Shown here one piece after another: positions 1 through 64,000 of a DNA stretch of 64,000 bases. Within the stretch, counting starts at the first letter, position 1. Every line of letters starts with the position of its first letter. This DNA comes from an archaeon (GTDB lineage: Archaea; Hydrothermarchaeota; Hydrothermarchaeia; JALTZZ01), in the NCBI GenBank assembly GCA_027051165.1, contig JALTZZ010000035.1, positions 4,870 through 68,869 of the forward strand, in the 5' to 3' direction. The notes beneath the pieces were generated by a model, which saw only the letters and a program-made list of their open reading frames with translations, was not told the origin of the DNA and ran no database searches. Made by a program: the position numbers and the translations under genes.

Positions 1-146
1 GCGACGAGGTCTGCATAAGCTCGACGAACAGAAACTTTATAGGAAGGATGGGACACAAGGACAGCAAGGTTTATCTCGCAAACCCAGCAGTTGTTGCGGC
101 GAGTGCTGTAACGGGCAGGATAACAGATCCAAGGGATCTGAAATGA
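1..146 (+). CDS. 3' fragment of an aconitase-family large subunit (3-isopropylmalate dehydratase / homoaconitase large subunit). The translation ends ...[38 protein letters not shown].
   Basis: Hand translation of the frame ending at the TGA at 144-146, which overlaps the next ATG. The C-terminal motif (YLASP..AASA..G.ITDP) is characteristic of LeuC/HacA. The ORF is truncated by the window edge. Confidence 0.65.
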
Positions 147-646
147 TCCTTGAATTTAAAGGAAAGTTTCCAAGGATATCTAAAAATGTTTTTATTCACG
201 AAACTGCTGTAGTTATAGGAAACGTAGAGATAGGAGATTTCTCAAGCATCTTTCCAAACGCCGTTGTTAGAGGAGATAGAGACAAGATCGTTATTGGAAG
301 GTATGTAAACGTTCAGGACAACGTAACGATACATGTAAGCGAGGGATATAGCGTTTATATAGGAGACTATACGAGCATAGGGCATAACGCAGTGATTCAC
401 GGATGCAAAATAGGTGAAAACGTTCTCATAGGGATGAATGCGGTTGTTATGAACGGTGCGGAGATAGGAAGCAACAGCATAGTCGGTGCTTGTGCACTCG
501 TTACGGAGAACAAGAAGTTTCCTGAGCGTTCCTTAATAATAGGGGTTCCAGCAAGAGTAGTAAGAGAGCTCAGCGAGGAAGAGGTTGAGATGATCAGAAA
601 AAATGCAGAGATATATCGGAAGCTTGCTGAAGAGTATATGAGGTGA
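143..646 (+). CDS. Hexapeptide-repeat (left-handed beta-helix) protein of the gamma-carbonic-anhydrase / PaaY family.
   Basis: Repeated [LIV]-G-x-x-x-x hexapeptides ([23 protein letters not shown]..., [18 protein letters not shown]). Length is 167 aa. Confidence 0.8.
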
Positions 647-1806
647 ATTCAATGATCGCTTACATAGATGCAAGTGTCTCTGGAGTAAGCGGTGATATGC
701 TTCTATCCGCACTAATAGACTGTGGTGCAAGGCTTGAAATAATATCGGATATCTGCAGAGTCGTTGAAAATTTATTAAACTGTAAAATAAAGGTAAAATT
801 TTATGAAGTTAAAAGAAAAGGTATAAAAGCGAAAAAACTTGATATTATTAGCGATTCTAAATTTAATATTGAAGATATACCAAGAATCTTAGATGAAGTA
901 GAGAAGAGTGTAGAGTTTGATAGAGAATTTGTAGAAAATGTCTTTAAAACGATCTTAGATGCGGAAAAGGCTGTGCACGGAGAAGCACATCTGCATGAAC
1001 TCTCAAACGTTGACACTATAATAGACGTTGTTGGATTTTCATCCCTAATAAAAGATTTAAATATAGAAAAAGTTTTATGTTCAAAAATAGAGGTTGGAAG
1101 AGGAATTGTAAAAACATCTCACGGATTTTTATCATCTCCAGCTTTTATAACTGCGGAGATACTGAAAAAGTTTAAAATACCGTTTAGAGCAAGAATAAAC
1201 GCAGAAGCTTCTACGCCAACTGGAGTTGCTATATTAGCAAATATTGCAAGATTCGATGAGATTGAGACGAGCAGAATAATAGATATAGGCTATGGAGCCG
1301 GAGAAAAAGACTTCGTCGAAGCCCCCAACGTTTTAAGAATCTTTTTGCTCGAATCTGAAATGAAAAGCGAATACATATCAATCTTGGAGACCAATCTCGA
1401 CGATGTAACTGGAGAGCTTATAGGAAACCTGATAGACGTCCTCTACAGAGAAGGTGCGTTAGATGTGCAGGTTATACAGGCTCTAACTAAGAAATCAAGA
1501 CCAAGCTTCATAATTAAGGTTATCTGCAACTTAAGCATGGAGGAAAAGCTTTCAAAAATCCTCATTAAGGAGAGCGGAACTCTCGGAGTAAGAATTTTTA
1601 GAGCTGAAAAGAGACATGTAGCTGAAAGAAAGATTTTAAAGAGAAAGATAAAAATAAAAAATAGGGAATTTGAGGTTAGATATAAAATTTCAGTTGAAAA
1701 TGATGTTAAACATTATAAACCGGAGTTCGATGATATAAAAAAAATTGCAGAAGAACTAAAACTGCCTTTTAAAGATGTATATAGGGAAGCTATAAAAAGA
1801 TTTTGA
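643..1806 (+). CDS. larC: LarC-like DUF111 protein (nickel-pincer cofactor / Ni insertion family).
   Basis: The N-terminus IAYIDASVSGVSGDMLLSALIDCGA matches the DUF111 signature. Length is ~385 aa. The real start may be ATG 652. Confidence 0.7.
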   Translation: MNSMIAYIDASVSGVSGDMLLSALIDCGARLEIISDICRVVENLLNCKIKVKFYEVKRKGIKAKKLDIISDSKFNIEDIPRILDEVEKSVEFDREFVENVFKTILDAEKAVHGEAHLHELSNVDTIIDVVGFSSLIKDLNIEKVLCSKIEVGRGIVKTSHGFLSSPAFITAEILKKFKIPFRARINAEASTPTGVAILANIARFDEIETSRIIDIGYGAGEKDFVEAPNVLRIFLLESEMKSEYISILETNLDDVTGELIGNLIDVLYREGALDVQVIQALTKKSRPSFIIKVICNLSMEEKLSKILIKESGTLGVRIFRAEKRHVAERKILKRKIKIKNREFEVRYKISVENDVKHYKPEFDDIKKIAEELKLPFKDVYREAIKRF

Positions 1807-1855
1807 CCATTTGAAACCATAGAAAATTTTAAATAGTCTGTAGGAATTTTTATAA

Positions 1856-3130
1856 TTGATGAGAGTTGTAGAGCTTAAAAATCTTTCAAAAGAAGAAAAA
1901 GAAAAGATTATTAACAGGGGTAAGGTTGAGATAGAAAGTGTTTTAGAAAAAGTTAGAAAAATTGTTGAAGATGTAAAAAATAACGGTGATAAGGCACTTA
2001 AATATTATACAAAAAAATTTGATGGCATTGAAATAGACGAATTCACCGTTGGTAAAGACGAGATTGAAAAAGCCATAAATAATGTTGATTATAAAGTCAT
2101 AGAAGCTCTTGAAAAGGCTTATGAAAACATAAGATATTTCCACGAAAGACAGCTTATAAACAGCTGGTTTTATGTAAAAAATGGTGCTAAGCTTGGTTTT
2201 ATCGTTAAACCAATAAAAAAAGTTGGATGCTATGTGCCGGGAGGAAAAGCCTCTTACCCAAGCACCGTTCTAATGCTCGCTATTCCAGCAAGAGTTGCCG
2301 GCGTAAAGGAGGTATACGTTACCACTCCTCCCCAACCGAACAAATACGTGCTGGCGGCATGCGACATTGCAAACGTTGACAGGATATACAAGCTTGGCGG
2401 TGCCCAAGCTATAGCAGCCTTAGCCTATGGAACTGAGAGCGTAGAAAAGGTGGATAAAATCGTTGGACCGGGCAATATATATGTTACTGCGGCGAAGAAG
2501 CTTGTGAGCGATGTTGTATCAATAGATATGATCGCAGGACCGAGCGAAGTTCTTATAATAGCAGATGGACATGCAAATTCAAGATTTATAGCCTTGGACA
2601 TGCTCGCCCAAGCTGAGCACGATGAAAATGCCGTAGCAATACTTGTTACCGATAGCAAGGACCTTGCAAAGAAGGTAGAAAAGGAATTGAAGAATTTGCT
2701 TAAGGAAGCGAGTAAAACTGCAAAAAGCTCAATAGAAAGAAATGCATATATAATCATAGTCAATGATATCGAAGATGCGGTTGAATTTGCAAACGAATAT
2801 GCACCGGAACATCTTGAAATTATTTGCCATAACGCCGACGACGTGCTCGATAGAGTAGAGAATGCTGGAAGCATCTTTATAGGAGAGCACACACCAGTAG
2901 CGTGTGGTGATTATGCAAGCGGAACAAATCACGTTCTTCCCACAAGTGGATATGCAAAAACGTTCTCAGCACTATCAGTTTTTGATTTTTTAAAATTTAT
3001 GCTCTTTCAAAAATTTAATGAAAAATCTCTTAAAGATATCTCAGAAATAATTGTAAACTTAGCAGAGGTAGAAGGGCTATACATGCATGCAAGAAGCGTT
3101 GAGGAGAGGGTAAAGAGGAGGGAAAAATGA
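1856..3130 (+). CDS. hisD: Histidinol dehydrogenase.
   Basis: Motifs GCYVPGGKASYPSTVLMLAIPARVAGV, GGAQAIAALAYGTE, KIVGPGNIYVTAAKK, IDMIAGPSEVLIIAD and AQAEHDENA. Confidence 0.9.
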   Translation: MMRVVELKNLSKEEKEKIINRGKVEIESVLEKVRKIVEDVKNNGDKALKYYTKKFDGIEIDEFTVGKDEIEKAINNVDYKVIEALEKAYENIRYFHERQLINSWFYVKNGAKLGFIVKPIKKVGCYVPGGKASYPSTVLMLAIPARVAGVKEVYVTTPPQPNKYVLAACDIANVDRIYKLGGAQAIAALAYGTESVEKVDKIVGPGNIYVTAAKKLVSDVVSIDMIAGPSEVLIIADGHANSRFIALDMLAQAEHDENAVAILVTDSKDLAKKVEKELKNLLKEASKTAKSSIERNAYIIIVNDIEDAVEFANEYAPEHLEIICHNADDVLDRVENAGSIFIGEHTPVACGDYASGTNHVLPTSGYAKTFSALSVFDFLKFMLFQKFNEKSLKDISEIIVNLAEVEGLYMHARSVEERVKRREK

Positions 3131-4407
3131 GACCATTACTGCTGCTCACTGCACTGTTAATATTCTGTTTGAGCAATGCAAATGCTCTCGTAGTTAAGGC
3201 TGAAATTAAGGGTGTTATAGACACGGTTACTGCTGATTATATAGAAAATGTATATAAGGAAGCTAAAGAGCTTGATGCCGAGGCTATAATAATCGAAATG
3301 GATACACCGGGCGGGCTTGACCAATCTATGAGAAAGATTATAAAGACCATTCTCAACTCGGATATACCATTTATAGCATACGTCCACCCAGAAGGAGCGA
3401 GAGCTGCGAGTGCTGGTAGCTTCATACTCGTAGCAAGCCATTTAGCCTGTATGTCTCCAGGCACTAATGTAGGGGCTGCTCACCCAGTAGCCGTGGGTGG
3501 CGAAGGCAAGGTCTCGGAGAAAATAGTTAACGATGCTATGAAGTATATGCAGAGTCTTGCTGAGAGAAGGGGAAGAAATATAAGCTTGGCTGTAAGCTTT
3601 GTTGTAAACAGCACCTCTATAACTGCAAGCGAGGCTCTTAAATACGGAATAATAGACTGCATAGCTAAGGACTATAGCGAGCTTCTTAAGAAGTTGAACA
3701 ACAGAACCGTAGAAGTTAAAGAAGGAAATGTAACTCTGGATATAGCAGATGATGTTATAGAACCTATTGAGATGAGTGCAAGGGAGAAGTTCCTTCATCT
3801 AATTTCTGATCCAAATATTGCATACATACTATTAATGCTTGGAATATATGGAATTATATTCGAACTTGCAAATCCCGGTGCCATTTTTCCCGGCATCTTC
3901 GGAGCTATATGCCTCATATTGGCTTTCTGGAGCTTTCACATGATAAGCGTTAATGCCGCTGGTGTAGCCTTTATTATCCTTGCAATAATCTTGCTCGTAG
4001 CAGAGCTCTTTACACCTACGCACGGCTTGCTAACAGCTGGCGGAATAATCTCTCTAATCTTGGGATCGCTTATGCTTATAAACGTTGAGAAGGCAAAGTT
4101 TGTAACAATGTCTTGGGAGATCGTTGCTGCTGCTGCGGTTGTAACTGTGGGATTCTTTGTTTTAGCCATGGGATTGGCTGTAAAAGCTCACAGAAGAAAG
4201 CCAGCAACAGGAATAGAGGGCATGGTAGGATTAGAAGGTGTTGCAAAGGAAGATATAGATCCAGAGGGCATGGTAATGATAAGGGGAGAGCTCTGGCGTG
4301 CTGTAGCAAAGGATAAACCGATAAAAAAGGGTAGAAAGATTAGAGTTGTTGAAGTAAGGGATCTAACTCTTGTTGTAGAAGAGGTTGAAGGTGGAAAATA
4401 TAATTAA
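3127..4407 (+). CDS. NfeD-like membrane-bound ClpP-class serine protease (long form: protease domain, TM helices, C-terminal OB-fold).
   Basis: Signal peptide, a ClpP-like core (DTPGGLDQSM..., RAASAGSFI), central hydrophobic helices and a C-terminal beta-barrel region. Start overlaps the hisD stop (ATGA). Confidence 0.8.
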   Translation: MRPLLLLTALLIFCLSNANALVVKAEIKGVIDTVTADYIENVYKEAKELDAEAIIIEMDTPGGLDQSMRKIIKTILNSDIPFIAYVHPEGARAASAGSFILVASHLACMSPGTNVGAAHPVAVGGEGKVSEKIVNDAMKYMQSLAERRGRNISLAVSFVVNSTSITASEALKYGIIDCIAKDYSELLKKLNNRTVEVKEGNVTLDIADDVIEPIEMSAREKFLHLISDPNIAYILLMLGIYGIIFELANPGAIFPGIFGAICLILAFWSFHMISVNAAGVAFIILAIILLVAELFTPTHGLLTAGGIISLILGSLMLINVEKAKFVTMSWEIVAAAAVVTVGFFVLAMGLAVKAHRRKPATGIEGMVGLEGVAKEDIDPEGMVMIRGELWRAVAKDKPIKKGRKIRVVEVRDLTLVVEEVEGGKYN

Positions 4408-4465
4408 GGTTTTATCTCACTTTAGAACGATTATAAAGGGTGGAAGAAACAAATAAAATAAATCA

Positions 4466-4485
4466 TTATGATCTCCCCATCATAA
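4466..4485. terminator. 7-bp inverted repeat TTATGAT-ctcccc-ATCATAA between the convergent NfeD and rubrerythrin-like genes.
   Basis: Perfect hairpin seen in the sequence. Archaeal terminators are usually oligo-T, so function is uncertain. Confidence 0.2.
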
Positions 4486-4507
4486 AGGAAGTTTTTAAGT
4501 CCCGAAA

Positions 4508-4999
4508 TTATACCCCATCAAAACTAAAGTAGTCGTCCAAACCGAACCAGTAGCCATGGGTCTCCATACTTTCCTTGATAAACTTTATCCATTCCAAATG
4601 CTCTCTTTCAAACTTTATCAGCAAATCAAAAACTTCTTCTGCATCCTTAATTTTTTCTCTGCACTTTATATAAAATGCTATGGAGTTTTCTTCAAGTAGT
4701 TCAGCTTCTTTTAAAATAATTTTATCATCGTCTGTAGCATTTATTTTTTCCTCAAACTTCTCCGGGAAAACTCTTTCTTCTAAAATTTTTGCCTTAGATT
4801 TTACGTCAATGCTACCTTTTTTTATAAGTTCCTCTTTAATATCTTCTAAGAATTTTCTGTGCCTAAGCTCTTCCTTAGCAAGAAACTCAAGAGTCTCTTT
4901 AGCTTTTCTGCTCTTAACTTTCTTAGATGCATTGTAATAGAAATTAAAACCCTTCTTCTCAATTTCAATTCCTCTATTTATGCAGTCTATAATGTTCAT
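4508..4999 (-). CDS. Rubrerythrin-like diiron ferritin-fold protein (no rubredoxin domain).
   Basis: Two E-x-x-H helices (EELRHRKFL, EREHLEWIK) in a ~160-aa helical protein. Confidence 0.65.
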   Translation of the reverse strand: MNIIDCINRGIEIEKKGFNFYYNASKKVKSRKAKETLEFLAKEELRHRKFLEDIKEELIKKGSIDVKSKAKILEERVFPEKFEEKINATDDDKIILKEAELLEENSIAFYIKCREKIKDAEEVFDLLIKFEREHLEWIKFIKESMETHGYWFGLDDYFSFDGV

Positions 5000-5044
5000 A
5001 AAAAATCGGAGAAAAATTAACGATGTTATTTCATAAAGTTTAAA

Positions 5045-5100
5045 GAGGATGATGAATTTGCCGAGTGCTGAGCGGTGATGAAAAGGGGAGTCTCTGACGA
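5045..5100 (+). ncRNA. C/D box sRNA (2'-O-methylation guide).
   Basis: C box AUGAUGA 5049-5055, then a 12-nt guide, D' box CUGA 5068-5071, a 3-nt spacer, C' box GUGAUGA 5075-5081, a 12-nt guide and D box CUGA 5094-5097. This is the canonical archaeal geometry with 12-nt spacers. Confidence 0.7.
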
Positions 5101-5270
5101 CCCTATTTTAAAAAAATTTTAACAGCTCTGCTTAGCCTTTGTTAAACATTTTCATCTCTTAGGTTTTAATAAATTCACTTAATAAATTCACTTAGACGAA
5201 ACATTAAGTTCACTTATCTAAGAGGATAAAGAGCCAAAGAAAAAATCTTCATAAAACATGTCGCTTTGAA

Positions 5271-5425
5271 CAATTCCTTCATATTTTTTCAAAATTTCAC
5301 GATTTCTGCTTTGTGTCTTCTTCCATTCCATTGAAACTTTGAGCTTTTTCCATAAGATTAAATCTCCTTGCCCATGTAAGCCCCATATCTTCTATAACTC
5401 TGTAGTATTCCTTTTCTAACGGTTA
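5271..5425. repeat. Degenerate, internally deleted copy of the vapB-5'/elp3-3' junction found intact at 9581-9860.
   Basis: 5271-5312 matches 9581-9622 at ~85%. 5313-5345 matches 9667-9715, including 17 identical nt gtcttcttccattccat. 5361-5398 matches 9775-9812 with one mismatch (aaatctcctt[g/a]cccatgtaagccccatatcttctata). Confidence 0.6.
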
Positions 5426-5459
5426 GTATATATTTTTCTTTGCTTTACCTAAGATATTA

Positions 5460-6779
5460 TTAGCTTAAAAGCCATTTCCAAAGAGGAATAAATTCTATCT
5501 TTTTATTATCAATTTTTTCAGTGCCCTCATAATCCCATGTGATAATCATCAACTTTTTCGTTTTAAGTTCTTTTGAAGCCTTTATAAGAGAGCTAACTTC
5601 CCTATCCTTTACTTCTTCTCTCGTGCTTGCATAGGTTACCTGAACAAGCTCCTTTACTTTTGTGCCCTCCTTCAAAACAAAGTCAACCTCTTTTCCCTCA
5701 GCTTTTCCATATTCCTTCCAGTAAAAGACCTGAAACTTATTAAAAATCTCGCTTCTTCTCAAAAGCTCTAAAAACACTGTATTTTCCATGAGTCTGCTAA
5801 GAGAGGTCTCAACCTTAGAAACTCTTATCAAACCGTTGTCAACAACATAAATTTTCTTTGGATATTGCTTTTTGTCTTTGATTGAGTATGAAAATATCTC
5901 TAAAGGAAAAATAAAGAAAATTTCATTATAATATCTCATATAGTCCAGAAGTTTTGCTTTACCTATCTTAAATCCTAATGATTTTAGATAGCTATAGGCT
6001 TTAGAAATACTAAGATACTTTGCATGATTTGAGAGGCAATATCTTGTGAATTCCTCAAAAGCTGATATATTTCTTATTCTAAATCTTTCAACAAGGTCTC
6101 TGTAGAATATTGCATTGTAGTATGATTCCAAAATTTTTTCTTTTATTTTCTCATCCTCAAGAACAACTTCAGGAAAACCTCCAAATTCTATGTATTCTTT
6201 TAGATATCTTAAAATTTTGCCTCTTTCTTCTTCCAAATATTTTAATAATTCTTTTTTAAAGGTAATACCTTTAATTTTAAGGAATTCTCTAAAACTCAGG
6301 GGAAAAACAACAACATCAATGTTTCTTCCCCTAAGAGATGTGGATATCTCTCTGGAGAGGAGCTTTGAGGAAGATCCAGATAGATATAGTCTGTATTTTC
6401 CCTCATCATGGATTCTTCTAACCCATTTATCCCAATCTTTGACATTTTGTATTTCGTCTAAGAAGAAATAAACTGGTTTATCTCCCTCTGGTTTAAAAAT
6501 CTCGTAATATATTTTGATCATTGTTTCAAGGTCTCTTGCATCCAAATTTCTAAGTCTTTCATCCTCAAAGTTTACGTAGAGGATATTGTCCTTTTTCAGC
6601 CTTTTTGCAAGCTTTTTAATTAGTATAAACATGAGATAGGTTTTTCCAGCTCTTCTTGGTCCGACTATGCTTATTATTTTCCTTGTATCTAAAGGGGCTT
6701 CTATTTCCCTATTAAACGTCTCGGGAATTTCCTGAACCTTCCACTTTATAAGCACAGCTCTAAAGTCATCATCCCTCAT
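5460..6779 (-). CDS. AAA+ ATPase of the AAA_14/DUF4143 family (archaeal ATP-binding protein).
   Basis: Walker A GPRRAGKT, Walker B-like YFFLDEIQ, and a long conserved C-terminal DUF4143-type region. Length is 439 aa. Confidence 0.8.
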   Translation of the reverse strand: MRDDDFRAVLIKWKVQEIPETFNREIEAPLDTRKIISIVGPRRAGKTYLMFILIKKLAKRLKKDNILYVNFEDERLRNLDARDLETMIKIYYEIFKPEGDKPVYFFLDEIQNVKDWDKWVRRIHDEGKYRLYLSGSSSKLLSREISTSLRGRNIDVVVFPLSFREFLKIKGITFKKELLKYLEEERGKILRYLKEYIEFGGFPEVVLEDEKIKEKILESYYNAIFYRDLVERFRIRNISAFEEFTRYCLSNHAKYLSISKAYSYLKSLGFKIGKAKLLDYMRYYNEIFFIFPLEIFSYSIKDKKQYPKKIYVVDNGLIRVSKVETSLSRLMENTVFLELLRRSEIFNKFQVFYWKEYGKAEGKEVDFVLKEGTKVKELVQVTYASTREEVKDREVSSLIKASKELKTKKLMIITWDYEGTEKIDNKKIEFIPLWKWLLS

Positions 6780-6781
6780 TG

Positions 6782-6830
6782 TTCTATAAATAGAACGATT
6801 TCATATATAAATTGTTCTATAAATAGAACA
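6782..6830. promoter_or_regulatory. Two identical 16-bp palindromes GTTCTATAAATAGAAC (6782-6797 and 6815-6830), 33 bp apart, directly upstream of the DUF4143 ATPase start codon. Each contains a TATA-like core.
   Basis: Exact repeat and internal dyad symmetry seen in the sequence. One copy sits at TATA-box distance from the ATG and the other abuts the start codon. Confidence 0.5.
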
Positions 6831-6894
6831 ATTTTTAAAAGAAAATTTTTGACATACATGTAGCATAATTTTTAATCGTGTTTTTTGTAAATAT

Positions 6895-6985
6895 CGGAAT
6901 CAAAGCATCTTACCCATATAAACTCCATACTTTTCGTAGCCGAACTTTCTGTAGTATTCCCTTGTCCCTACGGCACTTGTTACGA
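6895..6985. repeat. Second degenerate copy (~80% identity) of the elp3 3' end (intact at 9775-9860).
   Basis: cttacccatataaactccatacttttcgtagccgaactttctgtagtattcccttgtccctacggcacttgttacga versus cttacccatgtaagccccatatcttctatagccgagctttctgtagtattctcttgttcctacggcacttgttatcag. Confidence 0.6.
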
Positions 6986-6990
6986 TTTTT

Positions 6991-7374
6991 TTATTTTATA
7001 CATCTTTTAAGATATTTTTCAACTTCTTTAACAAATATTTCTGCCATTTTCAGACATTCTTCGGCATCCTCTTTATCAATCATGAATCCTATACCGTAAT
7101 CTCCTTTTTGTCTCAAATTATATATTTTTCTAAAATATTTTCCAAGATTAGTATTAAAAATGCCAGATTTTATAAATAATATTCCAAATAAGCTCATTAC
7201 TCCTTTATGAGAATGTGTTTTAAGATTTTTTGTAAGTAAGGCTGCCTGAGCCATAAAAAACATAGCATAGTAACATCTTGAAACACAGGAATCGTAGTCT
7301 CCATCATTAAAAACAATCTCTGCTGTTCTTAGAAATCTTTTGGATTTGCTTATTAAATACTCTATTTCTTTCAT
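6991..7374 (-). CDS. HEPN-domain protein (toxin partner of the adjacent nucleotidyltransferase).
   Basis: ~127-aa helical protein with R-x4-HxK-like (RQKGDY) region, overlapping the upstream MNT gene by 4 nt. Confidence 0.7.
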   Translation of the reverse strand: MKEIEYLISKSKRFLRTAEIVFNDGDYDSCVSRCYYAMFFMAQAALLTKNLKTHSHKGVMSLFGILFIKSGIFNTNLGKYFRKIYNLRQKGDYGIGFMIDKEDAEECLKMAEIFVKEVEKYLKRCIK

Positions 7375-7691
7375 ACCGATATACCTTCGTCTTTTATACT
7401 TATAAAGAATGGTAATCTGTAGTTTTTAAAGATGCTCTCTTTCACAGCAACTATAGATACAAGTTCTCCTTCATTTAGAAGAATTTCAAAAAGAAGGTCG
7501 TTTAAGTAATTTTCCACATCTTTTGGATCTAATTTATCATCAATTACAACAAGAACGTCAATATCTGAATCTTCAGTAGCCTTACCTCTCGCATGAGAAC
7601 CGTAAAGTATAACTTTTATAATTTCATCTCCATATCTCTTTTTTAGATGTTCTTTTATCCGGTTTAATATTCGCCTAACCTTTTCGTTCAT
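7371..7691 (-). CDS. Minimal nucleotidyltransferase (MNT), partner of the HEPN protein.
   Basis: Pol-beta-type NTase motif LYGSHARGKATEDSDIDVLVV. Length is 106 aa. Confidence 0.8.
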   Translation of the reverse strand: MNEKVRRILNRIKEHLKKRYGDEIIKVILYGSHARGKATEDSDIDVLVVIDDKLDPKDVENYLNDLLFEILLNEGELVSIVAVKESIFKNYRLPFFISIKDEGISV

Positions 7692-7760
7692 TATTTTATT
7701 CTGTGAAAGTTATCTAAGTAAATTTTGAAAAATTTTTGATTGAAATTCTTAGAAAAGCTT

Positions 7761-8981
7761 TTAGTATGCAGCTAATTTTTCGCTCATACAAAGGTTTAAT
7801 GATTCCCCTCTATATATAGGGCAATTGTCTGGAGAGCATTTCTGTAGATATCCGAGCATTGCAAGTATTGGACAATACTTATCACTTTCAGAAACAATAT
7901 CACTTATGCAGAGTTTTAAGATGTTTTTATTATTATGTAAAGGACAAATATAGCACAGATTCTTATCACAGAAAATTCTTGCAAAATCAAAGGTTACATC
8001 AAACTGCTCTGGATAAAATTTGTGTTGTTTAAAAATTTTGTTGTAATCCTTATAAATCTCTCTAATACCTTTTGGAGGATATTTGCTGTATTTTTTATCC
8101 AATTTTTCAATGATAGGCTTCATAACTCTTTCGTAGAATTTTTCATTCCAAACATCTCCTGGAACTTCGAGCTGGTTGAGATACTTATTCGCATTTCTCC
8201 ATCTGCTTAAAACTTTAGAGCTGTGGTGCTTATAATTTTCAAGAGAGCTGAGAATATAACTTTCGTAAATAAAACCTTTTAAATAATCACGCAAAGCTGA
8301 CCATAAACGCTTGTGCCAGAGGTTATTCTTTTTTCTTGAAAAATATCTCTCAAATTTTTCTTCATTATTTAAAACATCAATTATTTCATCTACATCGCTA
8401 TACTCGTTATCGTATGTTAATAAATAAAGTCCAGTAGCTACTTTTCTTACCCAGTTTTCTTCATTTCCATAACTTGTTACGGTGAGCATGAACTCAATTA
8501 AATCCTTATTAAAACTTTTCTCTAATATTTTAAGAGTTCTTTCTACTTTTTCAACTAATCTATGATTTTTTGCTTTCATGAATCTATGTTTAAATTTATC
8601 TTTATTATCAACATTCTTTTCAATGCTAAAGTGTCCTTCCTCATCATTGTAGTATTTTTTAATAACCTCATCGGCAGAAAGCCCTTCTTGAAACTCTTTA
8701 ACAATACGAGTCATTATCGGAAAACACTTTTCCCATACACGTTCGACGGGCATTTGATAATCAAAAATATACATTAGCCAATGGGAAAGCACTAAATGTT
8801 TTGACTCAAAATCATCAATTTCTTCGTTTTTATACTTTTCCCACATTTTGTTTGTATATTTAAGCAACTCTTCTATCCCTCGTTCTTTATGTTCACCATT
8901 CCATCTTGCATTATCAACCCATTTAAAGAATTTCCATAATCTTAATAAATTTTGATTAGTCATAAGTGTTATTTTTGTCAT
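7761..8981 (-). CDS. Uncharacterised 406-aa protein with a Cys-rich C-terminal domain (two CxnCxxC-type clusters). No family recognised.
   Basis: Long ORF with coding-like composition. The C-terminus is CDKNLCYICPLHNNKNILKLC...CPILAMLGYLQKCSPDNCPIYRGESLNLC. It lies between the HEPN-MNT and VapBC modules. Confidence 0.6.
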   Translation of the reverse strand: MTKITLMTNQNLLRLWKFFKWVDNARWNGEHKERGIEELLKYTNKMWEKYKNEEIDDFESKHLVLSHWLMYIFDYQMPVERVWEKCFPIMTRIVKEFQEGLSADEVIKKYYNDEEGHFSIEKNVDNKDKFKHRFMKAKNHRLVEKVERTLKILEKSFNKDLIEFMLTVTSYGNEENWVRKVATGLYLLTYDNEYSDVDEIIDVLNNEEKFERYFSRKKNNLWHKRLWSALRDYLKGFIYESYILSSLENYKHHSSKVLSRWRNANKYLNQLEVPGDVWNEKFYERVMKPIIEKLDKKYSKYPPKGIREIYKDYNKIFKQHKFYPEQFDVTFDFARIFCDKNLCYICPLHNNKNILKLCISDIVSESDKYCPILAMLGYLQKCSPDNCPIYRGESLNLCMSEKLAAY

Positions 8982-9093
8982 TTAACTACTTTAAAAATAA
9001 TTCTAATAAACTAAAAATTAAAAAAATTAAATCTCCATACCAAACTTTTTATTTTCAACTACTTCTTCAACTTTTCTATATAAGCTATAAAAC

Positions 9094-9543
9094 TTACTTC
9101 AGCTTTTCAGCATCATCAACAAACACGATACCTTCTTTTTCACAAACATCCCTAAAATCCTCATCGAAAGAAACAAGATAATTTATCCCATGGAATTTGC
9201 ATGTAGCGAGGATTAATGCATCATTTGGTAAAAGATTATATTTTCTCATATATTCATAAGCCTTCTCAACAATATCATCATTTACACTTAAAATTTTGAA
9301 CTGATCCAAAAATTCCTTTGGCTCATTCTCCTTAATAAATTTGCTAATTTCACCCTTCTTTTTCACATTAATGGCGGAGATTCCAGAAGTTAGAGATATA
9401 TAGTGGAAGATAAATTCGCTAAAAACGATATCATTTATATAACCCTCAACATCAAGCTTGCTTAACTCGTAAAAGAGCTTGGAAGCTTTTTTATTACCTT
9501 TTATAAACTCTATTAGAGCTGAAGAGTCAAAGAATACCTTCAT
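9094..9543 (-). CDS. vapC: PIN-domain ribonuclease VapC toxin.
   Basis: PIN acidic residues are present (MKVFFDSSALIE, NDALILATC, LVSFDEDF). Start is placed at MKVFFD. The ATGA overlap with the vapB stop is as called. Confidence 0.8.
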   Translation of the reverse strand: MKVFFDSSALIEFIKGNKKASKLFYELSKLDVEGYINDIVFSEFIFHYISLTSGISAINVKKKGEISKFIKENEPKEFLDQFKILSVNDDIVEKAYEYMRKYNLLPNDALILATCKFHGINYLVSFDEDFRDVCEKEGIVFVDDAEKLK

Positions 9544-9731
9544 TGAAGATACCACTCTTCCTCTTTTATCTCACCTTTACCAATTCCTTCATATTTTCTC
9601 AAAATTTCTGGATTTAGTCTCCTTTTAGAAAGCTCTTCCCTTAAAAATTTCTCTATTTTCCGCTTCATGTCTTCTTCCATTCCATCAGGAACATTAAGCC
9701 TTATTATAATTTCACCCATATTTTTAATCAA
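9540..9731 (-). CDS. vapB: Small VapB-like antitoxin.
   Basis: A ~60-aa charged protein immediately upstream of and overlapping vapC. Start may be M at 9719. Confidence 0.5.
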   Translation of the reverse strand: MIKNMGEIIIRLNVPDGMEEDMKRKIEKFLREELSKRRLNPEILRKYEGIGKGEIKEEEWYLQ

Positions 9732-9773
9732 GAATTTTAACCATGATAAACGTTTTACCTTTTCCTAATAAAA

Positions 9774-11363
9774 TCAAATCTCCTTACCCATGTAAGCCCC
9801 ATATCTTCTATAGCCGAGCTTTCTGTAGTATTCTCTTGTTCCTACGGCACTTGTTATCAGAACCCTTTCCTTTCCGTGCTTTTCAGCTATTTCTTCAGCC
9901 TTTTCAACCAAAAGCCTTCCATAGCCCTTGTGCTGCTTCGAGAGAAAGCCCTCTTTTTCTTTTAGCGGTAGAGCCGTGCCTAATACCTTAAGCTCCCTTA
10001 TTATTGCTGTCTTTTCATCCATTTCCCAGCGGTGTGCATGCTTTGAAGGAAACCTTAATCTCAGATATCCAACTACCGCAAGCCTCTCTTTATCCTCTAT
10101 AGATAAGAAAAATTCTTTACCCTTAGAAGCTTTGTAGCTCTCGACAAATATTTTTAAATCATCCTCAGTAATTTCAACGTTTTCTCTATACATTACGTGC
10201 CCAACTTCTCTGCACCTTATGCACATGCACCTTGCATTATCTTTTTTCAAAGCTTTAATCACAAGCTCAGCAAGGTTGCTCTTTTTAACTCCAGCTACTA
10301 TCAGCTCGCTTGGTATGTCTCTCTGTATCCTCATAACCCTTACCCAAGGTGGAAGAATCTTTTTTATCTCTTTTATAAGTTCAACAGCCTCTTCATCGCT
10401 ATATGGCTTGTATTCTCCATGCTTCCACATCTCATAAAGCTCTGTTCCCTTAACAACGAGAGTTGGATAAATTTTGAGCATATCTGGCTTGAAGTTCTCG
10501 TTTTTAAAAATCTTTTTAAACATCTCCAGGTCCTCGGAGAAGTTTGAGAACAAGCCGGGCATCATGTGGTAGCACACCTTAAGTCCAGCATCTTTTAATA
10601 TGCGTGTAGCCTCTACGACATCGTCAACAGTATGCCCTCTATTTACGAGGTCGTATATCTCTTGTTTTATCGTCTGAACACCGAGCTCAACTCTCGTAGT
10701 TCCGTAGCTCAGCATTAGATCAACATGCTCTTCCTTAGAAAAATCTGGTCTCGTCTCTATCGTTAAGCCTACGCACCTAACCCTTGCTACCTCGTTTTCT
10801 CTGTGAGCTTCTTCCAAGCTTATAGGCTCATTTTTATAGCTTGGAAAATCGTTCATAGCCTTAAAGCATCTTGCAACAAAGTCTTTTTGATAATCTACTG
10901 GAGATGCTAAGAAAGTTCCCCCCATTATTATAAGCTCAACCTTTTCTATGCTGTGTCCTATCGAGCTTAGTTGCCTTAACCTATCGTGCACCTGCAGATA
11001 CGGATCGTAGTTCGCTCTCTTTGCTCTTAGCGTTGCTGGCTCGTAGCCAGTGTAGCTCTGCGGTGCATTCTCACCACGTGGACAGTAAATGCATCTGCCG
11101 GGGCATGGATAGGGTTTGGACATAACAGCTACAACAGCCACACCTGAGATCGTTCTCACGGGCTTCTTTGTTAATAAAGATTTAATTTCTTTATCTTCTA
11201 TAAATTTCATTATTTCTGAGTTCTTCGGTATATTAATTCTGTATTTTCTTGATATTCTTGCTTTTATTCTTTTAATTTCTTCTCTCGCTTCTATAAAGTT
11301 TTTCTTTTTAATTTTTTTTATTTCCTCTGCAATTTCTCTTAAAGCTTTTTCTTTTACAAGCAT
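9774..11363 (-). CDS. elp3: Elp3-like radical-SAM / GNAT tRNA-modifying enzyme.
   Basis: Radical-SAM CPGRCIYCP cluster plus a C-terminal acetyltransferase domain. Length is 529 aa. Confidence 0.9.
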   Translation of the reverse strand: MLVKEKALREIAEEIKKIKKKNFIEAREEIKRIKARISRKYRINIPKNSEIMKFIEDKEIKSLLTKKPVRTISGVAVVAVMSKPYPCPGRCIYCPRGENAPQSYTGYEPATLRAKRANYDPYLQVHDRLRQLSSIGHSIEKVELIIMGGTFLASPVDYQKDFVARCFKAMNDFPSYKNEPISLEEAHRENEVARVRCVGLTIETRPDFSKEEHVDLMLSYGTTRVELGVQTIKQEIYDLVNRGHTVDDVVEATRILKDAGLKVCYHMMPGLFSNFSEDLEMFKKIFKNENFKPDMLKIYPTLVVKGTELYEMWKHGEYKPYSDEEAVELIKEIKKILPPWVRVMRIQRDIPSELIVAGVKKSNLAELVIKALKKDNARCMCIRCREVGHVMYRENVEITEDDLKIFVESYKASKGKEFFLSIEDKERLAVVGYLRLRFPSKHAHRWEMDEKTAIIRELKVLGTALPLKEKEGFLSKQHKGYGRLLVEKAEEIAEKHGKERVLITSAVGTREYYRKLGYRRYGAYMGKEI

Positions 11364-11394
11364 CTATTATTAAAAAGAAGGTTAACCTTTTCAT

Positions 11395-12021
11395 TTGTTA
11401 AACTTCTGTATGATAGAGGTGTCTGATATGTTTGCCCCTTGCAGATATAGGGAGGATACAATGTGCACATTAACTAAAAGAGACTGCTTCGGTATGCACT
11501 ACGATCCAGAGAAGGATGAATACTATTTTGACAGATTTAAAGAAAGATCGTGCCCAAGCTACGAGCCAAGCAAGATAGAGCTACCTTCTGAAGCACCTCA
11601 GGATTTTGATACAAGGGTTAAGGATACTGGACAAGTAGCAAAGAAAAGACCGGATAACATCGTTTTCATAAGGCTCTTTGGAAGAGGTGGAAGGGTTTTA
11701 TATGGCGAAGATGAGGCGGCAAGCTTCGTAGAGACGGAGGATGTTTACCTCTATGCGGAGATTCTGCAGAGCTACTTCAAGAAGAAGTATGGAGACCAAG
11801 TAATTGTTGAAGGTATTGATATAACCTCTGATAGAATTGACGAATTCCCAATGGTTAAGGAGATTTTAATGAAAGAAGGAATAAACAGCTATATAGTAAT
11901 GATAAACGATACAATAAGATTTATAGGAGATCCGAGAAATATCCCTCTCGGACTTATAAGAGCGGATATCGAGAGACTCGGTGTAAAGCCTATAAAGAAG
12001 AAAAAAGAAAAGAAAAAGTGA
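11395..12021 (+). CDS. Hypothetical protein with an N-terminal Cys cluster (CRY...C..C...C).
   Basis: ORF with coding-like composition and a Lys-rich tail. No family recognised. Real start probably MFAPCRY at ~11431. Confidence 0.45.
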   Translation: MLNFCMIEVSDMFAPCRYREDTMCTLTKRDCFGMHYDPEKDEYYFDRFKERSCPSYEPSKIELPSEAPQDFDTRVKDTGQVAKKRPDNIVFIRLFGRGGRVLYGEDEAASFVETEDVYLYAEILQSYFKKKYGDQVIVEGIDITSDRIDEFPMVKEILMKEGINSYIVMINDTIRFIGDPRNIPLGLIRADIERLGVKPIKKKKEKKK

Positions 12022-13154
12022 CTATAGGTGATAAAATGTATAAAATAGCAGTTATACCCGGTGATGGTATTGGAAAAGAGGTTGTTGAAGAAGCGGTTAA
12101 AGTTTTAAATGCTGTAAGTGAGGTTTTCAATATTGAATTTAAATTCGACTACTTTCCTTTTGGTGCGGAGTATTATTTAAAAACTGGTAAAACTCTTGAA
12201 GAAGATGATTTAAAAGAGCTCTCAAAATACAACGCTATACTTTTTGGAGCAGTCGGAGATCCGAGGGTTAAACCGGGAATACTTGAGCAAGGAATTCTGT
12301 TAAAGCTTAGATTTTATTTTGATCTTTATGTTAATCTTAGACCAGTTAAGGCACTTCCCAACGTTAATATACCGATTCATGGAAAAAGCTATAAGGATAT
12401 AAATTTCTACGTAGTTAGAGAAAATACCGAAGATTTTTACGTTGGAATAGGAGATAGAACAAAGGAAAACAACAAAAAAAGGCTTGAAGTTTTGAGAGAG
12501 CTTTATAAGCTGAAATTTGATATTGAGCTTGAAAAAGAGGGAAGCGAAGAAATTGCGTATCAGATAGGTGTTATAAGCAGAGAAGGTGCTAAGAGGGTTA
12601 TAGAATATGCATTTAAGCTTGCGGAGTATAAAGGGCTGAGGAAGGTTACGAGCGTTGATAAGGCAAACGTGCTTACATACGTCTACAGCCTTTGGAGAGA
12701 AGTTTTCGAGGAAGTTGCAGCTAAATATAAGGAAATTGAACATGAGCATGTCTTTGTAGATGCAATGGCAATGTTCATGATAACAAAGCCGGAAGCCTTC
12801 GACGTTGTTGTTACTCCAAACATGTTTGGAGATATACTAACGGATTTGGGGGCTGCAATACAAGGAGGCATAGGTTTAGCTCCAAGCGGAAATATAGGTG
12901 ATAAAATTGCAATGTTCGAGCCCGTTCATGGCTCAGCTCCAGATATAAAGGGAAAGGGCATTGCTAACCCAGTAGCCACCATCTTAAGCTCCGCTTTAAT
13001 GCTCGACTATCTCGGCGAGAGAAAAGCCGCAGAAGCTGTTGAAAGAGCTGTTGAGGAGACTCTTGCGAAAAGAATTATGACACCAGATCTTGGTGGAAAG
13101 CACAGCACAAAAGAGGTGGGCAATGCAATAGCTGAAAGAATAAAATCTGGGTGA
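12018..13154 (+). CDS. 3-isopropylmalate / homoisocitrate dehydrogenase family (LeuB-like).
   Basis: Motifs IAVIPGDGIGKEV, NLRP, VRENTEDFYVG, VDKANVL and NMFGDILTDLGAAIQGGIGLAPSGNIG. Probable start is ATG 12036. Confidence 0.85.
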   Translation: MTIGDKMYKIAVIPGDGIGKEVVEEAVKVLNAVSEVFNIEFKFDYFPFGAEYYLKTGKTLEEDDLKELSKYNAILFGAVGDPRVKPGILEQGILLKLRFYFDLYVNLRPVKALPNVNIPIHGKSYKDINFYVVRENTEDFYVGIGDRTKENNKKRLEVLRELYKLKFDIELEKEGSEEIAYQIGVISREGAKRVIEYAFKLAEYKGLRKVTSVDKANVLTYVYSLWREVFEEVAAKYKEIEHEHVFVDAMAMFMITKPEAFDVVVTPNMFGDILTDLGAAIQGGIGLAPSGNIGDKIAMFEPVHGSAPDIKGKGIANPVATILSSALMLDYLGERKAAEAVERAVEETLAKRIMTPDLGGKHSTKEVGNAIAERIKSG

Positions 13155-13158
13155 TCCT

Positions 13159-14802
13159 ATGGAGGTAGGTGATGTTGCCAATTCCGTAGAGCTTAAAGAG
13201 GAGGACGTAATTCTCAACAACATCCTCGCAGTATCAGTTTTAAGCGAAACCCTAAAGACTACGCTCGGTCCAAAGGGATTTGATAAAATGCTCAGAGACA
13301 GCTACAACCAAGTAGCAATAACAGATAACGGAGCTGCAATACTTGCTATAGCAAACATTCAGCATCCTATAGCAAAAATGGTGGTTAATCTTGCCAAGAT
13401 TCATGAGAGGGATTTTGGAGACGGCACGACAACTCTCGTTGTTCTCGTAGGCGAACTTTTAAAGAGGGCTGGAGACCTTATGCAAAAAGGATTGATGCCA
13501 GCCACCATAATAAGCGGATATATAAAAGCCCAGAAAAAAGCATTGGAAATTTTAAAAGAGCTGTCCCTTGACGTTAGGAAGGAGGATATATTCAATATAG
13601 CATACAGCTCGCTTAAAGGAAAGCTGAGCGATGAGGATGCGAAGCATTTGGCAAAGATAGCTACGGAAGCGATAACGAGGGCTAAGGATAAGGAGAACAT
13701 ACTAATAAGCTACAGACCCGGAGGAAAAATAAGGGATACTGTTTTAATTGACGGCGTGTTTATAGATCTTGGAAAAAGGGTTCACCCAAGCATGCCGAAA
13801 AAAGTTAAAAATGCAAGAATATTGCTTGTTGACAGAGAAATTTCAACTTATATACCTAAGGGCACGAAGTTTGTGATGAACGATCCGAGAAGCGTAAGAG
13901 CTTTGATGGAGTATAAGCACAGACTTTTCTACACCGTTGCAAGCATTATAAAGAGGGCTGGAGCTAACGTTGTTCTCTGCGAGAAGAACATAGAAGAGCT
14001 TGCAATGTTTTATTTCGCAAGATTTGGAATAATGGCTGTTAGGGATGTAGAAAAACCTGTTTTAAAGCTTTTAGAAAAGGCTACAAAAGCAAGAATAGTG
14101 AGCAACGTTAAAGACGTTAATCCAAGCGTTTTGGGATACGCAAAACTCGTTGAAGAAAGCAAAATAGGTTTAGAAGAAATAATGTATGTTACAGGATGTT
14201 TAAATAAAGATGTTGTCTCAATACTCGTTAGGGGTGGAAGTGAAGTAACAGCAATGGAAGTGGAGAGAAAAATGAGAGATTTAATAATAATGCTTGAAAG
14301 GGTCTACAAGAGCAAGAGGGTTCTCGCTGGTGGTGGAGCTTGCGAAATAGAGCTGGCTGAGAGGTTGAGAAGGTTTGCAAAAACAATACCGACGAAAGAA
14401 CAGCTCGCAGTAGAAGCTTTCGCAGATGCCCTTGAAACGATACCTAAGGCAATAGCAATGAATGCTGGCATGAACGTAATAGATGCGATTATAAGCCTGA
14501 GATACGAACACGGTAAAGGTAATATATACCATGGCTTAGATGTAAACGACAGAAAAATCAAGAACACGTATGAAGCCGGGATAATAGACAACTACGTTTC
14601 AAAGAGGCAGATTATAAGAGCGGCAACGGAGCTTGCAGTAACAATACTTAAGGTTGACAGCATAATAGCCAAAAAGCCTAAGCCAAAGAAGAAACCAGTA
14701 GAAAAACCAAGACAAATTTTCAAGGAAGGAAAAATAGATTTAACAGAAGCTGTAAGAGAGTCGAGGCAAGTTTTGAAGCGTATCGAGAAGATGAATCTCT
14801 AA
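13159..14802 (+). CDS. Group II chaperonin (thermosome/CCT family) paralog, divergent, with a basic Lys-rich C-terminal tail.
   Basis: LGPKGFDKML, ITDNGAAIL, GDGTTT and an apical domain are present. The tail is KKPKPKKKPVEKPRQIF... instead of the usual Gly/Met-rich tail. Confidence 0.75.
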   Translation: MEVGDVANSVELKEEDVILNNILAVSVLSETLKTTLGPKGFDKMLRDSYNQVAITDNGAAILAIANIQHPIAKMVVNLAKIHERDFGDGTTTLVVLVGELLKRAGDLMQKGLMPATIISGYIKAQKKALEILKELSLDVRKEDIFNIAYSSLKGKLSDEDAKHLAKIATEAITRAKDKENILISYRPGGKIRDTVLIDGVFIDLGKRVHPSMPKKVKNARILLVDREISTYIPKGTKFVMNDPRSVRALMEYKHRLFYTVASIIKRAGANVVLCEKNIEELAMFYFARFGIMAVRDVEKPVLKLLEKATKARIVSNVKDVNPSVLGYAKLVEESKIGLEEIMYVTGCLNKDVVSILVRGGSEVTAMEVERKMRDLIIMLERVYKSKRVLAGGGACEIELAERLRRFAKTIPTKEQLAVEAFADALETIPKAIAMNAGMNVIDAIISLRYEHGKGNIYHGLDVNDRKIKNTYEAGIIDNYVSKRQIIRAATELAVTILKVDSIIAKKPKPKKKPVEKPRQIFKEGKIDLTEAVRESRQVLKRIEKMNL

Positions 14803-14813
14803 TTTATAATTTT

Positions 14814-15572
14814 TTGGTGAAAATTATGATTGAAGAGGCAGAAAAAGTAGTGGAGATTGACGAAAAAATATATTGGCTTGGAGTTTATGAGGAAAATGCT
14901 GTTTTAAGATCAAATATTTATCTAATAGACGATGACGAAGATGCAGTTTTAATAGAACCCGGCTCTGCAAAATATTTTGATGTGTTCTATGAAAAGCTTA
15001 AATCTGTTGTAGATCCTGAAAAGATAAATTATATATTTGTTTCCCATCAAGATCCCGATGTTGCAAGCTGTATACCTCTTCTCGAAAAAAAGCTTAATAA
15101 AAAATTTACAATTATCACCCATACAAGAACAACATTCCTACTACCGTTTTATGATATAAAGAGCAGCTATTATACTGTAGATACAAATAAATGGAAGCTT
15201 GTTTTAAAAAGTGGGAGAATTCTAAGATTTCTTTTTATGCCATACTGCCACTTTCCCGGCATGATAGTTATGTATGATACAAAAAGCAGAATTCTCTTTT
15301 CTGGAGATCTCTTCGGCGGCTTCAGCTACAGATGGAAGCTGTTTGCTGATGAATGGTATATAGAAGCTATGAAAGCCTTCCACGAGCACTACATGCCAAG
15401 CAGAGAAATTCTTAGCCACAATATATCAAAACTTGAAAAGCTCGATATTAAGATGATAGCACCTCAACACGGATCAATAATAGCAAAGGATATAGAAAAA
15501 TACATTGAAACCCTGAAAAATCTTGAATGCGGAGACTATCTTTATGTAAGAGATGATATCTTGGAGGAGTAG
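14814..15572 (+). CDS. Metallo-beta-lactamase-fold protein resembling the N-terminal diiron domain of flavodiiron proteins (ODP-like). No flavodoxin domain.
   Basis: YWLGVYEEN...SNIYLIDDDEDAVLIEPG...VSHQDPD. Length is 252 aa. Confidence 0.65.
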   Translation: MVKIMIEEAEKVVEIDEKIYWLGVYEENAVLRSNIYLIDDDEDAVLIEPGSAKYFDVFYEKLKSVVDPEKINYIFVSHQDPDVASCIPLLEKKLNKKFTIITHTRTTFLLPFYDIKSSYYTVDTNKWKLVLKSGRILRFLFMPYCHFPGMIVMYDTKSRILFSGDLFGGFSYRWKLFADEWYIEAMKAFHEHYMPSREILSHNISKLEKLDIKMIAPQHGSIIAKDIEKYIETLKNLECGDYLYVRDDILEE

Positions 15573-15575
15573 AGT

Positions 15576-15854
15576 GTGGCAAGCTATAGAGAGGCTCTTG
15601 AGCTTATAATAAAGAGACAGTTCGGCATCTATGGTCCAGAGAAGGTTATAGAGTTTACAAAAAAGATGGGGGTTGAGGTTGATAAAAAGGGAAGAATTTT
15701 AAAAATGCCAGAAAATGTTGATGAAAAAGAGTTTTTGGTTAAATTTGTCAATGAAATGAAAAAAGAACTTGGAAAATTATCGTTTCTTGCATGTAAAATA
15801 GCTTTAATATATTTTTTCACAAAAAATAAATTAAAGAATCCTTTTGAAAATTAA
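15576..15854 (+). CDS. Small hypothetical protein immediately downstream of the MBL-fold gene.
   Basis: ORF only. Its 3' end overlaps the tldD stop by 4 nt in convergent orientation. No family recognised. Confidence 0.3.
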   Translation: MASYREALELIIKRQFGIYGPEKVIEFTKKMGVEVDKKGRILKMPENVDEKEFLVKFVNEMKKELGKLSFLACKIALIYFFTKNKLKNPFEN

Positions 15855-17185
15855 ATTCTTCCTCCAACGCTTGCTATAGTTCTTATGTGTGCTCCTCCAT
15901 CTCCAACTGGAACGTATTGCCCATTTTTTCCACAGAAGCCTATGTGCATGCTGAAGTCCTTACCTACGGCATCTATATTTTTAAGAATCTCAAGGGTTTC
16001 CCCAGAGAGAGCAACATCCTTTATAGGCTCCTTTATTTCTCCCTTCTCTATTATAAATCCTTCTTCGCATGAGAACTGGAACACGCCTCTCGCTGGATCT
16101 ACTTCACCACCCTTTGAGCCTAAGAGGTATAAACCGTAGTCTATATCTTCTATAAGCTCCTCGAAGCTGTAATCTAAAGGCTTTAAGTAGGTGTTGCTCA
16201 TCCTCACTATAGGCTCGCTTGAAAAGTTCTGAGCTCTTGCATTTCCAGTAAGCTCTGAACCGAGAAGCTCAGCGGTTTCTCTGCTATGCAGATAGCTCCT
16301 TAGAAAGCCGTTTTCTACAACAGCCTTCTTTTCAGCCTCAACTCCTTCGTCATCATAGAAGTAGAATCCGAAGGAACCGCTCAACGTGGGGTCATCGTAT
16401 ATAGTAACAATATCGCTTGCTATTTTTTCGCCAAGCTTATTTGCTAAGATGGATTCTTTGTTTGCAACGTGGTCTGCTTCTACGGCGTGTCCAAGGGCTT
16501 CGTGTATAAAAACACCAGTAAGCTTAGGGTCAAGAACAACCTTAAACCTGCCCTTTGGGGGAGTTCTTGCTCTTAAAAGCCTTAAGGCTCTCTCACAAGC
16601 TCTTTTTACAGTATCTTCAGAATTTTCAAGAGCCTCGAAACCAGCTACAGCACCAATCCTTTCAAAGGCATATTGCACTTCTTTATCCCTTGCATAGCAC
16701 GTGCAGAGCATGCTTATCCTTGGTATTTCCTGCTCTATTTCACTTCCCTCGCTACTGTAGTATCTTGTTACAGTTTTAACTGTGGTTAGGGAAAAGCTTC
16801 TGCTCACAATTTTTCTGTAATCCTTTGCTATTTCATCCATATCCTTCAAAAATTCTTTTCTCTCATCGAAATCTATGTTTTCAAACGGAATCTTACACTT
16901 TACAATTTTTTTATCTTTTATTGGTTTTCCTTTTTTTACTTTTTTCTTTTCTCCAATTTTAGCCATTTTATAAGCCTTCATTGCTATTTCGTATAAATCT
17001 TCTATATTGTTACTTGAAGCAAATCCAATTCCCTTGTCTATGACTCTAACACTTACTCCGAAAGTTCTTCCACTTGAGACCTCTTCTATCTTTGAATCCT
17101 TTAAAACTATTGTATCGCTGAGGTTTTCCTGTATCCTCACCTCTACAAGCTCAGCATCGAGGTTAAGAATCTTGCTCAGGTTCAT
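15851..17185 (-). CDS. TldD/PmbA family metalloprotease.
   Basis: HEALGHAVEADH metal site, FQFSCEEGF and the GRI C-terminus. Length is 444 aa. Confidence 0.85.
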   Translation of the reverse strand: MNLSKILNLDAELVEVRIQENLSDTIVLKDSKIEEVSSGRTFGVSVRVIDKGIGFASSNNIEDLYEIAMKAYKMAKIGEKKKVKKGKPIKDKKIVKCKIPFENIDFDERKEFLKDMDEIAKDYRKIVSRSFSLTTVKTVTRYYSSEGSEIEQEIPRISMLCTCYARDKEVQYAFERIGAVAGFEALENSEDTVKRACERALRLLRARTPPKGRFKVVLDPKLTGVFIHEALGHAVEADHVANKESILANKLGEKIASDIVTIYDDPTLSGSFGFYFYDDEGVEAEKKAVVENGFLRSYLHSRETAELLGSELTGNARAQNFSSEPIVRMSNTYLKPLDYSFEELIEDIDYGLYLLGSKGGEVDPARGVFQFSCEEGFIIEKGEIKEPIKDVALSGETLEILKNIDAVGKDFSMHIGFCGKNGQYVPVGDGGAHIRTIASVGGRI

Positions 17186-17257
17186 GAATCTTCACCTTTC
17201 CACAAAAATTATACTTTAAAATAAAAAATTAAAATTTTATTTAAAAATCTGTAGAAG

Positions 17258-20200
17258 CTAAAGCTCGCATATCTCTCCTCTCGCACAGCCGCCAGAGTAT
17301 TCTGAGCTTACCTTTACATGCTCCCCAACGTATAGCACTTGCTTGCTCTTGCTTCCATATCTATAAACCGTTATTCCCTTGCACCTTAGCTTATAGGCAA
17401 GCAGAAATACCTTTCTAACATCCTCTAAGGTTGCGTTGTGCGGAAGATTTACTGTTTTAGCCACTGCATTATCTGTATACTTCTGAAAAGCCGCCTGCAT
17501 TCTTACGTGCCACTCCGGCTCTATATCGAGGGCGGTTACAAAGAGTCTTTTGACATCTCTTGGCACTCCATCTACGTTCTGCACAGAACCTACCTTGGCT
17601 ATCTTTGTTATAAGCTCCTTACTGTAAAATCCTCTCTTTTTAGCGATCTCCTCAAAAACTCTATTAACCTCAACGAGCCTAACTCCCTCTAAAACCTCTC
17701 TAACGTAGGCTACTGCAAACAGAGGCTCTATACCGCTTGTGGTTCCAGCTATTATGCTTATTGTTCCGGTAGGTGCTATTGTTGTTACTGTTGCATTTCT
17801 TAGAGCATCGTATCTGCCTTTATATATGCTCTTCTCAAATGCTGGAAATACTCCTCTTTCAAGTGCAAGCTCTCTCGAAACTTCTTTCGCAGTCTCGTTT
17901 ATAAACTTCATAACCCTTTCAGCCGTCTTGAGGGCTTCATCGCTGTCATAGGGTATTTCAAGCTTTATAAGCATCTCCGCAAAGCCCATTACTCCCAAAC
18001 CTATTTTTCTCGTTCTCTTTGTAGCCTCTTCTATCTCCTTCAGTGGATATCTGTTTACGTCTATAACGTTGTCCAAGAACCTTGTTGCAATTCTTACAAC
18101 CTCTCCGAGCCTCTCAAAATCTATTTCGTTGTTTTTAACGAACTTACTCAGATTTATTGACCCCAAATTACAGCTTTCATAAGGTAGCAGAGGAACCTCA
18201 CCACATGGATTTGTAGCCTCTATTGAGCCAAGCTCTGGCGTTGGATTGTGCCTGTTTATCTCATCGAGGAATATTATACCGGGATCTCCGCTTCTCCATG
18301 CGTTTGCAACCATGAGATCGAAAACGTCCCTTGCGTTTATCGTTCCAACAGCTTCGTTTGTTCTCGGATTTATAAGCTCGTAGTCTTCGCCTTTAATTGC
18401 CTTCTCCATGAACTCATCGGTAACAGCTACAGAAATGTTAAAGTTTTCAAAAACTCCCTCACGCTCTTTGCACGTTATGAATTCAAGGATATCTGGGTGA
18501 TTGTAGTTTAGTATTCCCATGTTTGCTCCTCTTCTCTTGCCACCTTGCTTTATAACATCCGTGGCAACATCGAATATTCGCATGAACGAAACGGGACCGC
18601 TGTTTGATGTATATACCCCGTTTCCAGAGAGTAGATGAACATCTCTAATCTCAAGGTCATAAACTTTTTTTCTTCCAATTTTTTCTATTTTAACAATTTT
18701 GTTTGGGTATAGCTTAGATAAAAGCTTAAAGTATTCTATCTCGCTTGAGTTTAGGTTTAATTTATCCTTTAGCTTTATTATTTTGTTTATGAATTCTCTA
18801 TGGGTTACCCTTGAATTATAGGAGAGTATTTTTAAATCTCTCTGCAGTTTCGCTCTAACTTTTTCATTTTCTATCTTATACATCACGTTAAATGGAAAAG
18901 AATACTTCTTGTTTTTACCCCTTTTTTCTAAATATTTTAAAGCCTTTTCAGCAATTCTTGATATTTTTACAGATTCCTTTAACTCCCTAAAAGCCTTTAT
19001 TTTCATGTCTTTTGTCTGAATTCTAAGAGAATAAACAGTTTTCCTCCTATTTTTTGGCTTATATATTTGAATGCTCGAAACAATTCCAAGAGCCAAGAGG
19101 AGAATCTGTAGATCCTTTATAAATTGCTCTGAGACGGATTTAAATACGATTCTGTAATTGTTATCAAAGCTCCCGTCCCCGTCGAAGAATCCAGATATGA
19201 AAGCTGATACAACTTCTGGCTTGCTTCTAAATATATGCTCTGGAACATATATTCTATCTGATTCTTTTTTTATTAATCCATTTTTTTCGAGAAATCTCAC
19301 AACCTTTGTTGATGGGATTACAAGGGTCGTTCTATTTCCATATGCATACTCTCTAACCTTTACGCCAAAAATCTCCTGAGATATTGACCTAACTTTCTCC
19401 TTTATGTCGTGCTCATTCTCGTTATTAAGATAAATTTCTATCCTTGCACATTTAACAGTTTTTCTTCCATTTCTATTGTATCCATATTTATATGAGATGT
19501 GTCCATCTGCATACAAAATTCCAAGTAAGTATGCGAGCTTTTCGTCGAGAACATTTGGTAGTTTGGCTTTGCTTCTGCTCTTAATTCTTGTGTTAAGCTC
19601 TACGTAATCTGTGGAGTATTTGTCCGGTATAAGTAGATATACATAGTCACCTACTTTAAGCTCTTTTAAAGGTTTTAAGTAAGGATTTCCATTTCTATCA
19701 AAGACAAAGAATTTATGATCCTCACTGACTTTTACTTCGTATCCGTCCTCAAGAACTACTCTGAATATCTCAAGTTCTCCGCTGTATCTGTTTAAAATAG
19801 GTTTATATCCTCTGTGAGTTGCAACTGATGTAAGGCTTTTGTTTTCAACAAGCTCCTTTATCTTTACAAAACCTTTGTTTGTCAAAATTCTTGTATCTCC
19901 AGAAAAGCATGCTATTCCTTTGGTGCTTTTAACAACGTCACCCTTTGGTCTTATCTTGCTGAAGTTGAATCCTGTTCCACCCCCAGCTTTATGTATTAGA
20001 GCTGTATATTTTATAGTATCGAATATACTCTCTAAACTGTCCTCTATTGGCAGAACGAAGCATGCACTGAGAACACCTAAGTCTGTGCCAGCGTTCATAA
20101 GCGTTGGTGAGTTCGGCAGAAACTCAAGGTTTGTCATTACCCTTAAAAACAGATTTTCCCATTTATCCCTCTCTTTTTCAATGCTTGCAATGGCTCTTGC

Positions 20201-20623
20201 AACCCTCTTAAACATTTGCAAAGGGGTTTCTATGATGTTTCCTTTTTCATCTCTTAAAAGATACCTACGCCTCAAAACTTCTATAGCATTTACTGTAAGC
20301 TTCAGTTCATCTTTATGAACGCCTAAGAACTTTTTTGCCTCTCTTATCTTTTCTCTTTCCTTTCTGTATAAAATATAAGCCTTAGCTACCTTTGCGTAGC
20401 CGTGCTTTATCAAAACTTCCTCAACGATATCTTGAACATCTTCTACATGTGGAATTCCCTTTATTCTTTCCTCCAATATTTTTACAACTTCATCTGCAAG
20501 TTTCTCAGCAACACTACCGTCTTTTTCTCCAGTTGCTATAAATGCTTTTAAAATTGCATTCTTTATTTTAGTCTTATCAAAGTCCTGTGTTGTGCCGTCT
20601 CTCTTTATAATCTTTTTTATCAT
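17258..20623 (-). CDS. nrdJ: Adenosylcobalamin-dependent (class II) ribonucleotide reductase with an N-terminal ATP-cone, interrupted by a 436-aa intein.
   Basis: ATP-cone KRDGTTQDFDKTKI, PNSPTLMNAG, GGGTGFNFSKIRPKGD..STKGIA|intein|SGPVSFM..QGGKRRGANMG and NPCGE. The mature extein is ~685 aa. Confidence 0.9.
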   Translation of the reverse strand: MIKKIIKRDGTTQDFDKTKIKNAILKAFIATGEKDGSVAEKLADEVVKILEERIKGIPHVEDVQDIVEEVLIKHGYAKVAKAYILYRKEREKIREAKKFLGVHKDELKLTVNAIEVLRRRYLLRDEKGNIIETPLQMFKRVARAIASIEKERDKWENLFLRVMTNLEFLPNSPTLMNAGTDLGVLSACFVLPIEDSLESIFDTIKYTALIHKAGGGTGFNFSKIRPKGDVVKSTKGIACFSGDTRILTNKGFVKIKELVENKSLTSVATHRGYKPILNRYSGELEIFRVVLEDGYEVKVSEDHKFFVFDRNGNPYLKPLKELKVGDYVYLLIPDKYSTDYVELNTRIKSRSKAKLPNVLDEKLAYLLGILYADGHISYKYGYNRNGRKTVKCARIEIYLNNENEHDIKEKVRSISQEIFGVKVREYAYGNRTTLVIPSTKVVRFLEKNGLIKKESDRIYVPEHIFRSKPEVVSAFISGFFDGDGSFDNNYRIVFKSVSEQFIKDLQILLLALGIVSSIQIYKPKNRRKTVYSLRIQTKDMKIKAFRELKESVKISRIAEKALKYLEKRGKNKKYSFPFNVMYKIENEKVRAKLQRDLKILSYNSRVTHREFINKIIKLKDKLNLNSSEIEYFKLLSKLYPNKIVKIEKIGRKKVYDLEIRDVHLLSGNGVYTSNSGPVSFMRIFDVATDVIKQGGKRRGANMGILNYNHPDILEFITCKEREGVFENFNISVAVTDEFMEKAIKGEDYELINPRTNEAVGTINARDVFDLMVANAWRSGDPGIIFLDEINRHNPTPELGSIEATNPCGEVPLLPYESCNLGSINLSKFVKNNEIDFERLGEVVRIATRFLDNVIDVNRYPLKEIEEATKRTRKIGLGVMGFAEMLIKLEIPYDSDEALKTAERVMKFINETAKEVSRELALERGVFPAFEKSIYKGRYDALRNATVTTIAPTGTISIIAGTTSGIEPLFAVAYVREVLEGVRLVEVNRVFEEIAKKRGFYSKELITKIAKVGSVQNVDGVPRDVKRLFVTALDIEPEWHVRMQAAFQKYTDNAVAKTVNLPHNATLEDVRKVFLLAYKLRCKGITVYRYGSKSKQVLYVGEHVKVSSEYSGGCARGEICEL
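18602..19909 (-). mobile_element. Intein (with LAGLIDADG homing endonuclease) in nrdJ, residues 239-674.
   Basis: Begins CFSGDTRIL after the extein KSTKGIA and ends GNGVYTSN before the extein SGPVSFM. LAGLIDADG blocks are LAYLLGILYADGHI and VVSAFISGFFDGDGSF. Codon positions were checked against the DNA. Confidence 0.85.
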
Positions 20624-20626
20624 CTA

Positions 20627-21295
20627 TCATTCTCCTTCAACATCAACAATTTCAACAATTTCACTTTTCCTCAAAAATCTCCTTTTAACCCTAAGAATTA
20701 CCTTGTCTCCTACCTTTATCCCTATATTTGGTCTTTTTATATAATAAATGCCCGGCTTAACTCCAGCACATATATCATAGTGAACCTTGACTTTTACGCT
20801 GTTGTTTACCTCTAAAACCTCTCCAAGCGTATAATCTCTGTAATACCTTGTAAAGTAGAGGAACGCCAGAACTGTGAGTAGAATAGCTATTACTGTGTAT
20901 AAAATTATGTTTATTCCTTTCGCTGAGATGAGAAAGGCAATTATTCCTATGTATATAATATAAATGTCTCTATACGGCTTATAGTCGGTAAACCTCCTTA
21001 TAGAGTTTATAGTAAGCATTCCATAGACAGATGCAACAAGCTCAAGCAGAACAACGGCTTTCTTAGAATGCAGAATGTTGGCTATGTAGAGAAAAACGAT
21101 GGATATCATAAATATTATTGTTAGTTGATATTTTAAAATTAAATAATCAACAAAATCCACCTTCTTTTCAAAAAATCTGTAGAGACTTATCCCTCTGGAC
21201 TTCTTCAATATTAATATTATAAATGTTATAAGATAGTATATAAATTTTTTAAACATCCTTATTGAGACACTGCCTATTCTCTCGTAAATGCTCAT
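20627..21295 (-). CDS. Membrane protein with a C-terminal NfeD-like beta-barrel (OB-fold) domain (NfeD short form), immediately upstream of nrdJ.
   Basis: 4-5 predicted TM helices followed by VKVKVHYD..GIYYIKRPNIGIKVGDKVILRV. Only 3 nt separate its stop from the nrdJ start. Confidence 0.4.
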   Translation of the reverse strand: MSIYERIGSVSIRMFKKFIYYLITFIILILKKSRGISLYRFFEKKVDFVDYLILKYQLTIIFMISIVFLYIANILHSKKAVVLLELVASVYGMLTINSIRRFTDYKPYRDIYIIYIGIIAFLISAKGINIILYTVIAILLTVLAFLYFTRYYRDYTLGEVLEVNNSVKVKVHYDICAGVKPGIYYIKRPNIGIKVGDKVILRVKRRFLRKSEIVEIVDVEGE

Positions 21296-21369
21296 ATGTT
21301 GTGAGTGATGGTTTTAAAAATTTAAAATTTTTGTTTTATTTCAAAGTTTGGTTAAACAAAAAACAAAAA

Positions 21370-22767
21370 TTAAAGACCTTTTACAAAGGATTCTGCAGCT
21401 TTCTGAAGGTAGTTTACTATTTCGCTTGGATACAAGCCTATTACTATAACAAGGATCACTGCAATTATTAGAGCAAGGGTAACGCTTAGAGGCTCGTTTA
21501 TTTTTGTCTCATTCTCAGCTTTTGCCCAATACATGTAGCTTATTATTCTGCCGTAGTAGAATATTGATATCGCACTGTTTACTACAAGAAGAACTGCTAA
21601 TACGTATCCCACGCTACCACCAGCGTATATCGCTGAAAGCAGTATGTAGAATTTGCTTAAAAATCCCGCAAGCGGTGGAACTCCAATTAAGGATAGCAAC
21701 AGTATTGTAAGCATTAGTGCGGTTATAGGTGCTTTTTTGCTAAGCCCCTTGTAATCTTCTATGTTTTCTCCAGCAACTATTCCAGCTATAAAGGCACCAG
21801 CCTTCATTACCGCATGCACGAGTATGTGTAGTAACGCCGCCGCAATCGCAAATATTGCAACTTTCGTGTTTAAGAGGGCTAAGGCTATTATTATGTAGCC
21901 AGCATGTCCTATGCTTGAGTATGCAAGCATACGCTTTATATTTGTTTGAGAGAGAGCTACGATATTTCCATACGTCATTGTAAGGGCTGCAAGTATTGCA
22001 AATGCAAGTGCCCAGTAGTTCGCTATTGGTGAAAGAGCTATATAGAATATTCTTAGAACCGCAAGAAAGCCCATCTTCTTGCTTGCACTCGATAGAAATG
22101 CACTAATCGGTGTTGGCGATCCCTGATATACATCTGGTGCCCATGCGTGGAATGGAAATGCTGCCATTTTAAATGCAAATCCAGCAACCAAGAAGAGGGA
22201 TGCGAGAATGCTCACCGTGTTGAGCTCAAGCCTGTTTATCATCTCGTATATGTTTGTAGTTCCCGTTAGTCCATACAGTAGCGACATTCCAAAGACTATT
22301 AAGCCAGAGGATACCACCGCAAATACGAAATACTTCATAGCCGCTTCGCTCGTCTGCTTATCTCTAAAGAAGCCTGCAAGAATAAAGCTTGGTATCGTTG
22401 CAAGTTCAAGGGCAACATACAGCATTAGGAGGTCTATGGAGCTCGCTAAGAGAAGCATGCCCATTAGGCTCATCAGCAACAGAGAGTAGTATTCCCCTTC
22501 CCTCTTGTTTATATCCTTCAGTGAGCTCAGTATTACAAGAAAGGCAACCGTTAGGAATACAGCCTTAAAAACTATTGCAAAATCGTCTACTGCATATATT
22601 CCCCATGCAGTCATTCTTGGAAGCTTGAATAGAGATACAAATGCAAGAGCTACTGCTAAGAGGCTTAAATATCCAAGAATCTTTCTCTGAGTTACTGTAT
22701 AGTTGAGGAGTATTATTAGGCTCGCAAACGCTCCAATAATTATTTCAGGAACTATATATCCCACCAT
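21370..22767 (-). CDS. nuoN: Complex I-like subunit N (NuoN/FpoN).
   Basis: 465-aa polytopic antiporter-like subunit, last gene of the operon. Confidence 0.85.
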   Translation of the reverse strand: MVGYIVPEIIIGAFASLIILLNYTVTQRKILGYLSLLAVALAFVSLFKLPRMTAWGIYAVDDFAIVFKAVFLTVAFLVILSSLKDINKREGEYYSLLLMSLMGMLLLASSIDLLMLYVALELATIPSFILAGFFRDKQTSEAAMKYFVFAVVSSGLIVFGMSLLYGLTGTTNIYEMINRLELNTVSILASLFLVAGFAFKMAAFPFHAWAPDVYQGSPTPISAFLSSASKKMGFLAVLRIFYIALSPIANYWALAFAILAALTMTYGNIVALSQTNIKRMLAYSSIGHAGYIIIALALLNTKVAIFAIAAALLHILVHAVMKAGAFIAGIVAGENIEDYKGLSKKAPITALMLTILLLSLIGVPPLAGFLSKFYILLSAIYAGGSVGYVLAVLLVVNSAISIFYYGRIISYMYWAKAENETKINEPLSVTLALIIAVILVIVIGLYPSEIVNYLQKAAESFVKGL

Positions 22768-22773
22768 CCTTGA

Positions 22774-24249
22774 TCACCTCGCAAGCAGCTTTTCGCTTGC
22801 TTGACTAATAATTTCCACAGCATGGAACGGATAAAGCCCAAGGAAAGCTATAAGGATTATCAGCACAGCTAATGCAACTGCTTCGCTTGATGTAAGCACC
22901 TCTTTAACCTTCTTTACCCTATCGTTTGGAGAGTTGAATATTGCCCTCTGAAGCATGAAGGAGTAGTATCCAGTTGTCAGTCCTATCGAAAGTGCTGCAA
23001 GGACAAGAACCCATAGAGGCATTATTCCCATTTTTACAGCGTTGTATAAGCCGAAGAGTATGAGGAGCTCTGCTACGAAACCGCTTAAGCCGGGCAAGCC
23101 AATGCTCGCCATGCTTGCATACACCATGCTCCATCCAACTTTTGGCATGCTCCTTGCAACTCCGCTGAGCTGTGATATGAGCCTCGTTTTTAAGTGCTGG
23201 TTCATTATACCGCATGCTAAGAAGAGCATCGCCACTATAAGCCCATGGCTCACCATCTGGAATATTGCACCGTTGAGCCCTGTTAGATTGAAGCTGAGCA
23301 AGCCGAGGAGAACGAAGCCCATGTGGCTGACGCTTGAATAAGCTATGAGCTTCTTTATATCATCCTGAGCCAGAGCTAAGAACCCAGCATAGAATATGCT
23401 GAGCAAGCCGAGGAGTGCTAAGGGATACGAATAAAGCTGGAAGAAGTCTTCAAAGAAGCTGAATGCCAATCTTATTAAACCGTAAGCTCCCATCTTTGAG
23501 ACCAGCGCTGCCAGTATAAGCGTTACTGGTGAAGGTGCCTGTGTGTATGCATGAGGTAGCCATGTGTGGAATGGAACAAATGGTATCTTGAATGCAAACC
23601 CTATGAACAGCAGCAAAAATACAAGCTTTGCCTCTTCGATGCTTAAACTGAGCGTCTTTTCAATCGCAATTATATTCGTTGTGTTCGTTGCAAACAGTAG
23701 CTTTAGAAAGCCAATCAGCATGAACAGACTTCCTACATGGGTGTATATAAAGAACTTCATTGCAGCATAGGTTTTCTCTTTACCCCCCCATATTCCTATT
23801 AAGAAGAATCCGGGTATTAGAACGAATTCCCAGAATACATAGAAGAAGAATAGATCAAGGCTCTCGTATATCCCTATGAGACCCATTTCCATTAGCAACA
23901 TTAGTGCATAGTATTCTGGAAGTCTGTATGTTATTCTATTCCAAGATGCAAGAATTGCAACCACGAATAAAACTGTTGTTAGCAGTATCATTGGCAGGCT
24001 TAAGCCATCTACGCCAAGACTGAACGTTATCTCCTTGTCAAATATTGTTAGCCACTTGTAGTTTACGCTCGGATAAAGGGACTCTGGATTGCTCATAAAC
24101 ATTGGTATGAGCGGAATGCTTGCAAGCAGTGTTAAAAGCGAAAATAGGAGTGCAATATGCTTTGCAGACTCCTCATTGCCCTTTCCAAACACATAGGTCA
24201 ATACCGCACCTATTAGCGGCAACAGTATAAGCATTGTTAGAGGCTCCAT
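22774..24249 (-). CDS. nuoM: Complex I-like subunit M.
   Basis: 491-aa antiporter-like subunit, with position in the operon consistent. Confidence 0.85.
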   Translation of the reverse strand: MEPLTMLILLPLIGAVLTYVFGKGNEESAKHIALLFSLLTLLASIPLIPMFMSNPESLYPSVNYKWLTIFDKEITFSLGVDGLSLPMILLTTVLFVVAILASWNRITYRLPEYYALMLLMEMGLIGIYESLDLFFFYVFWEFVLIPGFFLIGIWGGKEKTYAAMKFFIYTHVGSLFMLIGFLKLLFATNTTNIIAIEKTLSLSIEEAKLVFLLLFIGFAFKIPFVPFHTWLPHAYTQAPSPVTLILAALVSKMGAYGLIRLAFSFFEDFFQLYSYPLALLGLLSIFYAGFLALAQDDIKKLIAYSSVSHMGFVLLGLLSFNLTGLNGAIFQMVSHGLIVAMLFLACGIMNQHLKTRLISQLSGVARSMPKVGWSMVYASMASIGLPGLSGFVAELLILFGLYNAVKMGIMPLWVLVLAALSIGLTTGYYSFMLQRAIFNSPNDRVKKVKEVLTSSEAVALAVLIILIAFLGLYPFHAVEIISQASEKLLAR

Positions 24250-24262
24250 TGCTTTCTACCCC

Positions 24263-26164
24263 CTAAATTGAGAGTATTATTAACAGAACACTTAATCCAA
24301 GGAATATCAGCGTAACATAATCCTGAATTTTACCTGTCTGAAGTTTCTTTATCACATCACCAAACATCAGTGTTACCTTTGCAATTCCGTCAACGATGTA
24401 TTTGTCGTATAACCTTTCAAGAACGTCAAGCAGAAGACTGAATACATAGACAATTCTCTCAGCGAAGTAGTTGTATGCATGGTCAAAGTAATACTTGTTG
24501 TTCACAAGCGTGTGTATAGGCTTGAATGTCCTTACTATCGTTTCACTCGAAACAACTTTTAGATAATAAACCGCAAAGACTGTTAGGAATGAAATCACAG
24601 CTATAATTGCAGAGATTACTGCTATTTTTTCATGCTCGTCTTCTGTGAGATGGGGCAGATGATAGGGCGCATATTCTCCCACCCAATCGCTTACAACTTC
24701 GTCGTAGCCAAACAGCTTAACCGTCGGGACTATAAACGAGCAAGCTGCAAGCACTATAAGCGGGACTGTCATTATTGCCGGAGACTCGTGAGCATGCTCT
24801 GCTTCCTTGCTTTTAGGCTTTCCAAGGAAGACTATGAAATACCATCTGAACAGATAAGCCACGCTCAGAAAGGCTGTTACCATTGTAAGGTAGTATAGAT
24901 AAATATATGCTGGCTCATGCATCGCACTCGCCTTTATTGCTGCGAGGATTTCATCTTTGCTCCAGAATCCGCCAAAGGGCGGAAGTCCGCTTAAACTCAC
25001 TATTGCAACAAGAGCTGTTATTGCAGTTATTGGCATCTTCTTCCACAAGCCGCCAAGCTTCCTTATGTCAATGCTTCTCGCATGAACAGCATGAAGAACG
25101 CTTCCGGTTGCAAGGAAGAGTAGAGCTTTAAACATTGAATGGTTTATAAGGTGATACATCCCCGCAGCTATGCTTCCAGAGCCAAGTGCAAGTGCAATAA
25201 AGCCAAGGTGACTCATCGTTGAATATGCAACTATACGCTTTATATCAATTCTAACCAAGCCCATGCTTGCAGCCATAAATGCTGTTATTGCTCCAATGTA
25301 GGCTACAACGAGCATTGCTGTGTCTGAGAGAACGTAGAGCGGATACATCCTTGCAACCATGTAGACACCAGCCTTTACCATCGTTACTGCATGTATGAGT
25401 GCACTAACCGTGGTTGGACCTTCCATAGCATCTGGAAGCCACACGTGCAGAGGCACTTGAGAGCTCTTACCCATAGCCCCTATAAAGAGTAACAGCGAAA
25501 CAATGGTTATCTGCTCTTCCGTAAGCTCTTTTGGTGCCCTTTCAAAGATTTCAACAATATCAAGTGTATGTAGCCAGTTGTATAGGAGAACGAGCCCGAG
25601 CATGAAGCCTATGTCTGCAACCCTCGTAACAATTATTGCCTTCTTCGCTGCACTTGCTGCGGTGCTATACTTATACCAGTATCCTATGAGGAGATATGAA
25701 CATAGACCTACAAGCTCCCATGCTATGAACAGCAACAGGATGTTTCTCGATATAACAAGCAAGAGCATGCTTGATATGAATAGGCTCATCTCTGCATAGT
25801 ATCTGTGCACGGTCTCATCGCCGTGCATATAGCCGAGGCTGTATATCATTATAATGAGGCTTCCAAAGGCTACTACAAAGAGCATTACCGCTGCAAGCTT
25901 ATCTATAAGCAATCCAAACTTAAATATCTCTTCTGCAAACCCTACACTCTCCTTGCTTATCCATGTAATACCGTTTTCATATGTAAGCTCTTTTCCACTG
26001 AGAACCTCTATAATTACAAATACTGAAAGTATGAAAGACAATGCAGTAAACAAAACCGCCACTATGCCACTTCTTTCACCCCATCTACTTCCAAACAGCG
26101 TTATAAGAACAAAAGCTACTGCTGGAAATGTTGGTATGAGCCATGCATACTCCAGAGCACTCAT
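24263..26164 (-). CDS. nuoL: Complex I-like subunit L.
   Basis: 633-aa antiporter-like subunit with a long C-terminal extension, with position in the operon consistent. Confidence 0.85.
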   Translation of the reverse strand: MSALEYAWLIPTFPAVAFVLITLFGSRWGERSGIVAVLFTALSFILSVFVIIEVLSGKELTYENGITWISKESVGFAEEIFKFGLLIDKLAAVMLFVVAFGSLIIMIYSLGYMHGDETVHRYYAEMSLFISSMLLLVISRNILLLFIAWELVGLCSYLLIGYWYKYSTAASAAKKAIIVTRVADIGFMLGLVLLYNWLHTLDIVEIFERAPKELTEEQITIVSLLLFIGAMGKSSQVPLHVWLPDAMEGPTTVSALIHAVTMVKAGVYMVARMYPLYVLSDTAMLVVAYIGAITAFMAASMGLVRIDIKRIVAYSTMSHLGFIALALGSGSIAAGMYHLINHSMFKALLFLATGSVLHAVHARSIDIRKLGGLWKKMPITAITALVAIVSLSGLPPFGGFWSKDEILAAIKASAMHEPAYIYLYYLTMVTAFLSVAYLFRWYFIVFLGKPKSKEAEHAHESPAIMTVPLIVLAACSFIVPTVKLFGYDEVVSDWVGEYAPYHLPHLTEDEHEKIAVISAIIAVISFLTVFAVYYLKVVSSETIVRTFKPIHTLVNNKYYFDHAYNYFAERIVYVFSLLLDVLERLYDKYIVDGIAKVTLMFGDVIKKLQTGKIQDYVTLIFLGLSVLLIILSI

Positions 26165-26165
26165 T

Positions 26166-26468
26166 TTACCACCTCATCTCCTTTATTTTACCAACGTTGA
26201 GCGTTAGATAATTTCTATATATCATCATTACAATTGCAAGACCCACCGCAGCTTCTGCAGCCGCTATTATTATTGTAAACAGCACAAAGACGTTCCCTGT
26301 TATATCACCCATGTATCTGGAGAATGCTATAAAATTCAAATTTGCAGAGTTAAGCAGTATTTCAACACCCATAAGTATCCTTATCATGTTTCTTGTCGTC
26401 AGTATCCCGAACACGCCTATTGAGAAGAGTATGAGCGAGAGCATAATATAGCTTGACAGCGGAACCAT
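26166..26468 (-). CDS. nuoK: Complex I-like subunit K.
   Basis: 100 aa with 3 TM helices, with position in the operon consistent. Confidence 0.8.
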   Translation of the reverse strand: MVPLSSYIMLSLILFSIGVFGILTTRNMIRILMGVEILLNSANLNFIAFSRYMGDITGNVFVLFTIIIAAAEAAVGLAIVMMIYRNYLTLNVGKIKEMRW

Positions 26469-26475
26469 ACCCCTT

Positions 26476-26958
26476 TCACCCCCTCCTCCTTGCTAAATAT
26501 ATGGCACCTATCATCGCTGCAAGTAAAAGAAAGCTCGCTGCTTCAAATGGTATTACATACGTCTGGAAGAGCTTTGTCCCAACGCTCGCACCAGTTGCAG
26601 AGAACTCTTTTTCTGGCACGTATTTTTCCCATGTATGCTTCGCTAAGTAAAAGAGCGATAGAACGACAAACGCTATAAGGGCAACAGCTCTCGATGTCGT
26701 TACCTCAGATACCGATGGCTCTCTTTCCTTTGTAAGCATTATTGCGAAGAGTATTAACACAAGAACGCCACCAGCATATACAAGTATCTGGACTGCGGCT
26801 ATAAACTCTGCGTTCAGCATTGCAAAGAACATAGCCATTGTGACCAAGAGTAGACTTAAGGAAAGTGCACCCCTAAATATATTCTTCGATAAAAACACAA
26901 ATAAACTTGAAACAACGGCTATAACGCTGAGGATTAAAAACATTATTAAATCTTTCAT
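26476..26958 (-). CDS. nuoJ: Complex I-like subunit J.
   Basis: 160-aa membrane subunit between nuoI and nuoK. Confidence 0.75.
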   Translation of the reverse strand: MKDLIMFLILSVIAVVSSLFVFLSKNIFRGALSLSLLLVTMAMFFAMLNAEFIAAVQILVYAGGVLVLILFAIMLTKEREPSVSEVTTSRAVALIAFVVLSLFYLAKHTWEKYVPEKEFSATGASVGTKLFQTYVIPFEAASFLLLAAMIGAIYLARRRG

Positions 26959-27423
26959 TTATACCTCCTCCCTTGTTTTTGCAAGATCTTCATATGTTTT
27001 TAAAAGTTCTTCCCTTGTATAACCAGCCATTTCATAATTTCTCGTAAGCTTAATTGCTTTTGTTGGACAGTTCTCCTCGCAGAGACCGCAGAACATGCAT
27101 CTACCAAGATAAACATTTGGATGCTTCTTTGGTTTTTTAACAACCTTGCCGCTCTTTAGTTTTGTTTCTATAACACCAGCGGTGACCATCTCTATAGTTT
27201 TGTTTGGACATACCCTTGCACATGTGCCGCAGCCTATACATTTGTTTAAATCAAGCTTGTGCATGCCTATGGAATGACTTGGTAAAGTAAGCCTCTCCTC
27301 CGGATACTGAACGGTAATTGGCTTTATAAATAAATGCCTAAATGTAATGGAGAGGGGTATTATGTGCAGAACTCTTATAATTTTTCTTAATACACCCATA
27401 TCTTCTTCACCCCACCACAGCAA
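26959..27423 (-). CDS. nuoI: Complex I-like subunit I (2x[4Fe-4S] ferredoxin).
   Basis: CIGCGTCARVCP and CMFCGLCEENCP. Confidence 0.9.
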   Translation of the reverse strand: MLWWGEEDMGVLRKIIRVLHIIPLSITFRHLFIKPITVQYPEERLTLPSHSIGMHKLDLNKCIGCGTCARVCPNKTIEMVTAGVIETKLKSGKVVKKPKKHPNVYLGRCMFCGLCEENCPTKAIKLTRNYEMAGYTREELLKTYEDLAKTREEV

Positions 27424-28489
27424 CAGCTACTGCGGTTATTCCAAGATTTATAAGAGCTAATGGTAGTAGATACTTCCAGTAAAATGTTGGAATACTGTGG
27501 AGCCTTGCCCTCGGAAGTGTCATTCTTATCCACATTAAAACAAACATTATTGCAAGAGCCTTAGCAACTATTACGCCGAACTGAATAGCCCATTTAACTA
27601 CTGTATATGCAAAGCCTGATAGGAAGTTCTCAAGGAAGCTGAGAACGTATCCAAGCCCAGGAAGATGCCAACCTCCAAAGAACAGGAGAACGGCGAGCAT
27701 GCTTCCGAATACCATGTGAATGTATTCGGCAAACAGCAGCATTGCAAACTTCATTCCACTATATTCCGTATGAAAGCCAGCTATGAGCTCAGACTCGCTT
27801 TCCGGCATGTCAAACGGTATTCTCGACATCTCTGCAATGCTCGCTACGAAGAATACAAAGAATCCAAGAGGTTGCAGAATTATAATCCACTTTGGTATTA
27901 TGCCGAAGATATATTCGGTCTGATACTTTACAATATCAAAGACGTTTAGAGAGCCGACAACAAGGACAACACCCATTATGCTGAGCACAAGCGGTATCTC
28001 GTAGCTTAAATTTAGAGCCGCAGCCCTCATCGCTCCGAGCAAAGAGTATTTGTTGTTGGATGCCCACCCAGCCATTATTACTGGAATTATCGAGAGGCTT
28101 GCTAATGCGATTATGTAGAGGAGAGCAACGTTTAAATCTGCTAATATAAGACCATCCGCAAGTGGCATTGCTGCAAAGGGAAGAACGGCAAATGCAAATG
28201 CAAATACTGGGGCTAACGTAAATATCAATCTATCAGCAGCATAAGGTATAATGTCCTCTTTCTGTATAAGCTTTGCACCATCCGCAAGCGGCTGAAGCAG
28301 ACCATAGGGTCCAGTTCTGTTTGGACCATATCTGACATGTATTCTTGCGGCAACCTTTCTTTCAACCCAAGTAAGGAAGAGGACCATTAAAGATGCATAA
28401 AGAATTATAAAAAGACCTACTACTACACCCTTTGATATTCCAAGCAGTATTTTATTCGACATTATGTAGTCCACGAGCTCAGCTACCAT
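27407..28489 (-). CDS. nuoH: Complex I-like subunit H.
   Basis: 360-aa polytopic NuoH-type protein, with position in the operon consistent. Confidence 0.85.
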   Translation of the reverse strand: MVAELVDYIMSNKILLGISKGVVVGLFIILYASLMVLFLTWVERKVAARIHVRYGPNRTGPYGLLQPLADGAKLIQKEDIIPYAADRLIFTLAPVFAFAFAVLPFAAMPLADGLILADLNVALLYIIALASLSIIPVIMAGWASNNKYSLLGAMRAAALNLSYEIPLVLSIMGVVLVVGSLNVFDIVKYQTEYIFGIIPKWIIILQPLGFFVFFVASIAEMSRIPFDMPESESELIAGFHTEYSGMKFAMLLFAEYIHMVFGSMLAVLLFFGGWHLPGLGYVLSFLENFLSGFAYTVVKWAIQFGVIVAKALAIMFVLMWIRMTLPRARLHSIPTFYWKYLLPLALINLGITAVAVAVVG

Positions 28490-28495
28490 TTCGCA

Positions 28496-29647
28496 TCACC
28501 TATCTATATCCCCCATAACGATATCTATGCTTGCAAAGCTTAGCAGAAGATCCGGTATAAGCAGATTCTTGTTAAAATGTGGAAAAGCTGCTAAATTTGC
28601 AAAAGCCGGTGTTCTAAACTTAATTCTATACGGTTTATCGCTTTTTCCATCACTTATCAGATATACAGCCAGCTCTCCTCTTGGGGATTCTACCCTTGCA
28701 TACACCTCTCCAGCAGGAGGTTTTATAACCTTAGGAACCTTAGCCCTAATCTCACCATCTGGCAATTCTCTTAAAGCCTGTCTAACAATTCTTATGCTCT
28801 CCTTTATCTCATCAATCCTCACCATTACCCTTGCGTAAACATCCCCTTCTTTTCTTGTCACAATGTCAAAATCGAATCTATCATATATACAGTATGGATC
28901 TACCTTTCTTATATCATAAGCTACGCCACTTGCCCTTAAATTTGGTCCTGTTAATCCAAGGTTAATAGCCTCTTTTGCACTCACCTTTGCAACGCCCTGA
29001 AGTCTGTCAAGTAGTATTTCGTTCTCATTAATGTAGTTTTCATAATCCACAAGCCTCTTTTCTATAATATTAAGCGTTTTTTTACACTGCTCTACAAATT
29101 TTTCGCTAACATCTCTTTTAACACCACCAATTCTCATGTATGAATATAGAAACCTTGCACCAGACATCTCCTCAAGCAGATCAAGAACCATCTCTCTTTC
29201 TCTAAACCCATACATCATTATTGTCCAAGAGCCAAAATCTGCTCCAAATGTTGCAATAAATATAAGGTGACTCGCAATTCTCTGCAGTTCTGCGGCGATT
29301 ATTCTCAAGTAGTTGGCTCTCTCTGGAACTTCAATGCCCATAAGTTCTTCAACTGCAAGACAGTAAACAAGATTGTTGTTCATCGCAGAAAGGTAGTCCA
29401 TCCTATCCGTTATCGGTATTATCTGCGGATAAGTTCTGTTTTCACATATTTTCTCAACGCCTCTATGAAGGTAACCTATTACCGGAATAATTTCTTTAGC
29501 CCTTTCACCTTCAAGCTTTAAAACAAGCCTGCAAACGCCATGGGTGCTTGGATGATGAGGACCCATATTTAATATCATTTCACCGTCTTTTTCCTCAACT
29601 TCTAAACCTTCAATATTGTATTTCATTTCATCACCCCTTCTTCTCAA
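28496..29647 (-). CDS. nuoD: Complex I-like subunit D (49 kDa, NiFe-hydrogenase large-subunit-like).
   Basis: GPHHPSTHGV and RIEGHL-like motifs. Length is 383 aa. Confidence 0.9.
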   Translation of the reverse strand: MRRRGDEMKYNIEGLEVEEKDGEMILNMGPHHPSTHGVCRLVLKLEGERAKEIIPVIGYLHRGVEKICENRTYPQIIPITDRMDYLSAMNNNLVYCLAVEELMGIEVPERANYLRIIAAELQRIASHLIFIATFGADFGSWTIMMYGFREREMVLDLLEEMSGARFLYSYMRIGGVKRDVSEKFVEQCKKTLNIIEKRLVDYENYINENEILLDRLQGVAKVSAKEAINLGLTGPNLRASGVAYDIRKVDPYCIYDRFDFDIVTRKEGDVYARVMVRIDEIKESIRIVRQALRELPDGEIRAKVPKVIKPPAGEVYARVESPRGELAVYLISDGKSDKPYRIKFRTPAFANLAAFPHFNKNLLIPDLLLSFASIDIVMGDIDR

Positions 29648-30095
29648 ACCACTGTGCTGGCGTGAGCTTGAAATCCTTTCTTAGCGGAAAGCCTTTGAAG
29701 TCATGTGGCAAAAGTATTCTTCTCAAATCCGGGTGCCCCTCGTATACTATCCCCATCATATCGTAAGCTTCTCTCTCAAACCAGTCAGCGGCTTTCCATA
29801 TAGAATAGACACTCTTTATCTTTGGATCATCCTTCGGTATTATCGCTTTTATCTGAACGAGAACCCTTGTTTTTGCATTGAAGATGTGGTAAACACTTTC
29901 AAATCTGTCTTCATAGTCAACGGCACTTATGCATGAGAGGTATTCATATCCATTTTCATAGAGGTATTTACATACCTCGTATATATCATCTCTATTTATC
30001 GTTATAACAACTCTCCTCGCCCTTTGAATCTTTGCATCAAGTATTTTTTCACCAAACTTCTCCTTTAGCTGATTTATAATTTTATCTTCTTCCAT
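29631..30095 (-). CDS. nuoC: Complex I-like subunit C (30 kDa).
   Basis: 154 aa, in the position of the 30-kDa subunit. Confidence 0.8.
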   Translation of the reverse strand: MEEDKIINQLKEKFGEKILDAKIQRARRVVITINRDDIYEVCKYLYENGYEYLSCISAVDYEDRFESVYHIFNAKTRVLVQIKAIIPKDDPKIKSVYSIWKAADWFEREAYDMMGIVYEGHPDLRRILLPHDFKGFPLRKDFKLTPAQWFEKKG

Positions 30096-30107
30096 ACTTT
30101 TACCTCT

Positions 30108-30590
30108 CTATCTCTTTATCTCCCCTCTCCTTATTTTTTCTTGAAGCTTTATTATTCCGTATATAAGCCCCTCTGGTCTTGGTGGGCAACCGGGAACATA
30201 GACGTCTACGGGAATTATCTTATCAACTCCATCCACAACGCTGTAGCTATCGTAAAACGGACCACCGCTTATTGCACACTCTCCCATTGCGATCACGTAT
30301 TTCGGCTCCGGCATCTGCTCATAAAGACGTCTAACAAGAGGTGCCATCTTCTTCGTAACTGTTCCGGCGACTATCATTAAATCTGCCTGCCTCGGACTCG
30401 CTCTGAACAACATTCCAAAACGCTCGAAAGCATCAAAACGCGAGCAACCTGTAGCCATCATTTCTATAGCACAGCATGCTAAACCAAAGGTTAGTGGCCA
30501 CATTGCTCTTATTCTTGCCTCTCTTAATATGAACTCTTCAAGGAAATCCTTAATTTTTTGAAGGCTTAGCGTTAGTATTATAGGCTCCAT
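30108..30590 (-). CDS. nuoB: Complex I-like subunit B (20 kDa, N2-cluster subunit).
   Basis: [10 protein letters not shown], GxCAISGG and GCPPRPE motifs. Confidence 0.9.
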
Positions 30591-30596
30591 ATGTTT

Positions 30597-30962
30597 TTAC
30601 CTCCATTCAAGTGCTTTCTCACGCCAAGCATATATCAAGCCAAGGGCTAAGACGACAATGAATATTATACCCTCGATAAGCAGCAGCGTTATGTTGCCGA
30701 AACTCTTGAAGATCTCTGCCCATGGAAAGAGAACAACGGCTTCAACATCGAAGACCACGAAAAGCAGTGCAAAGAGGTAATACTGCACATCATAAGGTTT
30801 TCTCGCATCGCCGAAGGGAATAAGCCCGCATTCGTAGGTTAAATATTTATCTGGTTCCGGCTTTGTAGGTCTCAAAAGCCTTGATAGCAGAAACGTTATA
30901 ACGGGAAACACCATCGCAATTAAAGCAAACACCCCAATGGCTATATACTCCCCCGTTAGCAT
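30597..30962 (-). CDS. nuoA: Complex I-like subunit A.
   Basis: 121 aa with 3 TM helices and the YECG motif. It is the first gene of the operon. Confidence 0.85.
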   Translation of the reverse strand: MLTGEYIAIGVFALIAMVFPVITFLLSRLLRPTKPEPDKYLTYECGLIPFGDARKPYDVQYYLFALLFVVFDVEAVVLFPWAEIFKSFGNITLLLIEGIIFIVVLALGLIYAWREKALEWR

Positions 30963-31119
30963 GCTCGCACCTTCTTAACTCAAAGTTTTTATATTCTAAA
31001 ACCAAGGTATAGGGATAATACTTTTAATATATAAATTTAACGGTAGTTTCAATGAATCCAAAAAGATAAAAAGCTATAAAACATCTCTAAAAATTAATAT
31101 AACCTTATAAAAAGAGAAT
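30963..31119. promoter_or_regulatory. AT-rich divergent promoter region between the nuo operon (minus strand) and the FAH-family gene (plus strand).
   Basis: TATA-like tracts (tttatattc, tttaatatataaattt) and the divergent gene arrangement. Confidence 0.35.
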
Positions 31120-31893
31120 GTGGTGATGATTTTGAAAATATGCAGAGTCATGTATAAGAATAAAAAATGCTTCGGAGTAATTGATGGAGAGGATGTTTAT
31201 ATTTTTGATAGTTTTGAAAAAATAGAGAGCAATGAATATTTAGAATGTAAGAAAATGGTCAAACTTAAACTGCTCGCTCCAGTAGAACCGAGCAAAATTG
31301 TCTGTATAGGCTTAAACTACGTTGATCATGCAAAGGAGCTCGGGATGAAGATTCCAGAGGAACCTATAATATTCCTAAAGCCCCCCAGCAGTGTTGTGGG
31401 AGATCGGGAATACATAATATTACCAAGTTCTTCAAGTAGAGTAGATTATGAGGCTGAGCTCGCAGTGGTAATCGGCAAGCGGGGAAAGAACATTCCAGAA
31501 AAAGACGCTTATAAGTATGTCCTCGGTTATACGTGCTTTAACGACGTAACTGCAAGGGATTTACAGAAAAAAGATGGTCAATGGACAAGATCAAAGAGCT
31601 TTGATACATTCGCTCCGATAGGTCCTTGGATAGTAACAAAAGACGAGATTAGGAATCCTCACAAGCTGGACATAAAGCTGATACTAAACAATGAAATAAA
31701 GCAGAATTCAAACACAAAAAATTTAATATTTTCCATTCCCAAGCTCATATCTTTTATTTCAGAGATAATGACTCTCGAACCATTTGATGTTATAGCCACT
31801 GGCACTCCTCCGGGTGTTGGACCCTTAAAAAGAGGAGATACTGTAAAGGTGCATATAGAAAAGATTGGCACGCTAACCAACTACGTTCTTTAG
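31120..31893 (+). CDS. Fumarylacetoacetate hydrolase (FAH) family hydratase/isomerase.
   Basis: GLNYVDHAKELG, DYEAELAVVIGK and GYTCFNDVTARDLQ. Confidence 0.85.
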   Translation: MVMILKICRVMYKNKKCFGVIDGEDVYIFDSFEKIESNEYLECKKMVKLKLLAPVEPSKIVCIGLNYVDHAKELGMKIPEEPIIFLKPPSSVVGDREYIILPSSSSRVDYEAELAVVIGKRGKNIPEKDAYKYVLGYTCFNDVTARDLQKKDGQWTRSKSFDTFAPIGPWIVTKDEIRNPHKLDIKLILNNEIKQNSNTKNLIFSIPKLISFISEIMTLEPFDVIATGTPPGVGPLKRGDTVKVHIEKIGTLTNYVL

Positions 31894-31917
31894 TTTTTTA
31901 TTTTATTATTTTTTATT

Positions 31918-32442
31918 TTAAACAGAGTATATAAAAACCGCTATAGATATGGCAAAAATTATTGTGTAAAATATTTTTTCGTAAAAGACTTTTTCTGTAG
32001 CCTTTACTAAAGTTTTTTCAACGACTTCTTTTTTAAGGGATTCTAATGCAATACCCTTCTTTGCATGCACAACTTCTTCTCCTGCTTTAGCTCTGGCTGC
32101 ACGATGCGTTATTTCAATAATCTTGTATGCAGAAGCCATTGATGTTGTTGATGATAAAATTAGCGATATAATATACCTTTTCTTCTCTATACCTTTTATT
32201 ATTGAAAGAAGACTTGAAATCCAGCTTCTCGCATAATCTTCATTCAACCTTACAGTGTTAACCTCCTTTTCTCCCCTGTTTATCTTCTTAATCTCGACTA
32301 TACCTTCCTTTTCCATCTTCCTTAATACCTTAAAAACTTGTTAATAATCTTTTTTTATCAATTTTGATATCTGATATATGTTCATCTCGCCATTTTCTAT
32401 AAGAACTTTTATTATTTTATCCCTTGTTGAAAGCTTCAGCAT
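31918..32442 (-). pseudogene. Membrane-anchored winged-helix regulator interrupted by a single in-frame TAA (complement of 32341-32343). It reads MLKLSTRDKIIKVLIENGEMNIYQISKLIKKDY*QVFKVLRKMEKEGIVEIKK... and ends with a C-terminal TM helix.
   Basis: Hand translation shows the 33-codon upstream segment and the 132-aa ORF (31918-32316) are in the same frame, separated by one stop. The combined sequence forms a complete HTH plus wing. Confidence 0.5.
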
Positions 32443-32452
32443 CGCTTAAATA

Positions 32453-33592
32453 ATGGATTTTGAAATATATAAAATCATGTTTGACGTAGCTATAGTAGGT
32501 GGGAGCTCGACAGGCTTGATAGCTGCGAGAGAGCTCTCAAAGCATGGTTTAAGAGTGTGCGTCCTTGAAGAGCATGAAATAGGTGAAGTAGTATGCTCTG
32601 GGCTGATAAGTGTAAACGGTGTTAAGGAGCTTGGTATAAAGCCGGAGAACGTTGAAAATATAATAAGAGGTGTGAGATTTGTATCTCCGAGCAATGTTGA
32701 AATATATGCACATTCAAATATAGACAGGGCTTTTGTAGTTAATAGGGGGCTCTTCGACAGGCAGATTGCTGAGGAAGCTCTTTCAAGCGGAGCTAAGATA
32801 TTTGAGAAATTTAGAGCTAAAAAAATAGCTTTTAAAAATGATTATGTTGATATTAACGGTGAGATAAGGGCTAAGATTGTTCTCGGCTGCGATGGTTTAA
32901 AAAGCATTGTTGCAAGAGCGTGCTCTTTAAATCCTCCGAGAAGAGTTGTTGCCTCTGCAAAAGCAGTATTTAAAAACGCAGACTACCTTCAAGAAGATGT
33001 TGCAGAAGTCTATTTTAGGGATTATGCCAAGGGATTTTTTGCATGGATTCTGCCAAGGGGAAAATGTGTTGAAATAGGTGTGGGTGTTAGAAAAGCTAAT
33101 TTAAGACTTGCATTAGAGAGATTTCTTAAGGAGAGGGGCTTAGAATTAAAGAGCTTTCAAACAGGGGCTTTTCCAGTGGAAGTCGTCTCGGATACGTGTG
33201 GATATAGGGCTATGATCGTTGGGAACTCTGCCGGACAAGTTAAGGCAAGCACCGGAGGAGGTGTTATTACCGGCGGCATCTGTGCAAAAATTGCGAGTAA
33301 AGCATGCCTTAAGTCCTTGGAAGAGGATAAATTCGATAAAGACTTTTATAAAAAGAATTACGAAGATATTTGGAAAAAAAGCCTTCTAAGGGAGTTCTAT
33401 GCACATATTATAATAAGGGAGCTCTATGAAAGGCTCGATAAGCACAGCCTCGATGCCCTTTTTAAAATAGCGAGAGAAGAGGGGATAGATAAGATAATGA
33501 TAAAATATAGAGACACAGACAAACCTTCAAAATTTTTAGATGAGATAATGAAAAAAGAAAAAATTATTTCATTTCTTTCGCAGTTTATTTAG
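32453..33592 (+). CDS. Geranylgeranyl reductase family FAD-dependent oxidoreductase (digeranylgeranylglycerophospholipid reductase-like).
   Basis: FDVAIVGGSSTGLIAAREL dinucleotide fold, with GCDG and GNSAG motifs. Start is possibly ATG 32477. Confidence 0.85.
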   Translation: MDFEIYKIMFDVAIVGGSSTGLIAARELSKHGLRVCVLEEHEIGEVVCSGLISVNGVKELGIKPENVENIIRGVRFVSPSNVEIYAHSNIDRAFVVNRGLFDRQIAEEALSSGAKIFEKFRAKKIAFKNDYVDINGEIRAKIVLGCDGLKSIVARACSLNPPRRVVASAKAVFKNADYLQEDVAEVYFRDYAKGFFAWILPRGKCVEIGVGVRKANLRLALERFLKERGLELKSFQTGAFPVEVVSDTCGYRAMIVGNSAGQVKASTGGGVITGGICAKIASKACLKSLEEDKFDKDFYKKNYEDIWKKSLLREFYAHIIIRELYERLDKHSLDALFKIAREEGIDKIMIKYRDTDKPSKFLDEIMKKEKIISFLSQFI

Positions 33593-36500
33593 TTCCTGTT
33601 TATCCTTATCCATACAACCTTTCTCTTTCCGGGCTCTGCTTTTATAGTAACTGTCTTTTCTAAGAGTTTTTCTTCAAATAAGTCAGGATCGAGCCACCTT
33701 GCCTTTACTGTTATTTCTTTATCTCTAATTTTAAATACACCATAGTTCTTTGTTCCTTTTGATTTAACAAGCATTGTTTTTGAGTATTTATTGACGAATA
33801 CGTCAACGTAGAGATCATCGTCGTCCAAATTTTCAACTATCACCTCTACTTCTGTTGGCAGTATATCCGCAAATATCTCGCTTATCTGCCTCTTCGCAGT
33901 GTCGCTTATATCAACGGCTATTATTTTTATCGGCTTTCTGCTCTTATCCACTCTATTATCTTTGAGAAACCCTAAAACACTTTTCGGAACACTGTCTTTA
34001 ACGTATATTATAGGTGCATTCATGTATTCGGATATCAAAACTGCTCTGGTGCTTATGTTTCTTCCATCAGTTACAACAATAACCTTTAGATCAAGCTTCT
34101 TCTTTTTGTAGGCTTTTGCAAGCTCTACCGCAGTTTCGTATCTCGTTTCGCCCCAAATTCTCTCAACCTCATACCTCTCTCTTAAATAGTTCTCTACTTC
34201 TTTTGATATAGCTTTTTCTCCGCCAACGATAATTACCTTCATTGGAGATATCTCATCTATTGCAAGCAGTGCACTTGAAACAAGCTCATCTGGCTTCGTA
34301 AGTATTATAGGATATCTGCTTATTTTTGCAAAGGCTATTGCAGCTACGGCATCTGCGGGTATATCCCCCCTTGCAAGAACTACAGTTCCAGAGTATCTGA
34401 ACTTCTCCAAAATCATCTTATTTGCAACCTCGTAGACATCTCCATCAATTTCTATAATATCCTTGGCTTCTATTCCTTCCGCAAATACAGGCTTATCCAT
34501 AAGAGCTAATATTGGATAGACACTTATTGGAGCTTTATAGAAAGTCTTATCCTCAAGTTTGTATTCCTTAATAAACAATTTCATGAACTTCGCATTTACG
34601 GTATTAATGCCACTCTCCACGGTAAATTCCTCTATTTTTCTCGGAGCTGGAGCTGCACCTCCTCCGCCTCCTCCACCAACTGCTGGCTGATAGCCCGAAA
34701 TAGCTACGGTTATACTCTTAGACACCTTTTCAGCATTTATACACGAAGCTTCTGCAGTAAAGGTTACGCTATTCTCGTTTGGAAGGTTAACTGTAAAGTT
34801 TATTGTTTTTGTCGTTTTTGGCTGAATATCTGTTGATTGAGCACCAAAGTTTATAAGCTTTATATAACATTCTTTTGCAATTTCACTTTCAATGTTTTCT
34901 ACATTTACGCTCACAACAACGCTTTCTCCTACCTCGAGCTTCCCATAAACGTCAATTTTTGTTATGTTAATTTTCGTATGGTTTAATACATGCAATCCCA
35001 CACTTTCGTTTGTTTCGTTTGCGTTGCTTGCATTCACCTTGAACAATAACGTATAGTTTCCTCTGCTTGCGAAAATTAGGCTAAATGTTTCATTCCAGCT
35101 TTCAAGGTAATCAAGCTTATCCAAGTGTCTACTCTCGTTTTTAACACCTGATACAAGAGATAGGGTCAAATTCTTTGCACTTGAATTTCCACCATTTTTA
35201 ACGATAATACCCATATTCAAGCTCTTATTTACAACCCAGTATTTTGGTGCATCTACATATATTATAAGCCATGGCTCATTTGAGTATACGATTGTTATGT
35301 TTGTGCTTGCATGCACAGTGTAGCTTCCCCTTATTATCTCTCCCCCAATCGCTCTCTCTATTAAATAGCTTAGGGTTGCGTTTATAGTATAGTTTCCAGT
35401 CCAGTTTGCTTTAAGTGTGAATTCCTCAACATAGCTCCCTATGCTCAGCTCGCCCAAGCTCTTTGATGTATTCTCTCCGCTGATGTTGCTTGGTAATATA
35501 ATTTCAATTGTTGCATTTTTTATTCCGATATTACTTACATTTATATAAGCCTTTAATCTAAAATCAGCATTAACCGGATACTTTTCTGGTGCTTCTATGC
35601 TTAGATTTACATTTGGAACAACAACCACATTTCCACCACTTGGATCTATTGTTATGTTGTTGTATAAAAGCCTAACGTTAAATCCTGAGATAACCCCTGT
35701 TTCGTTTGTAAATGCCGTCCAGTTTACGGTTATCGTCTCGTTGGGGGATAGAATCTTTGGAGTGGTAAACTTAACCTGATCGTATATGTAGACAAATTTA
35801 TCCTTCGGCGGTATAAGGGTTACGTTCATTATACTTACATTCCTGTTTTCTTTGTTTGTGATGTTCACTTTAACTGTGAAGTTTACGAATGGATAGACAA
35901 CGCTCGGCTCTACCGCTATTGTTCCTTTAACAACCCCTGGGACTATTTCAATCGTCTTGCTGAACTCCTTGGATATTCCTCCATAGCTAACCTTAGCCAC
36001 TACTGTATAATTGCCCAGAGGTATCGGATTCTGGTTGTGATCTCCTACTATCCATGTAACCTCATAGTCCATTTCTCCGTTCAGCGGTGTGTTCTCAAAC
36101 CTCAAGTTCGGATTTTCCTCCGGATTAAATATCTTATAGAGAGTTCCTCCTCTTGTAATAGAAATTGTTATGTTTCCGTAGTTTATGGTGGTGTAGCCTT
36201 CGTTTTTAAGTTTAACTTTTATATCAGCAGCCTCACCATTTATAAGGCTCTGATTTATTATTATATCTACGATGCTCAGATTTACGATCTCTATACCTTT
36301 TGTTATGTAGTCAACGACATTGTTGCCTTCAACAAGCTTTGCTCTAAGCGTATATGCTCCAGTTGGCAGATAGTAGCCGGCTATTCTTCCGTCCCAAGAA
36401 TACTCCTTATAAACGCTTCCAAGGATGTTGAAGTTCTCCTCAGCTATAATTCCTATTGTGCTGTTTGTGGAGTTTAGAATCTCTAAAACAAGCTTCACAT

Positions 36501-39500
36501 TCTTCTCAGTTTCCGAGAACATGTTTATGTATATCTTCATTGCTACACCGTATGCAAGCTCGCTTAAGCTCGTTCTCATGCTCGATATCCCTATAGGCTT
36601 CTCAGAAACGTTTATAAACATTTCTTTTTCTGCAGAGGATATTCCGTATTTGAGCTCTACTTTTATTCTATATACTCCGGGGGAATCAAATGTTATCAAA
36701 AATCCTTCTCTTTTAGTTGAATAGCTCGGCATCTTAACAGCTTTTGTTTCTACATTCGTGCACGTTATGTTGCAGACGTATAGAGAGAGGTTCGCATCAA
36801 GCTCTGGTGCAATGTTTATCAGGGTAACGTTTACCTCTGTGCTCATGTTTACAAAAGTCTTTTCCGGCATGTCTATTGACAGTATTCCAGCTCTCTCCAA
36901 GATAATATTTTTTCCTCCCTCAAGCACCGTTGTATATGATTCGTTTGCATCCGCATATTTAAGCTCATATTCTATAACGTTTGCACCATGGCTTCCGTTT
37001 ATCAGACTTTCCAGTTTCCAGAGCTTTGATATGTTATAAACCTCATCCTCATGCAGATATCTATTCAGTATTACTGTTCCCTCGGAGCCCGGCTGTATGT
37101 CTGTGAAGAATTTAACCCTGTATGCAAGTTCCTTGAGCTTAACGGTGCTGTTAGCACTTATTGAGAAGTTTATGTATATGCTTTCGCCGGGATAAGCAAC
37201 TCCTTTTGTGTTTACTTCAACATCTATCAGGTGCTCAAATCTAAGCTTTGCATACTTCCAAACATCTTTACCATCTATGCTCGCAGATACCTCAAGTATT
37301 ACATCCCCCTCTTCTATAGCAACGCTCTTCAGCTCAACGTATCCCTCGTATAGCCCGCTTAAGTAATTGTTCTCGCTAAGCGTTCCTTCAGCAATTATCC
37401 TTCCTTTGCCGTCCCATATCTTATAGCTTACGCTCTTTCCAGATAATAAATTGTTTGTAGTCATGTTTCTAAGATAAACAGCAATAAGCATTCCATTTCT
37501 TAAAATATCTTCACTTTCAGGTTCTTTAAATTCTATAAAAGCTGGAGATACGAGTATATCATCAAAGTAAACAGCATCGTTGAAGTATACCTTAACTCTA
37601 ACTCCGTCTGAGCTGTATAGATCGCTCCACTTCGGATTTGTTATGTCCTTTATTATATCTATGAAGCCGTTTCTGTAGCTTTTGTTATATACCGTAATAT
37701 TTTCTGAGTTTTCTGCAAGTAATCCTTCTTCTATAAAGACAAACACACCTCTATTTTTATCCAGCACCCTTCTTACCTTATAAAGCTCAGCTTTTATCTC
37801 ACCAGTAATATCAATGTCTTGCATATTAACCGCTGTGTAGTTTATTCTGAATCTGTTTTTTTGCTCAATAACGCTGTTGTATAGATCTTCCTTAAAGACT
37901 TTTACTCCGTTTACATATATATCAAATCCTGCAAGCTTTATTTCAGGATATACCTTCAAGACTTTCTCAAATGTGAATGTTACAAATTTGAGGTTGTCTG
38001 GATTTATATATGACACATTAACAACAAACGTGTAGTTCTTTGCATCTGGATCTATTGTAAGGTTTTCTCCAGAGAATATTGTAGTTGTAGGCTTGCCGTA
38101 TCTCCTCAGCGATATTTCACTCCATGAAATGTTTTTAACGTTCTCAACACCGTTTTTAAACACCTCTACAGATATGTTTACCGTTATGTTGAAGTATCCT
38201 AAGTTTATCACGTAGGGAACTATGGTTACATTTCCGCTCTCGTTTGAAACTTCCTTAACTGCTAAATTATCCTTTGTTACAAGCAGATCAACCGTGATCG
38301 GATTTACATAAAACATCTTCATAAATTCTGGTAGAATGTGGTCTACTGTAGCTCCTCTTGAATTTTCTATTTCAAAATATGGATTTCTGTATTTTATCCT
38401 TATAAAGACGCTATGATTCTGATCTATTATCGAATTCGCAGTATCCCATACAAACGTGAAGAACTCAGTTGTATTCGGCTTTATAAGCTTTTCATCCGTT
38501 GAAAACTCAAGCGTTCTTCCGCTTCTATCAACAACCTGATATATTATTGATGCATTTAAGCCGAGGAAGTATGCTAAGCATGTAACGTTACTCGTCTCTA
38601 CCCTGTTCTTGACCTCTAAGCTGAAGCTGTTCTTATCTCCGTAGTTAACAAATTTCTTTTCCATGCTAAATGATAGAAGCTCCACCGGGTGGAGTATCGT
38701 TATCTCCTTAGGATAGCTTATCCCTATTAAGCTGTTCTTGTAGTATACGTATGCATAGAGCGAGAAGTTACCTTCTACATAGTATGGTATATTTGGTATT
38801 ATATCGGTCTTATACCATAAACCGTCTTTGTATACGGCATCTACTTCATAGTATATTATGTTATTCTTTATTACCTTAAACGTTACCTTGTAATCCTTTG
38901 GATCTGAAACGTTGCGGAAATAAGTATAGGTTACCTTTTCTCCGGGTATATAGTAGCTTAAACATGAGAACATTCTTTCAACGATCTCAGCTGTTGTTTT
39001 TAATCCCTTAACAACCGTAAGCGTGCCGCCAAATCTATACGATGCTCTTCCATCGTAGCTAAGGTTTGCAGCTATGCTATAAGTTCCGCTCGCCAAAGCT
39101 AAAGAAAATTCATGTTCCGTAACAGAAAATGCTGGAAGGATTACGTTTCTTTCTCCATGAGAAGATGAGTTAACGTATAGAGTGAGCGTTGCGTTCATTC
39201 TTTCTCCAATGTTCTTTACTAAAACCTTTATCGTTGCATTGCTTCCCTCCTCAACTCCCTCTGGGATTTCTATTCCTATTATGCCGGCTTTTTCTAAGGT
39301 AAACGTTGTAGTGTTTTCAATTGTGTAATTTATTCCGTCTCTTTCAAATATTACGTAGGCAACTATTGTATTTATTCCGTAGGTTCCGTATCTCGCATTC
39401 TCAGCGTTCCAAGGTGAAATTTCTTTCAAAACGCTCTTATTAATCTGGAGAAATTCATCAACCGTAATGCTGTAGCTGCTGTTCACCTGCTCATAGCCGC

Positions 39501-40401
39501 GCCAGAATATTCCAGACCTTCCGTAGCCTACTATGTGCAGATCAAAGTTAGCGACGTTGGTAACGTTTATTATCGTAGCAACATCATCACCTGGGTAGCA
39601 AGACGTGCAGTTCGTGGAAATCAGGAGTTCTATCGGGCTTCTCACGTTTATATTTATTTCATCGCTTCCGAAGAAGACGCCTCTGCTTGTGTATGCCTTT
39701 ATTGTTAGCGAGCCTACTGAGTATTCGTTGTCAAGTGCTACGACAACGCTTGCGTTTCCGCTTGCATCTGTTGTGGCGTATAGAGTTTCTACGCCCGTAT
39801 CGAAGGTTACGTTGAAGCCAGAAGCATTGGTTCCGTTTCCATATTCTACGTGAGCTGTAAGCGTTATATTATCGCTTAGGAACGGCAAGGAGTTGCTCAC
39901 ATATAGCTCAAGCACGAGGTTGGCTACGGTTAAGTTTCTATCAGAAAATCTGCTTGCGTTCTCGCTTGCATAGCTTAAGTTTGCTAAGATAGCGTAGACT
40001 CCAGCACCTAATTCGCTCGTGTTGAACTCCACTTCTACGTTCTTCTTGGAGAATCCGCCTATCGTTGTTTGGGAGCTGTATATTCTGTGCCACGTTCCGT
40101 TGAATGCGTATAGCGTTAGGTTTGCATTCTGAGCAGCGCCGAGGTTTGTAATGCTTATGCTGGCTGTAACGTTTTCTCCGAGTTTAACAGCATGCTCGCT
40201 CAGCTTGACGCTTTCTATTCCGATCTGCTCCAAAATAAAGCTTGTTTCGTTTTCTATGCTGTATTCAGTATCTCCCGTCCTGTTGACGCTTCTGAAGAGT
40301 ATCTTAACCTTAGCCACGTTTGTTCCGTTTGTTCCCATTTCAGCTAAGCTTGTGTTCCATGAGCCTATGCTTATAGATAGGCTTTCACCAGGCTTTAGCA
40401 A
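33589..40401 (-). CDS. Giant (2270 codon) secreted surface protein. It has multiple CARDB/Ig-like beta-sandwich repeats, dense N-x-S/T sequons, a Gly7-Ala-Pro linker and three C-terminal CWB2-like cell-wall-binding modules. It is in frame with, and probably the continuation of, the 40420-43422 ORF.
   Basis: Internal repeats (e.g. three blocks ...E.G.I.I..PE....N.T..V...N......A.L.LY). C-terminus VIIVGGEKAISKEVENYL...ERIWGETRYETAVELAK. The ORF-track start is a TTG with no obvious ATG or promoter. Confidence 0.85.
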   Translation of the reverse strand: MLKPGESLSISIGSWNTSLAEMGTNGTNVAKVKILFRSVNRTGDTEYSIENETSFILEQIGIESVKLSEHAVKLGENVTASISITNLGAAQNANLTLYAFNGTWHRIYSSQTTIGGFSKKNVEVEFNTSELGAGVYAILANLSYASENASRFSDRNLTVANLVLELYVSNSLPFLSDNITLTAHVEYGNGTNASGFNVTFDTGVETLYATTDASGNASVVVALDNEYSVGSLTIKAYTSRGVFFGSDEININVRSPIELLISTNCTSCYPGDDVATIINVTNVANFDLHIVGYGRSGIFWRGYEQVNSSYSITVDEFLQINKSVLKEISPWNAENARYGTYGINTIVAYVIFERDGINYTIENTTTFTLEKAGIIGIEIPEGVEEGSNATIKVLVKNIGERMNATLTLYVNSSSHGERNVILPAFSVTEHEFSLALASGTYSIAANLSYDGRASYRFGGTLTVVKGLKTTAEIVERMFSCLSYYIPGEKVTYTYFRNVSDPKDYKVTFKVIKNNIIYYEVDAVYKDGLWYKTDIIPNIPYYVEGNFSLYAYVYYKNSLIGISYPKEITILHPVELLSFSMEKKFVNYGDKNSFSLEVKNRVETSNVTCLAYFLGLNASIIYQVVDRSGRTLEFSTDEKLIKPNTTEFFTFVWDTANSIIDQNHSVFIRIKYRNPYFEIENSRGATVDHILPEFMKMFYVNPITVDLLVTKDNLAVKEVSNESGNVTIVPYVINLGYFNITVNISVEVFKNGVENVKNISWSEISLRRYGKPTTTIFSGENLTIDPDAKNYTFVVNVSYINPDNLKFVTFTFEKVLKVYPEIKLAGFDIYVNGVKVFKEDLYNSVIEQKNRFRINYTAVNMQDIDITGEIKAELYKVRRVLDKNRGVFVFIEEGLLAENSENITVYNKSYRNGFIDIIKDITNPKWSDLYSSDGVRVKVYFNDAVYFDDILVSPAFIEFKEPESEDILRNGMLIAVYLRNMTTNNLLSGKSVSYKIWDGKGRIIAEGTLSENNYLSGLYEGYVELKSVAIEEGDVILEVSASIDGKDVWKYAKLRFEHLIDVEVNTKGVAYPGESIYINFSISANSTVKLKELAYRVKFFTDIQPGSEGTVILNRYLHEDEVYNISKLWKLESLINGSHGANVIEYELKYADANESYTTVLEGGKNIILERAGILSIDMPEKTFVNMSTEVNVTLINIAPELDANLSLYVCNITCTNVETKAVKMPSYSTKREGFLITFDSPGVYRIKVELKYGISSAEKEMFINVSEKPIGISSMRTSLSELAYGVAMKIYINMFSETEKNVKLVLEILNSTNSTIGIIAEENFNILGSVYKEYSWDGRIAGYYLPTGAYTLRAKLVEGNNVVDYITKGIEIVNLSIVDIIINQSLINGEAADIKVKLKNEGYTTINYGNITISITRGGTLYKIFNPEENPNLRFENTPLNGEMDYEVTWIVGDHNQNPIPLGNYTVVAKVSYGGISKEFSKTIEIVPGVVKGTIAVEPSVVYPFVNFTVKVNITNKENRNVSIMNVTLIPPKDKFVYIYDQVKFTTPKILSPNETITVNWTAFTNETGVISGFNVRLLYNNITIDPSGGNVVVVPNVNLSIEAPEKYPVNADFRLKAYINVSNIGIKNATIEIILPSNISGENTSKSLGELSIGSYVEEFTLKANWTGNYTINATLSYLIERAIGGEIIRGSYTVHASTNITIVYSNEPWLIIYVDAPKYWVVNKSLNMGIIVKNGGNSSAKNLTLSLVSGVKNESRHLDKLDYLESWNETFSLIFASRGNYTLLFKVNASNANETNESVGLHVLNHTKINITKIDVYGKLEVGESVVVSVNVENIESEIAKECYIKLINFGAQSTDIQPKTTKTINFTVNLPNENSVTFTAEASCINAEKVSKSITVAISGYQPAVGGGGGGGAAPAPRKIEEFTVESGINTVNAKFMKLFIKEYKLEDKTFYKAPISVYPILALMDKPVFAEGIEAKDIIEIDGDVYEVANKMILEKFRYSGTVVLARGDIPADAVAAIAFAKISRYPIILTKPDELVSSALLAIDEISPMKVIIVGGEKAISKEVENYLRERYEVERIWGETRYETAVELAKAYKKKKLDLKVIVVTDGRNISTRAVLISEYMNAPIIYVKDSVPKSVLGFLKDNRVDKSRKPIKIIAVDISDTAKRQISEIFADILPTEVEVIVENLDDDDLYVDVFVNKYSKTMLVKSKGTKNYGVFKIRDKEITVKARWLDPDLFEEKLLEKTVTIKAEPGKRKVVWIRINRN

Positions 40402-40419
40402 GATGTCTCTAGTCTTGAG

Positions 40420-43400
40420 CTACTCGTCATATCTCTGGGCTAAGTATCCTTGCCAGTATATGCCAGATATCTCGGATCTGTCTATCTTAACCGCAAAGGG
40501 AGCGATGTTCCTTATGGTTGCGTTTATATTTACCGTATCTCCCGGCTCGTATCTGCTCCTATCAGTCCTTACTAAAACCTCTACAGGACTTCTAACCGTT
40601 ATTGTTGTTTCATTAGCACCGTAGTAGATACCAGAGGAAACCTCAGCTCTTACTCTTAAACTGCCCGTTTCATTTAAAATGACTGTTATCTTAGCCACTC
40701 CGCTTGAGTTTGTGAAGTTCTCATATACATCGCTATCTAAATAGAACTTTACAGATGTGTTATTTAAAGGAGTGCCGTTTGCATATCTAACCTCTGCAAG
40801 AGCTGTTAACCTCTCGCTGAGGAAGAATTCATTATCAACTCCTGTTTCGTTTAATGTTAGCAGATTAACGATTATATTGTTAACATGCACACTTGTTGTT
40901 TTCGTTGAATTTCTGAAAGCACCGAATTCAAACCATGCTTTTATAACCTTGTTTCCAGCTTCACTACAGCTTACGTTAAAGCTTACCTCCTTATAATAAT
41001 CAACTTCAACGTTCTTTGTCCAGCTACTGCCGCAGAAGCTGAGCGTCAGATTTCCAGTAACGTTTGTCAAGCTCTGAAGAGAAACTGTAACATTAAAGTC
41101 TTCATCTATCTTAACATACTTAGGTGAGCTTATATTTACTATGCCAGCTTCCCATATCCATATTCTCTCTGTAGATTCTGTTACTGCCGATTTTCCAGAA
41201 GTTAGATTCTGGTATTTAATCTCAACTACTACATCGTTGTATCCCTGAGTGCCGTTTATAAGATTTAAAACTTCCCAAGGAACCTCTATTCTCTCGCTTG
41301 TTCCATTTGCAATAAATTTATTTAAAGATATATTTAAAGGTAAGAACAGCTCTTTTCCCTGCTTTAACACCTTCAATGTTAATTTTTCCAGCCACAGACT
41401 TTCATCGGTAGGATTTGAAATTAATACACTTATATTTGCTGTTTCCCCAAGATAATATGAAAGTTTATCCGTTGAAACATCAGCACTTATTGGATGATCA
41501 AAGAACAGTCTTAGATGCTTCCAAAATTTACCATTTTTCTCTTTAATTTTTAGATAAACAAACCCTTCCTCTGCCGGAATCTCCTTATTAAATGAAATCT
41601 CACTGTAATACAACCCGCCCAAATCTTTAAGATCTCCCTCTGCTATAACTCTTCCTTCAGAATCCCAGACAAGATACTCTAAATTGTAACCACTTTCTGG
41701 CGTGTAATCATTGTCATTTACTATCTTCGTATAATTTCTTACATAAAGACTTATGTAGTTTTTAGATAGATTAAGCTCGGCAGGATAACTCTCAAAATCT
41801 ATGAAAAGATTCTTGTATGACCTCTCATCTAAGAGCGTATAATTTTCAAATGAAAAGTTTAATTTAACAATAAATACATCAGAATCGTAGATAACCTTAG
41901 GATTGATCTCTTCTTTGTATAAAATTACCTTATCCGTGAAGTTCCCCTGATTAACCGTTACTGGTTTTGTATAGTTTACGACATAAACACAGTTGCCTAC
42001 TAAAAAAGTTCCGTTCTGCGACTTTAACAGCTTGCACGATCTTATCTCTACAGTTAAATTTCCTTCTTTGCTGCTTCCGAGGTTTTCTATAGAGTAGTTA
42101 ACACTGAAGGTGCTTTTTCTCTTATAAATGTCATTTTCTGAGAAATCTTCAACGGAATAGTCAAATCTATTTATTTCAATTCTCATGTCCGCTGGCTTTA
42201 CATAAGAATAAACAAGAAGGGTTTTGTTGAGTGTAAAGCTTACAAGACTTTGATTAGCCTCAGGATCAGGGTTTATGTATGTAACGTTTACTTCCAGCGT
42301 ATAGTTCTTTGCATCTCCATGAAGTGAAAAGTTTTTACCCTCAAAAATCGTTAACTTTGGTATTCCATAGCGCCTTTCAGCCGTGCTGTTTATCCATGTT
42401 ACATTCCCTATGTAAAATATTCCAGAATTGTTATATTTGTAAATATTAACTGTAATGTTCATTGTTACGTTATAAAATCCTATATTGTTGACATAAGGAC
42501 GTATTGTAACATTTTCACCGGTTTTATTTGGAACACTTTCAACTTCTATATTCTTATAAAATGCCTTTATATCAACACTGATTGGATTAATATAAAATGT
42601 TTTTGTGAAATTGTAGATAAGGGTGTTGTTGTCTTGGAAAGCCTTATCCGCACCGTATACAGATGAACCCTTGCTGTTCCCGATTTCCAAATATACGTTC
42701 TCATAGTTTATTCTTATAGCTATGGTGTGGTTCTGATCTATCTGCGCATTATATGTGCTCCAATTAAATTTGAAGAACTCTGTTGTATTGGGTTTTATTG
42801 GTCTCAATTCTGTAGTATAATTTCGAATTCTACCCATTCTATCCACAATTTCATACTCTATGGTTACATTTAATCCTAAATGATACCCCAAACAGGTTGT
42901 ATCGTTTGTGTATGCTTTGTTTTTAACTACAACCAAGAATTCATTAGTTTCTCCGTAGTTAAGCGTTTTCTTTGACATGTTGAATTTTAAAAGTTCTACA
43001 GGATGCTCTATTCTTATCACTGTTGTATTTAATGATTCGGATGTGCTATTTTTAATCACTGCCTCCAAAATGAAATCACCTTCAATGTAGTATGGTATAT
43101 TCGGTATCTCTCCACTATAGAACCAAACACCCTTATTCTCATCATATTCCGCTGGATACTCATAGGTAAGCCATGTTCCATGAATAAGATCGAATTTCTT
43201 TATTATAAACTCTACAGTATATCCCCCTGACGGAGGTGATGCATTTACCTCTAATCGAACATTTTCACCGGGAACGTAAAATCCAAAAGCGGGATTGCAT
43301 GCGAATTGTCTTGCAGATATGTAGGGTTCATTTATATACATGGCATGCACATTAGCTATGAGAAGCATTATAGCAAAAAATATGAATAATATGGTAATGT

Positions 43401-43422
43401 TTATACTTCTCCCCTTTTCCAT
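40420..43422 (-). CDS. 1000-codon paralogous surface-protein ORF with an N-terminal signal/TM segment. It terminates at the TAG complement of 40420-40422, immediately followed in frame by the 2270-codon ORF.
   Basis: Signal peptide MEKGRSINITILFIFFAIMLLIANVHA. Shares ~400 aa of blocks with the downstream ORF (IPNIPYY.EG.F, HPVELL.F.M.KK.NYG, KPNTTEFF.F.W, IDQNH...IRI.Y.N.Y.EI.NS.G, DAKNYT..VNV.YINPD). Confidence 0.85.
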   Translation of the reverse strand: MEKGRSINITILFIFFAIMLLIANVHAMYINEPYISARQFACNPAFGFYVPGENVRLEVNASPPSGGYTVEFIIKKFDLIHGTWLTYEYPAEYDENKGVWFYSGEIPNIPYYIEGDFILEAVIKNSTSESLNTTVIRIEHPVELLKFNMSKKTLNYGETNEFLVVVKNKAYTNDTTCLGYHLGLNVTIEYEIVDRMGRIRNYTTELRPIKPNTTEFFKFNWSTYNAQIDQNHTIAIRINYENVYLEIGNSKGSSVYGADKAFQDNNTLIYNFTKTFYINPISVDIKAFYKNIEVESVPNKTGENVTIRPYVNNIGFYNVTMNITVNIYKYNNSGIFYIGNVTWINSTAERRYGIPKLTIFEGKNFSLHGDAKNYTLEVNVTYINPDPEANQSLVSFTLNKTLLVYSYVKPADMRIEINRFDYSVEDFSENDIYKRKSTFSVNYSIENLGSSKEGNLTVEIRSCKLLKSQNGTFLVGNCVYVVNYTKPVTVNQGNFTDKVILYKEEINPKVIYDSDVFIVKLNFSFENYTLLDERSYKNLFIDFESYPAELNLSKNYISLYVRNYTKIVNDNDYTPESGYNLEYLVWDSEGRVIAEGDLKDLGGLYYSEISFNKEIPAEEGFVYLKIKEKNGKFWKHLRLFFDHPISADVSTDKLSYYLGETANISVLISNPTDESLWLEKLTLKVLKQGKELFLPLNISLNKFIANGTSERIEVPWEVLNLINGTQGYNDVVVEIKYQNLTSGKSAVTESTERIWIWEAGIVNISSPKYVKIDEDFNVTVSLQSLTNVTGNLTLSFCGSSWTKNVEVDYYKEVSFNVSCSEAGNKVIKAWFEFGAFRNSTKTTSVHVNNIIVNLLTLNETGVDNEFFLSERLTALAEVRYANGTPLNNTSVKFYLDSDVYENFTNSSGVAKITVILNETGSLRVRAEVSSGIYYGANETTITVRSPVEVLVRTDRSRYEPGDTVNINATIRNIAPFAVKIDRSEISGIYWQGYLAQRYDE

Positions 43423-43513
43423 GATTATATCAAGACACTCTGCATGATATATAAATCTTATCTTTTTTCAGTTTAAAATTTGAATGTTGCAAAATGTATA
43501 ATTATGAAGTTTT

Positions 43514-44374
43514 TCACAATCTACTTCTAAAAATAAAAGCCAAATAAGGGAAAAGGAAAATTTCAAATGCAACGCAAACAATACATGGGAATGTTGCTTC
43601 TTTTCCAAAAATAGAATAGGAGAGGACTATTGCAAGTCCAAGGTTTTTATATGAAGAAAACAATGTGTAGTTTACTGCATCTCCTCTGCTTATTTTTAAA
43701 AATTTTGACAAAACATAGATCACTGTCGCTGGGACAAATGTTCTCAGAATGCATAAAAAAGAAAGAAGTATTGAGGCTTTGCTCATCAGCATTTCTCTGC
43801 TAACCCCTATAACAGAGTATATCATTAGAAAAAACATTATTTTAACCATAAATTCCTCATACTTCTCAAAATTTTTATAAAACGGTAGTCTTACTATGAT
43901 TTTTGAAACTAAAAGTGGAACAAGGATAAGATAAACAAGAGATTTGAAAATTTCGTATGAATTTATTTCGAGCATATGAGCAATGATGGGCGAGATTACT
44001 AAAGAAAATATGTATAGAAGAGCGTTTGCTATTAGAGCAGTTTTCACATCACCGCCAAGGATCCTTGAAAACGGAACTATGGCTATTGCTGGAGGAACAA
44101 CAGCCATTATATAGAAACCTTCATCACACATTGTGCATGCATACTCTTTTGCATATAGTCCAATAAGAATTATTATTCCAGAGAGAAAAGCAAAATTAAG
44201 CAAAAATATATAAAAAATTTTCTTAACTTCAAAATTTAAGTCTATTTTTATCTTTGTAACTGATAAAGTCATCGCAACAGCTAAATAAAAAATGAGATAG
44301 TCAACAAGTCTCTGTGCAAAATTTGGAAAAAGAAATCCAATCAAAATTGCAGAGAGAAAAACAACCGCACTCAT
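43514..44374 (-). CDS. Polytopic membrane permease (possibly bile-acid:Na+ symporter / AEC-like superfamily).
   Basis: 286 aa with 8-9 hydrophobic helices. The family assignment is tentative. Confidence 0.4.
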   Translation of the reverse strand: MSAVVFLSAILIGFLFPNFAQRLVDYLIFYLAVAMTLSVTKIKIDLNFEVKKIFYIFLLNFAFLSGIIILIGLYAKEYACTMCDEGFYIMAVVPPAIAIVPFSRILGGDVKTALIANALLYIFSLVISPIIAHMLEINSYEIFKSLVYLILVPLLVSKIIVRLPFYKNFEKYEEFMVKIMFFLMIYSVIGVSREMLMSKASILLSFLCILRTFVPATVIYVLSKFLKISRGDAVNYTLFSSYKNLGLAIVLSYSIFGKEATFPCIVCVAFEIFLFPYLAFIFRSRL

Positions 44375-45409
44375 GTTAGCACTTTTTTAATTATATTTTC
44401 CGCTTTCTCTCTGGTAATCTCTATATGCTCTATAATTGTATATCTCTCTGGTTTAACTTCCTTAGCTTTTAAAACTGCCTCTACTATGTCATCTATGCTC
44501 AGTCCAAGCTCTTCAATATTACCGATATCTATCGGAGCACCTATATTCTTTGCAAAGCTCTTTACTCTTCTCCACCGTGCTTTCTGCATGTATAGAGAGA
44601 TTACTGTGGCTATTCCAACTTTTTCTCCATGAAGAGCTTTATTCTCTTTAACAATGTCCATAGCATGGGCTATTTTGTGCTCGCTACCGCTTGCGGGTCT
44701 TGAGCTGTTTGCAATGCTTATTGCCACACTGCTTGCTATCAGAGCTTTGATTATCTTCTTGAATATATCGGTATCTCCTTTTTTTATCCTTTTTATATCT
44801 CTTCCAACCTTTAAAGCTGTTTTTGCACTTAGAAGTGCAAGTTTTACAGAATATTCGCTTATTTCCTCGTTTTTTTCTTTATTGGCAAGCCTCCAGTCCC
44901 TTACTGCCGAGAACTTCGCCACAAGATCGAGAAGTCCGCTTACCGTTAATCTTATAGGAGCTTTCGATATCACTTCAAGATCCGCTACTATTGCGAGTGG
45001 AGCTTTAGCCTTTACCGATGCCGGCATTCTACCAATTCTTATCGAGGCTAATGGAGAAACAAGTCCATCGTGACTTGCTGCAGTTGGAACGCTTATATAT
45101 TCTATCCCGCACCTTGCACTTGCAAGCTTTGCAACGTCTATAACTTTACCGCCTCCGCAGGCAGCGATAAGATTTATATTTTTTGCTTTTACCGTATCTA
45201 CAACCTCGTTAACCGCAGAGATCTGTGAGCTACGAACTATTTTGTGGCGTGCTCCCAATATCTCGCACAGATCTTTCCCAGCAATTTTGTAGGTTTTTTC
45301 TCCAGATAAAACGATGATTTTTCCTTTTATTTTTAGCTTTTTTATTATTTTATCTATCTTTTTAATAGAGCCCTTTTCAACAACAACCATTCTCGGAAGC
45401 TCTATCATG

Positions 45410-45426
<17 letters not shown>
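44371..45426 (-). CDS. egsA: Glycerol-1-phosphate dehydrogenase [NAD(P)+] (archaeal lipid backbone).
   Basis: GGGKVIDVAK, PTAASHDG and the metal-binding His residues. Length is 351 aa. Confidence 0.9.
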
Positions 45427-48718
<3,292 letters not shown>

Positions 48719-48729
48719 GGTGATGCTGT

Positions 48730-49404
48730 ATGAGGAGAAATCCTGCAAAAAAACTGTGGATAAAAGATATCGTTAATGCAGAGTTTCACAGAGGAACGGA
48801 TGCAAACTATATAGTAACGCCTCTTGGCGAAAGAGCAACGAGAGTTAGAGTCCTCGCTACCGTTGTTGATAAGAGGATCGGCGAAAAGGTTGGACATATA
48901 CTCTTAGATGATGCAACGGAAACTATAAGGGTTAGGGCTTTTAATGAACAGATAGAGCTTATAGCCAAAGTAAATGTTGGAGATATTGTTGAAGTTATTG
49001 GGAAGGTTAAGGAATATGACAACGAGATATACATAAACCCAGAGATAGTTCGTGTTGTAAACGATCCAAACTACGAGCTTTTAAGGAGGCTTGAACTAAC
49101 TATAAAAGATTATGAACTTAAAAAGAAGCTTAAAGAGGAGAAAGAAGTATGGACAATAAAAGAAGAGAAAATTGAGAAATCCCCGAGAGAGGAGCCTAAG
49201 GAGGAGTATGAAGATAGAATGGAACAGTTAAAAATGATTGTTTTAAACCTTATTGAGGAGCTTGATACTGGTGATGGAGTCAAATATATTACCCTCCTTG
49301 AAAAAACAAAATTAAGTGAAGAAGAACTTGAAGACGTGCTTACAGAGCTTATGAACGAGGGAAGCATATACGAACCCACTCTTGGTAGATTTAAGAGGGT
49401 TTAA
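48730..49404 (+). CDS. RPA-like OB-fold ssDNA-binding protein with a C-terminal winged helix closely resembling the MCM C-terminal wH.
   Basis: OB-fold RVRVLATVVDKR...ETIRVRAFNEQ...GDIVEVIGKVKEYDNEIYI. The tail LSEEELEDVLTELMNEGSIYEPTLGRFKRV compares with the MCM tail LSEDDVEKIIEMLKNRGDIYEPSPGHFRVV. Confidence 0.6.
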   Translation: MRRNPAKKLWIKDIVNAEFHRGTDANYIVTPLGERATRVRVLATVVDKRIGEKVGHILLDDATETIRVRAFNEQIELIAKVNVGDIVEVIGKVKEYDNEIYINPEIVRVVNDPNYELLRRLELTIKDYELKKKLKEEKEVWTIKEEKIEKSPREEPKEEYEDRMEQLKMIVLNLIEELDTGDGVKYITLLEKTKLSEEELEDVLTELMNEGSIYEPTLGRFKRV

Positions 49405-49451
49405 CAAAACATTACGCTGTTAAATACAGACCAATAATTAGAGGGAACACA

Positions 49452-49745
49452 ATGTTTTATACCAAGATATACAGAGTTCAAGGCGAGGTTATAGTTGCAA
49501 TATGCGATAAAGAGCTACTTGGCAAAAGATTTGAGGAAGGAGAGATAGTAATTGATGTAAAAAAGGATTTTTATGGAGGATCGCTTATAGGTAGGGATGA
49601 TGCTATAAGGCTTCTTGAAGAGGGAACAATAATAAACCTTGTCGGAAAGAAAATTGTTTCAATAGCGATAGAAATAGGTCTCGTTGATAAAGAAAATGTG
49701 CTTGTAGTTAAGGATGTTCCCCATGCACAAGTTTATAAAATATAA
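49452..49745 (+). CDS. Conserved small archaeal protein (DUF424-like).
   Basis: [25 protein letters not shown]... Length is 97 aa. Confidence 0.45.
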
Positions 49746-49756
49746 GAGGTAAAGAT

Positions 49757-50935
49757 ATGGCTGTAAAAGGAAGATTCGGCAGGTTTGGTGGTCTATACAT
49801 ACCAGAGGTTCTTATGCCAGCCGTAGAAGAGCTTGCAGAGGCTTATGAAAGGTATAAGGATGATGAAGAGTTTAAAAGGGAACTCGACTACTATTTAAAG
49901 CACTACGTTGGAAGACCAACACCGCTTACCTTTTGCAAAAATCTAAGCAAAGACCTCGGATTCAAGGTTTATCTTAAGAGAGAAGACTTAGCTCATACGG
50001 GTGCTCATAAAATAAACAACACAATAGCACAAGCTCTTTTAGCTAAAAAAATGGGGAAAAAAAGAATTATCGCAGAAACTGGTGCTGGACAGCATGGAGT
50101 AGCAACTGCAACCGCAGCGAGAGCTCTGAATCTAAAGTGCGAAATATACATGGGTGCTAAGGATATTGAAAGGCAGAAAATGAATGTTTTCAGAATGAAG
50201 CTTCTTGGAGCTAAGGTAAATCCCGTTTATAGTGGAACACAAACACTAAAAGATGCCATAAACGAGGCTCTAAGAGATTGGATAACAAACGTAAGAACAA
50301 CACACTATCTGCTTGGCTCCGTGTTAGGTCCGCATCCCTACCCAACGATGATAAGGGACTTTCAAAGCATCATAGGAAGGGAAACCAAGGAGCAAATACT
50401 CAAGGCTGAAGGGAGACTTCCAACTGCAATAGTAGCATGCGTAGGCGGAGGCTCAAATGCAATAGGCATATTCTATCCGTTTATAGAAGATACCGAGGTG
50501 GAGCTCATTGGAGTTGAAGCCGGTGGAAAGGGTATAGAAAGCGATAAGCACGCCGCAAGATTTGCAAGCGGAAGAGAGGGCGTTCTGCACGGGACATATA
50601 CCTTTGTCCTTCAGGATAGATACGGACAGATAAAGGGAACGCACAGCATCGCAGCAGGCTTAGACTATCCAGCCGTTGGACCGGAGCATGCCTTTTTAAG
50701 AGAAATTGGTAGAGCCAAATATTACTACGCCACAGATGAGGAAGCTGTGGAAGCTTTTAAGATATTATCGGAAAAAGAGGGGATTATACCAGCATTAGAA
50801 AGTGCACATGCTTTAGCTTGGGCTTTGAATAATGCTGATAAATTTGACAAAAACGATGTTGTTATTATTAATTTATCTGGAAGAGGAGATAAAGACTTGG
50901 AAATCGTTGCAAAATTTCTGGAAAAGAATGAATAA
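49757..50935 (+). CDS. trpB: Tryptophan synthase beta chain (TrpB1-like). No trpA is adjacent.
   Basis: [27 protein letters not shown] and GGGSNAIG. Confidence 0.9.
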
Positions 50936-51002
50936 CCAATAACTCTATTTTTCGATTTTCTAAAATTTCGAAAATATGTTAAAAAATTTTCTTAACATTT
51001 GT

Positions 51003-51917
51003 ATGAAACTTACTCCGGTGCAGAGGGAGATTCTTATTACACTGGTAGATCTGTATCATAAAACAAAGGAGGCTGTAAAGGGGGAGGACATCGCAGAGAT
51101 TATTAAGAAAAACCCCGGAACAATAAGAAATCAGATGCAAAGCTTAAGAAGCATGGGGCTTGTTGAAGGTGTTCCGGGTCCAAAAGGTGGCTATAAGCCT
51201 ACTGCTGAGTGCTACAGGGTTTTAAACATAGAACCATGTGACCATGAAGAATACGTTCCCTTCTATGTAAACTCCGTTCCAATGGAAGACATAAAAGTTG
51301 TAGGGATCTCTCTTCCAGACATCCCGCATCCAAACATGTGCAGAGCAAGTATACAAGTTTTAGGTAATACAAAGAAAATAAATGTCGGAGATATTATTAG
51401 AATAGGACCAACGCCAGTAAACAAGCTTATAATAAGGGGAAGGGTAATAGGAAGGGACGATATAGACAACATACTTTTAATAGATATCTTGGAGATTATA
51501 AGCATACCAAAAGAAAAGGTTAAAGAAGTCGCAACAATGAGCTTAAAGACTTTAAGCCCAGATATAACAATAAGAGAGGCGGCTAAGATAATAAGCGATG
51601 AAAACATAAGTGGAATGCCTGTTGTAGAAAAAGGAAAAGCTGTTGGTATAATAACAACAACTGATATAACAAGGGCTTTAGCTGAGGGAAAAGAAGATTC
51701 TAAGGTTAAAGAAATTATGAGCAAAAAAGTTTATACAATAAATGAAAATGCAATGCTTGCAGAAGCTATTGAAAAAATGGAAAACAAAAATGTGGGAAGG
51801 CTTGTTGTTACAAATGATAGGAATGAGATTGTTGGAATAATAACAAGAACTGATATAATATGTCGTATGGCAAGAATCTTCAGAGACGTTAAGCAACCAA
51901 AGCTTATCACTGTATGA
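51003..51917 (+). CDS. Transcriptional regulator with an N-terminal wHTH and a tandem CBS pair.
   Basis: LTPVQREILITLVDLYH...GTIRNQMQSLRSMGLVEG, then two CBS motifs (ISGMPVVEKGKAVGIITTTDI, VGRLVVTNDRNEIVGIITRTDI). Confidence 0.7.
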   Translation: MKLTPVQREILITLVDLYHKTKEAVKGEDIAEIIKKNPGTIRNQMQSLRSMGLVEGVPGPKGGYKPTAECYRVLNIEPCDHEEYVPFYVNSVPMEDIKVVGISLPDIPHPNMCRASIQVLGNTKKINVGDIIRIGPTPVNKLIIRGRVIGRDDIDNILLIDILEIISIPKEKVKEVATMSLKTLSPDITIREAAKIISDENISGMPVVEKGKAVGIITTTDITRALAEGKEDSKVKEIMSKKVYTINENAMLAEAIEKMENKNVGRLVVTNDRNEIVGIITRTDIICRMARIFRDVKQPKLITV

Positions 51918-52744
51918 AATATGGCATTGTAACGGAGAGATTGATATCAATAAAGGACAGAGACTTTTTAGCGGAAATAAGCATGTTTGTTACTGTAGAT
52001 AATAAAGCCGACAGTTTAGATATTGTTTTAAATCAGATCGTAAATTCTATAAAAGCTTCATCTTTTGAAGATTTTTCTGAGGCTCTTATTAATAAAGCTC
52101 ACAATTATGTAAAAAATGCAAAAGAAATAGAGGTTTCTATAAGTGCTGATATTTCATTAAAAAGAAGAACTCCTACTACAAACAGAGAACTTGAAGAAAT
52201 GTATAAGATAATTTCAAAAGCCGTTTTTAAAGATGGAAAAATAAAAAAAATGATTGGTGCAGAAGTGGTTGGCATAACCTCCTGCCCATGTGCACAAGAA
52301 GGGCTAATTGAATATTCGAGGGCAAAACTAAGGGAAAAATTTAGCGAGAGCGAAATTGATTATATAATAGCAAACATTCCAATTGCAAGCCACAATCAGA
52401 GGAATATAACAAGGGTTTTAATAGAGGTTCATGAAGGTGCTGACATAAACGTTGTTGACCTCATAGATACCATAGAAGGTTCTATGAGCTCAAGGATATA
52501 CGAAGTTCTAAAAAGAAGCGACGAGGTAGATGTTGTATTAGAAGCCCATTTAAGACCGAGATTTGTTGAGGATGTCGTAAGAAATGTTCTCATAAAAATC
52601 ATTGAAAAGTATAAAAACCTTCCAGACAACAGCTTGGTAATTGTTAGAAGCGAGAGTTTTGAAAGCATACATAAGCACAACGCCATCGCTGAGAGGGTGG
52701 CAACAATAGGTGAAATTAAGGAAGAGCTCAAAATTAAATTGTAG
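51914..52744 (+). CDS. mptA: GTP cyclohydrolase of the FolE2/MptA family.
   Basis: GITSCPCAQE, SHNQRN and ESFESIHKHNA motifs. Confidence 0.8.
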   Translation: MKYGIVTERLISIKDRDFLAEISMFVTVDNKADSLDIVLNQIVNSIKASSFEDFSEALINKAHNYVKNAKEIEVSISADISLKRRTPTTNRELEEMYKIISKAVFKDGKIKKMIGAEVVGITSCPCAQEGLIEYSRAKLREKFSESEIDYIIANIPIASHNQRNITRVLIEVHEGADINVVDLIDTIEGSMSSRIYEVLKRSDEVDVVLEAHLRPRFVEDVVRNVLIKIIEKYKNLPDNSLVIVRSESFESIHKHNAIAERVATIGEIKEELKIKL

Positions 52745-52798
52745 AAAAAATAAAATTGATGTTCTTGAAAACAAAATTTAAAAAACATTATAAAATAG

Positions 52799-53479
52799 CT
52801 ATCTAACCCTTGCTTTTGCCTTGTGTATTAAGTTAAAAGCTATTTCCCAGAGAAGCCCTCTTAATTCTGGCTGTAGATTCTTATACTCCTCCTTTTCCCC
52901 ATAAATTGCTGGTTGAAGGGGTTCTACAAGAATGTCTGCAGCCCTTGTTGCTCTCTCATAGGCGTCTAACCTTCTGTCCTCGAGAGTTTCCTTAGCCCTC
53001 TTTGCGAGCTCCCTTATAGCAGGTGGAATTTCCTCTATACCCATGTTTTTCAAAATAAGTTTTGTTTTTCTGTCATCAGAGATTAACAAGTTTAAATCGG
53101 CAGTTATCTTCTCAACATCCTCAAGAACTTCCTCCTGCATCTCCTTCCACTCTACGTTCTTCTGTGCATCTCTAAGCCTGTTTATTGCATTTGATATTAT
53201 CAAATTCCTTATTACCGCTGGAACCTCCTCGCTCTCTTTTAATTTCTCAAGAATTTCTATAGCTTTTTTTATCCTTTCCTTTGCAGCTTTTTTTGTGTCT
53301 TTCAATATTTTGGAAGCTTCCTCAACCTTCTTTCTGACATAATCTGGTATGTCGTCGAGCGAGAGATTCATGTTTTTTAAGATTTTTTCCGTTTCTTTAT
53401 CTTTTCCTATAAAAACCCTTATATTATCTGCAACCAAGTTTAGCTCTCTGTTTATCAAGTCTTCTACCAACACCAACAC
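52799..53479 (-). CDS. Helical/coiled-coil hypothetical protein with an internal duplicated ~35-aa motif, downstream of glnK.
   Basis: KETEKILKNMNLSLDDIPDYVRKKVEEASKILKD compared with RKTKLILKNMGIEEIPPAIRELAKRAKETLED. Confidence 0.5.
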   Translation of the reverse strand: MLVLVEDLINRELNLVADNIRVFIGKDKETEKILKNMNLSLDDIPDYVRKKVEEASKILKDTKKAAKERIKKAIEILEKLKESEEVPAVIRNLIISNAINRLRDAQKNVEWKEMQEEVLEDVEKITADLNLLISDDRKTKLILKNMGIEEIPPAIRELAKRAKETLEDRRLDAYERATRAADILVEPLQPAIYGEKEEYKNLQPELRGLLWEIAFNLIHKAKARVR

Positions 53480-53623
53480 CTCCTAAAAATAAATAGTCAT
53501 ACCTATATATTAAAGTTTTACCACATGAAAAATTCAGGGAAAGTGTAGCATCTAAAAATATTCTTTTTTAATCTTAAAACCCTATAGATGTATCGTATAT
53601 ACCATAAAAAATAAAATAAAAAA

Positions 53624-55293
<1,670 letters not shown>

Positions 55294-55432
55294 GTATACT
55301 CACCGTTTTAAAGAAAAATAAAAATTGGTATAAAAATATTTTTGAGAAAAATTAATATTTCTTACTTATTTATGTGAAAAGTGAATAAAGAATATTAAAT
55401 TTTATGAAAGTTTATGAAAATATAAAAAATTA

Positions 55433-58400
55433 TTAGCCGTTGTTCGCAAAGCCTATAAGAGTTGTCTGCTTCTTCTTTGTATAGAAAACGCTTGATATGC
55501 TGTCCTCTATTATTTGAACTCTCTGCCTCAGGTAGTCATCAAGGTTGAACTTCTCTATGAGGTCTTTCGTTAGATTGAGATACTTCTCAACAGCACCTTT
55601 TGATACCGTTAAAACGAGCTTTCCACCGCACTTCGTGCATTTCCCTATTAAAGGCACCCTCCTATACTTTGCATTGCAGTTTACGCATCTCAAGCTCTGC
55701 CTTGAGAAAGCCCTCAGGTTTCCAAGAATATCTGGCAGAAAGTGGCTCTCTATAACCTTGGTTGCTACATCCCTTTCATCAACTGCCCTAATTTTTCTCG
55801 CAAGGTCAAGCTGCAGCTTTAATTTATCGCTCATGCTTTCAAGTATTTTGTATGCTGAAACCGTATTAGCTATATTCACATCGCTTACATCGTGGGTGAA
55901 CTTTATACCGTAGTATTGCTCCTCTTTGCCAAGTCTATCGCTTACGGTTTCTATTTTTACTTCCTTTGGATGTTTGTATTCAAGGGTAGCCTCGTAAAAT
56001 TCAAGCGGATACCTGTCAACAACGTCAACGTTGTGAGCTTCGTCATCAACTTCCTTTGGGTCGAGCCTCGTTGTTATAACCAAGGGTGCATCCATTTTTC
56101 CTCCTCTCGTGCTTGGCAAGAAGTATTTAGAGAAGTTAAGCAGAGCATCCATGAGCAGAAACACGCTGTCTTCATCTCCATCGCAGTTTGATGTAACTAT
56201 ATAATCGTTTATAAGTATGTTGTGATAGCCGTTGGCATTTAGAGAATAAACAAATTCCTCTTGCGATTTAACATACTCTACACATTTAACCCTTAAAAGT
56301 CTGTGGTCTAAATATTTTTTCTGTGGTTTCACTGTCATTCTTTTTACAACTTCCTTCAAATATTTCTGTTTTCTTTCAGACAAGAAGGATATTTGTTCTT
56401 TAAACAATTCAACGTTTTCTCCTCTTATAACAAGCTTATGCTCACTACGGTTTCTTCTATTAATCCTATATATGCTGGAGAATATTCCAAACCTTAGAAG
56501 TAGGAGTTCTATATCTCTTATAAGGTCTTCATTGCAAGAAGTGCAAACAACCGTTTTTCCTTTTTTGTCTACGCTACCATCTCCGCTGAAGTATGCACTT
56601 AGAAGCCATCTAATTTTCTTTCTTGGAAGATTGAATATAAACTCTGGAAGTCTCTTTTCTCTTGCATTTCCACCAATTTTAAGTATATCTTTAAACAAAT
56701 GATATATCACTCTGTTCGAAACTGTAATCCTGCTTTCGTTTACATAGGGCTTAAATCCATCTCCAAAAACTCTTCTCAAAGAATTAATAATGTCTTGCCT
56801 TAAGTCCTCTTCACTAACAGCAAAATCAACCTGATACGTGTCGCTATCCATTCTGTAACAGCCTTCAGCAAGGAAGTATCCCAAAAGCTTCATAAAATCT
56901 TCATCTACTCTAATCCTTCTCTTTATATACGTATGATCCCTCTTAAATCCAATATAGCAATCGGGAACATCTTCTATGCAAAACTCGTTTATTTCAAGCA
57001 GTTTTAGAAGAGTGCTGAGTGATACAGAATCCCTATCGCCATAATAGTTATGTAGTGTTTTCTTATTAATTCCTAAAATATCTGCAGTTTCTTTCAATCC
57101 TCTTCTTTCCACAAGCTTTTTGACGAAGTCCTTTATTCCTCTCACCATTATTTCAGTCCATATATTCTTAAATTCCTCCCTTGAAAATTCCTTAAGCAGG
57201 TCGATTTCTATGATATCCCTCTCTTCAAAATCTATCTTTGGCTGGAGAATTAAATCTCCCTTTTTAATCTCAAAAGCTCTTTTCTTCTTAAATTTTCCAT
57301 CCTCATAAACTATTACCATGTGATCTGGAGTTGTTTCAAAACTCTTTCCAGTTTCAAGATTTATCCTAACGAGATGATCCGTTGATGGAGCTTTTATGAT
57401 TTCTTTAACATCTGTTAAAATAATTTTTCCAGTATTGTTATCAAAGGAATACACTTTTATTTCTTTTTTTGGTTTTTTCTTAATATAAACCATTTTTTCA
57501 TAGTTTTCTCCATCGTAAAGCTCTTCATAAAGCCTTTTTAGCGTTATTCTCATAGGCTTTCCATCAACATTCACGAGAACCTCAGTATCAGCTGGGAAGC
57601 AGTTTCTTCTTTTTGCGGCATGCCAGTAAGGGTGAGCAAAGCAGGCATCGGCTTTTGTATATCCTATTATTCTTCCCAAGATTGCCGCAGATGTATGAGG
57701 TGCTAAGCCTAAGATGAGGTGTCCTATCAGGTCTTCTTTTTTCTTTGCGTTGTAAAATGGTTCTAAACCGTATAGTTTTACAAGAAGCTCATCTATGAAG
57801 TTTGCCACCCTAAGAAGATATTCCATAGCTTTTTCTGGGAGAACAACGTCCTGAACCTTTAGTTCTACTATCTGCTCATCGCTGACAAGCTCTTTTCCCA
57901 AGTAATCTTTGTCATATCCAAGCTCTTTAAGCTTCTCAACGCTCACATGTATTTCCTTTGGCTTGAAGTGTGTCATAGGCACGTCGGTAGCATCGAATCT
58001 TGTTGTTCCGTCTTTAAATACATAAACCCTATGCTTAGATCTAAGAATGCCCTTTTCGAGAGGTTCTGGTATCTTATAGGCTGATGTCATTCCTATTACG
58101 CCTTTTAAATCGTTTGGAGTATTTCCAACTTTAGCTAAGGCTTTAGAAAGTATTTCCTTAAGATTTATATATCTCTTCGTGTAGAAGGCAAGCAAACCGC
58201 CACAATACTTGCACCTTTCCTCGTTGTTGCCGTTGCCTACAACTCTGCCGCACTTTAAGCATACTCTCCTTATTTCGGTGCTACCACCGCATCTCTCGCA
58301 TATCGTTAAATGGGTTATGTTTCCACAGCTTTTGCATACTCTATATGCAATATCAACCTCTATTTTAATATTTTGGGAAGCTTTTTTAATATCCCTCGCT

Positions 58401-60223
58401 CTTCCACCGTAGTTCCCTATTGGAAAGAGAACATTTACAGCTGGTTGCATCTTTCTTTCCTTCGCCTTCTCAGGTCTTCCCATCCTTGCTCCTATGTATG
58501 TTAAAGCCTTTGGTCTTATTTTTATAAAGCTGTTTACAAGTTCAAGAGAATCCTTAGCCTTTTTATAAGCTGATTCAAAAGCATCTATGCCCTTATCTAA
58601 GCCGAGAGCTTTGAAGAGAGATTTATAGTTCTTAATTACTACTTTTCCATCCCTAATTACATGCTCAACAAGGAGTTCTTCAAGAACATGCTTGCCCTCA
58701 TCGGAATATTCTAAAACTAAACCGTTTTCGCTTTTTTCTCCCTTTATAAGCCAATAAGCAAGCTTCTTTAGATCGCCTTTGCTTACCTCGTTGTAATGGT
58801 ATGTGTATCTCGGATGCATGGGAATTTTCAGCTTCTCTGCAATTTCTATAGCTTCATCTTCGCTTGGAACTATTTTTATATCTAAAAATTTTTTATACCT
58901 TTCTTTTAGGTTTTCATCTGCATTTTCAAGGGCTTTCTCAAGCTCCTGAACCCACCATTCTTCAACATAACCGCTTGGCATTAAAACATGATTATTTTCA
59001 AGAAATTCTCCGTAAGCGATTAGAATATCTCCCAAAAACAGTATTTTATCTATATCCTTTTTTATCTTCTTTGCAATCTCTAAGCTGTCTACTCTAATGA
59101 CATCACCGTTTTTAAGTCTAACAACCGGCGGCTCTATTGTGTCGCAAGGTGTTATAGCAGTGCCTTTACCGGGTCTCTCCGTTTTAAGCTGCGTTCCTAT
59201 AGCTATAAAGTTTTCAAGTATTAGCATAGTAACTGGGTGCAAGCAGGTGCTTGCAAAACCACTAACTCTGCATCTTCCATATCTAAGCCTAAAGCCCCCC
59301 TTTCTTGAAGGATGGGAGAGAACGGGTCTTCCAGCAACAATATCTTTCAAATACTTTTCGTTTGGTTTTATTTTTACCTCTTCTTCTCCTTCCTCTTCAC
59401 CTTTTTCATCTTTTTTAAGCTCATAAAGCCATTCCCATCCTTTTATGTTCAGCCTTTCAACGAATTTCAATATCTTAGGAACCTTCTGCAGAACACCTTC
59501 GGCAAGAACTAATATAGCTCCACCTCTAACCTTGTTTGTCTCTATCCTCTCTAAATCTCTATATCCGCTAACCTCGACGTTGTCCGTTGCCTCGCCGGTT
59601 ATTTCTACCGGTATATTCTTTATTGCAAATCTTATTTCATCTGCAGAAGGGAAATACTGGAGCCTTGCAACTTCGCTGTTGTATAGCTCAACCTCTTCAA
59701 CAAACCTCTCTATTTCCTCTTCTGTAGGCTTGTATCTATCTAAGCCCATGTTCTGCCTTATATAGTCAGCGGTAAGCACGGCTAAAGCTTGGGCAGAGCC
59801 ACCAGCAGAGCGTATAGGTCCAGCAAAATAAACAGCAAGATACTTTGTTTTATCAAAGTTTTCCTTTATTTTTACCTTAACTATACCTTCAAGAGGTGCA
59901 GCAACAATACCTTCTGTAAGTATTGCTAAAGCTGTTCTTAGTGCTTGTTCTGCACCTTTTTCGCTTTTATCTTTTTCAACAATTTCTTTTGCAACCTTTA
60001 GAGCAACCTCCTCCTTATCAAGCTCCTTTGAAAGCTCTCTGATTCTATTAGCAATACCCTTAGGACCGACTAAACCTTCTACACGCTCAGCCATGTCTTT
60101 AGCAAGAGGTATCTCAACACTCAAGCATGGATCAAAACCTTTTTTTCTTGCTTGCTCTGCAATTTCATAAGCCTTCGATAGATACTTTTCAAGGCTCCTG
60201 AAATACTCCTCCATATTTTCCAT
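55433..60223 (-). CDS. DNA polymerase II (PolD) large subunit DP2, interrupted by a 472-aa intein.
   Basis: N-terminus MEEYF...KAYEIA..ARKKGFDP and Zn fingers. The catalytic motif HPYWHAAKRRN|intein|CDGDEDS is split by the intein. Start is placed at MENMEEYF. The mature extein is ~1125 aa. Confidence 0.9.
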   Translation of the reverse strand: MENMEEYFRSLEKYLSKAYEIAEQARKKGFDPCLSVEIPLAKDMAERVEGLVGPKGIANRIRELSKELDKEEVALKVAKEIVEKDKSEKGAEQALRTALAILTEGIVAAPLEGIVKVKIKENFDKTKYLAVYFAGPIRSAGGSAQALAVLTADYIRQNMGLDRYKPTEEEIERFVEEVELYNSEVARLQYFPSADEIRFAIKNIPVEITGEATDNVEVSGYRDLERIETNKVRGGAILVLAEGVLQKVPKILKFVERLNIKGWEWLYELKKDEKGEEEGEEEVKIKPNEKYLKDIVAGRPVLSHPSRKGGFRLRYGRCRVSGFASTCLHPVTMLILENFIAIGTQLKTERPGKGTAITPCDTIEPPVVRLKNGDVIRVDSLEIAKKIKKDIDKILFLGDILIAYGEFLENNHVLMPSGYVEEWWVQELEKALENADENLKERYKKFLDIKIVPSEDEAIEIAEKLKIPMHPRYTYHYNEVSKGDLKKLAYWLIKGEKSENGLVLEYSDEGKHVLEELLVEHVIRDGKVVIKNYKSLFKALGLDKGIDAFESAYKKAKDSLELVNSFIKIRPKALTYIGARMGRPEKAKERKMQPAVNVLFPIGNYGGRARDIKKASQNIKIEVDIAYRVCKSCGNITHLTICERCGGSTEIRRVCLKCGRVVGNGNNEERCKYCGGLLAFYTKRYINLKEILSKALAKVGNTPNDLKGVIGMTSAYKIPEPLEKGILRSKHRVYVFKDGTTRFDATDVPMTHFKPKEIHVSVEKLKELGYDKDYLGKELVSDEQIVELKVQDVVLPEKAMEYLLRVANFIDELLVKLYGLEPFYNAKKKEDLIGHLILGLAPHTSAAILGRIIGYTKADACFAHPYWHAAKRRNCFPADTEVLVNVDGKPMRITLKRLYEELYDGENYEKMVYIKKKPKKEIKVYSFDNNTGKIILTDVKEIIKAPSTDHLVRINLETGKSFETTPDHMVIVYEDGKFKKKRAFEIKKGDLILQPKIDFEERDIIEIDLLKEFSREEFKNIWTEIMVRGIKDFVKKLVERRGLKETADILGINKKTLHNYYGDRDSVSLSTLLKLLEINEFCIEDVPDCYIGFKRDHTYIKRRIRVDEDFMKLLGYFLAEGCYRMDSDTYQVDFAVSEEDLRQDIINSLRRVFGDGFKPYVNESRITVSNRVIYHLFKDILKIGGNAREKRLPEFIFNLPRKKIRWLLSAYFSGDGSVDKKGKTVVCTSCNEDLIRDIELLLLRFGIFSSIYRINRRNRSEHKLVIRGENVELFKEQISFLSERKQKYLKEVVKRMTVKPQKKYLDHRLLRVKCVEYVKSQEEFVYSLNANGYHNILINDYIVTSNCDGDEDSVFLLMDALLNFSKYFLPSTRGGKMDAPLVITTRLDPKEVDDEAHNVDVVDRYPLEFYEATLEYKHPKEVKIETVSDRLGKEEQYYGIKFTHDVSDVNIANTVSAYKILESMSDKLKLQLDLARKIRAVDERDVATKVIESHFLPDILGNLRAFSRQSLRCVNCNAKYRRVPLIGKCTKCGGKLVLTVSKGAVEKYLNLTKDLIEKFNLDDYLRQRVQIIEDSISSVFYTKKKQTTLIGFANNG
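56186..57601 (-). mobile_element. Intein (LAGLIDADG homing endonuclease) in PolD DP2, residues 882-1353 of the ORF-track translation.
   Basis: Begins CFPADTEVLV after AAKRRN and ends NDYIVTSN before CDGDED. LAGLIDADG blocks are LLGYFLAEGCY and LLSAYFSGDGSV. Codon positions were verified on the DNA. Confidence 0.85.
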
Positions 60224-60495
60224 AAAACATAACTCTGCAGTCAAGTATTAAATCTTTATCCTTCCAAGTGCACGTGCGTGAGAAGACTATGGTTAAAGGT
60301 GTTGACACAACAATGAACATAATGGTATGTCTGCTCAATTTGTTACCGATATTTGGCTACCCTATGAAAACGCTTATCTTATCGGTGCTTGTAAGACCCC
60401 TTTCATGAAGTTTAAACTTCTTTAAATAGCTGCTCGAAGCTTTTGAAAACCTACGCATGCAAGCCACAACAGTTTTATAGGCTGGTTATAAATTA

Positions 60496-61464
60496 TTGAT
60501 TATGGAGGAGTATGCACTCGAGGTTGTAAGAGAATTCCTTTTAAAAAATAAAAAAGATATTGATAATATATGTAAGGAGGTTGAAAGGTTCTGCAGAATA
60601 GATGTTGACAAATTCCTCCTTCAATACGTTTTACAGCTCAATCTCAACAACTTAGACAACCTCTGTGAAGGTTGTAGCTTCTGCTGTAGAGTTCCAGACG
60701 TTGTATTAACAAGGTATGATATAGAAAGAATGTCGAGATACTTAAACATTGATAAAGAAGCCTTCATGAATAAATTTTGTATAAAAACTGATAGGTGGGT
60801 TAAATTAAAGAAGAAAAATAAAAAATGTCCTTTCCTTGAAAACGACAGATGCAAAATATATGAAGTTAGACCAACTGCATGCGTTTTCTTTCCGTTTCTT
60901 ATTGAGTCTGATGAGGAGGTTTATCTTCCAGAAGAATGTAAATCTGGTAATATATTGGCTAAAAAACTATATATGCATATAATAACTGAAATTTTAAGAA
61001 GATTTCTTATAAAAAATGAAGAGCTGAATGAAAAAGTTCTTAAACTCCTTCCTTTCGATGAAAGAATAGTTGTTCTGAAGCACATGTTTCAAACGTTTAT
61101 GAACAGTCTCCCAGACCTCTGCAGCGGCTGCTCAAAGTGCTGTGAAGCTCTCAGAATAGAGCTAACAATTTTTGATATCTACAGAATATCAAGCAAGCTT
61201 GGCGTTGAGCCAAAAGTATTCTTAGAGAAGTTCTGCGAAAAGATTGAGGGCTCCTACAACTGCTTCGTCTTAAAGAAAAAAGATAATAAATGTATATTTT
61301 TGAAAAACAAGAGATGCAGAATATACAGCAGCAGACCAGCGGTCTGCGTTATGTATCCTTTTATGGTAATAGAACAGCTTAAAAAATTTGACATAGAACT
61401 TCCAGAATACTGTATATATGGAAGAAAGGTTTTTGAAACAATTGGAATGTTTTTATCTCAATGA
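60496..61464 (+). CDS. Protein with two tandem YkgJ/UPF0153-type Cys-rich (putative Zn/Fe-binding, CxxCxxCC) domains.
   Basis: CEGCSFCC...CPFLENDRCKIYEVRPTAC repeated as CSGCSKCC...CIFLKNKRCRIYSSRPAVC. Confidence 0.65.
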   Translation: MIMEEYALEVVREFLLKNKKDIDNICKEVERFCRIDVDKFLLQYVLQLNLNNLDNLCEGCSFCCRVPDVVLTRYDIERMSRYLNIDKEAFMNKFCIKTDRWVKLKKKNKKCPFLENDRCKIYEVRPTACVFFPFLIESDEEVYLPEECKSGNILAKKLYMHIITEILRRFLIKNEELNEKVLKLLPFDERIVVLKHMFQTFMNSLPDLCSGCSKCCEALRIELTIFDIYRISSKLGVEPKVFLEKFCEKIEGSYNCFVLKKKDNKCIFLKNKRCRIYSSRPAVCVMYPFMVIEQLKKFDIELPEYCIYGRKVFETIGMFLSQ

Positions 61465-62273
61465 TGCACATAGGAGTATCATCTCCAGCTGTTAAAGAAT
61501 TCGATAAGAGTGGTGTTCTCAAAGCTAATGAAGTAGAGCTTATAGAGGTTGCACTCGACAAAATAAGCTTAGATAAAGATATTGCAGAGGTCTGTTTAGA
61601 ATTAAAAGATAAATATGGAACAGTATTCACGGCACACGCCCCATACCATACTTCTCTTGTTGAAAAGCAGAGGATAAACCTTGCATACGTAAGCGAGAAG
61701 AATTTTAAGATCATGAAGAAGGTTTTCGAAACATGTAGCAGAATTGGTGCTAAATACGTCGTAACACACGGAGGAGCACTTGAAAGAGAATACGAATATT
61801 TATACGAGAAAGGAATAAGAAATTTGATAAGAAATTTAAAAAGGCTCTGTAAAGAGGCTGAAAAATATGAAATCTTCCTTGTTTTAGAAAACACACATTC
61901 AGATCAAAATTATAGAAAACTTGCAGAAACACCAAGAGAAATAAAATACATTGTCGAGACTGTGGCAAGTGAAAATTTAGTGATAAATATTGACTTCGGA
62001 CATGCAAACATATCATCGAGAACATACAATTTCAATTTTATTGATTATTTTAATCTATTATCCGATAAAATAGTATATATGCATCTCCACAACAACAATG
62101 GCAAAGAGGATATGCACTATCCTCTATTTTCTGGAAGCATTGACTATAAAGCAGTTCTACCAAGGATTGTTAAAAAACTTAAAAATTTAAGGAACATTGT
62201 TCTTGAGGTTAAATACGGTGGTAGAGAAGGAATCGTTAAGAGCATCGAAGTTATAAGGGGAACTTTACTTTAA
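61461..62273 (+). CDS. Xylose-isomerase-like TIM-barrel (sugar-phosphate isomerase/epimerase, AP endonuclease 2 family) protein.
   Basis: The HAPY, VTHGG, LENT and DFGHAN pattern of metal-binding TIM barrels. ATGA overlap with the upstream gene. Confidence 0.7.
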   Translation: MMHIGVSSPAVKEFDKSGVLKANEVELIEVALDKISLDKDIAEVCLELKDKYGTVFTAHAPYHTSLVEKQRINLAYVSEKNFKIMKKVFETCSRIGAKYVVTHGGALEREYEYLYEKGIRNLIRNLKRLCKEAEKYEIFLVLENTHSDQNYRKLAETPREIKYIVETVASENLVINIDFGHANISSRTYNFNFIDYFNLLSDKIVYMHLHNNNGKEDMHYPLFSGSIDYKAVLPRIVKKLKNLRNIVLEVKYGGREGIVKSIEVIRGTLL

Positions 62274-62499
62274 AAATATCTCTCCCCTATAGCCGGACTT
62301 CTTAACCTTTTTTATATATTCAAGCTCCTCATAAAATTCTACAGTTTCCTTAGCCTTTTTTATTTTTTCTTTTGCAGTTTTTAAAAGCATGCTAACCCTT
62401 GCCTGAGAGACTCCCAAAATTTTTGAAATTTCATCCTGCTTATACCCAAGGGCTTCAAGTTTTAGAGCCTTTGCCTGTTTCTCTGTAAGTATGCCCACC
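62265..62499 (-). CDS. Tfx-like HTH DNA-binding protein (sigma-70 region-4-like).
   Basis: LTEKQAKALKLEALGYKQDEISKILGVSQARVSMLL. Start is placed at MVGILTEK. Confidence 0.6.
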
Positions 62500-62539
62500 A
62501 TTAAAAATGATTCAAAATGTAACAATTAAAAATAAATGT

Positions 62540-63823
62540 ATGGTTGCTGAAATTGAAATAAAGGAGCTCGATGAAAAAGGTCGTGGAATAGGTGAATATA
62601 AAGGCAAAAAGGTGTATGTCTATTTCGCTCTGCCCGGTGATGTTGTAAAAGTTAAAATTGTTGGTAGAAGAAAAAATTTCTTGAAGGGCAAGCTTCTTGA
62701 TATAGTTTCTGAATCCCATCTTAGAACAAAACCTTTGTGCAAACATTTTGGAAAATGCGGTGGATGCAAGCTGCAAAACATGAAGTATGAGCATCAGCTT
62801 AAGTTTAAAGCAAAGATAGTTGAATCTTCTTTTGGGCTTGATGAGGTGTCTATTATTAAGAGCAAAGATGTGTTCTTCTACAGAAATAGAATGGATTACA
62901 TAACTTATAAACAAAAAATCGGCTTAAGAGAGCCGGAGAAGTTCTATGCGGTTGTTGATATTGAAAAGTGCTACCTCCTCTCAGAGTTTGCAAACGAAGT
63001 TATAAGAATATTTAAAGATTTCATAAAAGAATATAATATTTCTACTTACGATTTAATAAAAAAAGTTGGATTTCTAAGATATTTAATAATAAGACATGCA
63101 AAGAATACTGACGAGAAAATGATAAACATTCTTACTTCAGAGGGAGAGTTTTCGCATATAGAAAAAATAGCCGAAATTTTTGATGCTGAAAGCATTATAT
63201 GGAGCACAACAGAAAGTATTGCTGATGTCTCTTACGGAGAGCCAAAAATGATTATTAAGGGAAGAGATTTCATATTTGAAAAAATTCTTAATAAAAAGTT
63301 TAAAATTGGTCCTTTTTCATTCTTCCAAACAAACACAAAGCAAGCAGAGGTTCTCTTCAGAAAGGTTATAGAACTCGCAGATTTAAGCGGCAGAGAAACT
63401 GTTGTAGATTTATACTGTGGAAGCGGCGTTATTGGGATTCTTTTATCTGAATATGCTAAAAAAGTTGTTGGTGTTGAGGTCAACGAGGAGGCGATAAAGC
63501 TCGCAACGGAAAATGCTAAGGATTTAGACAACATATCTTTTATAAAGGCGAGAGTAGAGGATGCCGTGAAAAATAAAATCGTGCAAGATGCTGACGTTGT
63601 TGTAGTCGATCCTCCGAGAGCAGGTTTGCATAAAAGTGTTGTAAAAGCATTGCTTAATATCGCACCAAAGAAGATAATATACGTTTCGTGCAATCCATCA
63701 ACTCAGGCAAGGGACTACAATCTTCTTAAGAAGGAATATGACCTCGAATATATAACCGCAGTTGATATGTTTCCGCACACACCACATGTTGAGACGGTTG
63801 CTCTTCTTACAAAAAGAAGATAA
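62540..63823 (+). CDS. TRAM-domain RNA (uracil-5)-methyltransferase of the RumA/TrmA family.
   Basis: TRAM domain N-terminus, Cys cluster CKHFGKCGGCKLQ, SAM motif DLYCGSGVIG and VVVDPPRAGL. Start is placed at MVAEIEI. Confidence 0.85.
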   Translation: MVAEIEIKELDEKGRGIGEYKGKKVYVYFALPGDVVKVKIVGRRKNFLKGKLLDIVSESHLRTKPLCKHFGKCGGCKLQNMKYEHQLKFKAKIVESSFGLDEVSIIKSKDVFFYRNRMDYITYKQKIGLREPEKFYAVVDIEKCYLLSEFANEVIRIFKDFIKEYNISTYDLIKKVGFLRYLIIRHAKNTDEKMINILTSEGEFSHIEKIAEIFDAESIIWSTTESIADVSYGEPKMIIKGRDFIFEKILNKKFKIGPFSFFQTNTKQAEVLFRKVIELADLSGRETVVDLYCGSGVIGILLSEYAKKVVGVEVNEEAIKLATENAKDLDNISFIKARVEDAVKNKIVQDADVVVVDPPRAGLHKSVVKALLNIAPKKIIYVSCNPSTQARDYNLLKKEYDLEYITAVDMFPHTPHVETVALLTKRR

Positions 63824-64000
63824 AAAATAATCACTCTTATAACCTTTTTGGTTGGAACTTCTCGCTTTTAAGTTTAGAGCGAATCTTTTAAGTAAATACC
63901 TTTTCTTCAAGCTTCCTCAACCTAACCAAGATATCTTTTATTACTTCCTGATCCTTTCTGAACCTTTCAAACTCAGCCTTTAAATTGCTTATCTCTATGG

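What the first reader, a model, noticed from the sequence alone, without database searches (positions are those of the whole stretch)
5045..5100. Textbook C/D box sRNA in the rubrerythrin-ATPase intergenic region
Plus strand: aUGAUGA(5049-5055)-atttgccgagtg-CUGA(5068-5071)-gcg-gUGAUGA(5075-5081)-aaaggggagtct-CUGA(5094-5097). Both guide regions are exactly 12 nt and the D'-C' spacer is 3 nt, the geometry conserved in (hyper)thermophilic archaeal methylation guides. No protein-coding potential. Predicted targets are the complements cactcggcaaat and agactccccttt, with modification 5 nt upstream of D'/D.
Basis: seen in the sequence. Interest (0 to 1): 0.6.

Follow-up and report, generated by a model that had tools for sequence, protein, structure and literature searches.

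The report
Archaeal C/D box methylation guide RNA
This is a real but ordinary small guide RNA gene of an uncultured deep-sea vent archaeon, of the well-known kind that directs methylation of ribosomal RNA, and one of its two guides matches a site already known to be targeted in several other archaea.

Summary
Window 5049-5097 (+) reads aUGAUGA / 12 nt / CUGA / GCG / gUGAUGA / 12 nt / CUGA. It is the only such motif in 64 kb; about 1e-5 are expected by chance and none appeared in 300 shuffles. It is also the only place in the window where any Rfam family scores E<=1 (snoPyro_CD, 39.7 bits, below the gathering score of 45).

Two related vent archaea carry the same RNA upstream of the same rubrerythrin-like gene. 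Boxes and both guides are invariant. The 3-nt D'-C' loop and the 3' flank have diverged.

The D' guide AUUUGCCGAGUG is the same guide as in RNA-seq-verified sRNAs of Pyrobaculum, Thermoproteus and Ignicoccus, with a variant in Nanoarchaeum. It pairs by 11 consecutive Watson-Crick pairs with 23S rRNA AACUCGGCAAAU, putting the methyl on the C that aligns with E. coli 1672.

The D guide has no perfect complement in any rRNA I could reach. Its best candidate is 23S GGGACU(U/C)CCCUUU, aligning with E. coli 122-133. The organism's own rRNA was not available.

The host is an uncultured archaeon from Brothers volcano whose nearest named relatives are Ca. Hydrothermarchaeota.

Verdict: a genuine new member of a well-known RNA class. 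Low interest.

The parts
5045..5100 (+). Box C/D sRNA gene (approximate transcript body)
   Evidence: Rfam snoPyro_CD hit 5045-5100 (+), 39.7 bits, E=9e-5 for the whole window, full model 1-58. Conserved in orthologous loci L003 and L004/L005/L006.
5049..5055 (+). C box aUGAUGA
   Evidence: Read directly. Invariant in all orthologues.
5056..5067 (+). D' guide AUUUGCCGAGUG (12 nt). G5063 is the N+5 position.
   Evidence: Identical 12-mer to the D guide of P. calidifontis sR38. The same guide, with a 5'-end variation, is in T. tenax sR151 and I. hospitalis sR169 (PMC4644070 suppl. 1). It makes 11 consecutive WC pairs with AACUCGGCAAAU in five archaeal 23S loci. Its only variable position (A/G at 5056) pairs with U either way.
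5068..5071 (+). D' box CUGA
   Evidence: Read directly. Invariant.
5072..5074 (+). 3-nt D'-C' loop (GCG), closing the K-loop
   Evidence: The only freely varying stretch inside the RNA: GCG / ACG / GGU in the three lineages.
5075..5081 (+). C' box gUGAUGA
   Evidence: Read directly. Invariant.
5082..5093 (+). D guide AAAGGGGAGUCU (12 nt). A5089 is the N+5 position.
   Evidence: Invariant in all three lineages while the flank 5 nt further on is unalignable. The best candidate target is 23S GGGACU(U/C)CCCUUU, aligning with E. coli 122-133.
5094..5097 (+). D box CUGA
   Evidence: Read directly. Invariant.
5106..5120 (+). Oligo-T tracts (TTTT 5106-5109 and TTTT 5117-5120), the likely archaeal terminator
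   Evidence: Read directly. L003 has TTTTT at a similar distance from box D. The function is inferred.
5000..5044 (.). Conserved spacer between the rubrerythrin start codon (4999, - strand) and the sRNA. It presumably holds the divergent promoter(s), for example AAAAATTAAC at 5012-5021 about 25-30 nt upstream of the sRNA 5' end.
   Evidence: TTAACGATGTTATTT is invariant across the three lineages. The promoter assignment is inference only.

Best explanation
Window 5045-5100 (+) is an independently transcribed gene for a roughly 55-nt archaeal box C/D sRNA. By analogy with the established mechanism, L7Ae binds the K-turn formed by boxes C and D and the K-loop formed by C' and D'. Nop5 and fibrillarin then assemble on both. 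Each 12-nt guide pairs with rRNA, and fibrillarin 2'-O-methylates the nucleotide paired to the fifth guide position upstream of box D' or D. The D' guide directs methylation of the C in 23S rRNA GGGAACU[C]GGCAAAU at the start of domain IV, which aligns with E. coli A1672. This site is targeted by the same guide in Pyrobaculum, Thermoproteus, Ignicoccus and Nanoarchaeum. The D guide most likely pairs with 23S domain I, GGGAC[U](C/U)CCCUUU, which aligns with E. coli 122-133, with the modified U at about 126. What is shown: the motif, its statistical uniqueness, its conservation pattern, the D' complementarity and the identity of that guide with published sRNAs. What is inferred: transcription, RNP assembly, actual methylation, the D target and the promoter.
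For: The motif has exact 12/3/12 geometry and is unique in the window. The chance expectation is 1.2e-5 and 300 shuffles gave none. It is the only Rfam signal with E<=1 in 64 kb, all on the + strand at 5045-5100. Three distinct orthologues show 47 of 51 positions invariant in 5049-5099; the changes are confined to the first D'-guide nucleotide (A/G, both pair with U) and the 3-nt loop, while the 3' flank is about 30% invariant. In L004 the downstream neighbour is a different gene (PurP instead of the ATPase), yet the sRNA is retained. The D' guide equals the Pca sR38 D guide and matches Iho sR169, Tte sR151 and Neq sR21, all RNA-seq-detected, and the site is annotated P38/N21/T51/I169 in the published 23S alignment. 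AACUCGGCAAAU is present in all five archaeal 23S loci retrieved. That gives 11 continuous WC pairs, meeting the criterion of at least 9 in PMC6009581. For the D guide, the 23S nt 122-133 site is the top hit in two archaeal 23S sequences that were not selected for it (L024, L099). Twenty-eight metagenomic archaeal 23S sequences read GGGACUUCC(C/U)UUU there, giving 12 of 12 pairs with 2-3 G.U. M. kandleri sR107 has a guide (GGAGGUCCCAUU) to the overlapping AAUGGGACCUC segment.
Against: The Rfam score is below the curated gathering threshold (39.7 vs 45). No perfect complement of the D guide was found in any rRNA available: in the surrogate 23S sequences a G.U at guide position 6 breaks the run of WC pairs, so the strict criterion is not met. 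The exact site GGGACUCCCCUUU was not among the hits in JGI metagenomes. L129 and the other metagenome hits were selected by the pattern, so their match is not independent evidence. The organism's own rRNA, tRNAs, transcriptome and C/D RNP protein genes are not in the window. There is no recognisable terminal stem and no significant fold (z=-0.75), which is usual for archaeal C/D sRNAs but adds nothing.
Confidence: 0.9

Rival explanations
1. It is a genuine C/D sRNA, but the D guide does not target 23S nt ~126. It is either an orphan guide or is directed at a tRNA, 16S rRNA, another stable RNA or an mRNA of this lineage.
For: No perfect complement was found in 5 archaeal rRNA loci, 7 published archaeal 23S/16S alignments or the JGI metagenome scans. 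Orphan guides are common in archaeal sRNAs (PMC6009581; PMC4644070). [quoted passage not shown]
Against: The D guide is as strictly conserved as the boxes, which argues for a real target. The domain I site is the best hit in unselected archaeal 23S sequences, and its variable 3' half lies in a lineage-variable segment of 23S, so this lineage could carry the exact complement.
Confidence: 0.4
2. It is a C/D-type RNA whose main role is not methylation. It could act as an rRNA folding chaperone tethering domain I and domain IV, or as an L7Ae-binding K-turn element with a regulatory role.
For: Dennis et al. propose chaperone roles for dual guides that bind distant rRNA segments. L7Ae/K-turn regulation has been described (PMC5539422, listed).
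Against: Canonical boxes, 12-nt spacing and a WC pair at N+5 in the D' duplex are exactly what catalysis needs. The RNA is on the strand opposite the adjacent rubrerythrin mRNA, so it cannot be a cis K-turn in that message.
Confidence: 0.05
3. It is a chance cluster of box-like words, or a conserved DNA-level promoter or operator element of the rubrerythrin gene, and not an RNA gene.
For: The adjacent 45-nt upstream spacer is also conserved. The Rfam score is sub-threshold.
Against: The chance expectation is about 1e-5. Conservation follows RNA logic: loop free, boxes and guides fixed, and the A/G change keeps pairing with U. One guide is identical to guides of expressed sRNAs in other phyla. 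The element starts 50-100 nt upstream of a start codon, further than an archaeal core promoter needs.
Confidence: 0.02

Closest known systems
Pyrobaculum calidifontis sR38, Thermoproteus tenax sR151, Ignicoccus hospitalis sR169 and Nanoarchaeum equitans sR21 (Dennis et al. 2015, PMC4644070)
   Same: They carry the same guide: ATTTGCCGAGTG in Pca sR38 (an identical 12-mer), GTTTGCCGAGTG in Iho sR169, (GT)TTTGCCGAGTG in Tte sR151 and GTTTGCCGATTA in Neq sR21. They predict the same 23S target, GGGAACUCGGCAAAUU, including the unpaired G next to the box.
   Different: The shared guide sits next to box D in Pca and Tte, but next to D' here and in Iho and Neq. The partner guide is unrelated in every case. 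Their boxes are more degenerate than the perfect consensus boxes here. Those organisms belong to other phyla, so common descent cannot be separated from convergence.
Rfam RF00095 snoPyro_CD, and RF01150 sR11 and other Pyrococcus sR families
   Same: Full-length alignment to the 58-nt model with all four boxes and the same spacing. The sR11 consensus shares UUUGCC at the start of the D' guide.
   Different: 39.7 bits is below the gathering score of 45, and sR11 scores 29.2 against 39. The guides outside the boxes do not match the Pyrococcus families, and the terminal stem of the model is not formed (marked non-canonical).
Methanopyrus kandleri sR107
   Same: It has a guide (GGAGGUCCCAUU) complementary to the 23S domain I segment AAUGGGACCUC, which overlaps the candidate D-guide site here.
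   Different: The register is shifted by about 4 nt, so a different nucleotide would be modified. The partner guide is different.
Eukaryotic box C/D snoRNAs
   Same: The same boxes, the same N+5 rule and the same enzyme family (fibrillarin). This is established knowledge, summarised in PMC7994747.
   Different: The archaeal form is much shorter (about 55 nt), symmetric, dual-guide with fixed 12-nt spacers, and uses L7Ae on both the K-turn and the K-loop.

Membership tests
Archaeal box C/D sRNA (2'-O-methylation guide) | C box RUGAUGA near the 5' end and D box CUGA near the 3' end | tested here: met
   AUGAUGA at 5049-5055 and CUGA at 5094-5097. Invariant in orthologues.
Archaeal box C/D sRNA (2'-O-methylation guide) | Internal D' and C' boxes separated by a short loop (K-loop) | tested here: met
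   CUGA 5068-5071, a 3-nt loop, then GUGAUGA 5075-5081.
Archaeal box C/D sRNA (2'-O-methylation guide) | Two guide spacers of 10-12 nt (12-nt box-to-box spacing) | tested here: met
   Both spacers are exactly 12 nt. The 10-12 nt rule is quoted from PMC7994747.
Archaeal box C/D sRNA (2'-O-methylation guide) | At least 9 continuous WC pairs to rRNA or tRNA around N+5 (criterion of PMC6009581), D' guide | tested here: met
   11 continuous WC pairs with AACUCGGCAAAU in five archaeal 23S loci and in L129. Caveat: these are surrogate rRNAs, not the organism's own.
Archaeal box C/D sRNA (2'-O-methylation guide) | At least 9 continuous WC pairs to rRNA or tRNA around N+5, D guide | tested here: inconclusive
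   The best site, 23S GGACUUCCCUUU, gives 10 WC plus 2 G.U, and the WC run is broken at position 6. No perfect complement was found. The organism's own rRNA and tRNAs are unavailable.
Archaeal box C/D sRNA (2'-O-methylation guide) | Evolutionary conservation of boxes and guides with free loop and flanks | tested here: met
   Alignment A1 of three distinct lineages.
Archaeal box C/D sRNA (2'-O-methylation guide) | Expressed as a discrete 50-70-nt RNA bound by L7Ae, Nop5 and fibrillarin | not testable with these tools
   No transcriptome or RIP data are available. No L7Ae, Nop5 or fibrillarin gene was found among the window ORFs that were scanned.
Rfam RF00095 snoPyro_CD | Covariance-model score at or above the gathering threshold (45 bits) | tested here: not met
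   39.7 bits. The model is built from Pyrococcus sequences, so this argues against that specific family and not against the class.
Pan-archaeal guide family for the 23S site aligning with E. coli 1672 (Pca sR38, Tte sR151, Iho sR169, Neq sR21) | Guide (A/G)UUUGCCGAGUG immediately 5' of a D or D' box | tested here: met
   Window 5056-5067 is identical to the Pca sR38 guide. The site is annotated in the published alignment.

The most novel reading that the evidence does not exclude
The two guides bind segments about 1,600 nt apart in 23S rRNA: domain I at about nt 126 and the start of domain IV at about nt 1672. The RNP would then act mainly as a long-range folding tether during ribosome assembly in a hyperthermophile. 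Alternatively, the strictly conserved D guide serves a non-rRNA target specific to this uncultured Hydrothermarchaeota-related lineage.
Probability: 0.15. Interest if true: 0.4.

Novelty: new member of a known kind. Interest (0 to 1): 0.2.

Why it matters
It adds an unannotated C/D box sRNA to an uncultured vent lineage for which I found no paper mentioning C/D sRNAs. Standard Rfam gathering thresholds miss it. It also extends one of the more widely shared archaeal rRNA methylation guides, the 23S site aligning with E. coli 1672, beyond the four species in which it was known. That bears on whether such guides are ancestral or convergent. Beyond better annotation and one more data point on conserved rRNA methylation in hyperthermophiles, nothing here challenges current understanding.

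Tried and rejected
1. A perfect 12-mer D' target in 23S (CACTCGGCAAAT plus context) gave 0 hits in genome contigs. The real site is AACUCGGCAAAU, with position 1 unpaired.

Most hits were bacteria, and only 5 archaeal loci were usable.

3. I tested whether the D guide targets 23S around nt 235-250 (GAGAUUCCCC...AGUAG). A bacterial 23S (L120) has AGACUCCCCUAG there, but the exact pattern gave 0 hits in metagenomes. The seven published archaeal 23S sequences differ at N+5 or beyond. Rejected.

4. I considered a D target in the L1-stalk region, ACACUGCCCUUU, about 465 nt 3' of the D' site. It has two mismatches, one next to N+5, at positions that are the same in the two loci that have this sequence. 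Considered unlikely and not pursued.

5. No targets lie inside the window or the related loci: only chance-level 2-mismatch hits, and no tRNA or rRNA genes.

6. A tRNA target was considered by inspection only. The 12-mer does not fit an anticodon arm, because position 37 would be C. The lineage's tRNAs were not available.

7. Getting the taxonomy from paper supplements failed for the accession numbers. Only the sample origin was recovered. Taxonomy came instead from MCM homologue names. PDB thermosome scores were uninformative.

8. The exact look-up of the window's MCM found no contig on record, so the assembly accession of the window itself was not obtained.

9. MFE folding shows no significant structure, as expected for this class.

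Full report
**Observation**

The plus strand of window 5045-5100 reads gagg-AUGAUGA-AUUUGCCGAGUG-CUGA-GCG-GUGAUGA-AAAGGGGAGUCU-CUGA-cga.

- A regex for the full C-guide-D'-loop-C'-guide-D arrangement finds this one site on both strands of the 64-kb window, even when the boxes are allowed to be degenerate.
- The analytic expectation for the strict motif is 1.2e-5 per window. In 300 dinucleotide-preserving shuffles neither the strict nor the loose motif ever occurred.
- No ORF of 20 aa or more overlaps the element.
- It lies between a rubrerythrin-family ORF (4508-4999, minus strand) and an AAA_14/DUF4143 ATPase (5460-6779, minus strand).

**Model-based check**

At Rfam gathering thresholds the window has no hit at all, and ARAGORN finds no tRNA. 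With E-value reporting over the whole window, both strands and 4,227 families, the only hits with E<=1 are seven archaeal C/D families. All of them fall at 5044-5100 on the plus strand. The best is snoPyro_CD (RF00095) at 39.7 bits, E=9e-5, a full-length alignment. The score is below the curated cut-off of 45, so routine annotation would miss this gene. MFE folding shows nothing beyond shuffled controls (z=-0.75), which is normal for an RNA whose architecture is a K-turn plus K-loop.

**Conservation**

The rubrerythrin-like neighbour has only three close homologues in the 5.8-billion-protein collection. Their contigs give three distinct versions of the locus:
- the window itself, identical to Logan contig L001 from SRR10312489;
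- L003, whose neighbour protein is 87% identical;
- L004/L005/L006, 83% identical, including NCBI assembly GCA_015520175.1.

In alignment A1 the 51 nt from box C to just past box D are invariant at 47 positions. The exceptions are the first nucleotide of the D' guide and the three loop nucleotides between D' and C' (GCG, ACG, GGU). The D'-guide change is A or G, and both can pair with a U. Five nucleotides beyond box D the sequences become unalignable, with roughly 30% of columns invariant. Twelve of twelve invariant D-guide positions therefore cannot be neutral.

In L004 the gene beyond the sRNA is PurP rather than the ATPase. The sRNA travels with the rubrerythrin gene and its 45-nt upstream spacer, not with its other neighbour. 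The spacer (5000-5044) is itself conserved: TTAACGATGTTATTT is invariant. It presumably holds divergent promoter elements. An A/T-rich AAAAATTAAC lies about 25-30 nt upstream of the sRNA, and oligo-T tracts follow box D at 5106-5109 and 5117-5120. These promoter and terminator assignments are inference.

**D' guide and its target**

The guide AUUUGCCGAGUG pairs with 23S rRNA 5'-AACUCGGCAAAU-3' through 11 consecutive Watson-Crick pairs. Only the guide G next to box D' is unpaired.

- The perfect 12-mer CACUCGGCAAAU in its 23S context does not exist in 185,579 species genomes.
- AACUCGGCAAAU does exist. All five archaeal 23S loci recovered carry it, in the context GGGAACUCGGCAAAUU(G/A)GCCCCGUAACUUCGGGA. 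These are Thermofilaceae, Vulcanisaeta, a Thermoplasmatota MAG, a Methanobacteriota MAG and archaeon HR02.
- Aligned to E. coli rrlH, the 12-mer corresponds to nt 1668-1679. The nucleotide opposite guide position 5 (G5063) is a C that aligns with E. coli A1672.
- Eleven continuous pairs meets the published criterion of at least nine (PMC6009581).

More tellingly, the RNA-seq-derived sRNA catalogue of Dennis et al. 2015 (PMC4644070, supplement 1) contains the same guide in four species:
- P. calidifontis sR38, ...ATTTGCCGAGTG-CTGA, an identical 12-mer located next to box D;
- T. tenax sR151, ...TTTTGCCGAGTG-CTGA;
- I. hospitalis sR169, GTTTGCCGAGTG-TTGA, next to D';
- N. equitans sR21, GTTTGCCGATTA-CTGA.

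Their 23S alignment marks this site with P38, N21, T51 and I169. The D' guide is therefore a new instance of one of the more widely shared archaeal guides. Dennis et al. name helix 61 among the methylation hot spots, but I did not confirm that this site lies in that helix. The partner guides of those four sRNAs are unrelated to the D guide here, which fits the authors' remark that shared guides may be convergent.

**D guide**

The guide AAAGGGGAGUCU would be perfectly complementary to AGACUCCCCUUU. I found no such sequence in any of the following:
- the window or the related loci;
- the five archaeal rRNA loci;
- the seven published archaeal 16S and 23S sequences;
- a targeted metagenome scan of the 23S region around nt 240, which returned zero hits.

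An unbiased scan allowing G.U pairs put the same site at the top in the two unselected archaeal 23S sequences that cover it. These are GGACUUCCCGUU in L024 and GGACUUCCUAUU in L099, directly after the conserved AAUG of 23S domain I.

A metagenome scan for that site with pyrimidines allowed at guide-G positions returned 29 contigs. Twenty-eight of them are archaeal 23S 5' regions by sequence context, four confirmed with Rfam, and they read GGGACUUCCCUUU or GGGACUUCCUUUU. Against GGACUUCCCUUU the guide forms 12 of 12 pairs: 10 WC plus G.U at positions 1 and 6. This is the best site in the complete 16S plus 23S of L129, scoring 11 against 9 for the runner-up. Shuffled guides reach that score in 3 of 400 trials. 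L129 was selected by the pattern, so this is not an independent P value.

The site aligns with E. coli 122-133 and the modified U with E. coli A126. L129 carries both target sites in one 23S, about 1,600 nt apart. The 3' half of the site lies in a segment that differs between lineages, so this lineage could well read GGGACUCCCCUUU. That exact sequence was not among the JGI hits, and the organism's own rRNA was out of reach. M. kandleri sR107 has a guide against the overlapping AAUGGGACCUC segment, so the region is a known sRNA target, though not at the same nucleotide. I rate this assignment at about even odds. The alternative is an orphan guide or a tRNA or other target.

**Organism**

The identical locus occurs in SRR10312489, a 2018 chimney sample (S141) from the NW caldera of Brothers volcano. 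The window encodes thermosome, MCM, Elp3, an intein-containing B12-dependent ribonucleotide reductase, an intein-containing PolD large subunit and a Nuo-type complex. It is an archaeon outside the Thermoproteota; PolD's absence from that group is from my own knowledge. The MCM's nearest named relatives, at 57-61% identity, are Candidatus Hydrothermarchaeota MAGs and Ca. Pyrohabitans. No paper in the library mentions both Hydrothermarchaeota and box sRNAs.

**Mechanism**

This follows the established model summarised in PMC7994747. L7Ae binds the C/D K-turn and the C'/D' K-loop. Nop5 dimers bridge the two halves and position fibrillarin. Each 12-nt guide forms a duplex of about 10-12 bp with substrate, and the nucleotide paired to the fifth position upstream of D' or D receives a 2'-O-methyl. 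Here that predicts Cm at the 23S position aligning with E. coli 1672 (well supported) and Um at the position aligning with E. coli 126 (tentative). None of the RNP proteins is encoded among the window ORFs I scanned, and expression cannot be tested with these tools.

**Verdict**

This is a genuine, previously unannotated member of a very well known RNA class. One guide belongs to a known pan-archaeal guide family, and the other guide's target remains to be confirmed. Novelty: new member of a known kind. Interest: low (0.2).

Noticed in passing
window 5166-5216: Three direct copies of TAAATTCACTTA (5170-5181, 5183-5194, and 5205-5216 with one mismatch) lie in the otherwise unassigned 360-nt stretch between the sRNA and the 3' end of the ATPase gene. 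The corresponding stretch of L003 is shorter and reads differently, and I saw no copy of the repeat there by eye.
   Followed up: partly
window 17258-20623 (-): A B12-dependent ribonucleotide reductase of 1121 aa. Its match to the RNR models is split, and residues 238-675 match the intein-bearing part of a replicative-helicase model, so the gene apparently carries an intein.
   Followed up: partly
window 55433-60244 (-): A DNA polymerase D large subunit (DP2) of 1603 aa interrupted by an intein with a LAGLIDADG homing-endonuclease domain (about residues 908-1350).
   Followed up: partly
window 6991-7691 (-): An overlapping HEPN (6991-7374) and minimal nucleotidyltransferase (7371-7691) gene pair, a typical toxin-antitoxin module, right next to the AAA_14/DUF4143 ATPase.
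   Followed up: partly
window 33589-43422 (-): Two very large adjacent ORFs. The first is 2270 aa with CARDB and CWB2 domains only near the C-terminus. The second is 1000 aa with only a weak Big_1 hit and no NCBIfam family. They are probably surface proteins, and most of their length is unassigned.
   Followed up: partly
window 7761-8981 (-): A 406-aa ORF with a cysteine-rich C-terminus and no Pfam family at E<=1e-4.
   Followed up: partly
window 13159-14802 (+): A thermosome-like chaperonin that scores below the curated cut-off of the general archaeal thermosome model (472 vs 671 bits). It is about equally distant from all solved archaeal thermosomes, so it is either a divergent paralogue or a sign of a deep lineage.
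   Followed up: partly
window 21370-30962 (-): A run of same-strand genes looks like a Nuo/Fpo-type membrane complex. The four ORFs I scanned matched NuoN (21370-22767), NuoM (22774-24249), NuoL (24263-26164) and chain 3/NuoA (30597-30962). The ORFs between 26476 and 30590 were not scanned.
   Followed up: partly
L140 1-2494: A metagenome contig that joins an archaeal LSU rRNA 5' part (1-2051) to a bacterial LSU rRNA 3' fragment (2084-2494). It is probably an assembly chimera.
   Followed up: no
L003 vs L004 vs window, 3' side of the sRNA: The gene beyond the sRNA differs between lineages: the AAA_14/DUF4143 ATPase in the window and L003, and PurP in L004/L005. On the far side of the rubrerythrin gene, the window has NfeD-HisD and L002/L003 have DsrE/DsrH genes. 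The rubrerythrin-sRNA pair is a small conserved island in a rearranged neighbourhood.
   Followed up: partly

Follow-up and report, generated by a model that had tools for sequence, protein, structure and literature searches.

Gene organization downstream of elp3

The window, by which we mean the whole 64,000-nt stretch analysed (GenBank GCA_027051165.1, contig JALTZZ010000035.1, positions 4,870-68,869 of the forward strand), comes from a metagenome assembly and belongs to an uncultivated hydrothermal-vent archaeon. It contains an intact elp3 gene, whose product is a radical-SAM/GNAT tRNA-modification enzyme according to its Pfam domains and whose homologues in related MAGs show 97% and 89% identity. 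An islet of ~4.5-5.4 kb follows the 3' end of this gene, and in it accessory genes lie between copies of the gene end (C1 to C4). The features of the region are listed below.

9774..11363, minus strand: elp3, intact target gene, 529 aa (Pfam ELP3_N, Radical_SAM, Radical_SAM_C and GNAT)
9772..9856, minus strand: C1, 85-nt att-like block, the working elp3 3' end (...ITSAVGTREYYRKLGYRRYGAYMGKEI, stop, plus 2 nt)
9540..9719, minus strand: vapB-like antitoxin gene, 59 aa, first gene past elp3
9094..9543, minus strand: vapC, PIN-domain toxin gene, 149 aa (Pfam PIN, E 2e-22)
9023..9044, minus strand: C4, possible 22-nt stub of the distal end of the block (GGTATGGAGATTTAATTTT) between vapC and the 406-aa gene; tentative
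7761..8981, minus strand: 406-aa cargo protein, HhH-GPD (EndoIII/AGOG/DUF2419-like) glycosylase fold plus a C-terminal Cys cluster
7371..7691, minus strand: MNT nucleotidyltransferase of an MNT-HEPN pair, 106 aa (Pfam NTP_transf_2; PADLOC PDC-S09, E 9e-31)
6991..7374, minus strand: HEPN protein, 127 aa (Pfam HEPN, E 6e-24; PADLOC PDC-M05B)
6898..6982, minus strand: C2, all 85 nt of the elp3 end, non-coding at this position, frame intact (VTSAVGTREYYRKFGYEKYGVYMGKML, stop), KML allele type
6778..6843, no strand: two 33-nt tandem units, each with the palindrome TTGTTCTATAAATAGAACAA (direct and inverted repeats)
5460..6779, minus strand: AAA_14/DUF4143 ATPase, 439 aa, between C2 and C3 (Pfam AAA_14, E 3e-40, and DUF4143, E 2e-15; PADLOC PDC-S01, E 7e-109)
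5356..5425, minus strand: C3, decayed block copy of KEI type, ~15 nt deleted, begins TAAC like C2
5258..5351, minus strand: vapB pseudogene with residual intergenic spacer, its placement after C3 matching exactly that of vapB after C1 (direct repeats)
5045..5100, plus strand: candidate C/D box sRNA between the islet and the rubrerythrin-like gene
4508..4999, minus strand: rubrerythrin-like gene (Pfam Rubrerythrin; GC 0.32)

The gene content given in the earlier note (an AAA_14/DUF4143 ATPase, HEPN, MNT, a 406-aa protein, and a PIN VapC with a 59-aa VapB) was confirmed. PDC-S09, PDC-M05B and PDC-S01 are PADLOC candidate families, and the glycosylase-like 406-aa protein is the only islet protein with no Pfam match. 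The vapB gene overlaps the start of the PIN gene and is a called gene in L059, a separately assembled scaffold. Homologues of vapC with 80% and 68% identity have unrelated neighbourhoods, such as a position between hsdM and hsdS, and relatives of vapBC are present in unrelated defence loci. The two 33-nt units lie directly upstream of the ATPase gene and are likely a promoter/operator. Cargo such as VapBC, MNT-HEPN and DUF4143 is of the kind typical of mobile and defence islands, and the GC content of the islet (0.304) is the lowest of all 4.5-kb windows (mean 0.376, sd 0.023). The segments between the copies measure 0.7-2.8 kb, which is too small for autonomous elements.

The earlier note had taken three copies as the limits of the islet, but the vapB pseudogene lies past the leftmost copy, and the variable low-GC region probably extends to the end of nfeD at ~4408. 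The rubrerythrin-like gene, which has no homologue of at least 90% identity in the database and does not adjoin nfeD in L069 or L071, may still be within the variable region. The candidate C/D box sRNA was detected in a local search as a full-length match to RF00095 (39.7 bits, with a gathering score of 45; E 7.7e-7) and is probably a neighbour rather than a part of the elements.

Copies of the elp3 3' end

C1 consists of the third base of the preceding codon, the last 27 sense codons, the TGA stop codon and 2 nt. C2 aligns with C1 over 85 nt without gaps at 84% identity, and its 46-nt core gave an E value of 5e-14 (BLAST against the window). C3 retains a 37-nt core of 97% identity (E 2e-13), which is followed by deletions of ~7, 6, 1 and 1 nt. 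All copies have the orientation of elp3. The three same-orientation copies described in the earlier note (one of ~80% identity, one of 38 nt with one mismatch) were recovered with coordinates and identities within a few bases. No direct repeat in the 64-kb window is longer or better, and a 24-nt att pattern had 2 matches in 64 kb compared with 0.00 expected. A 221-nt probe comprising the block and its flanks (9700-9920) had no further significant match within the window, where the repeat is thus not dispersed. The candidate stub C4 (22-23 nt) has 3 mismatches in 22 nt and the orientation of the other copies; the pattern test expected 0 matches in shuffles, and alignment-score controls gave p values of only ~0.01-0.03.

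It might be argued that the similarity arose by chance or during assembly, since the window is from a metagenome, the sequence is AT-rich and the contigs of relatives break near the locus. However, the E values of both cores and the 0 matches expected in shuffles make this extremely improbable. In addition, L059 is 100% identical over 15 kb, including the whole islet, and another MAG, L057, has C3 as well.

The resident elp3 product ends in ...GAYMGKEI (KEI type), while the working elp3 end of the related MAG contigs L054, L057 and L058 is ...GVYMGKML (KML type). When C2 was compared with these KML-type ends, it was 87% identical, and the codon changes relative to the KML allele were five synonymous and four non-synonymous, with no stops and no frameshifts. 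The intact frame, the KML ending and the coding-type divergence indicate that C2 was once a working gene end from another source rather than a copy of C1 that decayed in situ. The earlier note had called the copies decayed and non-coding; C3 is decayed and C2 is non-coding, but C2 has not decayed.

The copies also share boundaries. C2 and C3 begin at the same position of the block (TAAC, corresponding to 9856), the homology of C2 to C1 stops at the stop codon plus 2 nt, and C2 forms an 85-nt island, neither flank of which is homologous to elp3 or vapB. A fixed extent of attP predicts the common start and the end at stop plus 2 nt, while random duplication does not. C3, which had been described as limited to the elp3 end, extends further: its homology passes the stop codon and runs to 5258, mirroring the elp3-vapB junction of today, and tblastn matched VapB residues 40-62 (E 8e-5) with an internal stop and a frameshift. 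Such a vapB pseudogene is expected if a displaced old gene end retained its downstream neighbour.

Here, we need to consider an origin independent of any integrase, in which DNA from related strains, or the sister chromosomes of a polyploid archaeon, would have become inserted or duplicated through homologous or unequal recombination via the elp3 end and vapBC, and direct repeats would have arisen with no dedicated att site. The homology of C3 through the spacer into vapB, which makes the repeat unit there longer than 85 nt, fits such an origin, as does the finding that no integrase is present in the islet or the scanned ORFs of the window. Gene conversion between strains also produces a mosaic identity pattern, and the L057 locus described below resembles a simple deletion derivative. 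On the contrary, homologous exchange should give no fixed ends, and it sits poorly with the boundaries of C2 and C3 and with an 85-nt island that has neither elp3 nor vapB homology around it. C2 did not arise by duplication in situ, because its allele is another one and its divergence is of the coding type; the GC trough indicates foreign cargo. We therefore consider this origin unlikely.

Comparison with related genomes

Between the window and L055, another species, the elp3 body is 80.2% identical at the nucleotide level and 54.4% at third positions, whereas the 85-nt block is 92.9% and 81.5% identical, respectively, and the third positions of vapB and vapC are 82.8% and 83.9% identical. This contrast between the elp3 body and the block plus vapBC is highly significant (Fisher p = 4e-10). 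Moreover, the window clusters with L055 by its block but with L054 by its elp3 body. The higher identity and the discordant grouping indicate that the gene end and vapBC travel separately from elp3. The earlier note had counted vapBC as accessory cargo; it is present in the islet, but it adjoins elp3 in every close relative recovered (vapB in L054, L055, L057 and L058).

In L057, a related MAG, the order is elp3-vapBC, a DUF4143 remnant in which the last 48 codons of the ATPase gene alone remain, C3 with the same 7-nt deletion as in the window, and a GmrSD pseudogene. The homology between the window and L057 ends within ~5 nt of the end of C3, and the cargo differs. Among 46 further elp3 loci of archaea for which downstream sequence was available, none had a second gene-end copy, and two short off-target matches were both upstream of the gene. 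In L072, the nearest more distant relative recovered, elp3 leads straight into housekeeping genes. Breaks within the islet, at 9101 and 6125, occur in Logan contigs of this strain and suggest population variants. The related MAGs may be partly chimeric, since the nfeD side of GCA_015520175 is 79% identical compared with 94% at elp3.

The differences in cargo bring in a second kind of explanation, in which the 85-nt blocks would be recombination sites bounding mobile cassettes (vapBC; the glycosylase-like protein with MNT-HEPN; DUF4143) that a recombinase encoded elsewhere inserts, excises and shuffles, much as in integrons, a gene end taking the role of the site. Up to four blocks part up to four small cargo units, none of which has its own recombinase, and the cargo varies among related genomes with the breakpoint at the block end. 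The att-vapBC unit is also more similar between species than the host gene, and the Logan breaks would suit shuffling within the population. Nevertheless, the blocks show no attC-type hairpin potential on either strand (z-scores -0.02 to -1.25), and most sites are not maintained, C3 being decayed and C4 a doubtful stub. No integron-type integrase was found, with only four related genomes compared, and ordinary remnants of tandem integration cover the same facts with fewer assumptions. We regard a cassette array as quite improbable, more so than the integrase-independent origin.

Proposed serial integration at the elp3 3' end

We suggest, with a probability of roughly 0.6, that serial Campbell-type integrations, each restoring the elp3 end, produced the locus, and that their remnants, now integrase-less, form a toxin-antitoxin/defence islet. 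The elp3 3' end would be a chromosomal attachment site used repeatedly by small integrative elements, and each circular element would have had an attP that contained the final 85 nt of elp3, beginning at TAAC and ending 2 bases past the stop. Campbell-type recombination within the block would place the element directly after elp3; the block of the element would complete elp3, and the prior gene end would move downstream as a non-coding direct repeat. The array would then read, away from elp3, C1 and vapBC; possibly C4, with the 406-aa glycosylase-like protein and MNT-HEPN; C2 and the DUF4143 ATPase; and C3 with the vapB pseudogene. The youngest insertions should therefore be nearest to elp3 and the oldest junction furthest from it. 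Loss of the integrase genes, probably together with most of each element, would have followed, or the recombinase may act in trans, and recombination between direct copies could delete or swap cargo.

Integration at this gene end with its regeneration had been proposed in the earlier note. It is partly supported by the direct repeats and their shared boundaries, the foreign coding-type allele of C2, the separate history of the block and vapBC, the cargo differences with a breakpoint at the block end, the GC trough, and the lack of a second copy at the 46 loci; from these we infer a site-specific recombinase as the agent. As the note had stated, no integrase gene remains in the islet, where all ORFs of at least 60 aa not overlapping a longer assigned gene are accounted for and none is another recombinase. 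A scan of 20 other ORFs of the window (222-491 aa) yielded no integrase or recombinase either, and the short contigs of relatives had none. The search among viruses and plasmids that it had recommended returned no virus, plasmid or metagenome contig with the block outside elp3, and thus no attP element. Its comparison of relatives for an empty site gave no syntenic one, the close relatives all being already elp3-vapBC and their contigs mostly ending there. Finally, the homology of C3 running into vapB requires an element with vapBC beside attP, or an earlier identical junction.

Relation to known integrative systems

In integron cassette arrays, as in the elp3 islet, recurring recombination sites at a single place in the chromosome separate small promoter-poor cargo units that vary among relatives, but the islet has no IntI, attI or attC-like fold, and its repeats are gene-end copies decaying with distance. 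In tRNA-linked genomic or defence islands and 'grounded' prophages, compositionally distinct toxin-antitoxin/defence genes likewise lie at a conserved gene 3' end, bounded by direct repeats and with the mobility genes lost; here the target is a protein gene, not tRNA or tmRNA, and the islet is very small (~4.5-5.4 kb). The elp3 islet lacks the Cas1, the terminal inverted repeats and the short target-site duplications of casposons, and 85 nt far exceeds a target-site duplication, although Family 1/2 casposons at the aEF-2 3' end resemble it in their archaeal host, conserved protein-gene target and possible tandem stacking (PMC6563490).

The same paper places 14 of 68 thaumarchaeal iMGEs in 3'-distal regions of protein genes and describes tandem re-use of att sites (PMC6563490). 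Like the elp3 islet, these iMGEs belong to archaea, lie at the 3' end of a protein gene, have direct repeats around accessory cargo and re-use the site so that arrays form. Unlike the islet, they were recognised by an integrase or casposase and by sister genomes in which the site is empty. They also have short att sites (13 bp in one; 29-69 bp in crenarchaea), compared with an 85-nt block with no recombinase and no empty site here. The block is long for an archaeal att site by the range quoted there. Among the target genes named in one passage of its text, elp3 does not appear (PMC6563490).

An att site in a protein gene rather than a tRNA gene, which the earlier note had pointed out, is not unusual, as the thaumarchaeal elements and e14 at icd illustrate. 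The 3' ends of icd are mosaic among natural isolates, and e14 is a single 15-kb element that retains its integrase and can be excised. The mosaicism of the elp3 block resembles that of icd, while the islet differs from e14 in its 3-4 copies, segments of 0.7-2.8 kb, lack of an integrase, archaeal host and target gene. According to PMC13626634, which cites Hill et al. 1989, e14 is flanked by icd and the C-terminal pseudogene icdC; as proposed for elp3, e14 and phage 21 insert into a housekeeping protein gene of E. coli at its 3' end and supply a replacement end, and the original C-terminal fragment remains on the far side as a direct-repeat pseudogene. By this analogy, the elp3 islet can be viewed as an archaeal counterpart of e14/phage 21 at icd: the process is well known, and elp3 would be a new target for it, here with no integrase left.

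Copies of the elp3 3' end beside the intact gene

The elp3 gene of the window is followed by displaced direct copies of its own last 85 nt (the block), and accessory genes, which we call the islet, lie between these copies. The features concerned are the following.

9774-11363, minus strand: elp3, full length (529 aa), with ELP3_N, radical-SAM and GNAT domains
9856 (TAAC) to 9772 (two bases past the TGA stop), minus strand: C1, the last 85 nt of elp3
6898-6982, minus strand: C2, 85 nt, 84% identical to C1, ungapped
5356-5425, minus strand: C3, a 37-nt core (97% identity) followed by deletions of about 15 nt in all
9023-9044: C4 (tentative), a 22-nt stub of the distal end of the block, between vapC and the next gene

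When the 64-kb window was searched by BLAST, C2 and C3 matched the elp3 end with E-values of 5e-14 and 2e-13, and a 24-nt block pattern matched only C1 and C2, where 0.00 matches were expected. No direct repeat in the window is longer or better than that of the elp3 end, and the remaining repeat families are paralogous genes; a generic dispersed repeat, which would have spoken against integration, was not seen within the window. A separately assembled ENA scaffold (L059) was 100% identical over 15 kb including the entire locus. The direct copies in one orientation that the earlier note had described are therefore confirmed almost to the base, and chance similarity or misassembly as their source is practically excluded. 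For C4, the pattern test expected 0 matches and alignment-score controls gave only p of about 0.01-0.03, so that it is a weakly supported, tentative fourth copy.

C1, C2 and C3 share a common orientation, C2 and C3 start at the identical nucleotide (TAAC), and the similarity between C2 and C1 stops two bases past the stop codon. C2 had been taken for a decayed copy, which is not what we found: it translates in frame to VTSAVGTREYYRKFGYEKYGVYMGKML followed by a stop codon, and it differs from the elp3 end of related genomes that terminates in GVYMGKML (KML type) by five synonymous and four non-synonymous codon changes. While C2 belongs to this KML type, C3 belongs to the type terminating in GAYMGKEI (KEI type). 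In a repeat search, the stop codon of C3 was found to be followed, at 5258-5351, by a degraded form of the spacer between elp3 and vapB and then by a vapB pseudogene, which in tblastn corresponds to VapB residues 40-62 (E 8e-5) and contains an internal stop. This indicates that the oldest junction replicates the present elp3-vapB junction, and a vapC remnant was not detectable to the left of the pseudogene.

We also observed the 9-mer AATATCTTA at 7007-7015 and 5450-5458, that is, at an equal offset of 24-25 nt before C2 and C3 in elp3 orientation, the C2 instance falling within the HEPN coding sequence. An arm-type recombinase site is one possible explanation, chance recurrence in AT-rich DNA another.

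Gene content of the islet and its surroundings

Moving away from elp3, the locus comprises vapB, vapC, a gene for a 406-aa protein, an MNT-HEPN pair, C2, an AAA_14/DUF4143 ATPase gene, C3 and the vapB pseudogene, beyond which lie a candidate C/D box sRNA, rubrerythrin and nfeD. VapC has a PIN domain (E 2e-22) and is preceded by a gene for a 59-aa VapB that overlaps vapC by 4 nt. Family searches with VapB gave no match, and the arrangement of a PIN-domain toxin behind a small overlapping antitoxin gene is that of a type II VapBC toxin-antitoxin system. The MNT-HEPN pair corresponds to the PADLOC candidate families PDC-S09 and PDC-M05B, and the ATPase to PDC-S01 (E 7e-109). Directly upstream of the ATPase start codon, at 6778-6843, there are two 33-nt tandem units with the palindrome TTGTTCTATAAATAGAACAA in each, which from their sequence look like a duplicated TATA-box/operator, a promoter-like element.

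The 406-aa protein gave no family match, its single-sequence AF2 model reached a pLDDT of 35, Foldseek against the PDB gave no match, and no relatives were found in viral contigs. Members of the HhH-GPD glycosylase superfamily are defined by the HhH-GPD fold, and those of the EndoIII/MutY branch also carry a Cys4 FeS loop. The possibility that the 406-aa protein is a hidden recombinase was rejected on the strength of its probable HhH-GPD glycosylase fold.

No 4.5-kb segment of the 64 kb has a lower GC content than the islet (0.304; mean over the segments 0.376, sd 0.023), and the trough continues across rubrerythrin to about position 4400. The sRNA candidate is located as follows.

5045-5100, plus strand: candidate archaeal C/D box sRNA, between rubrerythrin and the vapB pseudogene, full-length match to RF00095

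This match scored 39.7 bits and so fell short of the gathering score of 45 (E 7.7e-7, 551 nt searched); all four boxes (C, D', C' and D) can be recognised in the sequence. A perfect non-coding tandem repeat, TTAATAAATTCAC in 2.2 copies, lies between the candidate and the vapB pseudogene (5166-5194). A thermosome gene is located near the locus. Elsewhere in the window, two adjacent very large ORFs of 2270 aa and 1000 aa (33589-43422, minus strand) have several 36-70-nt repeat segments in common at a spacing of about 4.3 kb, which indicates that these giant proteins are partly paralogous.

Discordant histories of elp3 and its 3' end

The source organism is an uncultivated archaeon from Brothers-volcano-type vent metagenomes, and its NfeD is about 55-57% identical to those of Ca. 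Pyrohabitans and Hydrothermarchaeales. Related loci were recovered by exact-protein look-ups. Three of them (L054, L057 and L058) encode Elp3 proteins with 97% identity to that of the window and one (L055) is from another species (89%); a short Logan contig (L056) carries the same Elp3 sequence as L055. In all four loci from these close relatives, elp3 is followed by the same spacer and vapBC. The elp3 genes of the window and L055 end in the KEI type, and those of L054, L057 and L058 in the KML type. When the window was compared with L055 segment by segment, the following identities were obtained.

Nucleotide and third-codon-position identity between the window and L055
elp3 body: 80.2% nt (1208/1507); third positions 54.4%
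85-nt block: 92.9% nt; third positions 81.5%
spacer and vapB: 92.7% nt; third positions 82.8% (vapB)
vapC: 91.5% nt; third positions 83.9%

Identity in the block and vapBC differs highly significantly from that in the elp3 body (Fisher p = 4e-10). In the block the window is closer to L055 (92.9%) than to L054 (89.4%), while in the elp3 body the relation is reversed (80.2% versus 94.2%). This discordance indicates that the gene end and vapBC were exchanged between lineages independently of elp3, and it is exactly what replacement of the gene end by an incoming element predicts. Relatives of vapBC at 80% and 68% identity occur in unrelated contexts, which indicates that the vapBC module is itself mobile. 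In two JGI metagenome contigs (L064, 9825-10459; L065, 4320-4954), the vapBC pair is inserted in a type I restriction-modification operon, with hsdM on one side and hsdS on the other, and the VapC protein there is 68% identical to that of the window.

Another arrangement was found in L057, where vapC is followed by a DUF4143 remnant of just the final 48 codons, next by C3, and then by a disrupted GmrSD (DUF262) gene. The C3 of L057 has the 7-nt deletion of the window C3, and homology between L057 and the window ends within about 5 nt of the C3 end. Two Logan contigs from the same strain and run (L053 and L060) break within the islet, at 9101 (the vapC end) and at 6125 (in the middle of the DUF4143 gene), and contigs of three relatives terminate at or just after vapC. 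These breaks suggest co-existing structural variants in the populations.

None of 46 further archaeal elp3 loci for which downstream sequence was available had a second copy of the gene end downstream, and two short off-target matches were upstream of the gene. Of the more distant relatives recovered, the nearest (L072, 63% Elp3 identity) has housekeeping genes 44 nt after elp3, with neither vapBC nor a repeat at the locus, and its synteny differs from that of the window. When genome contigs were scanned with Elp3, no relative above 54% identity came back, and in the other species the region beside nfeD continues into oapCB, not into elp3. No syntenic empty site was found among the recovered loci: the four close ones all carry vapBC, and their contigs are short and mostly end there. 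In GCA_015520175 (L071, 2517-2854), a small antitoxin-like ORF and a PIN gene, a pair different from the vapBC of the window, follow nfeD in place of rubrerythrin. The hisD-nfeD DNA of this MAG is 79% identical to the window while its elp3 contig is 94% identical, either because a variable region extends as far as nfeD or because the bin is chimeric; the related MAGs may be partly chimeric.

Proposed serial integration and alternative explanations

The simplest account of the array is serial Campbell-type integration. A circular element whose attP holds the last 85 nt of elp3 would recombine within the block, and its own block copy would then complete elp3. The earlier gene end would be shifted to the far side of the element, still trailed by its former downstream sequence. 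The youngest insertion would be the unit that bears vapBC; if C4 is real, the glycosylase-like/MNT-HEPN unit may have been an insertion of its own. The DUF4143 unit would be older, and the oldest would be represented by the earlier elp3-vapB junction. Integrases and most of the element content would since have been lost, or the recombinase would have been supplied in trans, and recombination between direct copies would take out or exchange cargo, L057 being an example. Three parts of this account are inferences: the involvement of a site-specific recombinase, the sequence of the events and the disappearance of the integrases.

Several observations are explained by this account. First, it explains why C2 and C3 have a common start and why the C2 homology ends two bases past the stop codon. 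Second, it explains the foreign yet coding-type sequence of C2. Third, it explains the vapB pseudogene after C3. Finally, it explains why decay rises with distance from elp3. Some points weigh against it: autonomous elements would be larger than the segments between the copies, archaeal att sites are usually shorter than 85 nt, and the C3 homology exceeds the block. The last of these, together with the absent integrase, would fit homologous or unequal recombination acting without a dedicated site, but such a process is at odds with the fixed boundaries and with the isolated 85-nt C2, and we consider it unlikely.

No integrase or recombinase was found in the islet, whose ORFs are VapB, PIN, HhH-GPD-like, MNT, HEPN and DUF4143 ATPase, or among 20 further window ORFs of 222-491 aa, all of which are housekeeping; this agrees with the statement of the earlier note that no integrase is left. 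The note had also suggested searching for the block in viruses and plasmids, and this gave no match in IMG/VR with two degenerate patterns or in phage and plasmid collections by blastn. In JGI metagenomes, the sole match of one pattern was an unrelated thaumarchaeal elp3 with GTREYYRK codons. Consequently, no virus, plasmid or contig carrying the attP was found in these sources. The proposal that elements integrated at the elp3 3' end, as fossil or serial insertions, is thus partly supported and strengthened: the repeats, the preservation of the gene and the discordance between block and body speak for it, while an integrase and an attP element were not recovered.

An integron-like cassette array served by a recombinase acting in trans is a further reading, but the blocks are without an attC-like fold and most copies are decaying, which makes this reading improbable. 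In its most novel form, which we regard as a long shot, the elp3-end blocks would be recombination sites still in use, belonging to a cassette system that is integrase-less and templated on a gene end. Such a system would place small cassettes of defence and toxin-antitoxin genes, among them an att-vapBC unit that moves between species, after elp3, and would stack and exchange them by means of a recombinase that a virus or another part of the genome encodes. If true, this would amount to an integron-like platform in an archaeon, with a housekeeping gene as the anchor for defence genes.

Relation to known systems and significance

Direct repeats of att type, derived from the 3' segment of the target gene, flank the insert, and the target gene is intact with a replacement end (elp3 of 529 aa, a block of discordant history, and C2 as an in-frame alternative end). 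As regards the class of site-specific integrative elements, neither an integrase gene nor an attP-bearing element was found in the sequences searched, and therefore we describe the islet as remnants of gene-3'-end integrative elements, not as an intact member of the class. A casposon was rejected: no Cas1 is present among the annotated ORFs, there are no terminal inverted repeats, and the repeat, an 85-nt gene end, is too long. Inverted pairs in the region are weak (70-77% complementary), and none at the block boundaries brackets an inter-block segment. An integron was likewise rejected, as no IntI-type integrase was found in the islet or among the 20 further ORFs and the blocks folded as single-stranded DNA gave z from -0.02 to -1.25, with no attC-like hairpin.

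The closest analogue is e14 and phage 21 at icd. The e14-type prophage is flanked by icd extending into it and by the C-terminal pseudogene icdC, and the discordance of the elp3 end has a counterpart in E. coli, where icd ends are mosaic (PMC13626634). In the portion of a thaumarchaeal survey consulted, 14 of 68 integrated elements occupy the 3'-distal part of a protein gene, and repeated tandem use of att sites is on record for archaea; elp3, not named in that portion, adds a target (PMC6563490). The case leaves the understanding of integration unchanged. It adds a gene end and vapBC common across species and an uncharacterised glycosylase-like cargo protein, and the 85-nt block provides a concrete query for an integrase-bearing element in the genomes and viromes of the lineage.

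Taken together, the locus offers a worked example of a protein-gene 3' end that has probably served more than once for insertion, in a vent archaeal lineage that is poorly known and may be close to Hydrothermarchaeota. The insertion history can be read from stacked gene-end copies, one a functional-looking foreign allele (C2) and one decayed (C3), and the current elp3 end is shared across species more closely than elp3 itself. The locus also shows a build-up of toxin-antitoxin and defence-type genes at such a site after the apparent loss of mobility genes.

Follow-up and report, generated by a model that had tools for sequence, protein, structure and literature searches.

The CWB2 proteins of C. 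difficile combine a signal peptide with a variable exposed region and a cell wall binding 2 (CWB2) anchoring module, in which three Pfam stretches are canonical; the three repeats make up a pseudo-trimer with affinity for a cell-wall polysaccharide. In the current analysis a gene of the same general plan has been identified on the minus strand of a 64-kb stretch of archaeal DNA, the whole of which is referred to here as the window. The C-terminal region of its product shares a CWB2 match with the HMW subunit of SlpA, Cwp6 and Cwp8 (PDB 7acy, 5j72 and 5j6q; E 5e-14 to 1e-8 in a search of PDB sequences). It differs from the C. difficile proteins in its archaeal host, in having two Pfam stretches, in a tail of ~90 aa beyond the CWB2 region and in its dense N-glycosylation sequons, and its exposed part, in which beta-sandwich domains follow one another over ~2,900 residues, is unrelated to the LMW subunit of SlpA. 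The CWB2 module of the window gene is presumed to serve for anchoring.

The gene is called as two ORFs, which are one giant surface-protein gene broken by a nonsense codon, Q1001*. The TAG is very probably a recent nonsense allele of a CAG codon, which makes the gene either a recently formed pseudogene or a strain variant, and not an instance of recoding. Nonsense alleles of such kind, the result of an ordinary point mutation, are already known. As in other large surface-protein genes that carry an amber codon or have lately become pseudogenes in natural prokaryotic populations, a single transition is found in an otherwise intact gene, with an intact allele in a close population and no decay downstream. 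The present case is not different in kind; it is distinguished by a poorly sampled archaeal lineage and by the unusual length of the gene (9.8 kb).

Decoding of UAG as pyrrolysine is known from methanogenic and some other archaea, and the locus is similar to such genes in having an in-frame UAG within an archaeal gene. It differs in that TAG is commonly used as a stop in this DNA and stands where a stop is expected, with one in-frame TAG in 64 kb, that a sister strain has Gln at the site, that the gene encodes no methylamine methyltransferase and that no pyl genes were found in the window.

The gene, its predicted product and relatives

Translation of the minus strand from 43500 to 33589 gives one reading frame with a single internal stop, which lies between SGIYWQGYLAQRYDE and LKTRDILLKPGESL. 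The frame remains open and perfectly intact for 2276 codons past the TAG, which in DNA of 38% GC is far beyond chance. The first-pass annotation had described two ORFs in one frame, parted by this TAG only, and a gene of ~3270 codons; the translation and the ORF list bear this out, with 3277 sense codons on read-through. The coordinates of the features are collected in Table 1.

Table 1. Features of the giant surface-protein gene and its surroundings (window positions)
Feature	Position	Strand	Remarks
TATA-box-like element, TTTATATA	43448..43455	-	3' end 26 nt upstream of ATG 43422
Whole giant surface-protein gene	33589..43422	-	3277 sense codons and one internal TAG
Upstream ORF	40420..43422	-	1000 aa, ATG start
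N-terminal signal peptide (predicted), MEKGRSINITILFIFFAIMLLIANVHA	43342..43422	-	sole strongly hydrophobic segment of the protein
Cluster of 11 S141/S012 substitutions, aa 796-889	40758..41037	-	6 codons changed, 4 silent
Beta-sandwich (Ig-like) domain of ~130 aa cut by the stop, aa 943-1071	40210..40596	-	from residue-level alignments and the model of the paralogue
Premature stop TAG, codon 1001	40420..40422	-	CAG (Gln) in the S012 allele
TTG called as start of the downstream ORF	40399..40401	-	no credible independent start
Downstream ORF	33589..40401	-	2270 aa, TTG start, same frame as the 1000-aa ORF
Intact paralogous domain copy, aa 1260-1383	39274..39645	-	modelled, pLDDT 90.2
CARDB domain	35005..35262	-	PF07705, E 4e-7
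Gly-rich linker ahead of the CWB2 repeats	34648-34680	-	
CWB2 repeats, presumed anchoring module	33952..34431	-	Pfam PF04122

The product is predicted to be a secreted, N-glycosylated surface protein of ~3,277 residues, in which a series of beta-sandwich domains arranged in tandem (Ig-like, CARDB-like and Big_1-like) is followed by the CWB2 module at the end (E 7e-17; score 62.2 bits, curated cut-off 24.9; two matched stretches). The read-through protein has 144 N-x-S/T sequons (4.4 per 100 aa), as against 0-0.8 per 100 aa in the cytoplasmic proteins of the window, and most of them fall in the downstream product. Residues 4-31 form the hydrophobic segment of the signal peptide; no other strongly hydrophobic stretch occurs in the whole protein, the first 80 residues after the stop included. 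The part after the stop comprises two thirds of the protein and is the only one with CWB2. The assignment of the signal peptide to the upstream ORF alone and of the wall-binding C-terminus to the downstream ORF alone, made before any search, is therefore upheld. Archaeal S-layer proteins proper are major envelope proteins that form a lattice, and they usually have either a PGF-CTERM/archaeosortase signal or a membrane anchor at the C-terminus. The window protein matches no NCBIfam S-layer model and has, apart from the signal peptide, no hydrophobic segment; giant surface protein or adhesin-like protein is the more fitting name for it. A sequon-rich archaeal surface protein of ~3,300 residues with a bacterial-type CWB2 anchoring module is of modest interest in itself.

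The spacing of the TATA-box-like element ahead of the ATG fits an archaeal promoter with a leaderless or short-leader mRNA, and its position suggests a promoter role. At the TTG of the downstream ORF neither an SD-like sequence nor a well-placed TATA box nor a signal peptide is found, and the nearest TATA-like element on the minus strand is ~340 nt upstream of it.

The stop lies within a repeated domain. Within the protein, the stretch 812-1169 can be aligned with the stretch 1130-1474 at 33.6% identity over 363 aa (E 7e-45), and the alignment runs across residue 1001. The stop position corresponds to a variable loop between a conserved RSGI(Y/F)W strand and a PW(N/D)xSxAxxGTYG block, where the paralogous units and the one known homologue have Y, V, A or G. 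Modelled on the intact paralogue 1260-1383, the stop maps to an inter-strand loop in the middle of the beta-sandwich. The first-pass annotation had placed the stop inside a domain on the strength of a repeat unit aligning across it, and had held that the downstream part, having a TTG for its start and neither an ATG nor a promoter, could not function alone. Both views agree with the present results, the downstream part having no signal peptide and beginning within a domain.

The only known homologue (P0002; 2746 aa; GCA_054014855.1, contig JBPMGB010000021.1) is uninterrupted and aligns straight across the stop position. It has the same domain vocabulary, partly in the same order, with 35-54% identity over most of the length; the Gly-rich linker and the CWB2 end are common to both, and all copies that P0002 has of the domain interrupted in the window gene are continuous. 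Search of the full read-through protein against 5.8 billion proteins by a word-indexed method gave its own downstream ORF and P0002 alone. Exhaustive HMMER search of the paralogous unit against 1.84 billion representatives added the own upstream ORF and three marginal matches (E > 1e-4). No close relatives of the junction segment were found in the GTDB species genomes or the JGI metagenome contigs, and an alignment-based search of the JGI metagenomes gave no relatives of the conserved C-terminal region. The protein belongs to a nearly orphan family.

Since the neighbourhood, the module order and the copy number of modules all differ, P0002 is to be regarded as a homologue, but not as an orthologue by position. 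It is encoded next to RtcB/archease and succinyl-CoA ligase, whereas the neighbours of the window gene are an SBF-like transporter, an Fe-ADH-family gene and a GGR-like gene. The identification of the upstream neighbours as sucCD, as beside P0002, was considered and found wrong, these being the SBF-like transporter and the Fe-ADH-family protein. The upstream neighbour of the gene has 286 aa; exact look-up of this protein and of the 2270-aa product gave no record. The host is an uncultured hydrothermal-vent archaeon, and the MCM of the window has its best match among the GTDB representatives (52% identity) in an archaeon MAG from the same deposit.

The sense allele in a neighbouring deposit

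An intact allele has been identified in another sample, SAMN12239301 (ENA ERZ23495365, scaffold_7971). Over window positions 31909-41482, where the scaffold ends, so that the comparison covers the intact allele except for 1.9 kb at its 5' end, the two are 99.85% identical, with 14 mismatches and no gaps. At window base 40422 the window has A and the scaffold G (T and C respectively on the coding strand), which gives CAG (Gln) at codon 1001 in place of TAG; the stop is one base away from the sense codon of a near-identical intact allele. The ORF of the scaffold is open through the site for 2630 codons up to the contig end. Because a 99.85%-identical allele of another sample has CAG, the comparison shows that the uninterrupted gene is the normal state. 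The interrupted gene described earlier is not refuted by this allele, which comes from another sample, S012, and not from the reads of the present one, S141.

According to Table S1 of PMC9793634, SAMN12239301 (SRR10312503) is deposit S012 at 1319 m and SAMN12239309 (SRR10312489) is deposit S141 at 1599 m, both of Brothers volcano. The deposits with the intact and the TAG allele are about 0.5 km apart. The TAG/CAG site is the sole difference between S141 and S012 in 33589-40757 (7.2 kb), and the 6.8 kb downstream of the stop match the intact S012 allele base for base. Because of this downstream match the mutation would be very recent. In the nuo region the two populations differ by 0.49%. Identical tracts alternate with divergent ones in a mosaic, a pattern that suggests recombination among co-occurring strains. 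The locus illustrates clearly how micro-diversity among vent deposits lying close together touches a cell-surface protein.

The cluster of substitutions upstream of the nonsense site spans 280 nt and is 336 nt away from it. Its changes are mostly transitions and are not adenine-specific. An origin of this cluster by gene conversion or from a DGR-type template was rejected, the window containing no DNA-level paralogue or template.

Explanations for the stop codon

In the proposed course of events, a single C-to-T transition in the S141 population would have turned the Gln codon 1001 (CAG) into TAG. Termination there would leave an N-terminal fragment of 1000 residues with the signal peptide and without the anchor, and the remaining 2,276 codons would be untranslated or, if translated, would give a product that could not be exported. 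As the fragment would be devoid of the anchor and the rest would be untranslated or not exported, the outcome would be a null or severely truncated allele. The stop breaks a folded domain and comes before the presumed anchoring module. We infer that function is lost, and that in S141 the TAG is the true and prevailing variant and not a minor or erroneous base. Because there is no decay downstream, the sequence fits both a fresh pseudogene and an allele that is still expressed by low-level read-through.

It is unlikely that the TAG arose as an error of sequencing or consensus calling, or that S141 is a mixed population in which the TAG is a minority variant and the dominant gene is intact. Such an origin would be in keeping with the presence of a sense allele one base away in a nearby sample, with the mosaic populations, which point to recombining co-occurring strains, and with the breaks of the Logan contigs inside or near the gene at 38522, 39961 and 44147, as seen with strain mixtures or repeats. 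Against it, at least two assemblers working on the S141 reads give the TAG, namely that of the source contig of the window and that of Logan. The Logan contigs assembled from SRR10312489 match the window at 100% identity, and one of them (39961-44147; 4187 nt) includes the TAG; since this independent assembly of S141 has the same TAG, a pure assembler artefact is unlikely. The products of 1000 aa and 2270 aa are on record in ENA, which points to a third assembly, the former product being on a contig of 20-50 kb which would presumably have the same junction. ENA scaffold_1084 of S141 (40,454 bp) matches the window at 100% over the part read and would, if colinear, span the gene and presumably carry the TAG. 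The two or three assemblies that agree on the TAG all rest on one run, SRR10312489; a random Illumina substitution error would not become the consensus in several assemblies.

There is also a slight probability that the TAG allele, instead of being an accident, is a selected state in which the giant surface protein of the S141 population no longer occurs in anchored form. Loss of the anchored form could permit escape from a virus or predator that uses the protein as receptor. Near-cognate insertion of Gln at UAG-C could supply a trickle of the wild-type protein, and the change of CAG to TAG would then act as a 'soft' knock-down. The seeming dominance of the allele in one deposit, the intact allele ~0.5 km off and the hypervariable patch just upstream are compatible with such selection.

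It is very improbable that the TAG is decoded, by read-through, an amber-suppressor tRNA or pyrrolysine, to give useful amounts of the full-length protein. The base after the premature stop is C. Release factors of the eRF1 type terminate weakly where UAG is followed by C, and Gln is the residue commonly inserted in near-cognate read-through of UAG, which here would restore the wild-type residue of S012. TAG-C, however, also ends ordinary genes including nrdJ, and the perfectly intact downstream frame, the other point in favour of decoding, is fully explained by the recency of the mutation, with one difference in 7.2 kb. The stop is not conserved, the nearest allele having a sense codon and the paralogues and P0002 other residues in what is a variable loop. 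No stimulatory RNA structure was detected within the 120 nt after the stop: the segment 40300-40440 of the minus strand folds with -27.6 kcal/mol, against -27.9 ± 3.2 for shuffled sequences (z = 0.10), and the 64-kb window has no Rfam matches.

The usage of TAG elsewhere in the window leads to the same view. TAG ends nine of the 48 other ORFs (19%), which are nrdJ (17258-20623), the GGR-like gene (32453-33592) and seven more; in the genes for FAA hydrolase, ODP lactamase, folE2 (GTP cyclohydrolase), NuoB and RNR it follows soon after the end of the Pfam model. In a six-frame scan of the window, two adjacent nuo genes, each with its own start, were the only further case of long ORFs separated by a TAG. 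Neither a tRNA nor pyl genes or pyl-like Pfam domains were found in the search, which covered the 64-kb window. Global recoding and read-through elements are rejected on these grounds, TAG being an ordinary stop without structure at the site, and pyrrolysine is, as judged from the 64 kb, very improbable; no finding made here concerns the genetic code or translational recoding. That TAG is a genuine stop in nrdJ and GGR and that global recoding is unlikely had been recognised at the outset. Among the three causes offered at that stage, a recent nonsense mutation is supported by the S012 CAG, programmed read-through is not supported, the stop being unconserved, without downstream structure and ordinary in its usage, and a sequencing error is unlikely. 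Phase variation by slipped-strand mispairing was rejected on inspection, there being no repeat tract at the site.

That two real genes are expressed separately, giving a secreted 1000-aa protein and a wall-bound 2270-aa protein from TTG 40401, can hardly be credited: although NCBI and ENA records annotate them as two proteins (P0003 and P0001), the break falls within a beta-sandwich domain, the downstream product bears most of the sequons and the CWB2 yet has no signal peptide or hydrophobic segment, its start has no SD sequence and no TATA-like element nearby, and both the S012 allele and P0002 are continuous. In annotation, the 1000-aa and 2270-aa proteins should be joined into a single gene entry that is marked as having an internal stop at codon 1001.

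The split gene and its product

The minus strand from 43422 to 33589 carries a single reading frame for a giant cell-surface protein, broken by one internal stop that is preceded in translation by SGIYWQGYLAQRYDE and followed by LKTRDILLKPGESL. The stop is a TAG (complement of 40420-40422) at codon 1001, and the gene, if read through, has 3277 sense codons. The split had been described in the first-pass annotation, and its coordinates, frame and quoted peptides all agree with the translation and the ORF list. The splitting of the gene is thus a confirmed observation, although an ordinary finding, and the two called ORFs should be merged in the annotation into a single gene that contains an internal stop. 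At the stop codons (33589-33592) it shares 4 nt with the convergent gene for a GGR-like FAD-dependent oxidoreductase (32453-33592, plus strand), and therefore no intergenic terminator region lies between the two.

The wall-binding C-terminus proposed earlier has been assigned to the CWB2 family (PF04122; 62 bits against a cut-off of 25 in Pfam), and the PDB sequence matches of the protein include Cwp8, Cwp6 and SlpA HMW of C. difficile. By profile match it is a predicted CWB2-anchored surface protein, and it falls outside every curated S-layer family. This archaeal protein comprises a bacterial-type CWB2 module, whose function is predicted, and beta-sandwich repeats amounting to about 2,900 residues. 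A hydropathy scan of the whole protein revealed no C-terminal membrane anchor. The repeat module is nearly orphan: HMMER searches of 1.84 billion representatives recovered the window's own two ORFs, P0002 (a 2746-residue protein from GCA_054014855.1) and three marginal matches, and neither the GTDB species genomes nor the JGI metagenomes yielded a relative.

A word-indexed search through 5.8 billion proteins likewise gave P0002 as the sole homologue beyond the gene's own downstream ORF. P0002 is uninterrupted and can be aligned over the stop in either of two registers (giant-protein residues 922-1198 with P0002 1284-1557, E-value 5e-44; residues 812-1172 with P0002 347-702). It differs from the giant protein in lacking the C-terminal tail of about 90 residues that follows CWB2 (from about 33864 to the stop). 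Self-comparison of the giant protein reveals large internal duplications, residues 35-907 resembling 1480-2322 and residues 812-1169 resembling 1130-1474 (33.6% identity over 363 residues, E-value 7e-45); the latter alignment crosses residue 1001 unbroken. In a residue-level alignment of five unit copies the stop falls in a variable stretch, in a column occupied by Y, V, A or G in the other copies, between a conserved strand RSGI(Y/F)W and a following block D-x-x-L-x-P-G ... PW(N/D)xSxAxxGTYG. The intact paralogous unit at 38998-39735 was modelled with AlphaFold2 from a six-row alignment; the model is all-beta with a mean pLDDT of 90.2 and places the break in the link joining strands 66-78 and 88-96, halfway through a beta-sandwich (about residues 33-147). 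The comparisons with the protein itself and with P0002, the five-copy alignment and the model all bear out the earlier suggestion that the stop lies inside a domain. Foldseek matches of the model are tandem Ig/FnIII-like sandwiches (transglutaminase C-terminal barrels and RbmA), and they indicate a generic fold and nothing more.

Features of the window and the Logan contigs that match it
Feature	Position	Strand	Details
Upstream ORF	40420-43422	minus	1000 aa, ATG start, mechanical ORF list
Downstream ORF	33589-40401	minus	2270 aa, TTG start, frame shared with upstream ORF
L001	39961-44147		Logan, SRR10312489; TAG included
L028/L035	23866-38522		Logan, SRR10312489
L034	44118-48460		Logan, SRR10312489
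Ribonucleotide reductase intein	gene 17258-20623	minus	Pfam Intein_splicing + LAGLIDADG_3, residues 247-670
PolD DP2 intein	gene 55433-60244	minus	Pfam Intein_splicing + LAGLIDADG_3, residues 908-1350
Accessory-gene cluster	6991-7691, 9094-9555, 5460-6779	minus	GC 0.30-0.31, below rest of window

An intact allele in a neighbouring deposit

Exact look-up of the GGR-like gene product led to three contigs, one of which, L029 (ENA ERZ23495365, REYS20-1_SAMN12239301_METAG-scaffold_7971, 9574 bp), is decisive for the stop. Its gapless alignment to window 31909-41482 has 14 mismatches (99.854% identity), and at codon 1001 the contig has CAG (Gln) where the window has TAG. From the normal TAA through to the contig end the frame stays open, and the 2630 residues encoded before the gene runs off the contig exceed the 2276 codons available past the TAG.

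Over 7.2 kb (33589-40757) the nonsense site is the sole difference between the two sequences. Eleven more differences, changing six codons and silent in four, are packed into the 280 nt of 40758-41037 (residues 796-889), and two further ones lie in a 132-residue ORF at 31918-32316. When the 14 differences were placed randomly along the contig 200,000 times, no placement had 12 inside 616 nt. The two populations also differ in the nuo region (window 23263-27164 against contig L031), at 19 of 3902 positions (0.49%) that are fairly evenly spread. The divergence between the deposits is a mosaic. It resembles the outcome of recent recombination or of a sweep affecting the 3' part of the giant gene, with a hypervariable patch in addition; a search of the window for a DNA template or paralogue of this patch at 40758-41037 found none.

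The samples were assigned from Table S1 of Zhou et al. 2022 (PMC9793634), both deposits being from Brothers volcano. The TAG allele is that of the S141 population (SAMN12239309, SRR10312489, 1599 m) and the CAG allele that of the S012 population (SAMN12239301, SRR10312503, 1319 m). The tree file of the same publication has a near-identical pair of MAGs from S012 and S141 beside an unclassified archaeon MAG from S141; this fits the two alleles, short of proving which is the MAG of the window. The variation of a surface protein between neighbouring vent deposits is a small population-genetic footnote.

Origin of the stop

A very recent CAG to TAG nonsense mutation (Q1001*), the first option of the first-pass annotation, is the best explanation of these sequences and is supported by the CAG allele with one difference in 7.2 kb. 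It would be a C to T transition in the strain dominating S141; cytosine deamination is a common source of such changes in thermophiles. The 6.8-kb frame downstream of the TAG is intact, which might be taken as a sign of continued translation, but the youth of the mutation, as the one difference in 7.2 kb, accounts for it in full. Translation would end at residue 1000 and release an unanchored N-terminal fragment, for which reason the allele is likely to be null or severely hypomorphic. The event is of the same kind as an ordinary nonsense allele or young pseudogene.

A sequencing error had also been considered. Logan contigs from SRR10312489 match the window at 100% identity, and the 1000-residue product is recorded also on a contig of the 20-50 kb class and in ENA, where scaffold_1084 of SAMN12239309 (40,454 bp) is 100% identical over the parts read and, if colinear, would cover the window from about 23841 to past 64000, including the stop site. 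As Logan and other S141 assemblies carry the TAG, it does not stem from a single assembler; the assemblies with TAG all derive from the one run SRR10312489.

Recoding or programmed read-through at codon 1001 is unsupported, mainly since the stop is absent even from the 99.85% identical allele. Folding of the 120 nt past the stop is no better than that of shuffled sequence (z = 0.10), no tRNA or Rfam family was detected in the window and its ORFs have no Pyl-related domain. TAG is a genuine stop elsewhere in the window, as had been noted: it ends 9 of 48 other long ORFs (TAA 20, TGA 19), several directly after the end of a Pfam model. The FAA hydrolase alignment reaches residue 256 of 257 before the TAG, and the model ends are likewise reached in ODP lactamase, GTP cyclohydrolase folE2, NuoB and the RNR barrel. 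A six-frame scan of the window for single stops with at least 120 open codons on either side revealed no other TAG-split gene, the one further TAG case being the boundary of two adjacent nuo genes, each with its own start. Rare near-cognate read-through of UAG tends towards insertion of Gln, which at codon 1001 would recreate the wild-type giant protein.

The downstream ORF as a gene of its own is rejected, having no export signal, no suitably placed promoter element and no Shine-Dalgarno-like sequence before TTG 40401 or the first in-frame ATG. The signal peptide is confined to the upstream ORF as earlier stated, residues 4-31 being the only strongly hydrophobic segment of the entire protein; in the 80 residues after the stop the 15-residue hydropathy peaks at just 0.8. 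N-x-S/T sequons number 144 (4.4 per 100 residues), against 0-0.8 per 100 in six cytoplasmic proteins encoded in the window. From sequon density and hydropathy, the downstream two thirds appear to be made for the cell exterior without the means of export. The 3' end of a TTTATATA element at 43448-43455 (minus strand) precedes the ATG at 43422 by 26 nt, the spacing expected for an archaeal promoter with a leaderless or short-leader mRNA, and the position of the element suggests this role. The closest such element upstream of TTG 40401 is about 340 nt off, within coding sequence.

The host and other genes of the window

The host is an uncultured archaeon, and the window encodes MCM, PolD DP2, thermosome, RPA and an 11-subunit Nuo-like complex. 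Among 185,579 GTDB species genomes the best match of MCM (46499-48715) has 52% identity and belongs to an unclassified archaeon MAG from S141 (S141_metabat2_scaf2bin.124), followed by Hadarchaeales and Aenigmatarchaeota at 40-45%; the lineage is poorly sampled. The MCM ORF as called (46499-48718, plus strand, TTG at 46499) overlaps a lumazine-synthase-like ORF (46171-46704, minus strand) by about 200 nt, and the real start is probably further downstream because MCM homology begins only at about residue 65-88.

The Nuo/Fpo-like complex (21370-30962, minus strand) has homologues of NuoA, B, C, D, H, I, J, K, L, M and N, with no NuoE/F/G module visible within the window. The large subunit of PolD, like the ribonucleotide reductase, contains an intein with a LAGLIDADG homing-endonuclease domain. 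A small accessory-gene cluster comprises a HEPN and minimal-nucleotidyltransferase pair, a PIN-domain protein and an AAA_14/DUF4143 ATPase.

Follow-up and report, generated by a model that had tools for sequence, protein, structure and literature searches.

The open reading frame (ORF) of 2,270 codons located at positions 33589..40401 on the minus strand of the analysed window (the whole stretch of DNA studied, 64 kb long) corresponds to the last two thirds of a gene of 3,277 codons. We are fairly confident that we are dealing with a single gene from a Hydrothermarchaeota-like archaeon, that it codes for a giant surface protein with a CWB2-type anchor, and that it has recently been cut by an in-frame TAG codon.

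As judged from its gene content, the host is a Hydrothermarchaeota-like archaeon. The MCM protein encoded in the window has its nearest relatives in the Hydrothermarchaeota (52-57% identity among named relatives), and a G1P-dehydrogenase-like gene and PolD are further archaeal markers. The organism, a vent archaeon, is uncultured and has so far been seen in metagenomes only. The preliminary description had considered the product an archaeal envelope protein, and these markers are in agreement with this; the protein itself consists of Ig-like arrays and is very rich in sequons.

A single gene with an internal TAG codon

The following features define the gene:

33589..43422, minus strand: gene as reconstructed in full, made up of 3,277 sense codons, a single internal in-frame TAG and the terminal TAA
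43447..43456, minus strand: TATA-box-like element ATTTATATAT, read from the sequence, some 30 nt before the ATG
43342..43422, minus strand: Sec-type signal peptide MEKGRSINITILFIFFAIMLLIANVHA, seen in the translation
40420..40422, minus strand: codon 1001, a TAG in frame, placed centrally in beta-sandwich domain C2, in the context ...RYDE*LKTRDI...

The upstream ORF (40420..43422) and the 2,270-codon ORF are in the same frame, with one TAG between them, and database entries split the gene into two proteins, P0051 (1,000 aa) and P0001 (2,270 aa). The homologue P0002, which is uninterrupted and 2,746 aa long, aligns across the stop (blastp, residues 25-1108 of the fused protein with 696-1781 of P0002). 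The position of the TATA-like sequence suggests a short-leader or leaderless transcript. No comparable signal precedes the 2,270-codon part, and neither an SD-like sequence nor a start context is found upstream of the TTG at 40401, its putative start. In a hydrophobicity scan, the signal peptide is the sole hydrophobic stretch of the 3,277-aa fused protein, which therefore lacks a C-terminal transmembrane segment or a PGF-CTERM/archaeosortase sorting motif.

Domain C2 is interrupted by the TAG: in all seven aligned units the conserved W and G..G of the domain come after the position of the stop. The C domain is unbroken in six units, paralogous or orthologous, as well as in P0002, and AF2 models it as one sandwich. 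The residue equivalent to the TAG is Y153 of the AF2 model, in the fourth strand of the C domain. Because the two ORFs share the frame, because promoter-like sequence, ATG and signal peptide are present only upstream, and because the stop falls mid-domain, sequence and models argue for reading 33589..43422 as one gene, not two. As written, it would give rise to a secreted 1,000-aa fragment devoid of the anchor, presumably with loss of function. The gene in this genome is likely a recently inactivated copy, either a nonsense allele or a pseudogene; the 2,276 codons past the TAG are still open, with domain residues conserved, and hence the nonsense event would be very recent.

Alternative readings of the TAG codon

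The absence of any decay after the TAG fits, in addition, read-through, polymorphism or a consensus error. It is unlikely, albeit worth weighing, that the TAG is not fixed but represents an allele of a minority of cells, an on/off variant or an error of the consensus, most cells carrying the intact gene. The assembly in question is a MAG, polymorphism and assembly difficulties are common with giant repetitive surface genes, and a single change suffices to convert TAT or TAC to TAG, a paralogue having Y in the aligned column; the intact downstream codons point in the same direction. On the other hand, the Logan assembly of SRR10312489, independent but possibly from the same sample, is identical around the TAG over 421 nt, and JGI metagenomes yielded no variant.

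That the organism decodes the TAG, by inserting pyrrolysine or through programmed or leaky read-through, and so makes the full-length product of 3,277 aa, appears to us quite improbable. Of the 50 other ORFs in the window, 9 terminate with TAG where the protein would normally end, and the TAG at 15570 is directly followed by GGAGGAG-N6-GTG, the SD sequence and start of the next gene. The column aligned with the TAG is variable (Y/L/G/V/A), with no conserved functional site, and neither pyl genes nor tRNA-Pyl are present within the 64-kb window, which is weak evidence. These data have to be weighed against the conserved open frame past the stop and against the Pyl machinery reported in one Hydrothermarchaeota family (PMC9630628; bioRxiv 10.1101/2024.09.30.615893); moreover, Pyl decoding does not demand low TAG usage. 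We read TAG as an ordinary stop codon in this host.

The preliminary description had proposed two tandem paralogous genes arisen by recent duplication, the 2,270-codon ORF being independent; in spite of the two public gene calls, of the paralogy between the upstream ORF and part of the downstream one and of the rough colinearity of P0002 with the downstream part alone (1061-3140 versus 275-2725), this is very improbable, since the supposed start is merely the first TTG, six codons past a stop that cuts a beta-sandwich in its fourth strand and leaves the frame unchanged, and without a signal peptide no exported, glycosylated and anchored protein could arise. The single-gene reading, with internal duplications and one mid-domain TAG, is the one followed hereafter.

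Organization of the ectodomain

Between the signal peptide and the anchor, the fused protein comprises the following blocks (residues in fused numbering):

40813..43320, minus strand: super-repeat 1 (35-870), consisting of block A and then units C1 and D1
39931..40812, minus strand: B1-C2-D2 unit (871-1164), three beta-sandwich domains, with the TAG in C2
38998..39930, minus strand: B2-C3-D3 unit (1165-1475), which holds the repeat 'YTIENTTTFTLEKAGIIGIEIPEG...' at 39013-39327
36607..38985, minus strand: super-repeat 2 (1480-2272), block A' followed by C4 and D4, self-similar to super-repeat 1
34708..36606, minus strand: membrane-proximal 'tail' (2273-2905), beta-sandwich-sized units
35005..35265, minus strand: CARDB domain (PF07705, 38.7 bits, cutoff 22.7), the sole CARDB above threshold

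Super-repeat 1 is colinear with residues 1480-2272 (29-45% identity, E down to 3e-74; aligned segments 35-815 and 1480-2234), and the B1-C2-D2 unit is paralogous to B2-C3-D3 (904-1159 versus 1218-1464, E=6e-35), its domain assignment being backed by the alignment of units. The paralogy between the two ORFs noticed at the outset is thus real, but the blocks are in the same order and not rearranged as had been thought; judging from these alignments, they are colinear internal duplications, not shuffled segments. The three repeats of about 100 aa pointed out earlier were recovered as paralogues of about 105 aa: 1054-1159 and 1366-1464 are 39% identical (E=4e-12), and each of them matches 2167-2266 (E=1e-5 to 1e-9), the third repeat, encoded by 36607-36924 inside super-repeat 2. 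In AF2 models the repeat unit folds as a beta-sandwich with pLDDT above 90. The model of the whole B2-C3-D3 unit (pLDDT 81.4) has three all-beta domains at 5-96, 100-212 and 215-307, and its Foldseek matches are MG domains of C5/alpha-2-macroglobulin, FN3 arrays and adhesin extender domains (E about 1e-9).

Profile searches assign few of these domains to a named family. CWB2 and the one CARDB domain pass their thresholds, but the three repeats remain under threshold against CARDB, Big_3_5 and DUF11 (at most 20 bits): D3 scores 19.7 bits with CARDB, and D1 and D2 match only Big_3_5 or DUF11 (E=0.001-0.02). The B units reach 29.9 and 22.9 bits with Big_1 (PF02369), under the gathering cutoff of 34.9, although AF2 models a beta-sandwich fold for them, and the Pfam matches of super-repeat 1 are weak. 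With P0002, super-repeat 1 shares 33% identity (residues 707-1302 of P0002) and super-repeat 2 34%; the tail is the best conserved part (52% and 42% identity, versus 22-36% in the distal blocks).

N-x-S/T sequons are in clear excess in the ectodomain, which contains 142 of them: 54 in the 1,000-aa part, where shuffled sequences have 14.4+-3.4, and 89 in the 1,880 aa that follow, against an expectation of 26.1+-4.6. None of the other 49 ORFs of the window exceeds 1.2 sequons per 100 aa. Although this excess had been correctly perceived, their occurrence 'every few residues' was an overstatement (median spacing 14 residues, mean 20), and the anchor has a single one in 355 aa.

When intact, the 3,277-aa product would be exported by means of its N-terminal Sec signal peptide, and tandem Ig-like beta-sandwich domains, roughly 28-30 in number and about 2,890 aa in total, would reach outward, their sequons presumably N-glycosylated. 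The layout SP-[A-C-D]-[B-C-D]-[B-C-D]-[A'-C-D]-tail would have been built by large colinear internal duplications, and the Gly7 linker would connect this ectodomain to the C-terminal anchor.

The C-terminal anchor and its relationship to bacterial CWB2

The end of the protein, read towards the C-terminus, consists of:

34642..34689, minus strand: flexible Gly7 linker QPAVGGGGGGGAAPAP, confirmed at these coordinates
34447..34623, minus strand: prelude, a strand-helix-strand-helix-strand unit
34171..34446, minus strand: CWB2 repeat R1, with ARGD..ADA, PIIL and VGGEKAIS retained
33871..34170, minus strand: CWB2 repeat R2, which contains the canonical ERIWGETRYETAVELAK as well as PIIY but has lost its C-terminal GG..S motif
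33592..33870, minus strand: extra C-terminal 7-strand beta-sandwich (DDDDLYV...WLDPD...; AF2 strands 268-352; about 90 aa)

Both the Gly7 linker and the CWB2-like character of the C-terminus had been anticipated, and both hold. The anchor scores 62.2 bits with PF04122 (gathering cutoff 24.9, E=7e-17) in two stretches, and PF04122 is found in all the homologues P0002-P0050. With phmmer the anchor matches Cwp8 at 6.7e-14, and with the profile of the anchor family Cwp8 and Cwp6 are matched at E=3.3e-35 and 1.4e-34. Structure prediction led to the same fold: the AF2 model (pLDDT 92.2, pTM 0.82) retrieves with Foldseek Cwp8, Cwp6 and SlpA-HMW (E=4.5e-10 to 1e-7, probability 1.0), and the top 11 PDB matches are all C. 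difficile CWB2 proteins (E=4.5e-10 to 1.7e-6, TM(query) 0.39-0.53). As fold reference we used the solved CWB2 tiles of Cwp8 (5j6q), Cwp6 (5j72) and SlpA (7acy). Sequence and model together identify the anchor as a true homologue of bacterial CWB2, in an archaeal variant. CWB2 has been described in the literature for Firmicutes and Actinobacteria only; that the host is an archaeon places PF04122 outside this range, which bears on its distribution, not on homology. What we describe would be an archaeal variant of an anchor hitherto bacterial in the literature.

The description of the C-terminus as a triple module needs correction, as about 2.5 repeats are present, of which two are detectable by sequence, and the extra beta-sandwich had been overlooked. 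R1 and R2 resemble each other (hhalign probability 94%, E=1.3e-7). R1 includes the best Pfam stretch (ORF residues 1988-2070) and is covered by the Cwp8, Cwp6 and SlpA alignments, and its leading G-x-DRY-x-TA helix is degenerate (DGDVYEVA); R2 holds invariant columns of the family alignment. The PILL motif, P-[ILV]-[ILV]-[LV], is required in CWB2 repeats (PMC4973711); its counterpart in R1 is PIIL (PILLT in the family), while in R2 it is only partly conserved, as PIIY (AP.IYV in the family). The prelude has no sequence similarity to R1 or R2 (hhalign probability 0.3%), is aligned weakly by profile to the C-terminal half of a Cwp6 repeat, and is modelled with pLDDT 87-98 (E16-19, H22-31, E38-41, H44-52, E66-69); it probably represents what is left of a third CWB2 repeat, namely of the C-terminal half. 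Among genome representatives it is restricted to archaeal matches, bacterial matches to the anchor beginning at query residue 49 or later. The extra beta-sandwich gives only generic sandwich matches with Foldseek, occurs in about six family clusters only (profile positions 290-381 are covered by just P0001, P0172, P0173, P0174, P0176 and P0179) and is missing from P0002. The anchor can accordingly be described, on sequence and model, as a half-repeat in vestigial form, then two CWB2 repeats and finally the additional beta-sandwich.

It counts against an anchoring role that only two repeats are recognisable by sequence, where C. difficile needs three (PMC4973711), and that R2 is without the GG motif and R1 without the RY-x-TA motif.

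The anchor family and the possible ligand

The Gly-linker and anchor end many other proteins of uncultured archaea. Secreted proteins of 420-1,200 aa from Hydrothermarchaeota MAGs end in the same module. Of the 150 best representative clusters, about 75 also have it at the end of the protein, including subtilases, beta-helix proteins and an A2M-like protein; bacterial CWB2 proteins come further down in the homologue lists. In P0002, P0192, P0198, P0199, P0203, P0206, P0215 and P0224, too, the module follows a Gly-rich run. This anchor also serves further surface proteins of the lineage.

Since the protein has no transmembrane or lipid-anchor signal and its anchor is homologous to Cwp/SlpA in sequence and fold, the module may tether it non-covalently to an envelope component, most likely a glycopolymer, a proposal made by analogy that we hold with as much doubt as confidence. 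Against it, polymer-synthesis genes are found neither close to the giant gene nor close to its Pyrohabitans homologue, in a lineage with no known wall polymer. It is somewhat unlikely, in our opinion, that the CWB2-derived module instead oligomerises or docks on the S-layer, the membrane or a partner. Such a role would suit an anchor of just about 2.5 repeats, as well as the amphipathic/hydrophobic tail (LPEFL..KLY..) that some family members append and the beta-sandwich found in others, including the giant protein; the CWB2 tile of SlpA also makes lattice contacts (PMC8881574). It is at odds with the most conserved columns of the family being the canonical CWB2 motifs (ARGD, P-I-L-L-T, GGE.A.S, RI.G.TRYETA), with most members stopping directly after R2, and with the module being sequon-free across the family, as expected of a ligand-binding face.

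Comparison with known surface proteins

A close known counterpart is C. difficile Cwp/SlpA, whose three tandem CWB2 repeats form a pseudo-threefold tile. There the CWB2 ligand is PSII, and anchoring needs all three repeats (PMC4973711). Both systems place a homologous anchor at one end of unrelated surface proteins, one anchor type serving many paralogues with variable ectodomains. They differ in that the host of the giant protein is an archaeon without a known wall, the archaeal anchor having about 2.5 repeats and being always C-terminal and always after a Gly-rich linker; the giant protein has, in addition, the extra beta-sandwich and a far larger, sequon-dense ectodomain. Autolysins of Firmicutes and Actinobacteria such as LytC (CwlB) of Bacillus subtilis carry the same Pfam repeat, which keeps the extracellular protein on the envelope (PMC5817068), but they are enzymes with 3-6 repeats and no prelude.

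Closer relatives are the CARDB+CWB2 proteins of 1,195-1,220 aa of Hydrothermarchaeota, namely those of Ca. Pyrohabitans JdFR-16/17 (L006/L007), P0173 and P0176. Like the giant protein, they belong to this lineage, start with a signal peptide, have Ig-like ectodomains rich in sequons and carry the same anchor with its beta-sandwich tail (38-41% identity; about 95% at the amino acid level for P0173). They are a third of its size and have an unrelated ectodomain, and because they are conserved across genera they would more plausibly be the main S-layer protein.

Archaeal S-layer glycoproteins and giant adhesin-like proteins made of Ig-like domains, such as Nitrosopumilus SLP, Haloferax Csg and halomucin, resemble the giant protein in their tandem beta-sandwich arrays, and also in Sec export and heavy N-glycosylation, which are predicted for it. 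They are anchored by a transmembrane helix, by lipidation (PGF-CTERM/archaeosortase) or by partners; the giant protein differs from them in having neither a transmembrane nor a PGF-CTERM signal.

Exchange of the anchor cassette

Comparison by blastn and by windowed identity with L069, a contig from another population, revealed a shared tract:

33480..34550, strand not assigned: 96-100% nt identity to L069, comprising the anchor cassette and reaching about 110 nt into the neighbouring gene, which is convergent

The 1.1-kb cassette is about 98% identical in nucleotides to that of a 1,195-aa protein encoded on L069, the ectodomains of both proteins being unrelated. The alignments identify a recent exchange of the anchor cassette between genomes, and the earlier suggestion of a fast-evolving envelope locus gains support, as the same anchor is joined to a different ectodomain. 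Outside the tract, the neighbouring gene falls to about 67% nt identity, its last 75 residues being 73% identical at the amino acid level.

A single giant gene across two ORFs

On the minus strand, 2,270 codons stay open at 33589..40401. Directly upstream, and in the same frame, lies an ORF of 1,000 codons (40420..43422); public gene calls file the 1,000-aa and 2,270-aa parts as separate proteins. Translation from 43422 to 33589 gives 3,277 sense codons and a single internal stop, the TAG at 40420-40422, which is codon 1001 and lies in the middle of repeat unit C2 (AQRYDE before the stop, LKTRDILLKPGE after it). The annotated start of the 2,270-codon ORF is merely the first TTG past the TAG, and inspection of the sequence revealed no Shine-Dalgarno-like sequence, promoter or signal peptide at this TTG. 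The 1,000-codon ORF starts with ATG, some 30 nt after a TATA-like ATTTATATAT, and opens with a classical signal peptide, MEKGRSINITILFIFFAIMLLIANVHA, the sole hydrophobic stretch of the entire 3,277-aa protein.

A search with the fused protein returned itself and one 39%-identical homologue, P0002, and nothing else. P0002 (2,746 aa) is uninterrupted and has a signal peptide of its own; in blastp, residues 25-1108 of the fused protein align with its residues 696-1781, across the TAG position. An alignment of C2 with three paralogues of the unit and three P0002 units showed the domain running on past the TAG, and the invariant W and G..G of the C domain fall downstream of it in this seven-unit alignment. 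The AF2 model of the intact paralogous stretch B2-C3-D3 (pLDDT 81.4) consists of three beta-sandwiches, and the TAG-equivalent residue belongs to strand four of the central sandwich. The continuity of C2, the P0002 alignment and the AF2 fold therefore show one gene cut mid-domain, of which both database proteins are fragments. The preliminary description had taken the pair for two tandem paralogous ORFs sharing blocks in rearranged order. Instead, this is one gene with large internal duplications, and its self-comparison map is colinear; the order appeared rearranged because a tandemly duplicated gene had been cut at an arbitrary point.

Nature of the in-frame stop codon

We consider it rather probable that the TAG is a recent, genuine nonsense allele. 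A polymorphism or a consensus problem is an unlikely explanation: an independent Logan assembly (run SRR10312489) carries the same TAG with 100% identity over 421 nt, and an exact scan of JGI metagenomes gave 0 matches to variants at this position. Among the full-length homologue matches, none was a closer orthologue showing a sense codon at position 1001. Read-through, or decoding as pyrrolysine, is less likely still. The 2,276 codons past the TAG show no decay, which counsels caution about a nonsense allele, and pyrrolysine machinery has been reported in one Hydrothermarchaeota family, with the warning that low TAG usage is no hallmark of such decoding (PMC9630628; bioRxiv 10.1101/2024.09.30.615893). 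Against this, the genome uses TAG as an ordinary stop: it terminates 9 of the 50 other ORFs in the window, and the one at 15570-15572 precedes GGAGGAG-N6-GTG, where the next gene begins. The two-gene view is very improbable given the continuity of C2. With the TAG as a nonsense codon, the product as written would be a secreted 1,000-aa fragment lacking the anchor, and the copy of the giant gene in this genome is interrupted and probably non-functional.

Besides the giant gene, reading TAG as sense merges, on the coding strands, just two pairs: an ODP-family metallo-beta-lactamase gene with the ORF that follows it, and NuoB with NuoC. Both were rejected as Pyl-merged genes, being ordinary separate gene pairs. 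The first (junction at 15563-15578, plus strand), in which the downstream ORF lies in the same frame, encodes ~92-93 aa and has no Pfam match, is a tidy case of a TAG stop with translational coupling. The second lies in an operon for a Nuo/Fpo-type complex I (21370-30962, minus strand) that looks complete, though no NuoEFG is obvious, with five ORFs assigned by Pfam:

30597-30962, minus strand: NuoA
30108-30590, minus strand: NuoB
29631-30095, minus strand: NuoC
28496-29647, minus strand: NuoD
24263-26164, minus strand: NuoL

Repeat organization and sequons of the ectodomain

Self-comparison of the fused protein gave a colinear map that begins with the signal peptide (residues of the reconstructed 3,277-aa protein):

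35-870: super-repeat A-C1-D1
871-1164: B1-C2-D2
1165-1475: B2-C3-D3
1480-2272: super-repeat A'-C4-D4
2273-2905: tail, followed by the linker and the anchor

In this comparison A and A' are 29-45% identical over ~780 aa (E down to 3e-74), and the B-C-D units 30-39% identical among themselves. The three repeats quoted in the preliminary description proved to be true paralogues, units D2, D3 and D4. Its assignment to Ig-like and CARDB families held in part: one CARDB domain (35005-35265, 38.7 bits) exceeds the Pfam threshold, whereas the repeat units reach only sub-threshold scores (Big_1 at 23-30 bits in the B units, CARDB at 19.7 bits in D3, Big_3_5 or DUF11 in D1 and D2). With the B-C-D model, Foldseek retrieved tandem beta-sandwich arrays at E ~1e-9, namely MG domains of complement C5 and alpha-2-macroglobulin, transglutaminase barrels, FN3 and the extender domains of the MpIBP adhesin. 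Judging from its size, the ectodomain of 2,890 aa may hold roughly 28-30 beta-sandwich domains. P0002 resembles the giant protein least in the distal blocks (22-36% identity) and most in the tail adjoining the anchor (42-52%); a variable tip on a conserved base, as this alignment suggests, is the pattern usual for surface proteins.

The ectodomain contains 142 sequons (N-x-S/T, x not P), at a median spacing of 14 and a mean of 20 residues. This is 3.4-3.8 times the expectation from composition-preserving shuffles, an excess of over 11 standard deviations, and the density is 4-20 times that of every other ORF in the window, so that the extreme density noted earlier withstood both comparisons. 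The anchor has one sequon in 355 aa. Seven other members of the anchor family have 3.3-4.9 sequons per 100 aa overall and 0-2 within their last 260 aa. The ectodomain is probably heavily N-glycosylated, to judge from these counts.

A C-terminal anchor of CWB2 type

The linker QPAVGGGGGGGAAPAP (34642-34689) is followed by 355 residues matching CWB2 (Pfam, 62.2 bits; cutoff 24.9). Against the PDB, phmmer retrieved Cwp8 at 6.7e-14, and a family profile of nine sequences retrieved Cwp8 at 3.3e-35 and Cwp6 at 1.4e-34. The AF2 model is confident (pLDDT 92.2, pTM 0.82), and CWB2 proteins of C. difficile take the eleven top places among its Foldseek matches in the PDB (E=4.5e-10 to 1.7e-6). These results confirm the proposal of CWB2-like modules after a glycine linker. 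The anchor comprises:

34447-34623, minus strand: prelude, strand-helix-strand-helix-strand
34171-34446, minus strand: repeat R1, keeping ARGD, PIIL and VGGEKAIS
33871-34170, minus strand: repeat R2, keeping ERIWGETRYETAVELAK and PIIY, GG motif lost
33592-33870, minus strand: 7-strand beta-sandwich, missed in the preliminary description

Repeats R1 and R2 are homologues, with a probability of 94% in hhalign. The prelude was rejected as a third CWB2 repeat, as hhalign found no sequence similarity between it and R1 or R2; profile alignment matched it weakly to the C-terminal half of a Cwp6 repeat. The beta-sandwich stands where the bacterial relatives have a third repeat, so the term "triple module" is only loosely right. 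For the beta-sandwich itself, a carbohydrate- or lipid-binding role was rejected, the Foldseek matches (CBM20, aegerolysin, CDC domain 4, pVHL) being generic sandwiches with low TM.

In C. difficile, the repeats swap strands within a pseudo-threefold tile (PMC8881574), and binding of the anionic polymer PSII needs all three repeats and the PILL motif (PMC4973711). The C. difficile anchor has three repeats and PSII as ligand; the archaeal one has a putative half-repeat, R1, R2 and a beta-sandwich. The giant Ig-like surface protein would be exported by Sec, would probably be heavily N-glycosylated and would be tethered non-covalently via this variant anchor. The most parsimonious guess for the ligand, which we hold at even chances, is an envelope glycopolymer. 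Docking on the membrane, the S-layer or a partner protein is the main rival and seems a good deal less probable. According to reviews and an S-layer survey, archaeal surface proteins are held by transmembrane helices, lipid anchors or partner proteins, and non-covalent binding of wall polymers by CWB2 has been described for Gram-positive bacteria only. Searches of open-access literature turned up no earlier account of CWB2/PF04122 in archaea, nor of a wall or pseudomurein in Hydrothermarchaeota.

A family of proteins sharing the anchor

The window is archaeal, with an MCM bearing the archaeal winged helix, a G1P-dehydrogenase-like gene, TrmB, PolD DP2, a thermosome and the Nuo/Fpo-like operon. 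The nearest named relatives of its MCM are Hydrothermarchaeota MAGs (52-57% identity); one sequence from outside the named set reaches 75%. In a scan of 185,579 species-representative genomes restricted to one peptide pattern, prelude-containing modules occurred in archaeal MAGs only (Ca. Pyrohabitans, Ca. Hydrothermarchaeum, other Hydrothermarchaeota and unclassified archaea), where they terminate secreted proteins of 420-1,200 aa. The remaining matches were from Firmicutes or Actinobacteria and began at query residue 49 or later, past most of the prelude. In a representative library of 1.84 billion proteins, about 75 of the best 150 clusters ended in one unbroken stretch of prelude, R1 and R2, at the very C-terminus of proteins of up to 2,477 aa. 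A Gly-rich linker precedes the module in every library protein examined, and among the ectodomains are subtilases, beta-helix proteins, FG-GAP/cadherin-like arrays and one that resembles alpha-2-macroglobulin and has a GCVEQ thioester motif. Identical anchors are common to several library proteins. Three very different ones, an A2M-like protein with the GCVEQ thioester (P0192), a beta-helix protein (P0198) and a subtilase (P0191), have identical prelude+2xCWB2 ends, presumably one organism reusing a single anchor on many exoproteins.

A 3.8-kb ENA scaffold (L069, ERZ23495177) encodes P0173, a CARDB and CWB2 protein of 1,195 aa orthologous to conserved 1,200-aa Pyrohabitans proteins. Window positions 33480-34550 and scaffold positions 2634-3750 are 96-100% identical in nucleotides over ~1.1 kb, from mid-prelude through the stop to ~110 nt into the convergent neighbouring gene. 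Farther out, the neighbouring gene is only ~67% identical in nucleotides, with 73% amino-acid identity over its last 75 residues. The ectodomains of P0173 and the giant protein are unrelated. A near-identical tract with a diverged flank and unrelated ectodomains therefore indicates that diverged genomes or loci recently exchanged the anchor or had it homogenised, by recombination or concerted evolution. The suggestion of a fast-evolving envelope locus gains from the shared cassette, but the mechanism is not the duplication and shuffling then proposed. No neighbour from the window occurs in the flanks of 14 related archaeal loci, and the genes flanking the P0002 gene are completely unlike those of the window; the giant gene is therefore not syntenic. 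A few kb upstream of the P0002 gene, its genome (GCA_054014855.1; L002) carries a multihaem-cytochrome-like ORF (5922-7625) and a radical-SAM gene of the HMPTM type (4204-5913).

Tentatively, and at somewhat less than even odds, vent archaea including Hydrothermarchaeota-like ones might run a Cwp-like display, in which dozens of unrelated exoproteins use one interchangeable, recombination-homogenised CWB2 cassette of Gly linker, half-repeat and two repeats. The cargo would include a candidate S-layer protein, giant Ig-like proteins, subtilases, beta-helix proteins and an A2M-like thioester protein, and recombination would keep the cassette nearly identical even between genomes with ~70%-identical neighbouring genes. 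If true, this implies a so far unrecognised ligand resembling a secondary cell wall polymer; a conserved, recombining cassette of CWB2 type on many surface proteins of uncultured vent archaea would be a sign of an envelope component not recognised so far. The interest lies mostly in this family-level pattern and less in the present broken gene. The module of 265-355 aa could be expressed as a ligand probe or display tag.

Other features of the window

At E<=1e-4, a 406-aa ORF (7761-8981, minus strand) matched nothing in Pfam. Two small overlapping ORFs at 6991-7691 (minus strand; 127 and 106 aa) resemble, by eye, a HEPN / minimal nucleotidyltransferase pair and are a toxin-antitoxin-like candidate. 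Inteins with a LAGLIDADG homing-endonuclease domain are present in both the PolD large subunit (DP2; 55433-60244, minus strand) and ribonucleotide reductase (17258-20623, minus strand), one in each.
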